Of a stretch of DNA of 45,407 bases, positions 1-45,407 are shown in pieces; position 1 is the stretch's first letter; each line of letters opens with the position of its first letter. This DNA is from a virus (lineage: Duplodnaviria > Caudoviricetes). The stretch is from IMG/VR virus record IMGVR_UViG_3300033489_000018, positions 1-45,407 of that record, one strand, 5' to 3'. The translations under genes were made by a program, and so were the position numbers. A model generated the notes under the pieces. That model worked only from the letters and a program-made list of their open reading frames with translations. It was not told the DNA's origin and searched no databases.

Positions 1-59
1 ATTACCTCAACGGCAAGCTCAACGACATCGATGGGGTCGCGGCAGTGCGCTGGTGGTAC
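1..59. repeat. Terminal direct repeat (circular assembly overlap), identical to 45349-45407
   Basis: Exact 59-nt match to the window end, including the variant ggggtcgcggcagtgcgc that no other repeat unit carries. Confidence 0.95.
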
Positions 60-290
60 GCCACCGGCCAGCTTCAGCGCGAGGAGCATTACAACGCCGG
101 CCAGCTGGCCGACATCGATGGTGTCGCGGCTAAGCGCTGGTGGTACCCCACCGGCCAGCCGCAGCGCGAGGAGCATTACCTCAACGGCAAGCTCAACGAC
201 ATCGATGGTGTCGCGGCTAAGCGCTGGTGGCACGCCACCGGCCAGCTTCAGCGCGAGGAGCATTACCTCAACGGCAAGCCAAAAAATTGA
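1..290 (+). CDS. 3' part of MORN/YwqK-like 29-aa repeat protein B (continues from 44865/45048 across the origin)
   Basis: In-frame continuation through the 59-nt overlap; repeats WWYxTGQxQREEHYLNGKLNDIDGVAAKR; TGA at 288-290. Confidence 0.9.
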   Translation, partial: YLNGKLNDIDGVAAVRWWYATGQLQREEHYNAGQLADIDGVAAKRWWYPTGQPQREEHYLNGKLNDIDGVAAKRWWHATGQLQREEHYLNGKPKN

Positions 291-295
291 TAACT

Positions 296-1870
296 ATGGA
301 GCTGCGAAAATACCAACAAGAGGCGGTGGACGCCGTACTCAACGAATTCGAAAAGGTGCGTAAAACCATCGTAATAATGGCGACTGGACTTGGCAAGACG
401 CAAATCTTCAGCGAGATTGCGCGCAGAACCAAGGGTAACATCTTGGTCCTCGCGCATCGCACCGAGTTGGTGAAACAGGCCCGGGACAGATTGACTGCGA
501 TAACTGGTGAGTGGATAGACGTAGAGCAGGCCTATCAGCGATCATACAGCGCGCGAATCGTTGTGGCCAGTGTGCAGACTTTGCAGCGTCAGGCTAGGCT
601 AGACAATTTTGCGGCCGATCATTTTTCGCTTGTGGTTTTCGACGAAGTTCATCATGCGGTGGCCAAGACATACCGCCGCCCGATTGATTATTTCTCCACT
701 GCTAAGGTTCTAGGGCTTACCGCTACCGCTGACCGGTTTGACGGGAAGGGGCTCGGTACGATATTCGAGTCGGTTGCGTATCGCATGGATATACTGGAGG
801 GGATAAACCAACAATGGCTAGTTCCCATCGTCGGCAAGTTAGTTCAGGTAGATAGTATTGATCTATCCACCATCAACAAGGTTGGGGCAGATCTCAACCA
901 AGGAATGCTGGACGTAGCCACGGTGAAGGCGGTAGAGGGGGTGGTACAGGGTATCCTAGAGCACGGCGAGGGGCGGCAAGGAATAGTCTTTTTCCCTGGC
1001 GTGACATCCGCAGAGCTGGCTTGTGCGCGCATGAGGTTCCTGAATCCATCGTATCGCTCCGAGTTTCTCTGTGCTACGACCGGTGAGACCGAGCGCGAGC
1101 TGATCGTTAGGGATTTTAAGGCCGGTAAGATCCGCTACTTATTCAACTGCATGATCGCCACCGAGGGGTTTGACGCTCCGCCGGTATCTCTGATCGCTTG
1201 CGCTAGGCCCACACTATCACGCGGCTTGTACACCCAAATGATAGGCAGAGGACTACGACGGTACGAAGGAAAATCGGATTGCTTGGTATTGGATTTTTGC
1301 GGCAATAGCGGCAAGTATTCCCTAATGTCGCCTATCGATGTACTGGGCAGCAGCTACACGTCAGAGGAGCGGGAACGGGCTAAGAAGCTCGCAAAAGAAA
1401 AACCTACGGCCGATCAGATAGCGCTACTGAACCAAGCGCGTGCGGAGCTGATGAAGGCCGCCGAGATGGAACGGGCTAGAGTAGCAGCACGAGTGCAGAA
1501 GTTCGATCCATTTGCCATACTCGATATTGCTGACGCTCCCAAACACGTATTGGGATATGGACACAAAAGCATGACGGCCGGGCAGCGGATGGCATTATCT
1601 AACATGGGTATTCCTGACAAGGTGTTGGCAGACTATGGATTCAAGGAAGCTTCCGTACTCATTGACAGGTTGATAGATAGACGCCACAAAGGGCTGGCGT
1701 CATATAAGCAACTGAAACAGATAAAGGCACGGCTTGGTATCAGTGTACCGAACATTACTAAGCAGTCGGCGAGCACTATCATGGATCGGCTTGCAAAAGC
1801 ACAGTGGCAACCCCGGCTTCTTTCACCGGATGATCGCAGTAAAATATCGGCGCTAGTGAAAGGACAATAA
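296..1870 (+). CDS. SF2 DEAD/DEAH-box helicase (ResIII + helicase C-terminal domain)
   Basis: LRKYQ Q-motif, ATGLGKT, DEVHH, TAT, EGFD, QMIGRGLR; start moved to ATG 296. Confidence 0.92.
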   Translation: MELRKYQQEAVDAVLNEFEKVRKTIVIMATGLGKTQIFSEIARRTKGNILVLAHRTELVKQARDRLTAITGEWIDVEQAYQRSYSARIVVASVQTLQRQARLDNFAADHFSLVVFDEVHHAVAKTYRRPIDYFSTAKVLGLTATADRFDGKGLGTIFESVAYRMDILEGINQQWLVPIVGKLVQVDSIDLSTINKVGADLNQGMLDVATVKAVEGVVQGILEHGEGRQGIVFFPGVTSAELACARMRFLNPSYRSEFLCATTGETERELIVRDFKAGKIRYLFNCMIATEGFDAPPVSLIACARPTLSRGLYTQMIGRGLRRYEGKSDCLVLDFCGNSGKYSLMSPIDVLGSSYTSEERERAKKLAKEKPTADQIALLNQARAELMKAAEMERARVAARVQKFDPFAILDIADAPKHVLGYGHKSMTAGQRMALSNMGIPDKVLADYGFKEASVLIDRLIDRRHKGLASYKQLKQIKARLGISVPNITKQSASTIMDRLAKAQWQPRLLSPDDRSKISALVKGQ

Positions 1871-1872
1871 AG

Positions 1873-2187
1873 ATGTGGGTATTACAGGACGAATACGCGC
1901 GCTGCGAATACCACGTTGCTTTGGATCTGAAATCCGACCTGTACCTATGGTTCGTAAATGCAGTGGCAAGTCATGTCGATTCGTATCCGGCAGAACCGGA
2001 AATCACCGACCACGACTTGCAATCGGCCGAGCGTATGAACGAGATAATAGAAAGACTGAAGTACAAAATAGCGCAAATGATTATCGGGCGCAATCCCGAT
2101 TCTCAAGGCTGTGACTCGCAAGCAGTCTTTGGCCTTGTGCAATGTGTCTTGGACAGCTTGCCTAACCTAAAATGTCATATCAAATGA
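1873..2187 (+). CDS. hypothetical protein
   Basis: ORF directly after the helicase stop, preceded by aagga. Confidence 0.65.
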   Translation: MWVLQDEYARCEYHVALDLKSDLYLWFVNAVASHVDSYPAEPEITDHDLQSAERMNEIIERLKYKIAQMIIGRNPDSQGCDSQAVFGLVQCVLDSLPNLKCHIK

Positions 2188-2196
2188 AAGGATTAT

Positions 2197-2400
2197 ATGC
2201 CAAAGAAAAAATCAATATGGTTGGTAACATTCCGAGAAGACGGCCAAATCGTGTCGCAATCGCAAACCAAGGGAGAGGCATTTCGCATCGCACGCGCGAA
2301 AGCGAGAGAACTCTATGATATGGCGGGCGAGCTGTGCGACGCGTGCAAACGCGAGCTGAAGTCCGATGACGACACGCCCGACCAGGAGACCACTGTCTAG
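2197..2400 (+). CDS. hypothetical protein
   Basis: aagga SD and ATG; packs into the operon. Confidence 0.65.
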   Translation: MPKKKSIWLVTFREDGQIVSQSQTKGEAFRIARAKARELYDMAGELCDACKRELKSDDDTPDQETTV

Positions 2401-2757
2401 ATGGACACTGTCATCGATAGGATTGTTCGCGCCATACGGTGTCACCGCTATATCTTCTCAACTGAGATGGAATTGCAAGCGGGAATCGAGCGGGCATTAA
2501 TGGATGAGGGGATTGTGGCAGAGCGCGAGGTACTCCTATCGCCGACAGACCGAATAGATTTCATGGTCGGCCGAGTCGGCATTGAGGTAAAGATTGGCGG
2601 CACCTATAGCGCTCTCGTTCGCCAGATCCAGAGATACGCGCACGTCGGCCAACTATGCGCGATTGTTGTTGTGACAACCAAGTCGCGCTTGCGGGCACTC
2701 CCGGCAGAGATCGCCAGCGTGCCCGTTTACACGATTCATCTAAACAGCGGCTTATGA
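2401..2757 (+). CDS. PD-(D/E)XK superfamily nuclease-like protein
   Basis: ExELQ helix, EREV, RIDF, IEVK motifs and a QxxRY motif. Confidence 0.7.
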   Translation: MDTVIDRIVRAIRCHRYIFSTEMELQAGIERALMDEGIVAEREVLLSPTDRIDFMVGRVGIEVKIGGTYSALVRQIQRYAHVGQLCAIVVVTTKSRLRALPAEIASVPVYTIHLNSGL

Positions 2758-4559
2758 TACGTGCAGAGAAAGCGCTTACTGTGGTGCCCGACACTCGTAA
2801 AACATACGGACATGCGACGCTTGTCGAAGAGGCGAACGGTCAGTACGTGCCGTTCACCTATGGGCAACGTCCGGCTTGGTGGAAGATTGAAGCTGAGCCG
2901 CAAGTGATGATTAAGTTGAAGCGGCTTTTTGGTCGCACGGATGTGCGGCAATTCGGGAGCATACGCTTGAGAGCCACGGACGAAGTGTGCCGTGATCTGC
3001 AGTGGTTTTGCGAGCGCTATCCGCTCGGCATAACACCTCGGGACCATCTCGATAAGCACGCGGCATTATACGAGCAGCAAAAAAAAGCCTTTTCCGAGAT
3101 TCTTTCTGGCGAGATTAGTCCACGCAAATTTGATCTCGCCATACCAGCGCGGGAATACCAAAAGGTGGCATCGGAGTTATGGCTACAGTCAAAGGGCGTG
3201 CTAGTCGCCGACGACGTTGGTATCGGTAAGACATTGGTCGCCATCGCCGCACTCACCCAACCAGAGACACGCCCAGCGCTCGTCGTTACGCTCTCGCATC
3301 TCCCTATTCAATGGGAGAGGGAGATTAAGAAGTTCGCGCCGGGACTAAAAACGCACATAATAAAAAAAGGTGCTCCCTACGATGTAACGCTTGTGCGCGG
3401 ACATAAAACGGATACGGGGCAAGGGAGGCTCTTCGCGGACAGATTCCCCGACGTGCTAATTACCAACTATCACAAGCTGGCTGGATGGGCCGAAACGCTC
3501 GGAGGAAAGATCCGAGGCGTTGTGTTCGATGAGTGCCAGGAGTTGCGGCGAGTTGAAAGCCAGAAGTACGCGGCGGCTAAACACATCGCTGAACATGCGG
3601 GATATGTACTCGGCACGTCGGCGACTCCAATCTATAACTACGGTGATGAGATGTTCAACGTCCTATCGGTGATTCGCCGAGATGTTTTAGGGACGCGTGA
3701 GGAGTTCCTTCGGGAGTGGTGTACGGGGGCGGGATGGTCGGGGAACGCAAAGATCACGAACCCAAAGGCATTCGGTTCCTATCTGCGCGACATGGGCGTC
3801 ATGATTCGTCGAACCAGGCGGGACGTCAACAGAGAGTTGCCACCGTTGACGAAGATACTGCATTACGTGGAAACCGATGTGCACGCGATCGACGCTATCG
3901 CAAGTGACGCCGCGGAGCTGGCGCGTATTATCCTATCACACAATTCGCCCACGTTGATTCGCGGTCAAGCATCGCGAGACCTGGACTGGAAGCTGCGGCA
4001 AGCGACCGGAATTGGCAAAGCATTGTACGTCGCCAATTTCGTTAAGATGCTAGTCGATAGCGGCGAGAAAGTTGTTCTATTCGGCTGGCATCGAGAGGTT
4101 TACTCGATTTGGGCCGAGCAACTGGCAGAGTACAAGCCTGTGTTTTTCACGGGGACAGAAAGCCCGAAGCAGAAGGATTCCGCGCGGGAGGCGTTCTGTG
4201 GCGGCGATGCCAGTATCCTAATCATGTCGCTTCGCGCCGGTGCCGGGCTTGACGGTTTGCAATACCACGCTAGGACCGTGGTGGTCGGCGAGCTTGATTG
4301 GTCGCCGGGAGTCCACGAGCAAAACGAAGGACGGATACTCCGCGATGGCCAGGTCGAACCAGTAGTCATCTATTATATGCTGAGCGAGGAAGGGAGCGAC
4401 CCTGTTGTCGCCGATACCCTCGGGCTGAAGCGCTCGCAGATCGACGGCATCCGAGATCCGAACGCTGAGCTTGTAGAGAAGCTAGAAGTGGACAGCGGTA
4501 GGATCAAACAGCTTGCCGCAGCCTATTTGAAACAACGAGGATTAGAACATGATAATTAA
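2754..4559 (+). CDS. SNF2-family helicase/ATPase
   Basis: ADDVGIGKT, DECQ, SATP, RRTR, GLDGLQ, QNEGRILRDGQ; ATGA overlap with the upstream gene. Confidence 0.92.
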   Translation: MIRAEKALTVVPDTRKTYGHATLVEEANGQYVPFTYGQRPAWWKIEAEPQVMIKLKRLFGRTDVRQFGSIRLRATDEVCRDLQWFCERYPLGITPRDHLDKHAALYEQQKKAFSEILSGEISPRKFDLAIPAREYQKVASELWLQSKGVLVADDVGIGKTLVAIAALTQPETRPALVVTLSHLPIQWEREIKKFAPGLKTHIIKKGAPYDVTLVRGHKTDTGQGRLFADRFPDVLITNYHKLAGWAETLGGKIRGVVFDECQELRRVESQKYAAAKHIAEHAGYVLGTSATPIYNYGDEMFNVLSVIRRDVLGTREEFLREWCTGAGWSGNAKITNPKAFGSYLRDMGVMIRRTRRDVNRELPPLTKILHYVETDVHAIDAIASDAAELARIILSHNSPTLIRGQASRDLDWKLRQATGIGKALYVANFVKMLVDSGEKVVLFGWHREVYSIWAEQLAEYKPVFFTGTESPKQKDSAREAFCGGDASILIMSLRAGAGLDGLQYHARTVVVGELDWSPGVHEQNEGRILRDGQVEPVVIYYMLSEEGSDPVVADTLGLKRSQIDGIRDPNAELVEKLEVDSGRIKQLAAAYLKQRGLEHDN

Positions 4560-4617
4560 ACCGGTCAGACTTCAGCTCTCGCGCAAGAAGGGCTTCCGTT
4601 TGGTATCGCCTAGATGA
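4549..4617 (+). pseudogene. Truncated N-terminal stub resembling DUF4326-family phage proteins
   Basis: gagga SD, then MIIKPVRLQLSRKKGFRLVSPR*; resembles the PxRxQxxRxKG start of that family from memory. Confidence 0.45.
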
Positions 4618-4635
4618 TTAAGAAAGGATTTAGAC

Positions 4636-4851
4636 ATGAAATACGTAAGTATAGAAATCAGCGATGACCCTATATTCTGTTTTGATAGCACTAAAAAGTT
4701 GTGCCGATTCGTAGGCACCAGCGACTATGGTACTAAGTGGTGGTGTCTGCTTGGAGAACAAGTTGAGCTGTTCTCTGATGTAGAAGGAAAAAAAGGTAAG
4801 CTGATGAAATGTCAGCGGTGTTTGGATGAGTTCTGGTTTAGTCAGGGTTAA
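4636..4851 (+). CDS. small Cys-rich protein (paralog of 31621-31836)
   Basis: aagga SD; IEISDDP..C..C..CLL..CxxCL. Confidence 0.75.
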   Translation: MKYVSIEISDDPIFCFDSTKKLCRFVGTSDYGTKWWCLLGEQVELFSDVEGKKGKLMKCQRCLDEFWFSQG

Positions 4852-4861
4852 AACGGGTTTG

Positions 4862-5164
4862 CTACCCAACCAGCAACCAGATCATGGCTAAAAAACCACT
4901 TGCTGTAACGGTGGCTACAGCGGCCAACTGCTTGTGTAGTAGTCGCAAATCCGAATTGGTCGTCTCTACGATCCCCGATAACATCGCGCGATTTATTTCA
5001 ATCGCATTGATGATCAATACTCGGTTTTTTTCTCCGGCTTCTACCACGTCTATTTTTAACTCAGTTTGAGCCTGTCGCAGCGTTGCGACCTCTCTCTTGA
5101 TCACCGAAATTTTTTTCTCGTGGTCTTCTATGATCGGTCGGACCTCGAATAGAGAATCGGTCAT
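4862..5164 (-). CDS. coiled-coil protein with C-terminal transmembrane helix (lysis-associated candidate)
   Basis: Hydrophobic C-terminus; ATGA coupling to the upstream ORF. Confidence 0.65.
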   Translation of the reverse strand: MTDSLFEVRPIIEDHEKKISVIKREVATLRQAQTELKIDVVEAGEKNRVLIINAIEINRAMLSGIVETTNSDLRLLHKQLAAVATVTASGFLAMIWLLVG

Positions 5165-5334
5165 TTTTCTACCTCGGTACGCATCGCCTTCCACTTACCT
5201 GAATCCTCTTTAGTAATCTGTATTTTTTTGAGCTTACTTACGCGATCAACCGCGGCATCTAGCTTCTTGTTTCTGGATATCGCCTTGATCAGGCTTGGTA
5301 TCCAACTGACTAACGAAGATAGAAAATTCCACAT
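5161..5334 (-). CDS. 57-aa basic protein with amphipathic N-terminus (absent from ORF track)
   Basis: MWNFLSSLVSWIPSLIKAISRNKKL...RTEVEK*; aaggag SD; ATGA overlap with the next gene. Confidence 0.65.
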   Translation of the reverse strand: MWNFLSSLVSWIPSLIKAISRNKKLDAAVDRVSKLKKIQITKEDSGKWKAMRTEVEK

Positions 5335-5337
5335 GTT

Positions 5338-5616
5338 TTACTCCTTTTTCAGCGCATCGATCACAGGATCGCTAAGTTCTTTGTAGCGCAGAAAGACCTC
5401 TTCTAGATCGCTGCAAACCTCGATAAGCTTGCCTAGAATCACCTCGTCCTTGATCTCTTGGGTTCCCATCGCGCATAGCAGCCGGGTCGAGTCCGAAGCT
5501 CGCTGTACCGTCTCATGGGCGTCAGCAAAGGCGTTCATCGCGTCGGCGACCTTATCGGTAGTGCCCGCACAACTCAACGCCAGCATCCCGAAAATCATCA
5601 AATATACTGTTTTCAT
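5338..5616 (-). CDS. putative lipoprotein (spanin-like candidate)
   Basis: Signal peptide MKTVYLMIFGMLALS-C with a relaxed lipobox. Confidence 0.6.
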   Translation of the reverse strand: MKTVYLMIFGMLALSCAGTTDKVADAMNAFADAHETVQRASDSTRLLCAMGTQEIKDEVILGKLIEVCSDLEEVFLRYKELSDPVIDALKKE

Positions 5617-5623
5617 ATCGCCT

Positions 5624-6058
5624 CTATTCTTTGCAGTCTAGATTGTAGCATGTTCCCCTCGGCGGGTTTTCGCTAAGCCTTGAGATGTTTAGCTTCAATA
5701 AGCGAGCAAAGTTCTCTGATCGCTCTTCCGGGTTTTTGATTTTGCCGGTAAGTTGCCGCGCCTCTTCGGTTGCGACATGCATCCTGGTAATGGCCGTAAA
5801 ATCGGCAAGCGTGCGCTTTATTTCCGCGACCGATTCCTTACAGACCACCATATCTCTATCAATCGTACTTGTCTTTTCAGCTTGAGCGGCTTCGTGCTTT
5901 GCAAACTGATCCACAGATACGCCGTTGACGATAGACGCGCAAGTAGGAACCCCACCGGCCAGCGTGAACGCGGCTACTAAAGCAGCCAACCATTTTAGCG
6001 GGAACTTTGCCGTGACGCTCTGTTCCGTAATATCCACGGTGGGGTTTTCTCTATTCAC
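5624..6058 (-). CDS. membrane-anchored coiled-coil protein
   Basis: N-terminal hydrophobic helix followed by a helical region. Confidence 0.65.
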   Translation of the reverse strand: MNRENPTVDITEQSVTAKFPLKWLAALVAAFTLAGGVPTCASIVNGVSVDQFAKHEAAQAEKTSTIDRDMVVCKESVAEIKRTLADFTAITRMHVATEEARQLTGKIKNPEERSENFARLLKLNISRLSENPPRGTCYNLDCKE

Positions 6059-6561
6059 TATACAACCTGATTATGATCCCCGATCCAGATCGACGTTGCA
6101 TCTATATCCTCTGCCAAAAACAGCCCCAGTGAGAACGGCGCTGAGGGCGCACCCCCCACGGCCATTAGGGTAGGAGCCAGCACGGCCATTTCCATTTGGC
6201 AGGTAGTCAAGCAAATTTCGGTGGTGAACGTGATCACTCCATTTAGCAACTGAGGCTCGCCGTATTGGTCCAACCCGACCGTATCGCATTTCCAGCAACC
6301 CCAGTCAGCCGGGTTCACTGCTACGGTTTGGTTCAAGGTTTCTCCCCCGGGGATGGTATCCAAAATTGCCTGCTCGGCACCAACGAGAGTTTGACCCGTA
6401 ACGGGCTCCCGGTATAACACGGCCAGGGTTGAGAACCTGCGACCAACTAGTTTGTAGGCGACGTAGTACCCATAAATCTGTGGGGTGACATGGTGAGCGC
6501 CCGGAAACACGGGAACGCTATTGACGTACTCGATACTCTTAATCATGTATGCGTATGACAT
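6058..6561 (-). CDS. hypothetical protein (paralog of 6539-7054)
   Basis: Shared MSYxY, PxFPGA, TLAV, LVGA, NPAxWxxWKCDT motifs. Confidence 0.8.
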   Translation of the reverse strand: MSYAYMIKSIEYVNSVPVFPGAHHVTPQIYGYYVAYKLVGRRFSTLAVLYREPVTGQTLVGAEQAILDTIPGGETLNQTVAVNPADWGCWKCDTVGLDQYGEPQLLNGVITFTTEICLTTCQMEMAVLAPTLMAVGGAPSAPFSLGLFLAEDIDATSIWIGDHNQVV

Positions 6562-7054
6562 TATTTTCCTTTGTTTTTACCGGCTCGGTCGCCTTTATTT
6601 TATCCCCTAGCCATACCGTGGTCTTCTCGATCTCGGTAGGGTCAAATTTACCCAGCCCATGGGATGCCGTGGGAGTACAGCCAATAACGATATTATCAGC
6701 GTCTACGGTGATGGGTTTACTTTTACTAACATCGGCCTTAATCTTATTGGTCTTCAGCAAAATGTTTGATCTATCGGTATCACACTTCCAAGTGTGCCAA
6801 TTCGCGGGATTAGCTGCAACCACCGCTTGAAGTGCCTCTCCCGGCAAAGCATCTAGCACCGGTTTTTTAGCGCCGACTAGATAACGTCCTGACGGGTCCT
6901 TATATATCACGGCTAGCGTCGTGCCCCTCCGATTTACGAATGGGCCGCGTGCTACAAAATACCCATTCCCTTCGTCTGATACTCGGCGCGCGCCGGGGAA
7001 GTTGGGTTTCCCTGCTGTCTCGGTTAGGGTAACAATTTTATATTCGTAACTCAT
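6539..7054 (-). CDS. hypothetical protein (paralog of 6058-6561)
   Basis: Start MSYEY at 7054, ATGA-coupled to the upstream gene; shared motifs. Confidence 0.8.
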   Translation of the reverse strand: MSYEYKIVTLTETAGKPNFPGARRVSDEGNGYFVARGPFVNRRGTTLAVIYKDPSGRYLVGAKKPVLDALPGEALQAVVAANPANWHTWKCDTDRSNILLKTNKIKADVSKSKPITVDADNIVIGCTPTASHGLGKFDPTEIEKTTVWLGDKIKATEPVKTKENNVIRIHD

Positions 7055-8262
7055 AGAGGCTCCCACATGGACATGAGTCCGTTGCAATGACTCCCTATAG
7101 CATCAGTCATGCCCGTATAGATATTCCCGTCCGCAACAGCAAAAGCCGTACCCGTTTGGGTTGCGTTGCCCGTCGTGAATCCCGACGTGGTGACTACGCA
7201 GTTAGCACCGTTGTTGTAGCGCACCGAGATCGAGCATGTTTGTTGAGCGCTCCACGTATGCGCTACGGCCGAAGTAAACAGGTTCCCGGACACGGATCCA
7301 TCAATATAGATCTTACCGTTTGAGGCGAGTTTAACAGCAATGGTCTCGGCCGTCGTGTCAAAACAGTCGATCACCTTGTCAGTACCCTCGGCCGCGAGTT
7401 GCACCGAGTCGTACATGAAAATGAGATCCTTTTTATACCCCGTATTACGTAGCCAACTCGGTACATCGGCGGCGGCTAGAAAGGCTTCATCGGCCGATCG
7501 TGTAACAGGAGTGGCCACAGCTTTTATATAGCTAGTTGGATAGTGAGAGGCTACGACATTCATTCCCCAGAGATACAATCCGTAGCCGGTTATGCCTTGA
7601 TAGCTAGGGACACCGCCGTTTAAGATCTGAATCATAAACGTCCCTGTACCATTATCTTCTGACACCTTAGACGCGTACCAATAACAATAACCGCCTCCCA
7701 CGTCGCGTATTCCATACGACGCGGCAACTCCACCGGCAAGAGTAGCAGTCATGGCAACAATATCGAAATCTACATATGCCGTATTAAAACATCCGGCAAA
7801 AGTGACGCGGACTTGGCTACGCTCGTCTATCTTACCAAATCCACTGATTGCGTAACTGCTGCCCAATAATAAGCCATCTATATTACGCCATCTAATATGC
7901 GTATTGTCAACAGCATTCTCTATCAACTTATCGGCAGTAGCACCACCTAATGGGTCCGCCCCCGTGTCGCTGCTAACGTCTAGATTGGATGCGTTATCTA
8001 GCCCTAACAGCATATTTTCCGAGTACGCGTTCAGCGTTCCTTTCGCGCCTTCAATTTGCACGTACGTTTTCCCGCCGATCACCCGAATCGCCGGTATGTT
8101 GGCCGCGAACGGCCCGGTCATTGAACCGCCGTACTCGATATAGCGCTCTGAGGCGTTAGCAAAAGACAACCGACTAATAGGCACGGCTTCCCTGTCTCCC
8201 GCTAGACTTATTGAAACCGTGCTGCCTAAACGTCTACCCATACTTACCCCCATGCTAGTCAT
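7051..8262 (-). CDS. virion spike/fibre-like protein with carbohydrate-binding-like domains
   Basis: IEG..TLNAYSE, PTSYIK..PVTRSAD pattern typical of phage head-spike/LamG-like proteins. Confidence 0.6.
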   Translation of the reverse strand: MTSMGVSMGRRLGSTVSISLAGDREAVPISRLSFANASERYIEYGGSMTGPFAANIPAIRVIGGKTYVQIEGAKGTLNAYSENMLLGLDNASNLDVSSDTGADPLGGATADKLIENAVDNTHIRWRNIDGLLLGSSYAISGFGKIDERSQVRVTFAGCFNTAYVDFDIVAMTATLAGGVAASYGIRDVGGGYCYWYASKVSEDNGTGTFMIQILNGGVPSYQGITGYGLYLWGMNVVASHYPTSYIKAVATPVTRSADEAFLAAADVPSWLRNTGYKKDLIFMYDSVQLAAEGTDKVIDCFDTTAETIAVKLASNGKIYIDGSVSGNLFTSAVAHTWSAQQTCSISVRYNNGANCVVTTSGFTTGNATQTGTAFAVADGNIYTGMTDAIGSHCNGLMSMWEPL

Positions 8263-8617
8263 GTGCCGATATCCATGCGTACAATACGCCCGTGCCGCTT
8301 GTATGCGTATACGCTAGCCGGATGAACCCCACGCCAACGTCGCTGAGACCAATGTAAATGGTTCCCGCTACGCCTGCCGGATCGGTAAAAAGCGTGTATT
8401 CTGACGTCGCGTCGTACCATACCGCGCTGGCATAGTCGGGATGGTTTGCCCGTGCCCTTAGATCGTTAGATATCCAAACCTTAATTACTCCAACAATAGC
8501 CCCATAACTAATCACGAAGGATACGTTGGGGCAGTTGTCTTCCAATAGACAAATGGATTTGCCAGCGTTTGTTGCCGCAGCGGCGAGATTGATAACCCTA
8601 TCATTTATGTAGCTCAT
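8255..8617 (-). CDS. small beta-rich virion protein
   Basis: Position in the structural operon; ISND..WYD..FIRLAYT..GTG pattern. Confidence 0.6.
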   Translation of the reverse strand: MSYINDRVINLAAAATNAGKSICLLEDNCPNVSFVISYGAIVGVIKVWISNDLRARANHPDYASAVWYDATSEYTLFTDPAGVAGTIYIGLSDVGVGFIRLAYTHTSGTGVLYAWISAHD

Positions 8618-8624
8618 TATTCCC

Positions 8625-11099
8625 TCACTCTATTAAATCATCCAACGATCCGTTATCGTATGCGCGTTTGAATCTATCTACCAACGTCTCTGCCTGGTCG
8701 ACCTCTTTCGGGTCCAGCGCTGAAGCCCGCTGCAATTGTCTCTCTGCACCCGTGCCACGGTTCTGCGCCGCAACAGCGGCCGTCATGGGGCCCATGCCCA
8801 TCAACTGCTGCATGGCCTGAAATACCGGGTCGACGTGTACAGCCGCCGTTGCCAGCCCAGACATCCATGCCGAAACGCTGGTGCCATGCGCTGATGCCTT
8901 GATATCTCCCGCCTGAGCCTTGGTCTTCGAATAGGCATGGAGCTGGTGTACGTCCATAAGCCATTTCAGAGTTTCCCGGTTGTCTTTCAGCAGGTCATGC
9001 AGTACCTTGTCTTCCACATCCCGGCTTTGATTGCCTATTTGCCGCACCGCGGAAAACACCGCGGCGTTTTGTTTCGCTAGATCCGGCTCTACGCGGTCCG
9101 CGTTGCCAAGTCCAGAAGAGTAAAAAGCGTTGTCGGTTTCGTTTTGTAGATGGTGATGCCGATTCTTCAGCGCCGCCCATCCTGAGATCTCTCGATCCTC
9201 AATCTGGCCGTTGCGGCCTTTTACTTGAATGGTTGCCGTCAGGCTTCTTGGTGCGACGTCGTTGGCACCAAACCGCTCGCGAGTTCTACGTATCGCCTCT
9301 TGCAACTCATCAAACCCGGTAGGGATGTTTCCACCAGGTCGGTTGGCTTCGGCACGTACCTTGTCGTCTATAGCGCTAATCGAATCGTCAAGTTGCCTGG
9401 CATTGAGATCCCGCCAGATAATGACGTACCCATCGTCGGTCATAGAACCGCGACCGTTGGATAGCTTAGGTGCCACGTATTTGGCGATCTCGTCATCCAA
9501 ACCTTGCGACTTAAGATTTGCGATTTGCTGATTTACCACCTCCGTCGACGACTTGTCCATGATCTTGACGAACGCTTTGTCTAGATCACTGTTGCTTACG
9601 AAGGGCAGGATCTCCCCATCGGAATCCGTATACCTTTTCTTTAGGTCAATGATTCTATCCCCAACCTCTTTTACCGGAATCGACTGCTGGCCTTGCGGAG
9701 AGTTGTAATACAGCTCGTTCTCGCGTGTCATCTGTTGCAATACGCTAGCACGTTTCTCTACCGCAGCGGTCTTCAGCGGTTGTACCAGCCTACCTTCTAT
9801 AGTGGCTTCGGCGCTCGGCTCGTACTTCGCCTCTCCCGGTTTCGGCTCCCCAAACCATTCCGATACATCCCGGTTACGCTCTTGTATCCGAGCCGAGGTG
9901 GACTTGTCCCGCAAGGCGACCTCGGCGGCTAAAGCTTCGGGAGGTTTTACCCCTTCGAGTATACCGGTCCTGGTTTGTCCGCCAGAGACCTTCTCGTATT
10001 GATTCAAGGCTTCGCCCACTGCACGCTTTTCCGAGCGCAAGGCGGTAACAGCCTTGTTGCCTAAGGCACCAGCGGCTTCGATAGGCGCGCCGAACATGAT
10101 AGACGGCAAGATGGCACTACTAGCTCGGTCGGCGACATCTCCTGCGGCCCGTCCTTCCACCGCGGCTATTCCGCCTTCTTGCGCCGCGCCACTGGCGCCG
10201 ATGATGCCGAGCTTGGCTAGTATTCTTGGTACGAACTTAGCTCCCGCGACCCCCTTCATGCCTATTCCAGCGACCTTGTTGATGCCTTGCGCGGCTCCCC
10301 ACGGGGTAAGCATCGCCCCTAATCCACCCGCGATATTCGCAGCGGTGTTCTGAGACTGCGATGCCCGGATACGCTCTGCCAATGGAAGCAACAACCCCTG
10401 CCCTATAAGTTCCTTCTCAGCCGGGGTCGGCTCCGACATCGCGCTAAGCGCCTGCTTTCCAGCTCCGAAAGCAAGCATGTCATCTAAGGCACCGAAAAAC
10501 GGCTCAGCGATATTCCCCGCCATGTAAGAGCCCAGCTCACCGGCAGTGCGAGGTTGCAGGTATTTCAATCTCACTGCGCCTTGCCCATGCCGCTGTAATA
10601 CCATCGCGGCTTTTTTCCATTTACCATCGGCGTAGTCTTTATACGCCTCCGAATCTTCGCCGCTTTGCTGCAAATCCGCGAGCTTGTCACCGGCCTTAGA
10701 CTCGCTAAAGAAGTTGGCGGCCTCTTCCAGCGTCGGCTCTACCCATTGCAACGTTGACCCGGCCTGTGGATTCATCGCTTCAAGCGTGGGCCCAAAAAAC
10801 AAGGACATCTTTTTAGAGGCAGAGGGTAGCGAGGGTTCCAAATCCGCCTGCTTCTTTTCGTGTTCAGCGCTTTCTTGTGCTACCTGGTCGTATGATACGA
10901 TTGGCGAAGAAGCCGACTCCATCGGTAGCGATTCCCCCGGGGGCGCGAGCGCAGCGTCAGGCATCGCGGGGGCTTCGGAAGGCGTAGACTGCGTAGCTAC
11001 GTACCTATCTAAAGCCGCACGTATCTTAGCCGCCTTCTCTTCGGGTAGCTTCCCAGAAGATAGCAGCTTCTCAGCGCGTAGAACCCTGGTATCGCTCAT
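8625..11099 (-). CDS. large internal virion/ejection protein
   Basis: 824 aa, Ala/Gly-rich hydrophobic central segments, podovirus gene order. Confidence 0.6.
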   Translation of the reverse strand: MSDTRVLRAEKLLSSGKLPEEKAAKIRAALDRYVATQSTPSEAPAMPDAALAPPGESLPMESASSPIVSYDQVAQESAEHEKKQADLEPSLPSASKKMSLFFGPTLEAMNPQAGSTLQWVEPTLEEAANFFSESKAGDKLADLQQSGEDSEAYKDYADGKWKKAAMVLQRHGQGAVRLKYLQPRTAGELGSYMAGNIAEPFFGALDDMLAFGAGKQALSAMSEPTPAEKELIGQGLLLPLAERIRASQSQNTAANIAGGLGAMLTPWGAAQGINKVAGIGMKGVAGAKFVPRILAKLGIIGASGAAQEGGIAAVEGRAAGDVADRASSAILPSIMFGAPIEAAGALGNKAVTALRSEKRAVGEALNQYEKVSGGQTRTGILEGVKPPEALAAEVALRDKSTSARIQERNRDVSEWFGEPKPGEAKYEPSAEATIEGRLVQPLKTAAVEKRASVLQQMTRENELYYNSPQGQQSIPVKEVGDRIIDLKKRYTDSDGEILPFVSNSDLDKAFVKIMDKSSTEVVNQQIANLKSQGLDDEIAKYVAPKLSNGRGSMTDDGYVIIWRDLNARQLDDSISAIDDKVRAEANRPGGNIPTGFDELQEAIRRTRERFGANDVAPRSLTATIQVKGRNGQIEDREISGWAALKNRHHHLQNETDNAFYSSGLGNADRVEPDLAKQNAAVFSAVRQIGNQSRDVEDKVLHDLLKDNRETLKWLMDVHQLHAYSKTKAQAGDIKASAHGTSVSAWMSGLATAAVHVDPVFQAMQQLMGMGPMTAAVAAQNRGTGAERQLQRASALDPKEVDQAETLVDRFKRAYDNGSLDDLIE

Positions 11100-12436
11100 C
11101 AGTCGCCTTCCTCTTCTCTCAGCAAGCCATCGAGTTCAGCCGCGGCATCATTGGATTCAGATTCCCGCCCCTCGTTTGTGGGAGCGGCATATCCAAGCGC
11201 GGCGTTTTCCGGCTCTACTCGTTTGAACCAACTGTAATGAGGCTTACTAAATGCGCTGTTTAGTACATCGGTAGTAGCATCCTGTTGCTCTCTAAACCGA
11301 GAGTCTGTAAGCCGCGAGCGTAACGAGCCGTACGCCGCCTTCTGCTCTTCATGACGAATTTGCATCCCATGCAACAAAGCCGTGCTTATCTGCTCGATCT
11401 CTGCCTGCGATATATCACCCTCAATGTTTTCCGCCGCCCATGACTTGATCTTAGTCCAGGTACTCTGCAATCCTCTAGCGCGCTTTACATCGAAATCAGA
11501 GGGTCTAGAACCTTCGCCTTGCATTCCAAGTAGCGCCCTAATTCCTGTCCACACCTCCGTACCATTGCCCGATTTGATGCCTTTATACGCTTGTGACATC
11601 TTGGCCAATGCCGCATCGCCTTCGTAGAACCGGCTACCTTTAAGGGTATTTTCCGCATCTTTTACCGCGGCGAGATAGATTCTCGGATCGCCACTATAGC
11701 CACTTTTTGTTTCACCCTTGCCCGTGCCCATGCCGCGTTTCTTCATATCTATCTGTAGCTGGCGCTTTCGGTCGTTGTAGAGTTTAGATAGCCACGCAGC
11801 AGCCTTTTCCTTGTTTCCTTCCATAACACGGACGGCTTCTGGCGACATGCCTGCAACAGTCTCAGCGAGCATCTTATCGGCTTCGCTCGCGGGCGTTTCT
11901 GTATTCTTAGCAAACAGCTCCTGCGTTTGCTGTTCCGCCGTGGCCTTGATCTGCTCCGGATTAATGCCAAACGTCCTATCTCCGGCGATAATATCGTACG
12001 CCCCGCTACCGGGGAATCCCGCCTGGTCCAAGACGCTCATCGTTGCCGGATCGCTAAATCCCTGTTCGGCTCGGTTGCCAAGCATGTTGTTCGCCGACAG
12101 CGTTGCCTTGGCCATGGTGGGGTTTTGCGCGATCATCCCCTCGATACCGGTCAACACGTTGGTTTGTTGCTTCTGCTTTTCCAGGTTGTACTTGTCTTTT
12201 TCAAGCGCCTGCTTATCCGCTGCACTTGAAGCACGCATCTGTGCCGCTCGCATGGCCTGTTCGACATTCGCGCGGTTAGCGTCCTGGGACGCCTGAAGCT
12301 GTTTTTCCGCCAGCTCCCGGTCTTTCTTTTCGGCGATAGCCTTTAGTATCGAGCCTATGGCGCCGGATAGATCCAAGCCCTGCGCTGGCTGTCGAGGCGT
12401 GATGTAACCCGAAAGGTCTTGTAAGGATACTGGCAT
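11099..12436 (-). CDS. internal virion/ejection protein
   Basis: Helical, Q/A/K-rich; gene order. Confidence 0.55.
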   Translation of the reverse strand: MPVSLQDLSGYITPRQPAQGLDLSGAIGSILKAIAEKKDRELAEKQLQASQDANRANVEQAMRAAQMRASSAADKQALEKDKYNLEKQKQQTNVLTGIEGMIAQNPTMAKATLSANNMLGNRAEQGFSDPATMSVLDQAGFPGSGAYDIIAGDRTFGINPEQIKATAEQQTQELFAKNTETPASEADKMLAETVAGMSPEAVRVMEGNKEKAAAWLSKLYNDRKRQLQIDMKKRGMGTGKGETKSGYSGDPRIYLAAVKDAENTLKGSRFYEGDAALAKMSQAYKGIKSGNGTEVWTGIRALLGMQGEGSRPSDFDVKRARGLQSTWTKIKSWAAENIEGDISQAEIEQISTALLHGMQIRHEEQKAAYGSLRSRLTDSRFREQQDATTDVLNSAFSKPHYSWFKRVEPENAALGYAAPTNEGRESESNDAAAELDGLLREEEGD

Positions 12437-12444
12437 GGTTTACC

Positions 12445-14148
12445 TCATATGAGCATAGCCGCCCCACCCGCGAGGCCCTTGATAAGATCCATCGCGGCCG
12501 ACTGGTTGGCATTGCTCTGCGCCGCGCCCTCGGCCGTACCGCCAAGTAACAACGATTGGATCATGGCATATAGGTCGGCGTCGCTACCGAACATGCTTTC
12601 GTTTGCGCTTCCAACCGTATTGTTTATGCTCTGAGTAGTGCCGAAAATCTTGTTAAACTCATCCATGCCGCGCTGTCTCTCGGCGTCCTGCGCTACTGCC
12701 GACAGGTTGCCTCCACCTAGAAGTTGGGATAATGACGTGGCATCAACGCCTTGCGCGGTATTGAATCCACCCAAGAGTTTTTCTAGTGTTGAGGAATCCG
12801 CGCCTGCCGCGAGATTACCAGCCGTATTGAGTTGGTTGAGATTACCGGCATCGACGTTTCCAGCGGTCTGATACCCGCCCATCATTTTCGCCAAAGTATT
12901 CTGATCAGCCGCACTAGAAGCCGTCACGCCCCCGAGCATTCGTTGCAAGGCTGAGTTCTGCGATTGGTTCATAATATCCGCCGCGCCCTGTTGGCGCTGT
13001 AAACCAAGCGTCTCAGCGTTGTTCGCCAGGTTACCACCCAGAGTATCCCACGCGCGCTGCTCGGCGGTTTTATTCAAATCCATCGTTTCAGCCCCACCGG
13101 CCAGCCCGCCTAATGTCGACAGCCAATCCTGCTGTGCCTGCTGCGCCTGGTTGGCGAGACCCCCGCCCAACGTCTCCCATTGGCGCTGCTCACCTAGGCG
13201 GGCGAGGTTATAGTCCGCCTCGCGATTGGCTTGCTCGCCTCTCAGACCCTCCGCCGCCAAGCGCTCTTGGCCCTGTGCCGCGCTAGAGCCAAACGAGCCG
13301 CGCGACGCGGAGCCCATCTGTAGATCCTCTGTAGCGCGCTTTATTGCGGTATCGTAATAAGTATCGAAACCAGGTTCGTTAGAGATTTTAGGTTGAGAAT
13401 TCAGGAAGCTCTGATACGCCTGTTGTGCTTGGTTTGCAGAACCCGTCATGCCGCCCATCTTGCTTCCCAACGTCGACCATAGGTTCTGTAGCGCCCCGGG
13501 ATCGGTTATACCGCTAGGTGCCTGGTATCCCTGCTGATACTGCTGCATCGCTCCAGGCTGTAGCATCTGGTTCGCAGCGCCCCCGGCGTAGTTCTCGAAC
13601 TGTCCTGGCTGCTGATATTGCCCAGATCGCTGGTTATAGAGCGTTTGGGAAGATGTGGGTTGTTTAAACTGCCCGCCAAACTGAGCGAACATGGCGGCCA
13701 GAGAATTCGGATCGTTTAGCATTCCCTGGCTTTGATTCCACAAATCGCTTTGTGATGTAGGCGCTCCGAACTGTCCTGAGTACTGCTTCCACATCTCATC
13801 CATCGTCGTAGGCTGAGAGAACTGCCCCTGTGTCTGCGTCCAGTAGTTTTCCGCCGCGCCCGGCACTCCAAACTCTCCCTGCACGTTTCCTGTGTTTAGG
13901 TTACCAAAGCCAAACTGTGGTGAGGCCAGCGCGTTCCCTACCGTGCCCCCCATGTTTGAAATAACCCCTTGAGGGGTCTGGGTGGGCGTAGAAGCAGTGG
14001 GAAGTGTGGGCGTCCCCTGCACAGTCGGCTTTGCTGTACCAACTGTTGCCGTGGGAAGCCTCGCTCCCGTAGCCGTAACCTTCGGCTTAGTTGCCGCCGC
14101 ACCGACTAGCGCGCCCATGTTACCGATCAGATTGGTTAGATTTACCAT
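12445..14148 (-). CDS. Gln/Gly-rich DNA transfer (pilot/ejection) protein
   Basis: Low-complexity Q/G/A/N quasi-repeats, ASRGSFGSS motif, position after the tail hub. Confidence 0.65.
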   Translation of the reverse strand: MVNLTNLIGNMGALVGAAATKPKVTATGARLPTATVGTAKPTVQGTPTLPTASTPTQTPQGVISNMGGTVGNALASPQFGFGNLNTGNVQGEFGVPGAAENYWTQTQGQFSQPTTMDEMWKQYSGQFGAPTSQSDLWNQSQGMLNDPNSLAAMFAQFGGQFKQPTSSQTLYNQRSGQYQQPGQFENYAGGAANQMLQPGAMQQYQQGYQAPSGITDPGALQNLWSTLGSKMGGMTGSANQAQQAYQSFLNSQPKISNEPGFDTYYDTAIKRATEDLQMGSASRGSFGSSAAQGQERLAAEGLRGEQANREADYNLARLGEQRQWETLGGGLANQAQQAQQDWLSTLGGLAGGAETMDLNKTAEQRAWDTLGGNLANNAETLGLQRQQGAADIMNQSQNSALQRMLGGVTASSAADQNTLAKMMGGYQTAGNVDAGNLNQLNTAGNLAAGADSSTLEKLLGGFNTAQGVDATSLSQLLGGGNLSAVAQDAERQRGMDEFNKIFGTTQSINNTVGSANESMFGSDADLYAMIQSLLLGGTAEGAAQSNANQSAAMDLIKGLAGGAAMLI

Positions 14149-14577
14149 TTATTTCTCCCAAGGCATACGCGAGTTGGCGGATGGTGACGTGCCCCACGCC
14201 GTGCCAAACGCAGGCCCCCCCGGAGCGATCTTCTTCGCCTCTTTGCTGTACCGGGTTTGAGGCTTTGCTTCTAAACTTTGCAGCATCTCTTGCAACGCTT
14301 TCAACTTCGCCTCACTCTCCGCGCGACTTGTGGGATTATCGTATGGCGACTGAGAAAATTGAGACAAGTCAAACCTGGCGGAAGGACCGTATTGACTCGT
14401 CAGCAAATCGTTGAGCGGACCGTAGCTTTGCATCTGGGTGGCAAGAGACTGCTGTCGCGCCGGGCGGTTCTCCTGACGGTACTGCTCGAACTTCCCGGCT
14501 AGGTTGCCGAAGTTCTTCTGGTGGGTATCTTCCGCATCGCTGCTGGTCAATCCAAGGGCATCTGTGATAACTCCCAT
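14149..14577 (-). CDS. small internal virion protein
   Basis: MG-start, Gln-rich, between hub and ejection genes. Confidence 0.55.
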   Translation of the reverse strand: MGVITDALGLTSSDAEDTHQKNFGNLAGKFEQYRQENRPARQQSLATQMQSYGPLNDLLTSQYGPSARFDLSQFSQSPYDNPTSRAESEAKLKALQEMLQSLEAKPQTRYSKEAKKIAPGGPAFGTAWGTSPSANSRMPWEK

Positions 14578-14583
14578 GTCTAC

Positions 14584-16026
14584 CTATCCTTCCAGAATTT
14601 CATACTGCTCGGTTACGCCGGATAGCGCCAGCTCTTCTGAGGAAGAGAACTCCAGCTTCCAGTTGCGCTTTCGATACACGCCTAATGACCTAAATTGTAC
14701 CACCGGATACCGATCTCCGCTATGTCCTAGATCGATACGGATCGGATCTGTCCACTCATCCGGGCTATCTGCGTACCGTAGGCAGGCGTATGTACGCGTA
14801 GCGCTTTGAGACGCCCCGCGCTTGAACGACATGGTGATAGAGACGCAATGCTTCTTCTGCTCCGTATCGTGGTTTTGAAAGCCCGTCTCGACTACCGCCA
14901 TGATCGGCGTGCCCATGTCGTCAGCGGCCTGTGTACTCATCTCGTATACATGGCCGTCTGTAGTGCCGACCAGATTCGCGCTTTCCGAGGGATGGTAACA
15001 GTGGCAGTTGATCCGCAACCGTTTCCACACGTTCGCCGTCGCATCGCGTTCCATCCATTGCGACCAACCGCTATTCGTCTGTCGGGCGAAAGTGCGGCCA
15101 TCGGGAAAGGTCCATACCAGGCAGTCTACTGGTGGAGCGTAAATCCGATATCCGAAGCATGTGCTGATATCGGCCATCTCCATAAGATTGCGATTTATGG
15201 CCTCAGATATCACGTTGTAAGAACTACCGTCTGAGACCACAAACCGCCGGTGATCGTCAAGCCAAGCAAAGCTGTCATCGATGCGTATCACAGAGTAAGG
15301 CGCGGCGCAGCCTAAGTTGATGGTTTGCGCAGGCGCGTAGACGTAAACCGAATCGGTAGCAAACGTCTGCAAAGTGCTACGGCCAAATGCAAAAACAAGA
15401 TTGGTGTTTTCATGCAAAGCCACAATAGGATCAGCGCGAGCTTCACCGGAAAAATAACCAGAAATACCAGCCAGAGCCCATACCTCGTGATTCGCATAAC
15501 TATTCCCAGCGGCCAATCCGGAATACTGTATCTTGCTCTTATCCACATCCGGGGTGTTGGCCAGCAGTCTTGAGCCGTGAGAGATCATGTGCGTTGCGTT
15601 TGGCGGACCGCCCCCGAGGCGGCTAGCGGTGTTCGTGGCCAGCACGATTTTCTCCGGCGCGGCCCCCGCGGCAATAGCTACGATAGCTTCGGTTTCCGAA
15701 AAGACGGGGCGTTGAGAACCGACCATATCGCTACCGCTACCCAAGGTAGACAGGTTGGTAAATCCGCTTGGCCCCACGTCGTAAATGCTACGTAGTATGA
15801 GCCCCGAAACAGCGTACGTCTTTCCGGTATACGTGGCATGGAGCGCGTCAATTCCGTTTGCATCTATTGCGGCGGACGATGCCAGTAAGCTTGCCTTTAT
15901 TCCCGGCCTGCGGAGCACGGTCCCCTTCGAATCGATAACAACGTTCATGGCAACGGGCGAGGCTCCACTCAGCGATTCGTGACCGCTTTCCTGATTGTTG
16001 CCGAATATTAGCTTCGCCTGTTCCAT
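14584..16026 (-). CDS. tail hub / packaged DNA stabilization protein (P22 gp10-like)
   Basis: LRRPG N-terminus, AxADPIVAL, GCAAPYSV, C-terminal FRSLG..RKR. Confidence 0.75.
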   Translation of the reverse strand: MEQAKLIFGNNQESGHESLSGASPVAMNVVIDSKGTVLRRPGIKASLLASSAAIDANGIDALHATYTGKTYAVSGLILRSIYDVGPSGFTNLSTLGSGSDMVGSQRPVFSETEAIVAIAAGAAPEKIVLATNTASRLGGGPPNATHMISHGSRLLANTPDVDKSKIQYSGLAAGNSYANHEVWALAGISGYFSGEARADPIVALHENTNLVFAFGRSTLQTFATDSVYVYAPAQTINLGCAAPYSVIRIDDSFAWLDDHRRFVVSDGSSYNVISEAINRNLMEMADISTCFGYRIYAPPVDCLVWTFPDGRTFARQTNSGWSQWMERDATANVWKRLRINCHCYHPSESANLVGTTDGHVYEMSTQAADDMGTPIMAVVETGFQNHDTEQKKHCVSITMSFKRGASQSATRTYACLRYADSPDEWTDPIRIDLGHSGDRYPVVQFRSLGVYRKRNWKLEFSSSEELALSGVTEQYEILEG

Positions 16027-17717
16027 TATGGATGTACTATTGTAGCTTCACTCAATAGATACCAGCCCAATGCAGTCGTAGAATGCTGAAGACAAACCGC
16101 TTCTATTAATCTTACTTCGTTTATGTTTATAGTAAACGGGCTAGTGGCTCCACTTATCGTTGGTAGCGTGATACTACCGCTTACAGCAGCTACGGTTTGG
16201 TATATAGCTATAATAACACGCGCTCCCGGTATGCCATATGCGGCAGATATACTTACCGCCTGGGCGGCATTGCTGGTACGCACCACAAAAAATATGCCGT
16301 AACAATCCGATGCTAGAGAGACATCTGTGTTGATTGCCTCGTACTTATACCCGTTATTCCTATCACACGAATAATTGCATATCGTTGCTAAATATGCCGA
16401 CAGCGTTTCGGACATACTTACCGCAGGAATGCATAACATGATATTGCCAGATGACGCGAACCCGTTTGACCCCCTGGTTACCGTATTGTTGCTATTAAAG
16501 GCATATACACTGACTAGTGCAGCGGCGCATGACGAAAAGTAACACCCGCTTACCGTTACTTCGCTTTCGTTGTTAGCGTCGTCAATGTCTACGTATATGA
16601 TTGTAGTCGCTACTGACGCTGTCAGCGCCGTAGCGTCAAACTTACATGCCGATATAATAGCTGTACCGTCCGTCCACAAAGCATAGGCTATCGTACCAGC
16701 GCCAATGGTTACAGGAAATACAAAGTCGCATTTAGTAACCGTGAGGGAGCCGGATGTGGATGCCGACGTAATGCCTAAATTATTTCCCGAGTCGCCTATC
16801 TTAAAATAGCAGCCCTCCACACCTATGTCATACGCAAAAGTAGGCCTACCGGTAATACAAGAGGCTCCTAGTGCCTCAAGTTTGTCGCCATCAAAATAAC
16901 AATCTACTACAGACAGTTTGGTTGCTGTGGCCACCCATATATATTGGCCAGCAGTCGATATGATATTGCTGCTAAAGCGTAAGTACCGGATCTCTTGTCT
17001 TCCCAATGTCATGGCGGGAGCCACTGTTTCTATTAGGTTTTCTGTTGCGTGGTCCAGTAACAGGATAGACGTACCGAACGGACTACCAAGCAGGTTCACG
17101 TTACCCGGCAACTGCAATGCCGAGGTTATACGAAACGTTCCTGGTGGGAAGTATATCGTGCCATCTACCGCAGCGGCCGCAGTAATAGCCAAAGCGATAG
17201 ACGTAGTGTCGTCTGTCGTTCCGTTGCCAACAGCCCCGTAGGCTGGGCTTGTTACATTAAATACTTGGAATGACGATAGTGTTCCAAGTGCCGTCGCTAG
17301 GCCGGTCGCAGCGCTATTGAATAGCACCTCGAAGTCATCAGCTCCCGCGCTGGTCTTCCACCGGTCCAGAATAGTTTGGAGCGATACGGGCTTATTCGCA
17401 CCCGTCGCGCCGGTATCGTAATCCACACCGGTAAAGCTCGGCCCGACGTACTCTACCAATGGGGACGAAGTCATATCGGTAAAGAACCGCACACGCGCGC
17501 CAGAGCTGGCTTTCACATCGATATCGACCGATTCGTTTACGTATACCGTCGCGCCGCCGTTGACGTCGAGCTGCACATCGGTACCAGTCGACACCGCATT
17601 CGAACCGATATAGTCGGTGTAGTACGTCGCGCGAGAAGACGTGTCGCGCCGATATATCTCGGCCGTGCCGCTTTCGGCTCCCTTTACTCCAGATGCTAAA
17701 ACAGAGATGAGATGCAC
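16026..17717 (-). CDS. tailspike with pectate-lyase-3-like beta-helix
   Basis: NVTSPAYGAVGNGTTDDTTSI..IYFPPGTFRI motif; N-terminal head-binding-like domain. Confidence 0.8.
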   Translation of the reverse strand: MHLISVLASGVKGAESGTAEIYRRDTSSRATYYTDYIGSNAVSTGTDVQLDVNGGATVYVNESVDIDVKASSGARVRFFTDMTSSPLVEYVGPSFTGVDYDTGATGANKPVSLQTILDRWKTSAGADDFEVLFNSAATGLATALGTLSSFQVFNVTSPAYGAVGNGTTDDTTSIALAITAAAAVDGTIYFPPGTFRITSALQLPGNVNLLGSPFGTSILLLDHATENLIETVAPAMTLGRQEIRYLRFSSNIISTAGQYIWVATATKLSVVDCYFDGDKLEALGASCITGRPTFAYDIGVEGCYFKIGDSGNNLGITSASTSGSLTVTKCDFVFPVTIGAGTIAYALWTDGTAIISACKFDATALTASVATTIIYVDIDDANNESEVTVSGCYFSSCAAALVSVYAFNSNNTVTRGSNGFASSGNIMLCIPAVSMSETLSAYLATICNYSCDRNNGYKYEAINTDVSLASDCYGIFFVVRTSNAAQAVSISAAYGIPGARVIIAIYQTVAAVSGSITLPTISGATSPFTININEVRLIEAVCLQHSTTALGWYLLSEATIVHP

Positions 17718-17727
17718 AAGAAGCCTC

Positions 17728-18543
17728 CTATATCGAGATGACTACGCTTGATTTCGACTCTTCCGGATTGATGTAACCCTTACCGGTATTCGAGTACACG
17801 TCGGCACCGTTGAGGAGCGTCATCCGGGTTAGGGCGAAATGAAAGAAACCCGTGCCACCGCCGTCGTATAGACGGATCGCGTTGCCAGAGAAGCCCGTGC
17901 CTATGCCGCTGTCGGCAATCACGCTATCCATCTGAATGCGGTTGTATCCGTCGAGTACGCCTATAACCTGGACGGCATACTTTGCCGAAGCCCCGGCTAC
18001 GATCTCCGTGTCGTTGATATCCAGGTTCAGCGTACCAGCGGCATATACGCCTTCCGCCGCTACGCCAACCGGCTCGAAGCGGCATCCGTTGACGCGGTAC
18101 GTTGGCGTCGTTGTCGCGCCTACTGTCGCACCGAAATACAGCATCTTATTCGTGCCTTTGAACTTTATGTTGCGGAAGTCTAAGTAGTACGAACACGTCG
18201 CCCCGGAATACGAAATGACCGAAAACCCAGCGGCATCAATCGTGGCCGTTGGCGAGCCGCTACTATTGCCTTCGCCGACTATCGTAAGCGATTTCGTCAT
18301 AGCCAGATCCGCGGCCAGAACTTCAGAATGGTCGCTTAACAATACGATGATATCCCAGTCAGAGGTAACGGCGTATGCAGCAGCTAGCGTCGCGAAAGGC
18401 CGGTTACGTTCCAATCCGTCATTGGTGTCCGAACCGCTTACGCTGCTAAGATAGAAAATATTCCCGGTGACGATAAGCGGCCGACAGGTTGCGAGAATAT
18501 TCCCGGTTTGTCCGCCAATTCCATACGGTAAAGTGCTACTCAT
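17728..18543 (-). CDS. beta-helix (pectin-lyase fold) virion protein
   Basis: FYLSSVSGSDTNDG..PFATLAAA..DII cap motif. Confidence 0.7.
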   Translation of the reverse strand: MSSTLPYGIGGQTGNILATCRPLIVTGNIFYLSSVSGSDTNDGLERNRPFATLAAAYAVTSDWDIIVLLSDHSEVLAADLAMTKSLTIVGEGNSSGSPTATIDAAGFSVISYSGATCSYYLDFRNIKFKGTNKMLYFGATVGATTTPTYRVNGCRFEPVGVAAEGVYAAGTLNLDINDTEIVAGASAKYAVQVIGVLDGYNRIQMDSVIADSGIGTGFSGNAIRLYDGGGTGFFHFALTRMTLLNGADVYSNTGKGYINPEESKSSVVISI

Positions 18544-18547
18544 CTAA

Positions 18548-19270
18548 TCAGCTCCATTGGGTTGGGTGTGAAAACGTCATCGTTTGCGGTGCGCTCTCGT
18601 TAGATAGGCCCTTGAGACCGCCCTTAAGTCTCTCGGCTTCTTTCGCTAGCCGGTCGCAGCGACCTGATGGAAGCGAGTTGGACATGGCCAGTCTATATGC
18701 CAGCCGCCATTCTAGGTATTCGGTCCAGGGTACCTGTAAATCTACCGTAGTATTGCCTGGAGACGTATCTGCAAATAGGCGGTTGATCTTGAGCCTAATC
18801 CAGCCAGTAATAGACGGAGGCGGCCAGACGAAGACGTTCAGTGGCACCGACATTCTGTAGACACAGTATTTTTCTGGATATCCGCGACTTTCCTTGTTGC
18901 TCAACACTTGCCACATGTTCAGGCTTATCGGCTCGACAAGATACTCAGAAGGAGCCTGGGTTATGTCGGTTACCGTAGAATCGAAAAACATCGCATCGCC
19001 AATGACGTCCAACGCATACGCAGGCAACGAGTACTGATGCACCCCGGCAACGATCGGAAGGTTATAAAGCACGACGGATCGCGCGAATAACCCTTCTGCA
19101 TGCAAGCTGTCAAGAACGCTATCGAGCAGATCCCGGCCAAGCGCGAGTTTCTCCGGCCATCCCGGCGGACTGGTGCGCTGACTAGCCTCGATCAACCCCG
19201 CCTGCAAATAGGCAGTGAGGATAATCTGGTCAATCGTCTTTTCCGTACCGCGTGTGGTAGAGACTGTCAT
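18548..19270 (-). CDS. head-tail adaptor (P22 gp4 / tubular protein A-like)
   Basis: TIDQIILTAY, GYPEKY, VWPPP, YLEWRLAYRLA motifs; position after the capsid genes. Confidence 0.7.
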   Translation of the reverse strand: MTVSTTRGTEKTIDQIILTAYLQAGLIEASQRTSPPGWPEKLALGRDLLDSVLDSLHAEGLFARSVVLYNLPIVAGVHQYSLPAYALDVIGDAMFFDSTVTDITQAPSEYLVEPISLNMWQVLSNKESRGYPEKYCVYRMSVPLNVFVWPPPSITGWIRLKINRLFADTSPGNTTVDLQVPWTEYLEWRLAYRLAMSNSLPSGRCDRLAKEAERLKGGLKGLSNESAPQTMTFSHPTQWS

Positions 19271-19284
19271 GCACGTTACCCCTA

Positions 19285-19316
19285 GCTCGGGAGCGTTGTC
19301 GCAAACGCCCCCGAGC
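19285..19316 (-). terminator. intergenic hairpin after the head genes (no U-tract; attenuator or stability element)
   Basis: gctcgggagcgtt ... aacgcccccgagc inverted repeat. Confidence 0.45.
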
Positions 19317-19330
19317 GGATTATGGCAACG

Positions 19331-20272
19331 TTACGCGGACTCGGTGCCGAATAGCGCTGCTCTTTCTGCGATCAGGTTGGCAACGGCGCAGTTCCTTCCG
19401 AACTGTATGTTGCCTGGCGTACTGAAGGCGCCGGTTAGAGCGCCGGCGGCGTCGCTCAATACACCCATGAACAGGTCGTCAACCATGCCGCCAATACCAG
19501 CCATGCCGGTAATGGCCTGCTCGGATGCGGCCTTGTTGTTGCGCACGGTAAGCTCCTTTATCAGAATGTCCGTCGAAGCCGTGGTTAGGAACCGGATGGG
19601 TCCTACGGCAACCGCACTCGTTGCGCATACGATGACGTTGTCTTGCATCAAAAGACGATCTGCACCCACAAGCTGAAGCATGGTCGTGCATTCAGCAGCG
19701 GTAGCAGCGTAGAGACGGTTTCCAGCAAGGGTGAGATCATCGGCAGCCGCTGTCGTAGTAATTCCGATGGTCACTTTGTTGTTGGCATCCGTACCAGCCA
19801 TGATCCGGTTGCCGATCAACGAGCACCCCTCAGCCGAAATCGTGATTGGGGCCGCGACGTTAATCGTGCCAGTTCCCGGCTCTAGCTTTAGAATGCAGTT
19901 CTGGATAGATACGTTTGCCACGTTTAGAAGGACCGTCGACAAAGCCGTGGTCCAGGTAAAGATAGGCCTAGCGTTGCCCGTGCCGATACCAATGATGTTA
20001 GTTCCAGCAACGAGATCGCTCCACGAATCAGCGGCCGCGATGTTTTCGGCATGCTCGGGCAGAACGAATACGTAGTCACCGCCGCCAGAACGGCATCTCT
20101 TAAGTGCCGCATTAACGGTGGTGACGAGGTTGTTCTTCACGTAGCTATCGTCACCGCTTTTCACGCCACCGGATCTGACAAATGCCGCTACGTTTGCGGT
20201 GGGAGGGATAAGAATCCCAAACCGCGTAGCCAACACGCTTTGATAGTTTCTGGGCATGTTATTGATACCCAT
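19331..20272 (-). CDS. beta-helix virion protein following the major capsid gene
   Basis: TVNAALKRC..GDYVFVLPEHAE..IIGIG..RP pattern, related to 17728-18543. Confidence 0.65.
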   Translation of the reverse strand: MGINNMPRNYQSVLATRFGILIPPTANVAAFVRSGGVKSGDDSYVKNNLVTTVNAALKRCRSGGGDYVFVLPEHAENIAAADSWSDLVAGTNIIGIGTGNARPIFTWTTALSTVLLNVANVSIQNCILKLEPGTGTINVAAPITISAEGCSLIGNRIMAGTDANNKVTIGITTTAAADDLTLAGNRLYAATAAECTTMLQLVGADRLLMQDNVIVCATSAVAVGPIRFLTTASTDILIKELTVRNNKAASEQAITGMAGIGGMVDDLFMGVLSDAAGALTGAFSTPGNIQFGRNCAVANLIAERAALFGTESA

Positions 20273-20273
20273 G

Positions 20274-21185
20274 TTACGCCTCTACACAGTAGAAAGTGCG
20301 GTAATCAGCGCAACCGTCATCCCACCGAGCCGTGGAGCTGTACACCATGCACTCATGGGGCTCGTCGACATAGGTCTTGCCGCGTGGCTTGCGATTCCAA
20401 ACCTTGGTAGGCCGGTTATCGCAATCCGTCTGTACCGCCCACTGAGTAGCGGAGCTGTTCCACCACGGGGTGGCTACCGGGTCGCCTTCGATACCGAGAT
20501 GCGCCTTGGATACCACGTTGATCCCCTGGTACGTTTCGGGAGAGTCCGCGGAGCCCAAGATGCCCTTCCATACGGCCCACTGGTCAGCAGGACATACGAT
20601 GCGCTTCGCTTGGTATCCTTCGATCGTCCCGTCATGGCCGACCATCTTCATGAGGTCCGTAACCGCCGTGCTAAGCGCGGTGATTGACGGGCTCAACGGG
20701 GTAGACATAACGTTAGACGCTGTGCCGCCATTAGGCAGAATATGCGAGGCACTCCCCAGCGGAAGGCCATCTGCCAGAGGATAACTCGTATTGAACATCC
20801 GGTTAAGAATGTCATGCGCGGTAACCTCTACGGTTTTCCAGACGGCACGCTTATTGCGCCGCGCCAAGTCGATCACTTCCTTGTACTTGCAGTCCTCGAT
20901 CGCCTCTTCAGTGATGATCATCCGAAGCCCGTATTTATTGGGCATGAACCGGGTCATCGGACCTTGGAACATACCTGCCTCTGGCACCTCGGTACCTTCA
21001 GGAATCTGGTAAGCGTAACCAGGACCCGCATATTCTTGGTAATCCGAATACGCCCCGTCGATGGTTTCCTCTGCCATCCATTTGCGATAATACAGCCCGC
21101 TCTCAATCTTATCGGCCTTGTCGTCGATAATTCCATCGAGAGTTTTTTGTAGGGTTGCCGCGTTAGTAGATCTAAAAATAGTCAT
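20274..21185 (-). CDS. major capsid protein (HK97 fold)
   Basis: 303 aa; PEG..P, YGLRMIITEEAIED, DGLPLGSASH, final R..GCADYR; gene order. Confidence 0.85.
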   Translation of the reverse strand: MTIFRSTNAATLQKTLDGIIDDKADKIESGLYYRKWMAEETIDGAYSDYQEYAGPGYAYQIPEGTEVPEAGMFQGPMTRFMPNKYGLRMIITEEAIEDCKYKEVIDLARRNKRAVWKTVEVTAHDILNRMFNTSYPLADGLPLGSASHILPNGGTASNVMSTPLSPSITALSTAVTDLMKMVGHDGTIEGYQAKRIVCPADQWAVWKGILGSADSPETYQGINVVSKAHLGIEGDPVATPWWNSSATQWAVQTDCDNRPTKVWNRKPRGKTYVDEPHECMVYSSTARWDDGCADYRTFYCVEA

Positions 21186-21198
21186 GGTTCATTCCTCT

Positions 21199-21843
21199 CT
21201 ATATACCGGCAACAATCGATGCGGAAGCAGCCGAAGCAGCCTCGCCGATCTCGTTGAATTGTACGAGTAGTTTAACGTACGAGCCGGAGAAATCCCGGTT
21301 ATGAACGCTACCGCTAATCCCAACAATGCGGCAACCAAGCGTGGCGGTATTCGCATGGAGAGATATATCCAGCATTGGATCTGCTGAAGAGTTAGTCGTA
21401 TTACCGGGAACTACGAACTCAGTATTCTCGTGTACCAAAGCCTCGTAGGCCGCCTTGGTGGTAGCCGTAACCTTATCGTCACAATCGACTTCCCAGGTAT
21501 AGGCACTCGCTGGCCAGCACAAGACATAGCCCCTGCGGGATTCCACGGTGCCCCAAGTGGTTTGATTGGGATAGTGCTTGCCTATCTTCATCACCCCATC
21601 GCCCGCGCTCCAGTACTGAGCCACGCCAGCGCATACCCACGACACGATAGTCGTAGTCGGTGCGACGATAACTCCACCTGTACTAACGTACAGTAGCGGA
21701 TCGCCTGCGTTGATATTTACGCTACCGGCCGCTGAGACATCGTTTTGCCCACTGGCTACGGACATCCGTACCGGTGGAACGAGCTTGGCGCCAGAGCGCA
21801 CGGCGTACGGTCGAAAGCCGTACAGATGCACATTATCAGCCAT
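21199..21843 (-). CDS. capsid decoration/cement protein
   Basis: MADN..YGFRP..I.AGDP pattern typical of the gene preceding this capsid type. Confidence 0.6.
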   Translation of the reverse strand: MADNVHLYGFRPYAVRSGAKLVPPVRMSVASGQNDVSAAGSVNINAGDPLLYVSTGGVIVAPTTTIVSWVCAGVAQYWSAGDGVMKIGKHYPNQTTWGTVESRRGYVLCWPASAYTWEVDCDDKVTATTKAAYEALVHENTEFVVPGNTTNSSADPMLDISLHANTATLGCRIVGISGSVHNRDFSGSYVKLLVQFNEIGEAASAASASIVAGI

Positions 21844-21845
21844 TG

Positions 21846-22319
21846 TTATTCTCCTCCATCAAGTGTTCCTACTGGCGGAGGGATGCGGACTTCGTGCTCT
21901 TCGATACGAATTCCCCGCCCCCCCGCGCGAATAGCTCTACTATCGGCGTCTTTGCGAGCACGCATACTATTGCGGATATTATCCAGCGTTTGCTGTCGAT
22001 CCGCCTGTTGCCGCGCGTACTCGTCTTTGGGTATGGACATGATGACGTTACCTCGCCAGGTAAGCGGGTCGCCATCCTTACATGTGATGCCTGTGGTAAG
22101 ATTCGGGCCGTCTTGGCGAGATTTCTCTATCTGATATCCTTCAGAGAAATACCTCTCAAGCGCCGTTTCGTCTTTGGCAAAGACCCCAACGTATCGACGC
22201 GTCGGATCTCCACCTACGATCTTGCCGCCGAAAGCCGTACCAGTAACATCCCTGGAAGTAGGCGGGTCTTTTCTTAAAACACTAGTCGGTTTCTTACGAA
22301 ATCCTCCGTAATCGGCCAT
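21846..22319 (-). CDS. conserved head-module hypothetical protein
   Basis: First gene behind the promoter at 22446-22474; EGY..VIMSIPK pattern. Confidence 0.65.
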   Translation of the reverse strand: MADYGGFRKKPTSVLRKDPPTSRDVTGTAFGGKIVGGDPTRRYVGVFAKDETALERYFSEGYQIEKSRQDGPNLTTGITCKDGDPLTWRGNVIMSIPKDEYARQQADRQQTLDNIRNSMRARKDADSRAIRAGGRGIRIEEHEVRIPPPVGTLDGGE

Positions 22320-22445
22320 AAAACTTCATCCTTCTACATTCAGCGCCTAGTAGAAAGGCTCTCCCTGAAGTTTCGGGCCGACTTTAGGAGGTCTGCGACC
22401 GATCTGGCATGGTACTCGTCTGCTCAGTACGATAGCCGTAGAACT

Positions 22446-22474
22446 ACACTAGCACGGCTATTTTACCTTGTCAA
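22446..22474 (-). promoter_or_regulatory. sigma70-type promoter of the capsid operon
   Basis: Minus strand TTGACA-17 nt-TAGTGT. Confidence 0.65.
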
Positions 22475-22580
22475 CTAAATATTAGGTAGTGTATCAGTTT
22501 GCGGTGCATTACATCGATTAAAAGACGATGGGAAAATTAAAAAGGTTGGCAGGGGGGCATATCGGCTAAGCACTTAAAAC

Positions 22581-22612
22581 AAAAACGCTTGGATTGGCGT
22601 CCAAGCGTTTTT
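22581..22612. terminator. intrinsic (possibly bidirectional) terminator
   Basis: aaaaacgcttgga-ttggcg-tccaagcgttttt perfect stem with A/T tails. Confidence 0.75.
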
Positions 22613-22637
22613 ACCAGGTGACCTGGTATAAAGGCCT

Positions 22638-22664
22638 TACAAGCTCTACAAGCTCTACAAGCTC
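22638..22664. repeat. 3x tandem tacaagctc
   Basis: Seen directly. Confidence 0.9.
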
Positions 22665-22847
22665 TTTATACCACCGATACGATCACCTCGCAACCAATTC
22701 GCGTTTATGTATCGGAACCGCAGCGACGTCTTTATGTTCTGGGGATAAAGGCATGCATACTACGATAGGCCACATGCCCTCCCACATCAAAAAACTGGTC
22801 AGTCATCTCAAACTCCCTAAAAATCCAAACTGATACACTACCAAATA

Positions 22848-23075
22848 TTAATGCGGCAACGGTATAACGGCGCTTTCGGTGCCCCACATTATGACAAGCG
22901 TAAGCGGAACTAATACAATGTTTTCGCCTACTTGTACCACTAGTTGTCCGCCTGCTTTGTCTACAGTTATTTTCGCGTTGGCAGGCACGCATTCTTTGCT
23001 AATGCAAACCAACGGATCGCGTGACCACGGAACCGGAATGGGGTAGATGGGTATGAACTGGTTAACGTTTATCAT
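22848..23075 (-). CDS. hypothetical protein
   Basis: Overlaps the stop of the scaffold gene; same strand as the operon. Confidence 0.55.
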   Translation of the reverse strand: MINVNQFIPIYPIPVPWSRDPLVCISKECVPANAKITVDKAGGQLVVQVGENIVLVPLTLVIMWGTESAVIPLPH

Positions 23076-23994
23076 TCAGCACGTTCTTTCTAAATGCCTT
23101 GAAAGCTAATTCCTCATCGCCTAGGTATGAGTAGGCAGCACGAGCCATGATCTTCTCTTCTTTCGTAAGCGAAGCGTCGGTTCGTCGCGGGGTGTTCCCG
23201 CCATAGTCGTTGCCAAAACCAGAGAGCCGCTGCTTAGAGCCAGCGGAGTCCGTAGGCGTCCTGGGTTGCATCTTAAAAGCCACCCGAGCCTCGTCCATGA
23301 CCGTATCCACCATGGACATAACTTCTTGCGCGTTCATCTCGTTAGGGGCTTTTTTTAGCGTTGCCATTTTCGTTTGGAACCTACCGTTGGCGTATTGTAG
23401 CGCGCGCTGATCCGACACCACATCGAAATGCTTTTGTCGGATGAACTCCAAACCCGGATTCTGTGAAGTCGCTGGAGCAGTGGCGTTAGGCGCAGACTCC
23501 CTGTTATTCAGCGCATGCTTCTTTGCGCGTAGCTCGAACTGTCTATCGTCCAGGTCGCTTGACTCTTTCAGATATCTCGCGTTATCGGTTTCCGACAGTT
23601 TACCGCTTTGGGCAAGCGCGTTGTATGACTGCAATAGCGTAATCTTCTTCTGGTAGGTATCGCCGATCTCTTTATCAATGCCGCCGGTAGCACTCTCTTC
23701 GAAACGTGACTTAGCCTGTCGCTCCACCTCGGCATATCGCTGCTCGGCCTGTAAGGCGCGAATCTCAGCCATGTGAGCGCGTTCTTCTGCTATCTTACGA
23801 CTAGAGCGCTCTTCCTGTAGGAATTCGTCGTATCGACGCTGCTTTTTCTCTCTACGCGATAACTTGTCCGGGTCCGGATCGGCAGGAGTAGAGTCGTCAG
23901 AATCATCGTCGACAGAAGCCGGTATACCTTCCAACTCTTCCAGCGGCTTCACGTCTTCATCACTGAATCCAGGAGTGTTTAGGTTGATAGACAT
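23062..23994 (-). CDS. capsid scaffolding protein
   Basis: Acidic N-terminus, long coiled coil, C-terminal LTKEEKIMAR helix; between portal and capsid. Confidence 0.7.
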   Translation of the reverse strand: MSINLNTPGFSDEDVKPLEELEGIPASVDDDSDDSTPADPDPDKLSRREKKQRRYDEFLQEERSSRKIAEERAHMAEIRALQAEQRYAEVERQAKSRFEESATGGIDKEIGDTYQKKITLLQSYNALAQSGKLSETDNARYLKESSDLDDRQFELRAKKHALNNRESAPNATAPATSQNPGLEFIRQKHFDVVSDQRALQYANGRFQTKMATLKKAPNEMNAQEVMSMVDTVMDEARVAFKMQPRTPTDSAGSKQRLSGFGNDYGGNTPRRTDASLTKEEKIMARAAYSYLGDEELAFKAFRKNVLNDKR

Positions 23995-23995
23995 C

Positions 23996-24574
23996 TTATA
24001 AATCCTCTGCTATAAAAGGAACCGTGGGGTCCCATGTTTTCCCATTCTCATCAACGTACATGTGCTCGCGGCGCACATTGCCTTTGTCATCCGTTGTTTC
24101 GATACATTTGATACTACAAACGCCTTTACGAAGCGCGGTCATGGTATCCATGCTGTCTATTATATCGCCAGCTCGCAATACCACTAACGATATCGGATGG
24201 CCGTCTATACTGCCACGGTCTGAAGTATAAAACGCCAGCTGCACGAAATGAACCAAGTGACCGAAGTCCATCCCATTGCTACGAAGAATGTCCAGCCCTG
24301 CCAGCCCAATGCCTACGATAACGCCTATTGCCGCCGTTTTCGATTCTCGTAGCGCAACACTCTGCGGCTTTACTATACTGGTATCGCCATAGGTCTCTGT
24401 CTGTCCTGGCAATACCTGCCAGACGTGTACTCGGTCAAACGCCGAAGCCGTCTCGAAGGCTGGATCGGGTATAGCGTATTCCCACCTTCTTTTTTCCAGC
24501 AAAGGCGGCAGTCCCAAGGACCCCCTCTTCGCCATTTTAGCACGCATATCCTGCGCGAACTTGTTATTCAGCAT
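23996..24574 (-). CDS. GroES-like co-chaperonin
   Basis: FDRVHV..TYG.TSIVKP..GVIVGIG..G.LVHF..VLRAGDII matches the GroES pattern. Confidence 0.65.
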   Translation of the reverse strand: MLNNKFAQDMRAKMAKRGSLGLPPLLEKRRWEYAIPDPAFETASAFDRVHVWQVLPGQTETYGDTSIVKPQSVALRESKTAAIGVIVGIGLAGLDILRSNGMDFGHLVHFVQLAFYTSDRGSIDGHPISLVVLRAGDIIDSMDTMTALRKGVCSIKCIETTDDKGNVRREHMYVDENGKTWDPTVPFIAEDL

Positions 24575-24797
24575 CTTTACCCGTACCTTTCAGATCAGCG
24601 TATGCATCGGAATATGTCTTCCACTGACTATAATAAAAAGCCACCTTGGGATCGATGGTATCATGGCAAGCTCTTTTGAGAGCCGTAAATGCAGCGTTGG
24701 CCCTTTTACACATTTCGGCCAGGTGTCGCTGTGTTTGCGGCAATTCAAGCCACAAAGCTTGCTCGTATTGCCGTTCGTCTTTTTCAGTCGCTTTCAT
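24564..24797 (-). CDS. hypothetical protein
   Basis: Fills the gap between portal and GroES-like genes. Confidence 0.65.
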   Translation of the reverse strand: MKATEKDERQYEQALWLELPQTQRHLAEMCKRANAAFTALKRACHDTIDPKVAFYYSQWKTYSDAYADLKGTGKDAE

Positions 24798-24800
24798 GGT

Positions 24801-26873
24801 TCACATCCCGGGTGATGCCACGGGCCCCGTTGGCGGCGGAGGCACGGGAGGCTGGATCGCCGGAGACGTCGGTGGAGGCGGCTCGGGACCAAGAAACGCG
24901 ACCAGATCATTCTTTCCCATCGCTACCAGGTATTCCTTGATCGCCTTATAAATAAAGGATGGATTAGCCTGTAGCTGTGGAACTTGGAGCGCCATTTGCA
25001 AGATTTTCTCAGCGTCCATGATCTTCTGCGCCGTCGATGTGTATTTCATATCGGAACTAATTCTAACGCTATAGTCCCTCTGGTAAAGCTTCTTGTCGAT
25101 TGTGTACTGCGTCTGTCCAGCCATGTGGTTATTTACCATGAATATCTCTTCGTCATCCATGAAGTAACTATTGAGCCGGGCGTTATTCCGCCCTAGTTGC
25201 TCTACGAACCACGCGAATTGCCTGGTACTTACCGAGAGCAGCTTTGTGGCCTGTTCGAGCCTGGTGTTTTGACCGCGCCATGTCTCTCCACTCTTGCCCG
25301 GCTCTCCCGACAGAACGTCGGGAGACTGGATAGACGCCTCACCCTTAGCGAGAAGCATGTCGATTAGCTCGCGAAGCTGAGGGTTCGCTTGCCCCGGATT
25401 CATACGCATGATATGCTCACTAATTGGCTGGCCAGATAGGCCCGACACCTGGTTGATTACCATGGGGCCGATTTTATACCCGTTCTTAAAACTCACCTCA
25501 TCGGTAGTCAGCAAGGGATTGCAATTCCCTAGACTTGCCGAGTCGATATATTGAGTCAGCAGTTGGTTAGCGGCGATGTTATAAGGCGCGACGATGCTAC
25601 CGTAGCCAATCCCATATACTCCGCTCAGCGATTCTATGCATACCTGATGCGAAAACATGTGAACCGGCTCGGTCTTCTTCGGTACTGGAGTTTCTTCGTC
25701 GTCATCTGGGTTCTTCATCCATGCCGGAGCAACGGGAGGCAGCGTGTTGGGAGAGGTAGCATCCATTATGTCCAGCACACTAGATTCCGGATTTCGCTGT
25801 ATATCCTGCTTTTGCTGCAACAGCATGTCCATCGACAGGTTATACTCGCGCTTCGCCTGCCTATAGTTCGCAAGCTCATCGTTTTGCATGTCGTAACGAA
25901 TTACCTCGTCCCATGGCACTTCTTCGAATATGGATAGCTGCATGATCGTGCCAGTGGAGTTGTCTACAAACGCTTGGATAAATCTCTGTCGGTTCTGTTT
26001 CGGTAGCTTCTTCCACCCTTCATACTGCAAGATGGTATGTGGCGCCTTGGTGATCTCATCAATTGCAATCCCGATGTTTTTGGCGTTTTCCCGCGCCATT
26101 TCTAGCTCGGGCTCGCCTATCCATGACGGGCTCTTTCGGTCGATCACGTCGTCAATGCCGTACCAAATACCGCGCATGGCCTCAAGAGAATGGACATACA
26201 TGCGAATCAGCTTTATCCGATAAGGGCAGTCCGACAAATCCGGCATGGTAGATACGGCCGCGAACGGAATTATGAAGTCATCCATGGTGAGTATTTCATG
26301 GCGATTCGACCTCCGCTTGGGGTCCCAATACGAATCAGCCATGACATCGCCAAACAGGTAGAAGTGCAACAATCCGCGTTGCATTTGCCGGGGGAAATCT
26401 TGAATCTTATACACAATTTGCCAATTCTGATGTAGCGATATCAGCTCGGCCTTTTCCACGTCATCGGGACCCAACGGAACCGCTGCAAACACGGATGACC
26501 AATCTCCGAATAACTCCGCACAAGCACGGCTTTGTAAACGCGATACGCTCTCCAGCAATACGGTTAGCCCTACCCTTGCCATATCCTCATACTCTTTTTT
26601 GCGCTTCGGGATTTTCCCTGTGAACAAATCCCATTGAGTCTTTCTCTTCTCGCGCATTTCATCGCAAGAACTCCAAGCTTCATCCCGATCGGACAGGATC
26701 TCGTTAGACAGCTCCTTTAGAAACGCTTTCCCCTCTTCATGCTCCATGAACACGGGAACCAGGTTGGGCTCTTCGTCTGAATATTCCAACTCCGCTACCT
26801 GGCCATCATCATTCGAGATATCCGTATCCGTAGCTATCGTCGTTCTTTTTTCCATCGTCTTCCTCTCTACCAA
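24801..26873 (-). CDS. portal protein
   Basis: ~690 aa after the terminase; YGIGYG motif, Pro-rich tail; start may be the ATG near 26855. Confidence 0.85.
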   Translation of the reverse strand: MVERKTMEKRTTIATDTDISNDDGQVAELEYSDEEPNLVPVFMEHEEGKAFLKELSNEILSDRDEAWSSCDEMREKRKTQWDLFTGKIPKRKKEYEDMARVGLTVLLESVSRLQSRACAELFGDWSSVFAAVPLGPDDVEKAELISLHQNWQIVYKIQDFPRQMQRGLLHFYLFGDVMADSYWDPKRRSNRHEILTMDDFIIPFAAVSTMPDLSDCPYRIKLIRMYVHSLEAMRGIWYGIDDVIDRKSPSWIGEPELEMARENAKNIGIAIDEITKAPHTILQYEGWKKLPKQNRQRFIQAFVDNSTGTIMQLSIFEEVPWDEVIRYDMQNDELANYRQAKREYNLSMDMLLQQKQDIQRNPESSVLDIMDATSPNTLPPVAPAWMKNPDDDEETPVPKKTEPVHMFSHQVCIESLSGVYGIGYGSIVAPYNIAANQLLTQYIDSASLGNCNPLLTTDEVSFKNGYKIGPMVINQVSGLSGQPISEHIMRMNPGQANPQLRELIDMLLAKGEASIQSPDVLSGEPGKSGETWRGQNTRLEQATKLLSVSTRQFAWFVEQLGRNNARLNSYFMDDEEIFMVNNHMAGQTQYTIDKKLYQRDYSVRISSDMKYTSTAQKIMDAEKILQMALQVPQLQANPSFIYKAIKEYLVAMGKNDLVAFLGPEPPPPTSPAIQPPVPPPPTGPVASPGM

Positions 26874-28320
26874 TTCCCTGAGCCTCGCTCAGGCTAAGAC
26901 CAACGTTTCCTTTTGATGCGTACGCACACGCGTACAGTACGTTATCGTGCCAGTGGTCCTCTCCGCCATGTGCCGGTTTATCGATGTCATCCGGATCAGT
27001 ACGTATCGAAGGTATAGTCATGATGGTTTTCTGGCACGTATTGAATACCATATATCCAGGAAGCCTACCATCTCTGCTATGGTCTGTCAGCCTGGCCATA
27101 AACAGCTCCGCGTTGCGTTTGGAAGATTTCTTGTTTGCGGGTACCCACGCCACCCCGCGTTTGGCCATAGCCGCGGCCTTCGAGTAAGATCGATCGCCGC
27201 GTTCTTCCCATAGCTGGGTATCAGCGGGTCCAGTTAGCAAAGACCGTCCGTTTTTGACAAAACCCATCTTTCGCTCGATATCCTTGATCTTGTCGGCCAC
27301 TTCCACATCTAACTTCAGCACGAACGTAAGCTCATAAACCTGGTACATATTCCCATCGTGGTCCAAGGCGTACCAATGCACACAGCCGGGTGTCTTGTGT
27401 CCCCAGTCCATAGCGCGAAACAGCCGGTAGTCTCTGGGCAAATTGAATGGTTCGATAACATGAATCGATGGGTTCCAGGCGTCAGAATAAAAACTTCCCG
27501 CCGTAACGTACCAGTCGCCGTATAGCCTTGATCTTACGATGTATTGAGGCTTGAACAGTAGCTCTGCCTCATAATCCTTCACGAACTGCTTGTCTGGATT
27601 ATCGTACAGTGTCGCAGGTAGGTATATCTTAGTACGCTTTATCAGCTCGCCGTCTTTGTTTCTTTTAACGCTAGTTAGAATCTTTCGCCCCGCTGGGAAA
27701 GGATCTACGAATCGGCGGCGTACCCATAACGGATCGGTCCTAATCCCCGAGTCCAGATTGTTGGCAATCACCGGATTCGACATGGAGCGTATTTTGAACA
27801 TCAGCCGCAATACCGGGTCTGATACGCGCTTCCGGCTCGTGATCAAGTCGTATTGCTCTTCCAGGATTTCCACCAACTCATCGAATGCGATGTGGGTATA
27901 CTGTTGGGAATCGTATGAATGCCAGTCTCCGGGATTGCGAACGTGACCAAACTGATACCGATACCCGGAAGGGAAGGTATAGAGGAGATGCTTCTGGTGG
28001 AACTTGACGCGCGGCTCGATAGCCTTGAACAGTATATCCGCTCTAGCAAGCGTCTGTAACAGACGGGGTTCTGTACGCCGAATGTGCAGTGCCCACCCAG
28101 CGGATTGGCCCCATTTTATATGGTGTGGATGTTCCGGATTGGCGCAACGCTCATTCTCAACAGCAATCTGTAGAAACGGGTCCATCGTTAAGCACAGGCT
28201 TTTACCGGGACCGGCCGCCCCGGCTCCTAAGGCTTCGTCTACTTTCAAATTATGGTACATCATGCCCCATGGCGAGGGGGTGTAGATGGCTGGATCTACT
28301 GGGAAGGTGTTACGAGACAC
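26809..28320 (-). CDS. terL: terminase large subunit
   Basis: GAGAAGPGKS Walker A, IAFDE Walker B, SNP, DNP, RAMDWG nuclease motif, EDHWHD. Confidence 0.93.
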   Translation of the reverse strand: MSRNTFPVDPAIYTPSPWGMMYHNLKVDEALGAGAAGPGKSLCLTMDPFLQIAVENERCANPEHPHHIKWGQSAGWALHIRRTEPRLLQTLARADILFKAIEPRVKFHQKHLLYTFPSGYRYQFGHVRNPGDWHSYDSQQYTHIAFDELVEILEEQYDLITSRKRVSDPVLRLMFKIRSMSNPVIANNLDSGIRTDPLWVRRRFVDPFPAGRKILTSVKRNKDGELIKRTKIYLPATLYDNPDKQFVKDYEAELLFKPQYIVRSRLYGDWYVTAGSFYSDAWNPSIHVIEPFNLPRDYRLFRAMDWGHKTPGCVHWYALDHDGNMYQVYELTFVLKLDVEVADKIKDIERKMGFVKNGRSLLTGPADTQLWEERGDRSYSKAAAMAKRGVAWVPANKKSSKRNAELFMARLTDHSRDGRLPGYMVFNTCQKTIMTIPSIRTDPDDIDKPAHGGEDHWHDNVLYACAYASKGNVGLSLSEAQGIGREEDDGKKNDDSYGYGYLE

Positions 28321-28711
28321 AACTTATCCAGTTGCTCCCGTCTGCTATCAGCAGGTATCCCTTGCTGTTGGTCATGCTGATGCCTGTTGCGCCGTCAACG
28401 GTGCATCCTGAAGGCGCGCTAAGTAAATGCGCAACGGATGTTTTGTTTACAACGATGATCGCACGTGGGTTCTGATTGGCGTCAGGAAGCACTATCACCG
28501 CACCAGAGGGAGTGGTCGATAGCATTACAACGATCCAATCCGTAGACAGACAGGTGTAAGCGGTATTTACCAGGGTTACGTCACCGAACATGCCGTTAAG
28601 CAGCCGGCGGACTTCCGATAATACCGGTAGAATCTCCTTCGCTACCACGCCCACAACGTTACTCGGAGACACGGTTGCGCCAGACAGGCTTTTGGTTACT
28701 CTTCTTTCCAT
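28310..28711 (-). CDS. small fibre-like beta-domain protein
   Basis: TAYT...D..V.....VLPDA..TVDG..L.ADGSNW pattern of phage fibre domains. Confidence 0.55.
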   Translation of the reverse strand: MERRVTKSLSGATVSPSNVVGVVAKEILPVLSEVRRLLNGMFGDVTLVNTAYTCLSTDWIVVMLSTTPSGAVIVLPDANQNPRAIIVVNKTSVAHLLSAPSGCTVDGATGISMTNSKGYLLIADGSNWISCVS

Positions 28712-29091
28712 AATAGCTCCAAAGCTTTCATAATCGATTCGAACAGCTCTATTCTGACTTGTTTATATTCCGGATGCTCGCCAGCGAACGTAGTTACGCC
28801 CGACTCTATCCACCGGCGTTTCTTTTCTTTCTCAATCCCTTCCCATGACTCGTGGGTACGTCGCATTCCCAACAAAGACATAAGCGCCGTGTCCGCTGTA
28901 AATGCGATTCGAACCATGAGCGCCTTCGGGTATTTTCTCAATGTCGCATCGTCGTTATCGATCTTCCAAATCACGTCCGAGAATGGTACCCGCTGCTTTA
29001 TACCATCTAGGCGTTTGAACTCCACGTATCGGATTCCCTCTATCTCAATCAATTCTCCATCGGTACCGTTATGGATATTTACGCACTTCAT
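28696..29091 (-). CDS. hypothetical protein
   Basis: Coupled ORF in the operon. Confidence 0.65.
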   Translation of the reverse strand: MKCVNIHNGTDGELIEIEGIRYVEFKRLDGIKQRVPFSDVIWKIDNDDATLRKYPKALMVRIAFTADTALMSLLGMRRTHESWEGIEKEKKRRWIESGVTTFAGEHPEYKQVRIELFESIMKALELLWKEE

Positions 29092-29501
29092 TTTGAGTTG
29101 TCCTCCACCAGTAGTTCTTCGAAGATTTCCGAATCTTTTCCGGGGTCGATATGTTCAGCGGTTGCTCTATATCCCGAAGTAGACTGTTCTCCATTCGCAT
29201 TTCCCACCATAACTTGCGCTTGAGCCTTGATCCAATCCCCCATGACAGCCCTGGCCAAAGTCATACCATAAGGAACGTTCTGCCCATTTGCCCAGGCGGC
29301 CTTTGCCACACGGAATCTCTCTTGTGCTATGGTTGGGCCGTATTTCTCCACCCAACTACTTGGTGGGGATGTCATCTCCGGATCGATCTCTGCGAACGCT
29401 AGGGCGTGCCCCATTACCCTTGCGCTTTGCGACACGATGCCCGCCTGTATCTTCATTAGCTGTAGGTTTTTCGGCTTCGACAGTGCCTTTTTTTTCGTCA
29501 T
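29088..29501 (-). CDS. hypothetical protein (terminase small subunit candidate)
   Basis: Helical 137 aa upstream of terL; function inferred from position only. Confidence 0.45.
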   Translation of the reverse strand: MTKKKALSKPKNLQLMKIQAGIVSQSARVMGHALAFAEIDPEMTSPPSSWVEKYGPTIAQERFRVAKAAWANGQNVPYGMTLARAVMGDWIKAQAQVMVGNANGEQSTSGYRATAEHIDPGKDSEIFEELLVEDNSK

Positions 29502-29883
29502 ATAGTGTAACTCCCGGTAGGCATATGAAACACGTCGCGTCCATTTCCATATAACCTGCTTTTTTCAATATTCCCTTAACTCCCTTATATCTTACCAGCG
29601 CAATGATGCATTTACCAACTATCGCGGCATGAATCTTAAAACACTCGGCCATAAACAAGCTGGCTTTATACGCATCACGCGGATTTGCCGCCGGGTCGTA
29701 GGTAGCGCCTTCAGCAAAAATGAATGGGCCCTCGCTGTCATATAGTACGGTACCAGCGATGAGCTTCCCCTCATGTTCAATAAACACCACTGACTTGGAT
29801 ACGTATGGAGGGTGTGCCCCTCTCGCTTCGAACCACGAGCAAAACTTGGCCCATCTATCGGGGGTGTAATTAACTATTTGCAT
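29356..29883 (-). CDS. GNAT-fold-like protein
   Basis: Start MQIVNY; FIEHEGKLIAG..LY, ILKKAGY pattern. Confidence 0.45.
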   Translation of the reverse strand: MQIVNYTPDRWAKFCSWFEARGAHPPYVSKSVVFIEHEGKLIAGTVLYDSEGPFIFAEGATYDPAANPRDAYKASLFMAECFKIHAAIVGKCIIALVRYKGVKGILKKAGYMEMDATCFICLPGVTLYDEKKGTVEAEKPTANEDTGGHRVAKRKGNGARPSVRRDRSGDDIPTK

Positions 29884-29903
29884 AGACAACTTTCCGCCGC
29901 ATA

Positions 29904-30260
29904 TTGTTACGTATGCTAAGAGCACGGCCGTGGAAGAACACGAGATACACAGCACACGATGTAATGGAATATCTTGGGATAAGCAGACGCAAGCTATGCA
30001 AGCTTTTATCCATACTAGACATAAGCGTTGCTAAATACAAGAGTCCCGTATTTTCCCATGCGCAGGTTGAGAAAATCATGATAGCCCATCTCGTACTTGC
30101 GTCAAAACACGCTCGACGCGGCGACGTGAGATCGACCGTCAAACACATGATCAAGGAGCACCTCGCTTCGGCACTGATTTCCGACACCTATGTAGAGAAT
30201 AAAGTTCTAGTAGCGTGTAAGGCGCGGTCTGTTTACCGCAGATGGCAAAACCGGCAATAA
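29904..30260 (+). CDS. putative HTH DNA-binding protein (MerR/excisionase-like N-terminus)
   Basis: YTAHDVMEYLGISRRKL. Confidence 0.5.
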   Translation: MLRMLRARPWKNTRYTAHDVMEYLGISRRKLCKLLSILDISVAKYKSPVFSHAQVEKIMIAHLVLASKHARRGDVRSTVKHMIKEHLASALISDTYVENKVLVACKARSVYRRWQNRQ

Positions 30261-30399
30261 AAAACACTTCGCCGTTAGGATTGGGATTGGGGTCGATTAC
30301 AACAAGCTTGGTAGGGGTCCTTACCACCTCCGTTTGTTCACCACACAACCGGCAGCGAGTCTTCCTACGACCAGGTGTCAGGTTTATCTCCGATTTCAT
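30151..30399 (-). CDS. Zn-ribbon-like hypothetical protein
   Basis: CRLCG..DPNPNPNG..LH.C; start MKSEI. Confidence 0.6.
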   Translation of the reverse strand: MKSEINLTPGRRKTRCRLCGEQTEVVRTPTKLVVIDPNPNPNGEVFFIAGFAICGKQTAPYTLLELYSLHRCRKSVPKRGAP

Positions 30400-30403
30400 A
30401 ACG

Positions 30404-30634
30404 CTACTTTTCTTTCTCGATTTCCATCTGAAAACCAAGGGTGTTTTTAGTGCGGGCGCCACATTCGTGTATTCTATAGCCGCGCGACGCTCCTATCACC
30501 GTAGCCTTGTCTTCCATGGATATCTGGTAAACGGATGCCGACATGTAATCGAATGCTACCTTTTCTCCGTTGTGTTCCGCATACCTTATTCTGGCTCCAC
30601 AAGAACACTTCGACTCGGTTTCACTGAACTTCAT
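30404..30634 (-). CDS. Zn-ribbon-like hypothetical protein
   Basis: CSCGA..HEC. Confidence 0.65.
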   Translation of the reverse strand: MKFSETESKCSCGARIRYAEHNGEKVAFDYMSASVYQISMEDKATVIGASRGYRIHECGARTKNTLGFQMEIEKEK

Positions 30635-30641
30635 TTTTTAT

Positions 30642-30857
30642 TCACTTCCCGTTTAGAATCCATTGGGCATCATCTAAACGTTCACTCGCTAAAACCGCCC
30701 ATTGCTCTACACAACCAGCGCATTTAGATTTATATCCTTCTCCCGCTACCAGGTATTTACATTGCCTATCGAATCCATTCGAATCGGATGGGCATCGGTG
30801 ACCGCCATCAGCTACTACCCACTCTGCTAGAATTCTCAACGGTGTTATGTCGCTCAT
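30642..30857 (-). CDS. small Cys-containing hypothetical protein
   Basis: aggagg SD; CP..C..CAGC. Confidence 0.7.
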   Translation of the reverse strand: MSDITPLRILAEWVVADGGHRCPSDSNGFDRQCKYLVAGEGYKSKCAGCVEQWAVLASERLDDAQWILNGK

Positions 30858-30875
30858 TTTCCTCCTAACTAGCGA

Positions 30876-31103
30876 TTACTGCTCTATCAAAAATAGTTCG
30901 CTCACTTCGTTTTTGATACATTTCTTGCAACGCTTTTGTAACATGCGTGTAGAAGATACTTTTCTAAAATACAAACCACACCAATATCTTTCCGGAAAAC
31001 ATCTCGGAGGGAGATTGGTATATTTGAGATATCTGCATCCGTTACAGTGAGTATCGCTACATACTATGTCAATTTTAACTTGTCTTTTTCTAGCACGGCT
31101 CAT
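30876..31103 (-). CDS. small Cys-rich protein
   Basis: Start MSRARK with ATGA overlap; CNGCRY..WCGLY..RCKKC. Confidence 0.65.
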   Translation of the reverse strand: MSRARKRQVKIDIVCSDTHCNGCRYLKYTNLPPRCFPERYWCGLYFRKVSSTRMLQKRCKKCIKNEVSELFLIEQ

Positions 31104-31624
31104 CTCGCCTCGCTCGCTTTGATTCGTTTTGGCGGTATCGCCCAAAAATAATTTGACCATCGCATAACAAGCACCCACCCCGCCCGAAGCGCTCGGTTGG
31201 TATCCATTGACCCTCCAAAATGATCCGCGCTCGGTAAAGGGTCCGGAATGTTTCCGGCAAGGAACTCATCTGCAAATACCTCGTATAGTTTCCACCATTC
31301 CGGATCGCCATGCAGCGGCTTATCAAACGTACTATCCCTAATTGCCCTGGCTCTAGCACTGTCGGCTCGGAACACGCTGCAATAGCGCGTCATGATGGCA
31401 TCCATAGACTTCCCCTGTCGCTCGGACTGCTTTCGCAGCACATGGACGATAGCGGCCGGTTCGAGGGGGTGAGGACACTGGTCGCATTCGGCTCGGATGC
31501 ATTGCACCAAGTGAAGCGCGGTCTTGTCCTGGCCTTCAACGATACGGCATATCAATCCGATAGATATACATACGGCAATCAATAGCCATATCAACATCAA
31601 CCACGGATTATCGAAGATTTTCAT
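31100..31624 (-). CDS. SleB/Hydrolase_2-like cell-wall hydrolase with N-terminal TM helix
   Basis: CIRAE (catalytic Glu-like), AAIVHVL, G..PDP..ADHF, NYFW; start MKIFDN at 31624. Confidence 0.55.
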   Translation of the reverse strand: MKIFDNPWLMLIWLLIAVCISIGLICRIVEGQDKTALHLVQCIRAECDQCPHPLEPAAIVHVLRKQSERQGKSMDAIMTRYCSVFRADSARARAIRDSTFDKPLHGDPEWWKLYEVFADEFLAGNIPDPLPSADHFGGSMDTNRALRAGWVLVMRWSNYFWAIPPKRIKASEAR

Positions 31625-31836
31625 GGCTTGCCTAGCCTCAGGCATTCTTTGGTTTTTAATAGCGACCAGTCCGGACCCACACGTATTACTTCCGGTAGCA
31701 TGCCTAATACTCTCGGCAATAAACAGAACGGCTTGTCGGATCCCGCTAGTGTCTTTTTCATCGACACCCATTGGCACGTTTTATCACCGGACTTACAGCT
31801 CACCGGATCATCGCTGATTTCTATTTCTATTTTCAT
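31621..31836 (-). CDS. small Cys-rich protein (paralog of 4636-4851)
   Basis: IEISDDP..C..C..CLL..CL. Confidence 0.75.
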   Translation of the reverse strand: MKIEIEISDDPVSCKSGDKTCQWVSMKKTLAGSDKPFCLLPRVLGMLPEVIRVGPDWSLLKTKECLRLGKP

Positions 31837-31837
31837 T

Positions 31838-32098
31838 TCAATACACCTCTAATGTTTTTTCCCACAACTCTATAAGCTTTTTATTCATTCTATCAACCTC
31901 TTTCCGTAGGTCTTTGTTTTCTTTCACGAGTAGATTGATCTCGGATGTTTTGATGCGATCCTTCATCAGTATTTCATCAATCCGCGCGACAGCGCGTTTC
32001 GCCGTATCTTCCGCATTCTCAGGTCCATCCGCGCCGATAGCTTCTATTAATATTTGCGCTATCGTTCTACACCTATTTTCCGCTGTATTGTTTTTCAT
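31838..32098 (-). CDS. coiled-coil hypothetical protein
   Basis: Coupled ORF; IGADGPENA motif. Confidence 0.7.
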   Translation of the reverse strand: MKNNTAENRCRTIAQILIEAIGADGPENAEDTAKRAVARIDEILMKDRIKTSEINLLVKENKDLRKEVDRMNKKLIELWEKTLEVY

Positions 32099-32316
32099 GT
32101 TCTCACCAATCCCGGTTTGATGCCTTTCTTCATTATCGTTTCGGTTCCGAGGATATCTCGCAACCGCTTGATTGCAACGGCGGTTTGTTGTAGATCAATA
32201 TTGCCGTGGTTGATTGCACGCTCGATATCGACTAATAACGCTAGCATGAACGCGTGCTCCTTTTCCAATCGCTGAATACGGTCAGCGTCTACTACCTCAA
32301 AAGATTCTATGTTCAT
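32095..32316 (-). CDS. hypothetical protein
   Basis: Coupled ORF. Confidence 0.6.
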   Translation of the reverse strand: MNIESFEVVDADRIQRLEKEHAFMLALLVDIERAINHGNIDLQQTAVAIKRLRDILGTETIMKKGIKPGLVRT

Positions 32317-32322
32317 CTGTAC

Positions 32323-32850
32323 TTATCCTATGGCGTATGTATTATAACCGTATTTGGCTATCAATACCGCTTCCGCTACATTGTGATCGGCGACGGTTTG
32401 CCTAGTCTCTTTAGATGCTATGGCTATCGCCAGTTTCTTCGCCTGCTCTTTAGGCATCCCATTCAATCCAAATGGTTTGCGCCACGTTCGTACAGGAACT
32501 TTAATGAGGTTATACCCCTGGGGCTCAAACCGTTCGATTTCTTGTAGCCATTTGCCGCGCTCCTCACCCATTGCCAAAACGGATTTCGTTCCCATGCGCT
32601 TCCCATTTGGCAGGTATAGCGAAGTCCAATCCTCCATAACGATAAGAAGTTTTCTACCATCGTAGGTTTCGGTTCCAAAAATATCTTGGAAAGCCAGGTG
32701 TACAACCATCCTACGCTCGCTAGCTGTCTCTACGCGTTCCAACTGCCAACAACCGCTAGCCAATAAAGCCGTTCCGCTGATGCGACCTGAATCAATTCCT
32801 AATACAGCTGTGTAATCTTTACGCTTGTATTTATCTGGTTTTGTTTTCAT
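32323..32850 (-). CDS. RuvC-like Holliday junction resolvase
   Basis: VLGIDSG, VMED, WRK, K..A, DHNVAEAVLIA. Confidence 0.75.
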   Translation of the reverse strand: MKTKPDKYKRKDYTAVLGIDSGRISGTALLASGCWQLERVETASERRMVVHLAFQDIFGTETYDGRKLLIVMEDWTSLYLPNGKRMGTKSVLAMGEERGKWLQEIERFEPQGYNLIKVPVRTWRKPFGLNGMPKEQAKKLAIAIASKETRQTVADHNVAEAVLIAKYGYNTYAIG

Positions 32851-33461
32851 AGCGCCTTACCTCCATGCCGAATCTCGCGGGTTTTGTTGTAGGCCATTTT
32901 CTTTTGGATAGCTTCTTCGAAAGGTTCCCACGATTTATTCATAATATGATAGGCATAGAAACAAATCATTTCCGTGAATAGCGCCAATTGTGTTTCCACC
33001 CCATGCATATCATTTCTGCGAAGGTGTTCTACGGTGTCCGAAACCATGTTATGCGCCATGCAGAGCGTATCGGGCGAACTGCCTCCATACTCTAACAACA
33101 CGTCCACCGGCGTGCCTATTTTCATACCCAAACGCTCCCTAAGGTCTAAGGCACGAAACAATACATCTGCTAATTCAACAATCACTCCTTCTGGTTTATC
33201 TGGATTATCTGGTTTGTAATACAGACTATAATGTCCATACGACCACTCGTTATATGCCTCTGAAATCTCCGAGTGGATCAACGCGAGCTTAGCCGCGAGG
33301 ATGTCGGGACATGGATCTTCTGGAGTTAATGCGCCGCCATAACGAGACATCTTTTCTTTCCAATAATCATATTTCCACCACCATTCAAGGTCGATAGCTG
33401 TTTGATGTACTTCGACCGCTAGCTTTTTTAGGTTTGTATTCACCGGCACATCTCCTTCCAA
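32847..33461 (-). CDS. MazG-like nucleotide pyrophosphohydrolase
   Basis: LALIHSEISEA, KPEG..ELADVLFR, KMAYNKTR..RHGGK. Confidence 0.8.
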   Translation of the reverse strand: MEGDVPVNTNLKKLAVEVHQTAIDLEWWWKYDYWKEKMSRYGGALTPEDPCPDILAAKLALIHSEISEAYNEWSYGHYSLYYKPDNPDKPEGVIVELADVLFRALDLRERLGMKIGTPVDVLLEYGGSSPDTLCMAHNMVSDTVEHLRRNDMHGVETQLALFTEMICFYAYHIMNKSWEPFEEAIQKKMAYNKTREIRHGGKAL

Positions 33462-33730
33462 AGCCGGCGTATTTTAATAACCTGTTTTTTATCAACGATC
33501 CATCCAGATTTACCAAGGAAATACATCGCGTAGTCAACATTCACAGCGTTGACCGCTTCATCAAGATCGCTTCTAAGAAATTCCGGACGATACTCTCCGT
33601 TATCCACATAGTCATAAACGAATACAGCGTTATATATTTCGATAGCCTCCTCAATAGTAGGAGTCCGGTGGGCTTTCACCACACGGGGAGCAGCGCTGCG
33701 GCTTGATTTGTCGGTTTTACTTTCAATCAC
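33440..33730 (-). CDS. hypothetical protein
   Basis: aggag SD and GTG start. Confidence 0.6.
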   Translation of the reverse strand: MIESKTDKSSRSAAPRVVKAHRTPTIEEAIEIYNAVFVYDYVDNGEYRPEFLRSDLDEAVNAVNVDYAMYFLGKSGWIVDKKQVIKIRRLWKEMCR

Positions 33731-33818
33731 TCTACAGCTCCTATTTAAAACTGAGGCTTGTTATTGTCGTACCATCTTTATTTTTGCTGCTCTCGGGAAC
33801 CATTCTCTCGGACTCCGG

Positions 33819-33902
33819 TGGGCGGTGCTGGATTTGAACCAGCGTATGGTTTTCACAAATAGGTTTACAGCCTATCTCCTTTACCCGCTTGGATAACCGC
33901 CC
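33819..33902 (-). tRNA. tRNA-Tyr (GTA), long variable arm, CCA not encoded
   Basis: GGGCGGT/ACCGCCC acceptor, ATAGG-CTGTAAA-CCTAT anticodon arm, GCTGG-TTCAAAT-CCAGC T arm, discriminator A. Confidence 0.9.
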
Positions 33903-33919
33903 GTTATGCGACACCACTT

Positions 33920-34603
33920 TCACATGATATCCTTAACTCTGCGTTGTATTGCTCCCGTAGACACGAACGGTATTTCGAAGCGAGCAGTAGGATCGGTTCT
34001 AAGCAGCTTCCTCCATGCCTTGAATTCGGGCTTATGCCTAGGCGGTATCACCCAACTACCGCCCGATCCACCAAGCGGTCGACCTCCACCGATGAATTCC
34101 CGAAGGTAGGGGTTTTTCGTCGTATGGCCTGGCACCGTATGGGCAAGAACTCTACAATCCACGGCTCCGACACGACACAGCTCGTCTCTAAGTCTATCGG
34201 CGAAGCCTCCGTCACCTCCCAGTGGTTCGGTTTCATCCTGCTTTTTTTTTCCAATTGTGCCACCGGTCGAACAGCAGTAGAGCCCGACAACGACGGATGT
34301 ATCTTGGAGGTTTGTTCCTATACTGTGTGCCACAGCACATACATCTGACAACGATATCCCCAACTGAATGCCACTCTCCCATCCGTGGCAAAAGAAGAAC
34401 ACCCCGGTAAGCCCCCACATATCCACATCGTCTAAGACGTGACGTCTCATTTCACGCTTGCTTTTATGGTTATCTATTATCCTAAGGCATTCCGAATCTA
34501 TGTGATGTAGTTTGCGGAAGGCTTCTGCCTCGCGCATGAATTCGGCTGCATCGGATTTTTTCGTATTGTGCATAGGCACGAATATCATGATGTCTTTACG
34601 CAT
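33920..34603 (-). CDS. DUF4347/clan CD peptidase-like protein
   Basis: FFFCHG and VGLYCCSTG strands with a His/Cys pair, followed by GFADRL. Confidence 0.5.
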   Translation of the reverse strand: MRKDIMIFVPMHNTKKSDAAEFMREAEAFRKLHHIDSECLRIIDNHKSKREMRRHVLDDVDMWGLTGVFFFCHGWESGIQLGISLSDVCAVAHSIGTNLQDTSVVVGLYCCSTGGTIGKKKQDETEPLGGDGGFADRLRDELCRVGAVDCRVLAHTVPGHTTKNPYLREFIGGGRPLGGSGGSWVIPPRHKPEFKAWRKLLRTDPTARFEIPFVSTGAIQRRVKDIM

Positions 34604-34793
34604 CTATCCTCCTTGAAAAGCGTGTCATTTCCCGGCATTTGTCACAGCTGAAGTATTCGCGTTCCTCATCGCTCATGGCCAGCCAGATCACATCCATCTC
34701 ATCTCTGATATACTCCGCCGCCAAGTTGCCCTCAGCTTCTAGCTTCTTGACGAGTTTTTCTCTGTCCACGTATCGTTTTACCGTTGGGGTCAT
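34596..34793 (-). CDS. hypothetical protein
   Basis: ORF coupled to the next gene. Confidence 0.65.
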   Translation of the reverse strand: MTPTVKRYVDREKLVKKLEAEGNLAAEYIRDEMDVIWLAMSDEEREYFSCDKCREMTRFSRRIDA

Positions 34794-35001
34794 TCTGGCC
34801 TTAATAATGCGGAGCTGAATGGCGACAGTAGGCGGTTTGGTTTCGCTTTAGGAGAACGTGCTCTGAAGATACGCTGATAATTGTGGGACAATTGTTGGTT
34901 TTGCTTTCCATCGCCATCCGGCTCCGTAAGTAAGTAGTAGCGGATTAGTAATATCAACGCAACTTATATCGACATAGCAGCGAAATAAATATTACCTGGC
35001 A

Positions 35002-35029
35002 TTGACAATTGGCGGATTAGTAATAAGAT
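35002..35029 (+). promoter_or_regulatory. sigma70-type promoter overlapped by an operator-like motif
   Basis: TTGACA-16 nt-TAAGAT; gcggattagtaata repeated at 34940 and 35012. Confidence 0.6.
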
Positions 35030-35036
35030 TTGGGTT

Positions 35037-35399
35037 ATGGAAGACGAAACATTAGAAAACGAACCAACGCTAATAATCCACTTCGGTGTACCAACAAGTA
35101 TAAAAAGCACTTCTCTTCGATGCTCTTGCTGTATCCACTGCGAAGACATTACTGACAAACTGAATACCAGTAGGGGACCCAAGAGAAAAATCGGTAGATG
35201 CTTAAAAGCTCCCCCCAGTATCTCTAAGGAGGATACTCTTGTTTGGTCTGACGACTGTTATTGCGGAGAGTTCAAACTAGTAGAAAAACCGCGTAGGATG
35301 CTTACTGACAGAGAAAGGGAGGCATGGTTCAGAAACGTGGGAGCGGCAGGCAAATGCGATCCTTCTAGGGACAAAATGGACCCGCCAAAGTATTGGTAG
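35037..35399 (+). CDS. Cys-rich hypothetical protein
   Basis: CxxCxxC..GRC...PP..DCYCGEF pattern. Confidence 0.7.
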   Translation: MEDETLENEPTLIIHFGVPTSIKSTSLRCSCCIHCEDITDKLNTSRGPKRKIGRCLKAPPSISKEDTLVWSDDCYCGEFKLVEKPRRMLTDREREAWFRNVGAAGKCDPSRDKMDPPKYW

Positions 35400-35407
35400 G
35401 AGTAAGC

Positions 35408-35845
35408 ATGGAAGACAAAACAGCAATCTACAAATGGGTCATGATATTCGGAACGCGAAGTAGCGAAGGCGGCGAGTTTCACTACCAAATTCACCGCGAA
35501 GATATCAAGGAAAACGGGTTGTATGACGACTTCGATTCCGCCTACAAAGCTGCTTTCGACAAACTGCGTGACAACCCCAGCCTGCTAAGAGAGCACTATC
35601 AGACGGTGCTCATCGGAGAGATCGACACCAATTACTTCAGGCACGAATGTTCTCACCCGTGTCGTCTAAAGCATCCAACGACAAGAATATCGTTCAGGAG
35701 GATTACGGTCCGAGATCCGTATGGTAGGGGCGGTAAAGCGGATGATGTCATGATAGATCTCAACGGCTTTCTCGGTTTCGCGGGAGACGAGTTTATTACC
35801 CCTCGAATAACCGTAGCGGAGATTTTAAAGAAAGAAGCGATATGA
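35408..35845 (+). CDS. hypothetical protein
   Basis: aggag SD and ATG 35408. Confidence 0.7.
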   Translation: MEDKTAIYKWVMIFGTRSSEGGEFHYQIHREDIKENGLYDDFDSAYKAAFDKLRDNPSLLREHYQTVLIGEIDTNYFRHECSHPCRLKHPTTRISFRRITVRDPYGRGGKADDVMIDLNGFLGFAGDEFITPRITVAEILKKEAI

Positions 35846-36078
35846 AATACGAACCAAACCGTTTATTGATATCCTGCGCCGATGTCATACAAAAGACGGC
35901 CGCGGTGATTGCGTCAACCGACGACACTGACGAAACGCTCCCAGACAAACGTGCGCTTTTAGACGCCATCTACACACATCTGCTTGTTCTGAACGATGCC
36001 AAGGGTGCTTTGCAAATAGAGATTATGAGGCTCTATTACAAGCGCGGAAAGTCCGATAATGCCGAAACTAACCGATAA
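35842..36078 (+). CDS. hypothetical protein
   Basis: ATGA overlap. Confidence 0.65.
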   Translation: MKYEPNRLLISCADVIQKTAAVIASTDDTDETLPDKRALLDAIYTHLLVLNDAKGALQIEIMRLYYKRGKSDNAETNR

Positions 36079-36253
36079 TCACCGAAAGAAGTTTTTAGCC
36101 CTGCGCAAGTCGCAGAACGTAACGCAGCGTGAGGCGGCAGAGTCCGTAGGATGTTCGCAGACGTCGATCTCGTTGTTCGAACGCGGGCTATTGGATTTCG
36201 GGGAAGCGAAGTCCGCCATGGTGTTAGAAATACTTTCTGACGAAATTAACTAG
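36059..36253 (+). CDS. XRE/Cro-family HTH regulator
   Basis: LRKSQNVTQREAAESVGCSQTSISLFERG. Confidence 0.88.
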   Translation: MPKLTDNHRKKFLALRKSQNVTQREAAESVGCSQTSISLFERGLLDFGEAKSAMVLEILSDEIN

Positions 36254-36260
36254 GACCGCT

Positions 36261-36333
36261 GGTATCGTAACTTAACAGGTATAGCACCCGCCCTGTAAGC
36301 GGGATCATCTCGGTTCGAATCCGAGCGATACCT
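36261..36333 (+). tRNA. tRNA-Thr(TGT)-like, degenerate (C33, weak D stem)
   Basis: GGTATCG/CGATACC acceptor, CCCGC-CCTGTAA-GCGGG, CTCGG-TTCGAAT-CCGAG. Confidence 0.7.
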
Positions 36334-36522
36334 CCCTACCTCGCCCCAATACTTTGTATCACGTGGCCACAAATGATACGCTCGGAAACGGCAAGACGGA
36401 AGCTATGGCTCGCCGTTTTGTTCAGTGGTCTTTGCTTTTTTCAAAGCCGCTAACTCGCGCTTTATACCAGCTAAAAAGTCCTGTAAATATCTCAGCATTT
36501 CAGCGGGCGTACTTGTCATGGC

Positions 36523-36951
36523 TCAATCTTTCTCCGGAAGATACGCCGTAACGTAGCAGGCTGTTTCAGCCAAGGCCGCCAACTCATCGATTGACATCTC
36601 CTTAAGCTCAGCGTCCGAAGCGTTAATGAGTTTAGCACGCTGGGCCTCGCGGTATTTGCGAACCCGTTCTGGTTTTGACCTTTTCCGTTCTAATTTCATT
36701 GCTAAAATAGCTAAAACCTCGGCTTCGGTTAGGAGATCGTCGTCCGAAACCTCAATGGTTTCAGCAGCATGCTGGGCAAAAACGGAATCCATAACCTCTT
36801 GCGCCAACTCCTCACCACCTATTTCGCGTGCTAAGTCAGCCAACATGGGAATCGACTTACCCGGAGCAGTAGAACCCGTTTCTTGCGCGGTTTCATCGTC
36901 AAGCCCTTTGAACGTGGTACCCCATCCAGAAGATGAAAATTTGCTTGTCAT
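36523..36951 (-). CDS. acidic hypothetical protein
   Basis: ATGA coupling to the upstream gene. Confidence 0.7.
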   Translation of the reverse strand: MTSKFSSSGWGTTFKGLDDETAQETGSTAPGKSIPMLADLAREIGGEELAQEVMDSVFAQHAAETIEVSDDDLLTEAEVLAILAMKLERKRSKPERVRKYREAQRAKLINASDAELKEMSIDELAALAETACYVTAYLPEKD

Positions 36952-37009
36952 GACGCCTCGCCTTCCGGGAGATCTGCGTCCGAAACGTCAATGGTTTCAG
37001 CAGCATGCT
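36732..37009. repeat. 42-bp direct repeat (36732-36773 and 36968-37009), 3 mismatches
   Basis: ggagatc..cgtccgaaac.tcaatggtttcagcagcatgct. Confidence 0.9.
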
Positions 37010-37268
37010 TGGCTTCTCGGGGTTTTCGTAACCGTTCCCATAACACGTCTCGTTGTTCCGGTGTCAAAGGTCTTGATTTTCGAGCCTTGTTCCCAACTGC
37101 CCTGGGATCTTTTTCAAGCCACTTCAAATCCGGCGCTTGCTTCCTATATAGCTTCCAGGAGTACAGAGAACACTTTGTGTTGCCGCAATCAGATTTACCA
37201 TCTACGTATCCGCCCATACAATCGTGGCATTTGGCTAAAATAGCGTTGTTTTGTGTAGGTTTTGCCAT
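36948..37268 (-). CDS. Zn-binding hypothetical protein
   Basis: AILAKCHDC..C....C.LY; aaggtg SD. Confidence 0.75.
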   Translation of the reverse strand: MAKPTQNNAILAKCHDCMGGYVDGKSDCGNTKCSLYSWKLYRKQAPDLKWLEKDPRAVGNKARKSRPLTPEQRDVLWERLRKPREAKHAAETIDVSDADLPEGEAS

Positions 37269-38847
37269 AAATCACCTTCTTGAGGTTATGAGCCCACGGG
37301 CAAAGGTGGCAAAACCGTATAATGAAGCGGTATCCCTTACCCGCGGACTCATCTCCTCAAAAATGAAGTTTGCTTCATTACGTTTTGCCATTCAAGAAGC
37401 TTAGCTCACCCCAAAAACGAAGTCAAGCAACATTACAAAATCTCAGGGAGATCTCCCCTACAAAACGGAGACGAAAAATCGAACCGCATAGATTGTACGC
37501 TTCGATGTTTCAAGCTCCTCGGATCTGCGTTGTCTTCCCAGGTTTTTTTTTTTTTCTGGGCCGTCAGCCGTGTTCTAGAACCACCCGTCGCGCCGATTTA
37601 CACCAAACTGACAAATCGTGTGAGTTGATGTAGGGAAATTGTTCCCGAGGCGGCTTGGTTGCATAGGGTGAGCGGATGTAGGTAAATGTGAACCACACCC
37701 CCTTGCATGCTATGCTTAGTATTAAGCTTTACTAGCTTTAACCTAGGAAAGCAGCAAGGAAGTGTTTGCAATCTTGAGGAAATGTAAGCATTAAGCATAA
37801 GCATTTAACCTAGTCATCCTATACATAATTAACTTACCTAGTTAATCATTATTATTAATACATGGTCAAAAACGTAACATTTGGAAAATCTGTACTATCG
37901 TGATTTAATTTTTTTACCCCTAAACCCCTAAAGTTCGCTGGGGGGTGGCCCCCGACCAATGGGTACCCCGGCTCCCCCCGGGTTTTGTCCGGCCGGGCAT
38001 TGCACGTTTCTTGCACAGTGATGAGCCTGAGGCTAGCGCGTGACGTGTGAGCAGCGTTGAACGCGGTAGCAGTGATGAACGTAGCGGCAGTGTTTGGTGT
38101 AGCAGGTGAGCACGATGAACTTATAGGCAGTGATGTCTTTTTGAGCAGCACTGTTTTAGGACATAGGGGTACCTGGGTTTTGCTGGTAGGCACGACCGGG
38201 TTTAGGCGCTACACCTACACCGACTTACTGAACGGCGATATAATAGGGGTGATAAAGCGGTTTGTGGCGTGACACATTGGTAGGAGTGGCCGTTTTGGAC
38301 AGTGGTGTGCAACGGGTTGCGCAGTGTCTGGTTACGGATGGGCAGGTGACAAAATGTCACACGATGACGATTGAAGCGGAGATACCACGCCGTGGCAATC
38401 CATTGACCGACTTAGGCAATCCATTGACGAACACCACTAGACCACTACAGGTTGTGCCAGACGGCGCGAAATACTACAGGTGGTGGTGCCTTGGAGTGGA
38501 GGGGGCGAAGAGGGGATGGCCAACCACAACGCTGACACCGAGCAATGTAACAGTGGTATTAGGTCATAGCAGTGATTGTAGATTAAAGACTACGTGCAAA
38601 GTCCACTGCACACTTTAGGGATTCTGTTCACTATAGTTTAGCGCACGTTTTTGCACAGTTGCACAGTGGTACGCAACTTTTAGCCAGGCTTTGGCCTAAA
38701 TGCCAGATTAGCGTGTAATTACGGGTACTTACGTGGTACGCAAGATTTAGCGTAAGGTGACGTTATTTGTCACCGATTTAGCGCAGTTTATTGCACAAGT
38801 TATAGGGTATTGATGGGGTATTTATGTGTTTTGGCGGGTTATTGAAT

Positions 38848-38865
38848 TTGGCACGTCTGATGCAA
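38848..38865 (+). promoter_or_regulatory. sigma54 (-24/-12) promoter at the start of the early arm
   Basis: TTGGCACGTCTGATGCAA: TGGCACG plus GC at exact GG-N10-GC spacing. Confidence 0.65.
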
Positions 38866-38876
38866 TGCATATGGGC

Positions 38877-39095
38877 ATGGACAACGCGATGAAAAAAATA
38901 GTGGACGGACGTAGCGCGAACCAGTGGGTCGACGGGTGGACGGACGTAGGGAGGCTCACTGAGGCACTGCTGGTCCGCGCGATTAGGAGCGTAGGGCGTG
39001 GCGATGCGGGTAGGATAGAGGCGACCAGGGCCCTGGAGGGAAGGCTAGCAGAAATGGTATCGTTGCGCGAGTGGCACGAGTGGCACGAGCGCTAG
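38877..39095 (+). CDS. early hypothetical protein
   Basis: First ORF after the promoter; start uncertain (38871/38877/38889). Confidence 0.55.
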   Translation: MDNAMKKIVDGRSANQWVDGWTDVGRLTEALLVRAIRSVGRGDAGRIEATRALEGRLAEMVSLREWHEWHER

Positions 39096-39105
39096 GAGGG
39101 ACATC

Positions 39106-39321
39106 ATGGACAACACAACGAGAATAACGTTGAACGATATTAGCCGTGAGGCACGAGCAGCTAGAGCGGCGGTAAAAAAGAGCCAGCCAGGGAGAGAGCT
39201 GAAGTTTGGTGCGCCGTACGTGGTAGCCAAGGGAGACCGATTGCAGCTAGTGGTCGAGTACACGTGCTTGGACGACATCGACGGCCGATTAATGGAATTA
39301 TCCTACACGGTGGCACTATGA
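39106..39321 (+). CDS. early hypothetical protein
   Basis: aggagg SD. Confidence 0.7.
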   Translation: MDNTTRITLNDISREARAARAAVKKSQPGRELKFGAPYVVAKGDRLQLVVEYTCLDDIDGRLMELSYTVAL

Positions 39322-39503
39322 TGTTGAACGAGGCCGAGAGAGCGTACATGGATGCGCGTAGGGCGTGGGCTCAGAGACAGATAGCCCACGGGGATTTGCG
39401 GATTGCGGCAGTGCGGTACTACGACGCGCGGATTGCGTACCAGATTGTTGATGAGATTGGACCAACGATTGTGGAGCGAAGGAAGGCACAAAATGATAAA
39501 TAA
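39318..39503 (+). CDS. early hypothetical protein
   Basis: ATGA overlap. Confidence 0.6.
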   Translation: MMLNEAERAYMDARRAWAQRQIAHGDLRIAAVRYYDARIAYQIVDEIGPTIVERRKAQNDK

Positions 39504-39702
39504 CGTATTACTAATAGGCAGCATTGTGGTAGCGGTATGGTTGTCGGCGATGAACGCCAACGCGCAAGAGCCGAGTGTTACAGATTGCGCGGACTTCGTG
39601 CTTTTCGCGACTGGCGATTATGAGGATTCTAGCGACCAGTGCGAGCTATCCGAGGGCTCACTCAACCCGATGGTTGCGCAGTGGCACGAGGACAATTGCT
39701 AA
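39493..39702 (+). CDS. small secreted/membrane acidic protein
   Basis: Signal-peptide-like MINNVLLIGSIVVAVWLSAMNANA. Confidence 0.6.
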   Translation: MINNVLLIGSIVVAVWLSAMNANAQEPSVTDCADFVLFATGDYEDSSDQCELSEGSLNPMVAQWHEDNC

Positions 39703-39795
39703 AATGCTGACCATAAACGATTACGAACGACAATGCCTAGAAAAGCTCGGTACTATTTATCGAGACCAGCGCATGGATCAGACAGGGGAAATAAA

Positions 39796-39981
39796 ATGGA
39801 AAAATCATCGCAACCAGTGACACTGAACGCGATCCGGTGGATTACCAATGTTCTGGTAGATGTGATCTATCAGTATGGCGGCGGTATTGACGCCAGCGCG
39901 CGAAATGACATCAACGAGGCGTTACGACTACTATCGGAGGCGGATAAAAAAATCCGTAGAGAGGGGGGAAGGGGAAAATGA
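39796..39981 (+). CDS. early hypothetical protein
   Basis: agggga SD and ATG 39796. Confidence 0.6.
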   Translation: MEKSSQPVTLNAIRWITNVLVDVIYQYGGGIDASARNDINEALRLLSEADKKIRREGGRGK

Positions 39982-40322
39982 AACCAACATTGAAACAAAC
40001 TACAGTTGCAGTAACCGAATTGCTCAACAACTACCTACCCGAGGGTGAGGCAAGGGAGCGAGCTAACAACGTTGTGCAGCCGGTATCACTAGGGGGCGGG
40101 GTAAGCTACGAGTATATTTACGCCTCACTCAGCCCTTCGCGAACTGACAACGGCATCACCGACTATCTAGCTCGGAGACAAGCGTCCTTCGAAGCTGCGA
40201 AAATCCTAATCGCGTATCAATCGCGTACGTTCAACGCGGCTTGGGTGGGAATTCAACAGCTTGGATTCTCGCGCGATGAGGCATCACAATGGCTGACAGA
40301 TCGTAGATATTACACCGAATAG
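39978..40322 (+). CDS. early hypothetical protein
   Basis: ATGA overlap. Confidence 0.7.
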   Translation: MKPTLKQTTVAVTELLNNYLPEGEARERANNVVQPVSLGGGVSYEYIYASLSPSRTDNGITDYLARRQASFEAAKILIAYQSRTFNAAWVGIQQLGFSRDEASQWLTDRRYYTE

Positions 40323-40336
40323 AAAGGATAAGTAAC

Positions 40337-40614
40337 ATGCAATCAATAACAACGAAACACCTATCACCAACTAATCAGCGCGGAAAACGCGTCAAGGCAA
40401 CCTCGTCCAGCGGGGAATACATCATTTCGAGAACCATCTACGCGCCGCGCAAGCACTGTGCCGTAAGCACAAGTGGTGCGCCGACTGTATAGCCAGTGGT
40501 ACGCGGGACGGTTTCATCTTCGTGGTGTACCGACTGTACAGCGATGATCGACCCCGCAAGGTGTGGGTCAAGGCACGGGTGCATAAGGTCGGGCGTTTTC
40601 CCGCGCGCAAATAG
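40337..40614 (+). pseudogene. frameshifted early gene
   Basis: MQSITTKHLSPTNQRGKRVKAT.. continues in the -1 frame near 40426 as FENHLRAAQALCRKHKW..DGFIFV. Confidence 0.65.
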
Positions 40615-40659
40615 CTTTTGGCTTGACACAATATTACTAATACAATAGAAGGAGAAATA
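40573..40659 (+). repeat. 87-bp promoter/RBS cassette, copy 1
   Basis: 83/87 identical to 41881-41967; contains TTGACA, TACAAT and AAGGAG. Confidence 0.92.
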
Positions 40660-40661
40660 AG

Positions 40662-41165
40662 ATGGAAAAAATCAGAACAGAGAGACAGTATCGGGTGAAG
40701 ATGAGTGATGACGGCGGATCGAGCGAGACAGAGGACACGATGATCCCGGAGGGGACCGAGTCGGAGCAGGATGCAGCGGCTCAGGACTGGGCGCGAGAAT
40801 CGGCCGAGGACTGGGCGCGAGAGGGCGAGTGGGGCGATGATGGAGCAATGGTACGCGTGTACTACACCCTATCGGATCAGTGCAGCGAGTGGCCGCGTGA
40901 TAGCGTAGATGTAGAGATCGAGCCCGCCCATGCGGAGCTAATCCGCGCCGCTGGCGGGGATACCGAGTGCGAGCACGAGTGGACATCCGAGGGTGAGGGC
41001 GGATGCGACGAGAATCCGGGAGTGTGGAGCACGGGCGGTACCGCGCTGATGATATCCGAGCATTGCGAGATCTGCGGGCTGCGCCGCACTAGGCATCTCA
41101 CCGGATCGCAGCGTAATCCCGGAGAGCACGATACCGTGGAGTACTCAGTGCCAGCCGCCAACTAA
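40662..41165 (+). CDS. highly acidic early protein with C-terminal Cys/His cluster
   Basis: D/E-rich; CEHEW..C.ENPGVW..HCEICG. Confidence 0.8.
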   Translation: MEKIRTERQYRVKMSDDGGSSETEDTMIPEGTESEQDAAAQDWARESAEDWAREGEWGDDGAMVRVYYTLSDQCSEWPRDSVDVEIEPAHAELIRAAGGDTECEHEWTSEGEGGCDENPGVWSTGGTALMISEHCEICGLRRTRHLTGSQRNPGEHDTVEYSVPAAN

Positions 41166-41180
41166 TCCCCCTACGCGCGA

Positions 41181-41202
41181 GAGCCTTGCTTCGGCGGGGC
41201 TC
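41181..41202 (+). terminator. cUUCGg tetraloop hairpin after 41165
   Basis: gagccttgc-ttcg-gcggggctc; no U-tract. Confidence 0.5.
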
Positions 41203-41263
41203 GCAACGGGTAGATGGATTCAACCGGCCGCGAGGCCAGAGGAGAAAGAAAATGGGGAAATAG

Positions 41264-41638
41264 ATGAAAAACAACGTAAAAAGAACAGAACGTGGGTGGG
41301 CAGGACATTTTATTTGCTCCAATAGATGCAGGTTTCGGCGCAACACGCTGCTGGAATACAGAGATATCAAAATCGTTGTCAGCAGCGTCGGTTTGATGGT
41401 CTCAGACGGTAGTCATTCATTCGACATGATAGGAAGCGAACGATATTACGAGACCATGGCTTTTCATGCTGACCGCGACGATACGCGCTTTTATGACATA
41501 GACGTGACGCGCGAAGTGATCTTTAAATCCCCTTGGCAGATAGGAGAAGTAGACGCCGACGATAGGGCGAACGACATGCACGAAGCTGTCGTCGCTGAAA
41601 TCAGAGAGATGATGATTGATGAAAGGATAGAAAAATGA
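41264..41638 (+). CDS. conserved-looking phage hypothetical protein
   Basis: ERGWAGHFIC..C.FRRNTLL..YYETMAF..ANDMHE. Confidence 0.8.
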   Translation: MKNNVKRTERGWAGHFICSNRCRFRRNTLLEYRDIKIVVSSVGLMVSDGSHSFDMIGSERYYETMAFHADRDDTRFYDIDVTREVIFKSPWQIGEVDADDRANDMHEAVVAEIREMMIDERIEK

Positions 41639-41880
41639 AACCAACGACGTGTGTTTCTTGTACGCTAGACACCTCAGCTCTCCAGCCGACGGCGGGACTA
41701 ATGATTGTAGATTCGTGGATAAACATACCAGGCTGGGATACAAGGACTACCGCGCTCTGGCGCAGATATCAGCGGGGAATACCGGATACACGCCAGAAGG
41801 TTTCGAAAAGAATCTCCTCACCTCGACAGCTAGCCCATGGGGATGGATTTTTGTGCTTGAATAGAAAGGTGTGTTCCGCC

Positions 41881-41967
41881 GCACGGGGGCACAAGGTTGG
41901 GCGTTTTCCCGCGCGTAAATAGCTTTTGGCTTGACACAATATTACTAATACAATAGAAGGAGAAATA
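41881..41967 (+). repeat. 87-bp promoter/RBS cassette, copy 2
   Basis: Matches 40573-40659. Confidence 0.92.
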
Positions 41968-41969
41968 GA

Positions 41970-42221
41970 ATGAAGACTGTAAAATACGCGAAGGAGTTCA
42001 CTCTCTCCGTAAAAATGAAGTGTACCAATCCGGGGACTCCCGGCAACATGGTGGGCCCACCTGAGCGATGTTATCCGCCAGAGCCAGCGGAATTCGAGGT
42101 GGAGCACGTCCACCTACTATCTGATGACGGCGCAGTGCTCGCGCATTTGCCGACAGACGTACTCGACGAAGACGATCTTGAAGCGCTAAACGAATTGGCC
42201 ATGGAAGGAGATGATTTATGA
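41970..42221 (+). CDS. small acidic early protein
   Basis: PPERCYPPEPAEFEV; acidic tail. Confidence 0.8.
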   Translation: MKTVKYAKEFTLSVKMKCTNPGTPGNMVGPPERCYPPEPAEFEVEHVHLLSDDGAVLAHLPTDVLDEDDLEALNELAMEGDDL

Positions 42222-42475
42222 GCTGCTTTAGATGCATCGATAGAAGTCCGATCGGCAAAATAATGGAAGCTTGGTTACGGGAACAGGTTGTCAACGCGCC
42301 GTCGATCGTAGATAACGACGCGCTAGCCGATTACCTTTACAGTAGGTATAAGTCGCGACTGCTAGACAAATCAAAAACACCATACGGATCATTAGAGTGG
42401 AAGTTGCACGAGGCGATCATCGACGAGGTTCCATGGCTCGACCTCGCCCAAAAAATCATAGAGGAGAGGGAGTAA
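42218..42475 (+). CDS. hypothetical protein
   Basis: aaggag SD, ATGA overlap. Confidence 0.7.
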   Translation: MSCFRCIDRSPIGKIMEAWLREQVVNAPSIVDNDALADYLYSRYKSRLLDKSKTPYGSLEWKLHEAIIDEVPWLDLAQKIIEERE

Positions 42476-42852
42476 TGGATAGGTTCAAGCGGACGAAAGC
42501 AATAGAGCGGGCAGTAAGCAAATTTCACGATCGCATGGAGCGTTACATCCGGTATTACCCGCTCACCGTAACCAAATACCACTATTTGTGTGATGCAGGT
42601 GCCGATTGGGACGCGGAGTCTTATCATTTATGCGGGGGGTATGTGCCGAACATCGACGGCATAGGCTGCAAATATGAAGATTGCGATAGATGTGATTACG
42701 ACAAACATCAAGGCATTCCAGGCGACAATGAAATCACTGGCGAGCAAGCGGTGGAGTTCATTAGAAAACAGGAAGCTGAATACATGAGGAAAGAGCGAAG
42801 ATATATATATGAAGAAAAACTACTAGAAAGGCAAAAGTTATGGGGATACTAA
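42475..42852 (+). CDS. hypothetical protein with Cys cluster
   Basis: gggag SD, TAATG overlap. Confidence 0.7.
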   Translation: MDRFKRTKAIERAVSKFHDRMERYIRYYPLTVTKYHYLCDAGADWDAESYHLCGGYVPNIDGIGCKYEDCDRCDYDKHQGIPGDNEITGEQAVEFIRKQEAEYMRKERRYIYEEKLLERQKLWGY

Positions 42853-43652
42853 AGGAAACCTACAACGAAAACTTAGCGCTGAATTTCTCTACGCTAAAGT
42901 ACTTGGAAATTAGTCCGCTAGCGTACAAACACAATCTTACTCATCCCAAGGAGCAGACTACGGCCATGGCACTCGGTACCGCTGTTCACTGTTGTGCGCT
43001 ACAGGGCCCTGACATCTACTCGCGGCGCTTTCCAGTGTGGCATGGAGATAGGAGAGGTAAAGAATACACGGCTTTCAAAGCGAGTCGGCCCGATGATGCT
43101 ATCATCCTGAAAGATACCGAAGATGCATCGGTGCGAGCAAGCGCCGAAGCCATTCATAAAAAGATCGATGTCGCGGAATATGATACCGAGCAGCCGCTAT
43201 ACTGGTCATCTAACGGCGTGCAACTGAAATCAAGGCTAGACGGTGTAGCCAAGACACGTAAGGGCATGCTGGAGCTAAAGTGTGTCTCGTTTGCATACAT
43301 GGATCCATACAAGTTCTCTTCACATGTGTTATCTATGCAGTGGCACGCTCAGCTTGCCATGTACCATGATGCCATGTTATTCAACGGCTATGATCCGTTA
43401 CCAGTGCGGCTCGTAGTGGCGGAATTCACCGCGCCATACGACGTGGTTGTTTATGACGTTCCCCAAGATGTGATCGATTGCGGTAGGAAAACCTACTTGC
43501 GGTGGATTGATGTGTATAACGAGTGTGCTCGCGCCAATAAGTGGGGTGCAGGGCGCTCGGTGGACAACGTGACGCTGCGCTTGCCTGCATATGCGTACAA
43601 CAACAACGATAAACTAGGGTTAACTATAGAAGGTGAGGAGGTTGATTTATAA
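42840..43652 (+). CDS. RecE/exonuclease VIII-like PD-(D/E)XK nuclease (DUF3799-like)
   Basis: STLK, GTAVH, EQPLYW, KSRLD, ELK, QLAMY. Confidence 0.85.
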   Translation: MGILKETYNENLALNFSTLKYLEISPLAYKHNLTHPKEQTTAMALGTAVHCCALQGPDIYSRRFPVWHGDRRGKEYTAFKASRPDDAIILKDTEDASVRASAEAIHKKIDVAEYDTEQPLYWSSNGVQLKSRLDGVAKTRKGMLELKCVSFAYMDPYKFSSHVLSMQWHAQLAMYHDAMLFNGYDPLPVRLVVAEFTAPYDVVVYDVPQDVIDCGRKTYLRWIDVYNECARANKWGAGRSVDNVTLRLPAYAYNNNDKLGLTIEGEEVDL

Positions 43653-44110
43653 TGGGACATTACAGACTGTTATTCCCATCGGATTATGTTGGAGCGTGGG
43701 ACTTGCCCGACGATAAAACGGTAACGATAGAAAAGATAAGGTTGGAGGAACTTCGTGTGATAGGCGGAAAGTCCGAGAATAAACCGATTGCCTATTTCAA
43801 GGGGGCAACAAAACGCATGGTGCTGAACAAGACTAATTGCAAAACCATTGCGGCGCTTTACGGTACGGACACGTCCGCGTGGATGGGTAAGGCTGTCACA
43901 CTATTTGCTACCACATGCAGCGGCAAGGGGGGCGATGTGGTGGAGTGCATACGAGTTAGACCATGTAAACCATCGCGCTGTCCAACGACTAAGCCAGGAA
44001 CCGATCCGGAGCGATTGAATACAGAGACATCAGCCGCTGCCGATTGCGATGGCGAATACGCTGTACTAGAAGATGAAACCATCGGCTACCAAGAAGGAGA
44101 AACAGAATGA
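43652..44110 (+). CDS. putative ssDNA-binding/recombination accessory protein
   Basis: SDYVGAWDL..LNKTN..WMGK.VTL..CIRVR with an acidic tail; coupled to the exonuclease. Confidence 0.6.
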   Translation: MGHYRLLFPSDYVGAWDLPDDKTVTIEKIRLEELRVIGGKSENKPIAYFKGATKRMVLNKTNCKTIAALYGTDTSAWMGKAVTLFATTCSGKGGDVVECIRVRPCKPSRCPTTKPGTDPERLNTETSAAADCDGEYAVLEDETIGYQEGETE

Positions 44111-44868
44111 AGATCACGAAGGAATTATTAATCAAGAACGGCGCTTGTGCGGGGCAGGTCGAGTTATTTGAGAAGGTGTTCCCCGATGGGCGCGACTGCC
44201 CCGGGGACAACGCCGCGGCGACCAAGGCGGGACTCAACGCGGCGTGGACAATGCGCAGGTTCGAACTCACCGGCTGCGTCCGCGGGTGGCACGACACCGG
44301 CCAGCTATCGAGCGAGGAGCATTACCTCAGCGGTCGGCTCAACGACATCGATGGTGTCGCCGCCGTCCGCTGGTGGCACCCCACCGGCCAGCCGAAGGCC
44401 GAGGCGCATTACCTCAACGGCCTGCTCAACGACGTGGACGGCATCGCGGCAGCGCGCGGGTGGCACGACACCGGCCAGCTATTGCGCGAGGAGCATTACA
44501 AGGACGGCCTGCTCAACGACGCAGACGGCATCGCGGCAGCGCGCGGGTGGCACGACACCGGCCAGCCGGAGTACGAGGCGTATTACCTCAACGGTAAGAC
44601 GAACGACATCGATGGTGTCGCCGCCGTCCGCGGGTGGCACGACACCGGCCAGCTATTGCGCGAGGCGCATTACCTCAACGGCCAGCGCAACGACATCGAT
44701 GGTGTCGCCGCCGTCCGCGGGTGGCACGACACCGGCCAGCCGAGTCACGAGGAGCATTACCTCAACGGCCAGCGCAACGACATCGATGGTGTCGCCGCCG
44801 TCCGCCGGTGGCACCTAGACGGCACCCCGCAGCGCGAGGAGCATTACAGGGACGGGGGGATGCAATGA
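44107..44868 (+). CDS. MORN/YwqK-like 29-aa repeat protein A
   Basis: 59-aa N-domain, 6 full repeats and 1 partial repeat (xWHxTGQxxxExHYLNGxxNDIDGVAAxR). Confidence 0.9.
   Translation: MKITKELLIKNGACAGQVELFEKVFPDGRDCPGDNAAATKAGLNAAWTMRRFELTGCVRGWHDTGQLSSEEHYLSGRLNDIDGVAAVRWWHPTGQPKAEAHYLNGLLNDVDGIAAARGWHDTGQLLREEHYKDGLLNDADGIAAARGWHDTGQPEYEAYYLNGKTNDIDGVAAVRGWHDTGQLLREAHYLNGQRNDIDGVAAVRGWHDTGQPSHEEHYLNGQRNDIDGVAAVRRWHLDGTPQREEHYRDGGMQ
44284..44865 (+). repeat. 87-bp tandem coding repeat array A
   Basis: Units start at 44284, 44371, 44458, 44545, 44632, 44719, 44806. Confidence 0.95.
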
Positions 44869-45407
44869 CCGACGAATTAAACACCCTGGACATACTCGAA
44901 ATGATCAAAAAAGCGATAAAGCTACAGAAGAAAAGCCATAAAGGAACGCGCGGGATCATAGCCGCAGCGTGTCGGCTGGTAGCGGCGGAGAATCCCGAAC
45001 TGGATGCCGAGTATCCACGTCGTGCCGCTGAAGGAGAATCACGAATCATGAAGATCACGAAGGCATTATTAATCGAGCACGGCGCGTGCAAGGAGCAAAT
45101 CGAGTTATTCGCGCGGGTGTTCCCCGACGGGCGCGACTGCCCGGCGGACAACGACGCGGCGACCAAAGCCGGGCTGGACGCGGGCTGGACAATGCGCAGG
45201 TTCGAACTCACCGGCTGCGTCCGCTCGTGGTACCCCACCGGCCAGCCGAAGGCCGAGGAGCATTACCTCAACGGCAAGCTCAACGACATCGATGGTGTCG
45301 CGGCTAAGCGCGGGTGGCACGACACCGGCCAGCCTTGGTACGAGGAGCATTACCTCAACGGCAAGCTCAACGACATCGATGGGGTCGCGGCAGTGCGCTG
45401 GTGGTAC
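44865..45407 (+). CDS. 5' part of repeat protein B (ATG 44865 in frame with ATG 45048; ends at 290)
   Basis: Open frame from 44865; MKITKALLIEHGAC.. at 45048 is paralogous to gene A; repeat units at 45225, 45312, 45399(=51), 138, 225. Confidence 0.88.
   Translation, partial: MTDELNTLDILEMIKKAIKLQKKSHKGTRGIIAAACRLVAAENPELDAEYPRRAAEGESRIMKITKALLIEHGACKEQIELFARVFPDGRDCPADNDAATKAGLDAGWTMRRFELTGCVRSWYPTGQPKAEEHYLNGKLNDIDGVAAKRGWHDTGQPWYEEHYLNGKLNDIDGVAAVRWWY
45349..45407. repeat. Terminal direct repeat, identical to 1-59
   Basis: Exact match. Confidence 0.95.

Follow-up and report, generated by a model that had tools for sequence, protein, structure and literature searches.

Tandem phage genes joining a helical N-terminal domain to mosaic MORN_2-type repeats: predicted variable intracellular binders

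Two neighbouring genes of a tailed virus (Duplodnaviria; Caudoviricetes) encode a common N-terminal domain followed by tandem 29-residue repeats, which raises the question of what such proteins do and how their repeats came to differ. The genes, here called A and B, lie in IMG/VR record IMGVR_UViG_3300033489_000018, and the window is the whole stretch analysed, all 45,407 nucleotides of that record (Table 1). A sequence-only reading had proposed a shuffled repertoire of binding proteins, coupled to recombination genes and perhaps neutralising host toxins or defence proteins. Our preferred explanation, held with slightly less than even confidence, is that A and B are phage paralogs combining a helical N-domain with mosaic MORN_2-type units, that recombination between their repeats has likely reshuffled and multiplied them, and that they are predicted to serve as variable intracellular binders of host proteins.

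Table 1. Features of the repeat-gene locus (positions in the window)
Feature	Position	Strand	Remarks
PD-(D/E)XK exonuclease, exonuclease VIII/RecE-like, 270 aa	42840..43652	+	PF12684 49.8 bits (cut-off 26); phrog_412 E 1.5e-35
152-aa protein	43652..44110	+	phrog_21613 (no function annotation) E 9.7e-21
Gene A	44107..44868	+	253 aa; helical N-domain, 6 full and 1 partial 29-aa MORN_2-type units
N-domain of A	44107..44271	+	Residues 1-55, four helices
39-nt tract of identical sequence in both genes	44245..44283 (A); 45186-45224 (B)	+	Border of N-domain and array
87-bp repeat array of A	44284..44868	+	Run contigs cover 44254-44546 in overlapping pieces
Block from A's last unit through the 61-codon frame to the head of B	44785..45283	+	~2-2.7 times single-copy depth
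61-codon frame	44865..45047	+	GC3 0.52; overlaps A's stop; in frame into B, no stop before B
Gene B, 5' part	45048..45407	+	N-domain and units B1-B2
59-nt end overlap	45349..45407 = window 1-59	+	Circle closure inside B's array
Gene B, 3' part	60..290	+	Units B3-B5 and stop; order uncertain
Superfamily 2 helicase (ResIII + Helicase_C)	296..1870	+	Profile matches

Gene B wraps round the circle to position 290 and encodes 196 aa when the two ends of the window are merged at their overlap. The period is 87 nt in both genes. Seven and five units had been counted; the seven of A are confirmed as six full and one partial, while the number and order in B (four full, one partial) are unreliable because the circle closes within its array and run contigs indicate two to three B-type blocks. 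The first 59 codons of A and B are 86% identical in DNA, which upholds a shared N-terminal part of 59 aa, although the folded helical domain of the model covers approximately residues 1-55 and residues 56-61 form the first strand. Unit positions 8-10 read exactly as first given in both genes; the list of variable positions (1, 3-4, 8-10, 18-19 and 28) was correct but incomplete, as positions 12, 15, 16 and 22 vary too. Identical DNA blocks of 27 nt in A2/B1 and 21 nt in A7/B4 were likewise confirmed, and the longest, of 39 nt and ending the N-domain, is likely a conversion or crossover tract. Both genes are indeed GC-richer than the genome (0.66 and 0.64 vs 0.52), with a GC3 of 0.85 in A and 0.84 in B against 0.55 and 0.50 in two upstream genes. 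The array of A has a net charge of -14 and that of B is nearly neutral (-2). A hydropathy scan, which is not a dedicated predictor, found no hydrophobic segment in either protein (maximum over 19 residues 0.54-0.72).

The identity of the units as MORN-variant repeats is borne out by the MORN_2 profile (PF07661), which scores 74.9 bits in A and 31.4 and 51.2 bits in the two halves of B, above the curated gathering cut-off of 29.6. The units contain the 22-aa MORN_2 motif together with an added loop, an arrangement shared by proteins P0010, P0017 and P0036. Given this motif, the loop and a period of 29 aa rather than the usual 22-24 aa, A and B were classed as a long-period MORN_2 variant. A single-sequence fold of A was poor (pLDDT 58.7), and an alignment-based AlphaFold model was used in its place (mean pLDDT 94.7). 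There, four-residue strands pair with five-residue strands, each unit being predicted as a beta-hairpin of a single-layer sheet, and the fold matches include MORN1, junctophilin, single-layer OspA sheets and viral MORN-variant proteins. Strand register would place W2, L/P8, R29, E11 and H13 on a fixed face and positions 28, 1, 3, 9/10 and 12 on an open, variable face. A common face for the variable residues is thus favoured by strand register and by the R29/E11 pair, which is charge-swapped to E/R in a second phage.

Purifying selection acts on the scaffold face, whereas the open face is free: pN is 0.06 against 0.42 in the window, and 0.08 against 0.42 at the same slots in the second phage. 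Diversifying selection, for which a per-site dN/dS comparison had been proposed, was not borne out. Open-face pN over pS elsewhere is 1.67 in the window (95% interval 0.79-4.04) and 1.24 in phage G002 (0.78-2.04); a ratio of 1.77 for the variable set first listed was left uncounted, since those residues had been chosen for variability. Neutral tolerance fits equally well, because both intervals include 1; some synonymous sites, with diversities of 0.69-0.73, match the slots (0.69-0.78). These intervals favour near-neutral churn, in which the N-domain carries the function or the gene brings only a small benefit, the tail serves as a generic rod or stabiliser, and repeats vary and multiply just through recombination of repeated DNA. 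We regard such churn as possible but doubtful; strong conservation of the scaffold face, with its charge-swapped pair, argues against it.

The units themselves are mosaic. The codon-level PHI test gave p 0.008 for the window (0.056 for A alone), and 52% of site pairs were incompatible, compared with at most 46% across 462 clonal simulations. Another phage, with five paralogs, gave a PHI p of 0.007, and the nearest unit lay in a different gene for 22 of its 25 units; unit number is unequal between two proteins of a single 90% cluster. These results support the shuffling that had been claimed, while binding of host toxins or defence proteins is suggested by analogy only. A chimeric B would by itself raise the mosaic signal.

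Codons 9 and 10 vary in their first two bases with the third nearly fixed (codon 10 always ends in C, codon 9 in G in 11 of 12 units), as might be seen in the target of a diversity-generating retroelement. This origin is exceedingly improbable, as the fixed third bases are explained by the GC3 of 0.85 and slot alleles recur across different units. An element acting in cis was rejected: neither the window's record nor G001 or G002 contains a reverse transcriptase, and the repeat families listed include no template copy of the 87-nt unit beyond the two genes.

Contig data suggest that the locus is larger than the record shows. They consist of contigs, not reads, from two runs (X1 and X2) of one soil sample, and cover 32 of 83 piece rows. 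Pieces occurring once in the record show excess depth, by 2.3, 2.7 and 2.7 times in X1 and 2.0 times in X2, where the downstream flank is itself at 1.7 times baseline. Among the pieces listed, the B3-type core has three continuations, two at single-copy depth, and run contigs hold unit junctions that are not in the record. The block from the last unit of A to the head of B is likely repeated in tandem in the real genome, and the record likely collapses two to three B-type copies. B is no assembly chimera of A, a possibility the sequence-only reading had raised, but likely a path in which several B-type copies are collapsed. The intervening 61-codon frame is covered gap-free by one run contig and is either an N-terminal extension of B, which has its own AAGGAG ahead of 45048, or a gene fused to B; Pfam, PHROG and IMG/VR searches found no relative of it.

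The mosaic and the depth might instead stem from assembly, or from co-occurring strains sharing the block, with the true phage carrying two ordinary repeat genes. We consider this quite improbable. It would fit the circle closure inside B's array, the disagreement of the runs with the record and with each other at B's first unit and position 45064, and the use of contigs alone from one sample. On the other hand, the X1 flanks are long, unbranched contigs of single depth (2337 nt at 11.2; 7464 nt at 14.2), the GC-rich pieces of A lie at 12.7-15.3, and no loose end among the listed pieces reached beyond the two arrays and their N-domains. Mosaic paralog clusters in other phages, and the varying unit number within one cluster, also speak against it. 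Under the preferred reading, the arrays of A and B would have recombined by unequal crossover, duplicating the block that lies between them, as suggested by contig depth and junctions, with hybrid genes carrying the head of B and the tail of A as products. Such duplication and hybrid formation would give a real locus of ~3-4 genes.

The adjacent exonuclease and a presumed annealing protein are putative catalysts of this crossover. The locus carries the RecE-like exonuclease of a Red/RecET-like exonuclease-annealase pair, and a single-stranded DNA-binding or annealing role is putative for the 152-aa protein from gene position alone. That protein has no match in Pfam or NCBIfam; its PHROG matches are phrog_21613 and phrog_11517 alone, neither functionally annotated, and its single PDB match is weak, an SSB at E 0.057. 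Of the proposed order exonuclease, ssDNA protein, A, B, helicase, the linkage stands, with stop/start overlaps joining exonuclease, 152-aa gene, A and 61-codon frame and a gap of 5 nt between B and the helicase; the frame between A and B was missed, and the label "ssDNA protein" is putative.

This translational coupling would also suit a recombination or replication accessory, for example an acidic DNA mimic or Gam-like protector against host nucleases, or a protein partnering the presumed annealing protein, which we judge improbable. The charge of A's array agrees with it, and four paralogs in G002 bracket Erf and an exonuclease on both sides; loci L004, L010 and L011 likewise lie close to an exonuclease, Erf or Gam. 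Such matches were found in at least 4 of 30 contigs, many of the fetched flanks being short, and the claimed coupling to recombination genes is not general. In G001, the closest relative and a fragment without the exonuclease region, the gene pair lies near an SSB, upstream of the terminase region. The nearly neutral array of B and variable slots of no obvious use to a mimic also count against an accessory role. The window's exonuclease and 152-aa protein had phmmer matches in none of 33 neighbour loci.

The N-domain occurs widely in phages as a module joined to MORN, 11-aa helical or LRV repeats. Its conserved residues are T4, C14, F21, P26, G28 and W47, taken from alignment A1, as the invariant columns of alignment A2 were imposed by the search pattern. 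Most tails are 11-aa helical and some members are almost tailless, so the fold of the tail may not matter. Unrelated tail folds and near-tailless members are what near-neutral churn would lead one to expect. The tail has a higher GC3 than the genes around it at 22 of 27 loci (two duplicates among them), as could result from biased conversion or another process acting on the sequence itself. Of 30 distinct phage contigs, 8 carry the gene in multiple copies. Against churn, all copies seen in multi-copy clusters retain open frames, and extra copies would use up space in a 45-kb genome. Tail type moreover changes only 7 times on the tree, compared with 24.9 when shuffled. Paralogs cluster by phage in that tree, a pattern pointing to independent expansion on repeated occasions or to homogenisation.

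IMG/VR searches with A, the helicase or the 61-codon frame returned no relative and the terminase gave one distant locus, so that none with a vacant site between the 152-aa gene and the helicase came to light. In GenBank phages, tblastn gave one weak match for A and one for its N-domain. A GTDB scan yielded 18 stretches, four convincingly N-domain-coding and none with a MORN tail, and a metagenome pattern scan yielded 10 (five chance, three of G002-type phage, two the window's own), none of which was counted. The N-domain alone had no match in the Pfam release searched or in a word-indexed sequence search, and no PHROG family apart from single marginal rows. A SAM domain for residues 2-54 was rejected, its match lying within background (Z 4.5, rank 47). 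A and B had no match in PADLOC or NCBIfam and no PDB sequence relative, and no RNA holder was listed. Literature searches on MORN in phages, YdhT and MORN anti-defence, covering few subscription papers, returned nothing on this family.

In the preferred reading, the open face would, by analogy, bind host proteins such as defence or toxin proteins, and shuffling would widen the set of partners. If so, small phages own a simple route to diversify intracellular binding surfaces, and the unstudied N-domain, multiplied in about one in four of the phage contigs, would mark new counter-defence genes. A broader proposal, which we rate as unlikely, is that a widespread phage protein family with an anchor domain and a repeat rod is a recombination-driven binder library, in which repeat crossovers multiply genes and build hybrids and so supply each phage population with shifting sets of decoys for defence or toxin proteins of the host, without dedicated machinery such as a reverse transcriptase or invertase. 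Should the variation be neutral, the case still shows that a circle closing within a coding repeat can leave several collapsed paralogs hidden in a record that its end repeats mark as complete.

Among known systems, tailed phages and giant viruses encode MORN_2 (PF07661) proteins that are alike in profile score above cut-off and in the hairpin sheet. In BFVD, one of the matches is named "MORN variant, uncultured Caudovirales phage" (E 4e-16), and an ESM Atlas cluster of 80 members, 93% viral, bears the automatic name MORN variant/YdhT N-terminal, which with a feature score of 0.85 serves as no more than a lead. A and B differ from viral MORN_2 proteins in their 29-aa period with an extra loop (24 in the G001 and G002 relatives), and as tandem paralogs with DNA-level mosaicism and no signal peptide. 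The N-domain is possibly YdhT_N-like (PF27195, an accession taken here from Atlas output alone, Pfam 38.1; E. coli YdhT). Atlas structure matches of residues 1-56 had TM 0.70-0.74, below the Atlas naming bar, and hhalign gave a probability of 2.4% with A1 and 57% with A2 (E 1.1e-4, 31 columns). The N-domain HMM built here did not match YdhT, whose sequence lacks the conserved Cys-x-x-Gln, and a literature search covering few subscription papers found none on YdhT function.

Likeness to YwqK of the Bacillus subtilis YwqJK pair lies in homolog P0001, labelled "antitoxin component YwqK", a label assigned automatically to MORN_2 proteins. The proposed antitoxin role rests on that label, and no toxin gene adjoins A or B. 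As far as the available part of the report goes, YwqK binds, and co-purifies with, the YwqJ toxin domain, and MORN is unmentioned there (10.64898/2026.09.29.755374). A and B differ in having no NCBIfam match, an additional N-domain and several mosaic copies; a YwqK-type immunity pair was rejected, the neighbours being the exonuclease, 152-aa gene, 61-codon frame and helicase, with no toxin upstream. Fusobacterium MORN2 genes are many and variable, with repeat recombination proposed as the source of variation; in the accessible text their function is unknown, and the proteins, 87% with signal peptides, are thought to be surface adhesins (PMC4222103). A and B, in contrast, have no hydrophobic segment and sit in a phage DNA-metabolism gene run. 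Excerpts of the respective papers describe a peptide bound on the junctophilin MORN sheet's concave side (PMC8916002) and phage Rad52-like recombinases that tolerate diverged substrates (PMC3945230). In gene accordions, according to the portion available, copy number is altered by recombination between repeated genes (PMC7360770), whereas here crossovers would fall inside protein repeats, each amplification building a new hybrid protein.

The window record is rated a complete virus with end repeats. Its portal and adaptor genes are of the SU10 type and a capsid gene is present; the virus is therefore a tailed phage, probably short-tailed. The region is present in two sequencing runs (X1 and X2), both from one soil metagenome sample. 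The sequence-only reading described the paralogous repeat genes A and B accurately as regards coordinates, unit counts (partial last units included) and slot readings, and their shared DNA blocks, GC excess and gene order were also recovered in the record. GC3 is also raised, to 0.65-0.70, in other early frames; the region is thus patchy, and A and B are its most GC-rich extreme. The sequence-only reading did not include the 61-codon frame between A and B, and its name ‘ssDNA protein’ for the 152-aa neighbour had a positional basis only. Gene B has its own ribosome-binding motif besides the in-frame upstream 61-codon frame, and the 59-nt overlap of the record ends falls within its repeat array.

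Coordinates of features in the window and in related phage records
Record or locus	Feature	Position	Remarks
Window	Gene A	44107-44868	
Window	Gene B	45048 round to 290	
Window	61-codon frame	44865-45047	GC3 0.52; overlaps stop of A; no stop before B
Window	A6 slots 8-10	44740-44748	PSH vs PEY in A4: looks like one base lost and one gained, as if a compensated shift, not point changes
Window	107-nt direct repeat	40558-40664, 41866-41972	89% identical; a promoter-like site, a ribosome-binding site and a start codon at its end; probable duplication of early promoters
Window	High-GC3 early-region frames	38826-39321, 40662-41165	
Window	24-nt inverted repeat	22478-22501, 22826-22849	96%; 324 nt apart; upstream of capsid gene region
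Window	9-nt tandem repeat	22638-22665	Enclosed by the inverted repeat
Window	Superfamily 2 helicases (ResIII-type, SNF2-type), phrog_5928 gene between	296-1870, 2401-2757, 2655-4559	One gene run
G002 (L008/L066)	Four MORN paralogs, as two pairs	17447-22100	Bracket Erf and exonuclease
L076	82-aa MORN-only gene	5043-5288	Lacks N-domain; near the fifth copy
L005	Seven tandem N-domain paralogs	4470-7430	11-aa helical tails; another phage
L032	Five tandem N-domain paralogs	4777-7946	11-aa helical tails; a further phage
L010, L011, L020	Neighbours matching phrog_7713/31265	4741-5544, 1064-1528, 4974-5525	Two of these proteins match in several stretches; a second repeat family may sit beside the N-domain family
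L026	N-domain of the A/B family	5316-6086	256 aa; also in P0164 (127 aa) and P0165 (140 aa); either repeat number differs between records or assemblies collapsed

Contigs of both runs were placed on window positions 43000-45407 and 1-900, and depth was compared for 28 of 83 contig pieces (32 listed, minus 4 repeating an already-counted contig). The single-copy baseline in X1 was 13.3, with flanks at 11.2 and 14.2 and depths of 13, 15.3 and 12.7 in three GC-rich pieces of A. Against this baseline, stretches that are single-copy in the record stood at 2.3x (44785-45015), 1.9x (44986-45041) and 2.7x (both the end of the B N-domain and the B3 core, 63-126); the A piece 44711-44777 was likewise raised, at 1.6x. 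In X2 (baseline 3.75), a 499-nt contig at 44785-45283 reached 2.0x, which is weak evidence because the downstream flank itself stood at 1.7x. The contigs also contain junctions missing from the record: the first unit of B continues with an LQR slot (X1), the B3 core has three continuations, two at single-copy depth, and an A-type continuation lies behind a B-type unit in both runs. Single-base differences from the record occur at 45064 and 127, and co-occurring strains are a possible source of the extra depth and junctions of the B-type block. The simplest reading of contig depth in this one sample is that the real locus would comprise A followed by two to three copies of a block made of the 61 codons and a B-type gene, of which the inner ones would terminate in the last unit of A. 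Unequal crossover between the A and B arrays would yield exactly such tandem B-type copies with A-type ends.

The recombination test PHI, applied at codon level, gave p 0.008 for the 10 full units of A and B and 0.056 for the six A units alone. Of the informative site pairs, 52% were incompatible; 462 matched clonal simulations had a median of 11% and never exceeded 46%. For 25 units of the related phage record G002, PHI gave p 0.007, and the nearest unit lay in another paralog for 22 of them. Within one 90% cluster, the proteins P0036 and P0156 have arrays one 30-aa unit apart in length and with their slots in a different order; two other 90% clusters compared showed no array difference. We consider it likely that recombination drives shuffling and amplification at the A/B locus. 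Among the G002 paralogs, N-domain halves and arrays appear exchanged between copies. Repeat-tail GC3 exceeds that of neighbouring genes in 22 of 27 tailed loci, and may be raised by GC-biased conversion among repeats.

The MORN_2 match of both proteins exceeds the cut-off. A structure model built with a 21-sequence alignment (pLDDT 94.7) has four helices (residues 5-51) followed by hairpins at a 29-residue period, and its top fold matches are MORN1, junctophilin, radial-spoke MORN proteins, single-layer OspA sheets and viral MORN-variant proteins. Each modelled hairpin pairs four residues (28, 29, 1, 2) with five (8-12), which would place a bulge at 9/10 and give the pairs W2:L/P8, R29:E11, 1:9/10 and 28:12. 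This register is supported by G002, where the R/E pair is reversed to E/R and identical slots are variable; in it, the variable residues would lie on one common face. An account of junctophilin (PMC8916002) describes a peptide bound at the concave face of the MORN sheet.

Nonsynonymous diversity (pN) among units was 0.06-0.08 on the scaffold face and 0.42 on the open face, in the window and in G002. Relative to synonymous change elsewhere, open-face pN was 1.67 (0.79-4.04) in the window and 1.24 (0.78-2.04) in 22 units of G002, so at minimum the slots are free of constraint. These ratios do not show that selection made the slots hypervariable. Near-neutral repeat churn, the main rival to a variable binder family, seems to us somewhat less probable than that family. 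A diversity-generating retroelement target was excluded in cis.

A full phmmer search returned 1677 representatives, most via the repeats; the 19 aligned were those among 150 listed whose match reached the N-domain. Scanning IMG/VR for the motif yielded 44 contigs; an HMM confirmed the domain in 38, of which 30 were left after removal of near-identical ones. Of 18 GTDB matches, 4 were true members. Tails in the 30 contigs were 11-aa helical repeats (~20), 24-aa MORN_2 (2) and LRV (1), the others being short, truncated or ambiguous; eight contigs carry the N-domain gene at 2 to 7 copies. In a tree of 65 rows, with few columns and rough support, copies cluster by phage and tail type changes 7 times versus 24.9 with shuffled labels; tail swaps are thus infrequent. 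The N-domain may be a distant relative of YdhT_N. The ESM Atlas includes this architecture as an automatically named cluster, and no paper on this phage family was found in the published literature searched (supplements aside).

Neighbouring frames were compared with PHROGs (268 of 279 scanned; 31 of 33 loci, two duplicates removed; 30 contigs). The proposed link to recombination genes finds its best support in the G002 paralogs around Erf and exonuclease, but exonuclease, Erf or Gam matches lie near family genes in 4 of the 30 contigs, a lower bound; on the whole the family is tied to the early or replication region rather than to recombination genes in particular. The phage of record G001 is related to the window phage, with colinear main structural genes at 37-60% identity and an N-domain sister to the window's, with weak support (81/81). 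Its pair, with 24-aa units, lies near an SSB gene and upstream of the terminase region, on a fragment that lacks the exonuclease region.

Among known systems, a YwqK-type pair was rejected, no toxin gene neighbouring A or B; the passages on YwqK make no mention of MORN. Nor are A and B surface proteins of the Fusobacterium MORN2 type (PMC4222103). MORN multigene families are described in giant viruses (PMC5753266). The proteins of A and B are long-period MORN_2 variants and, in a full reading that we hold tentatively, would constitute a variable binder family.
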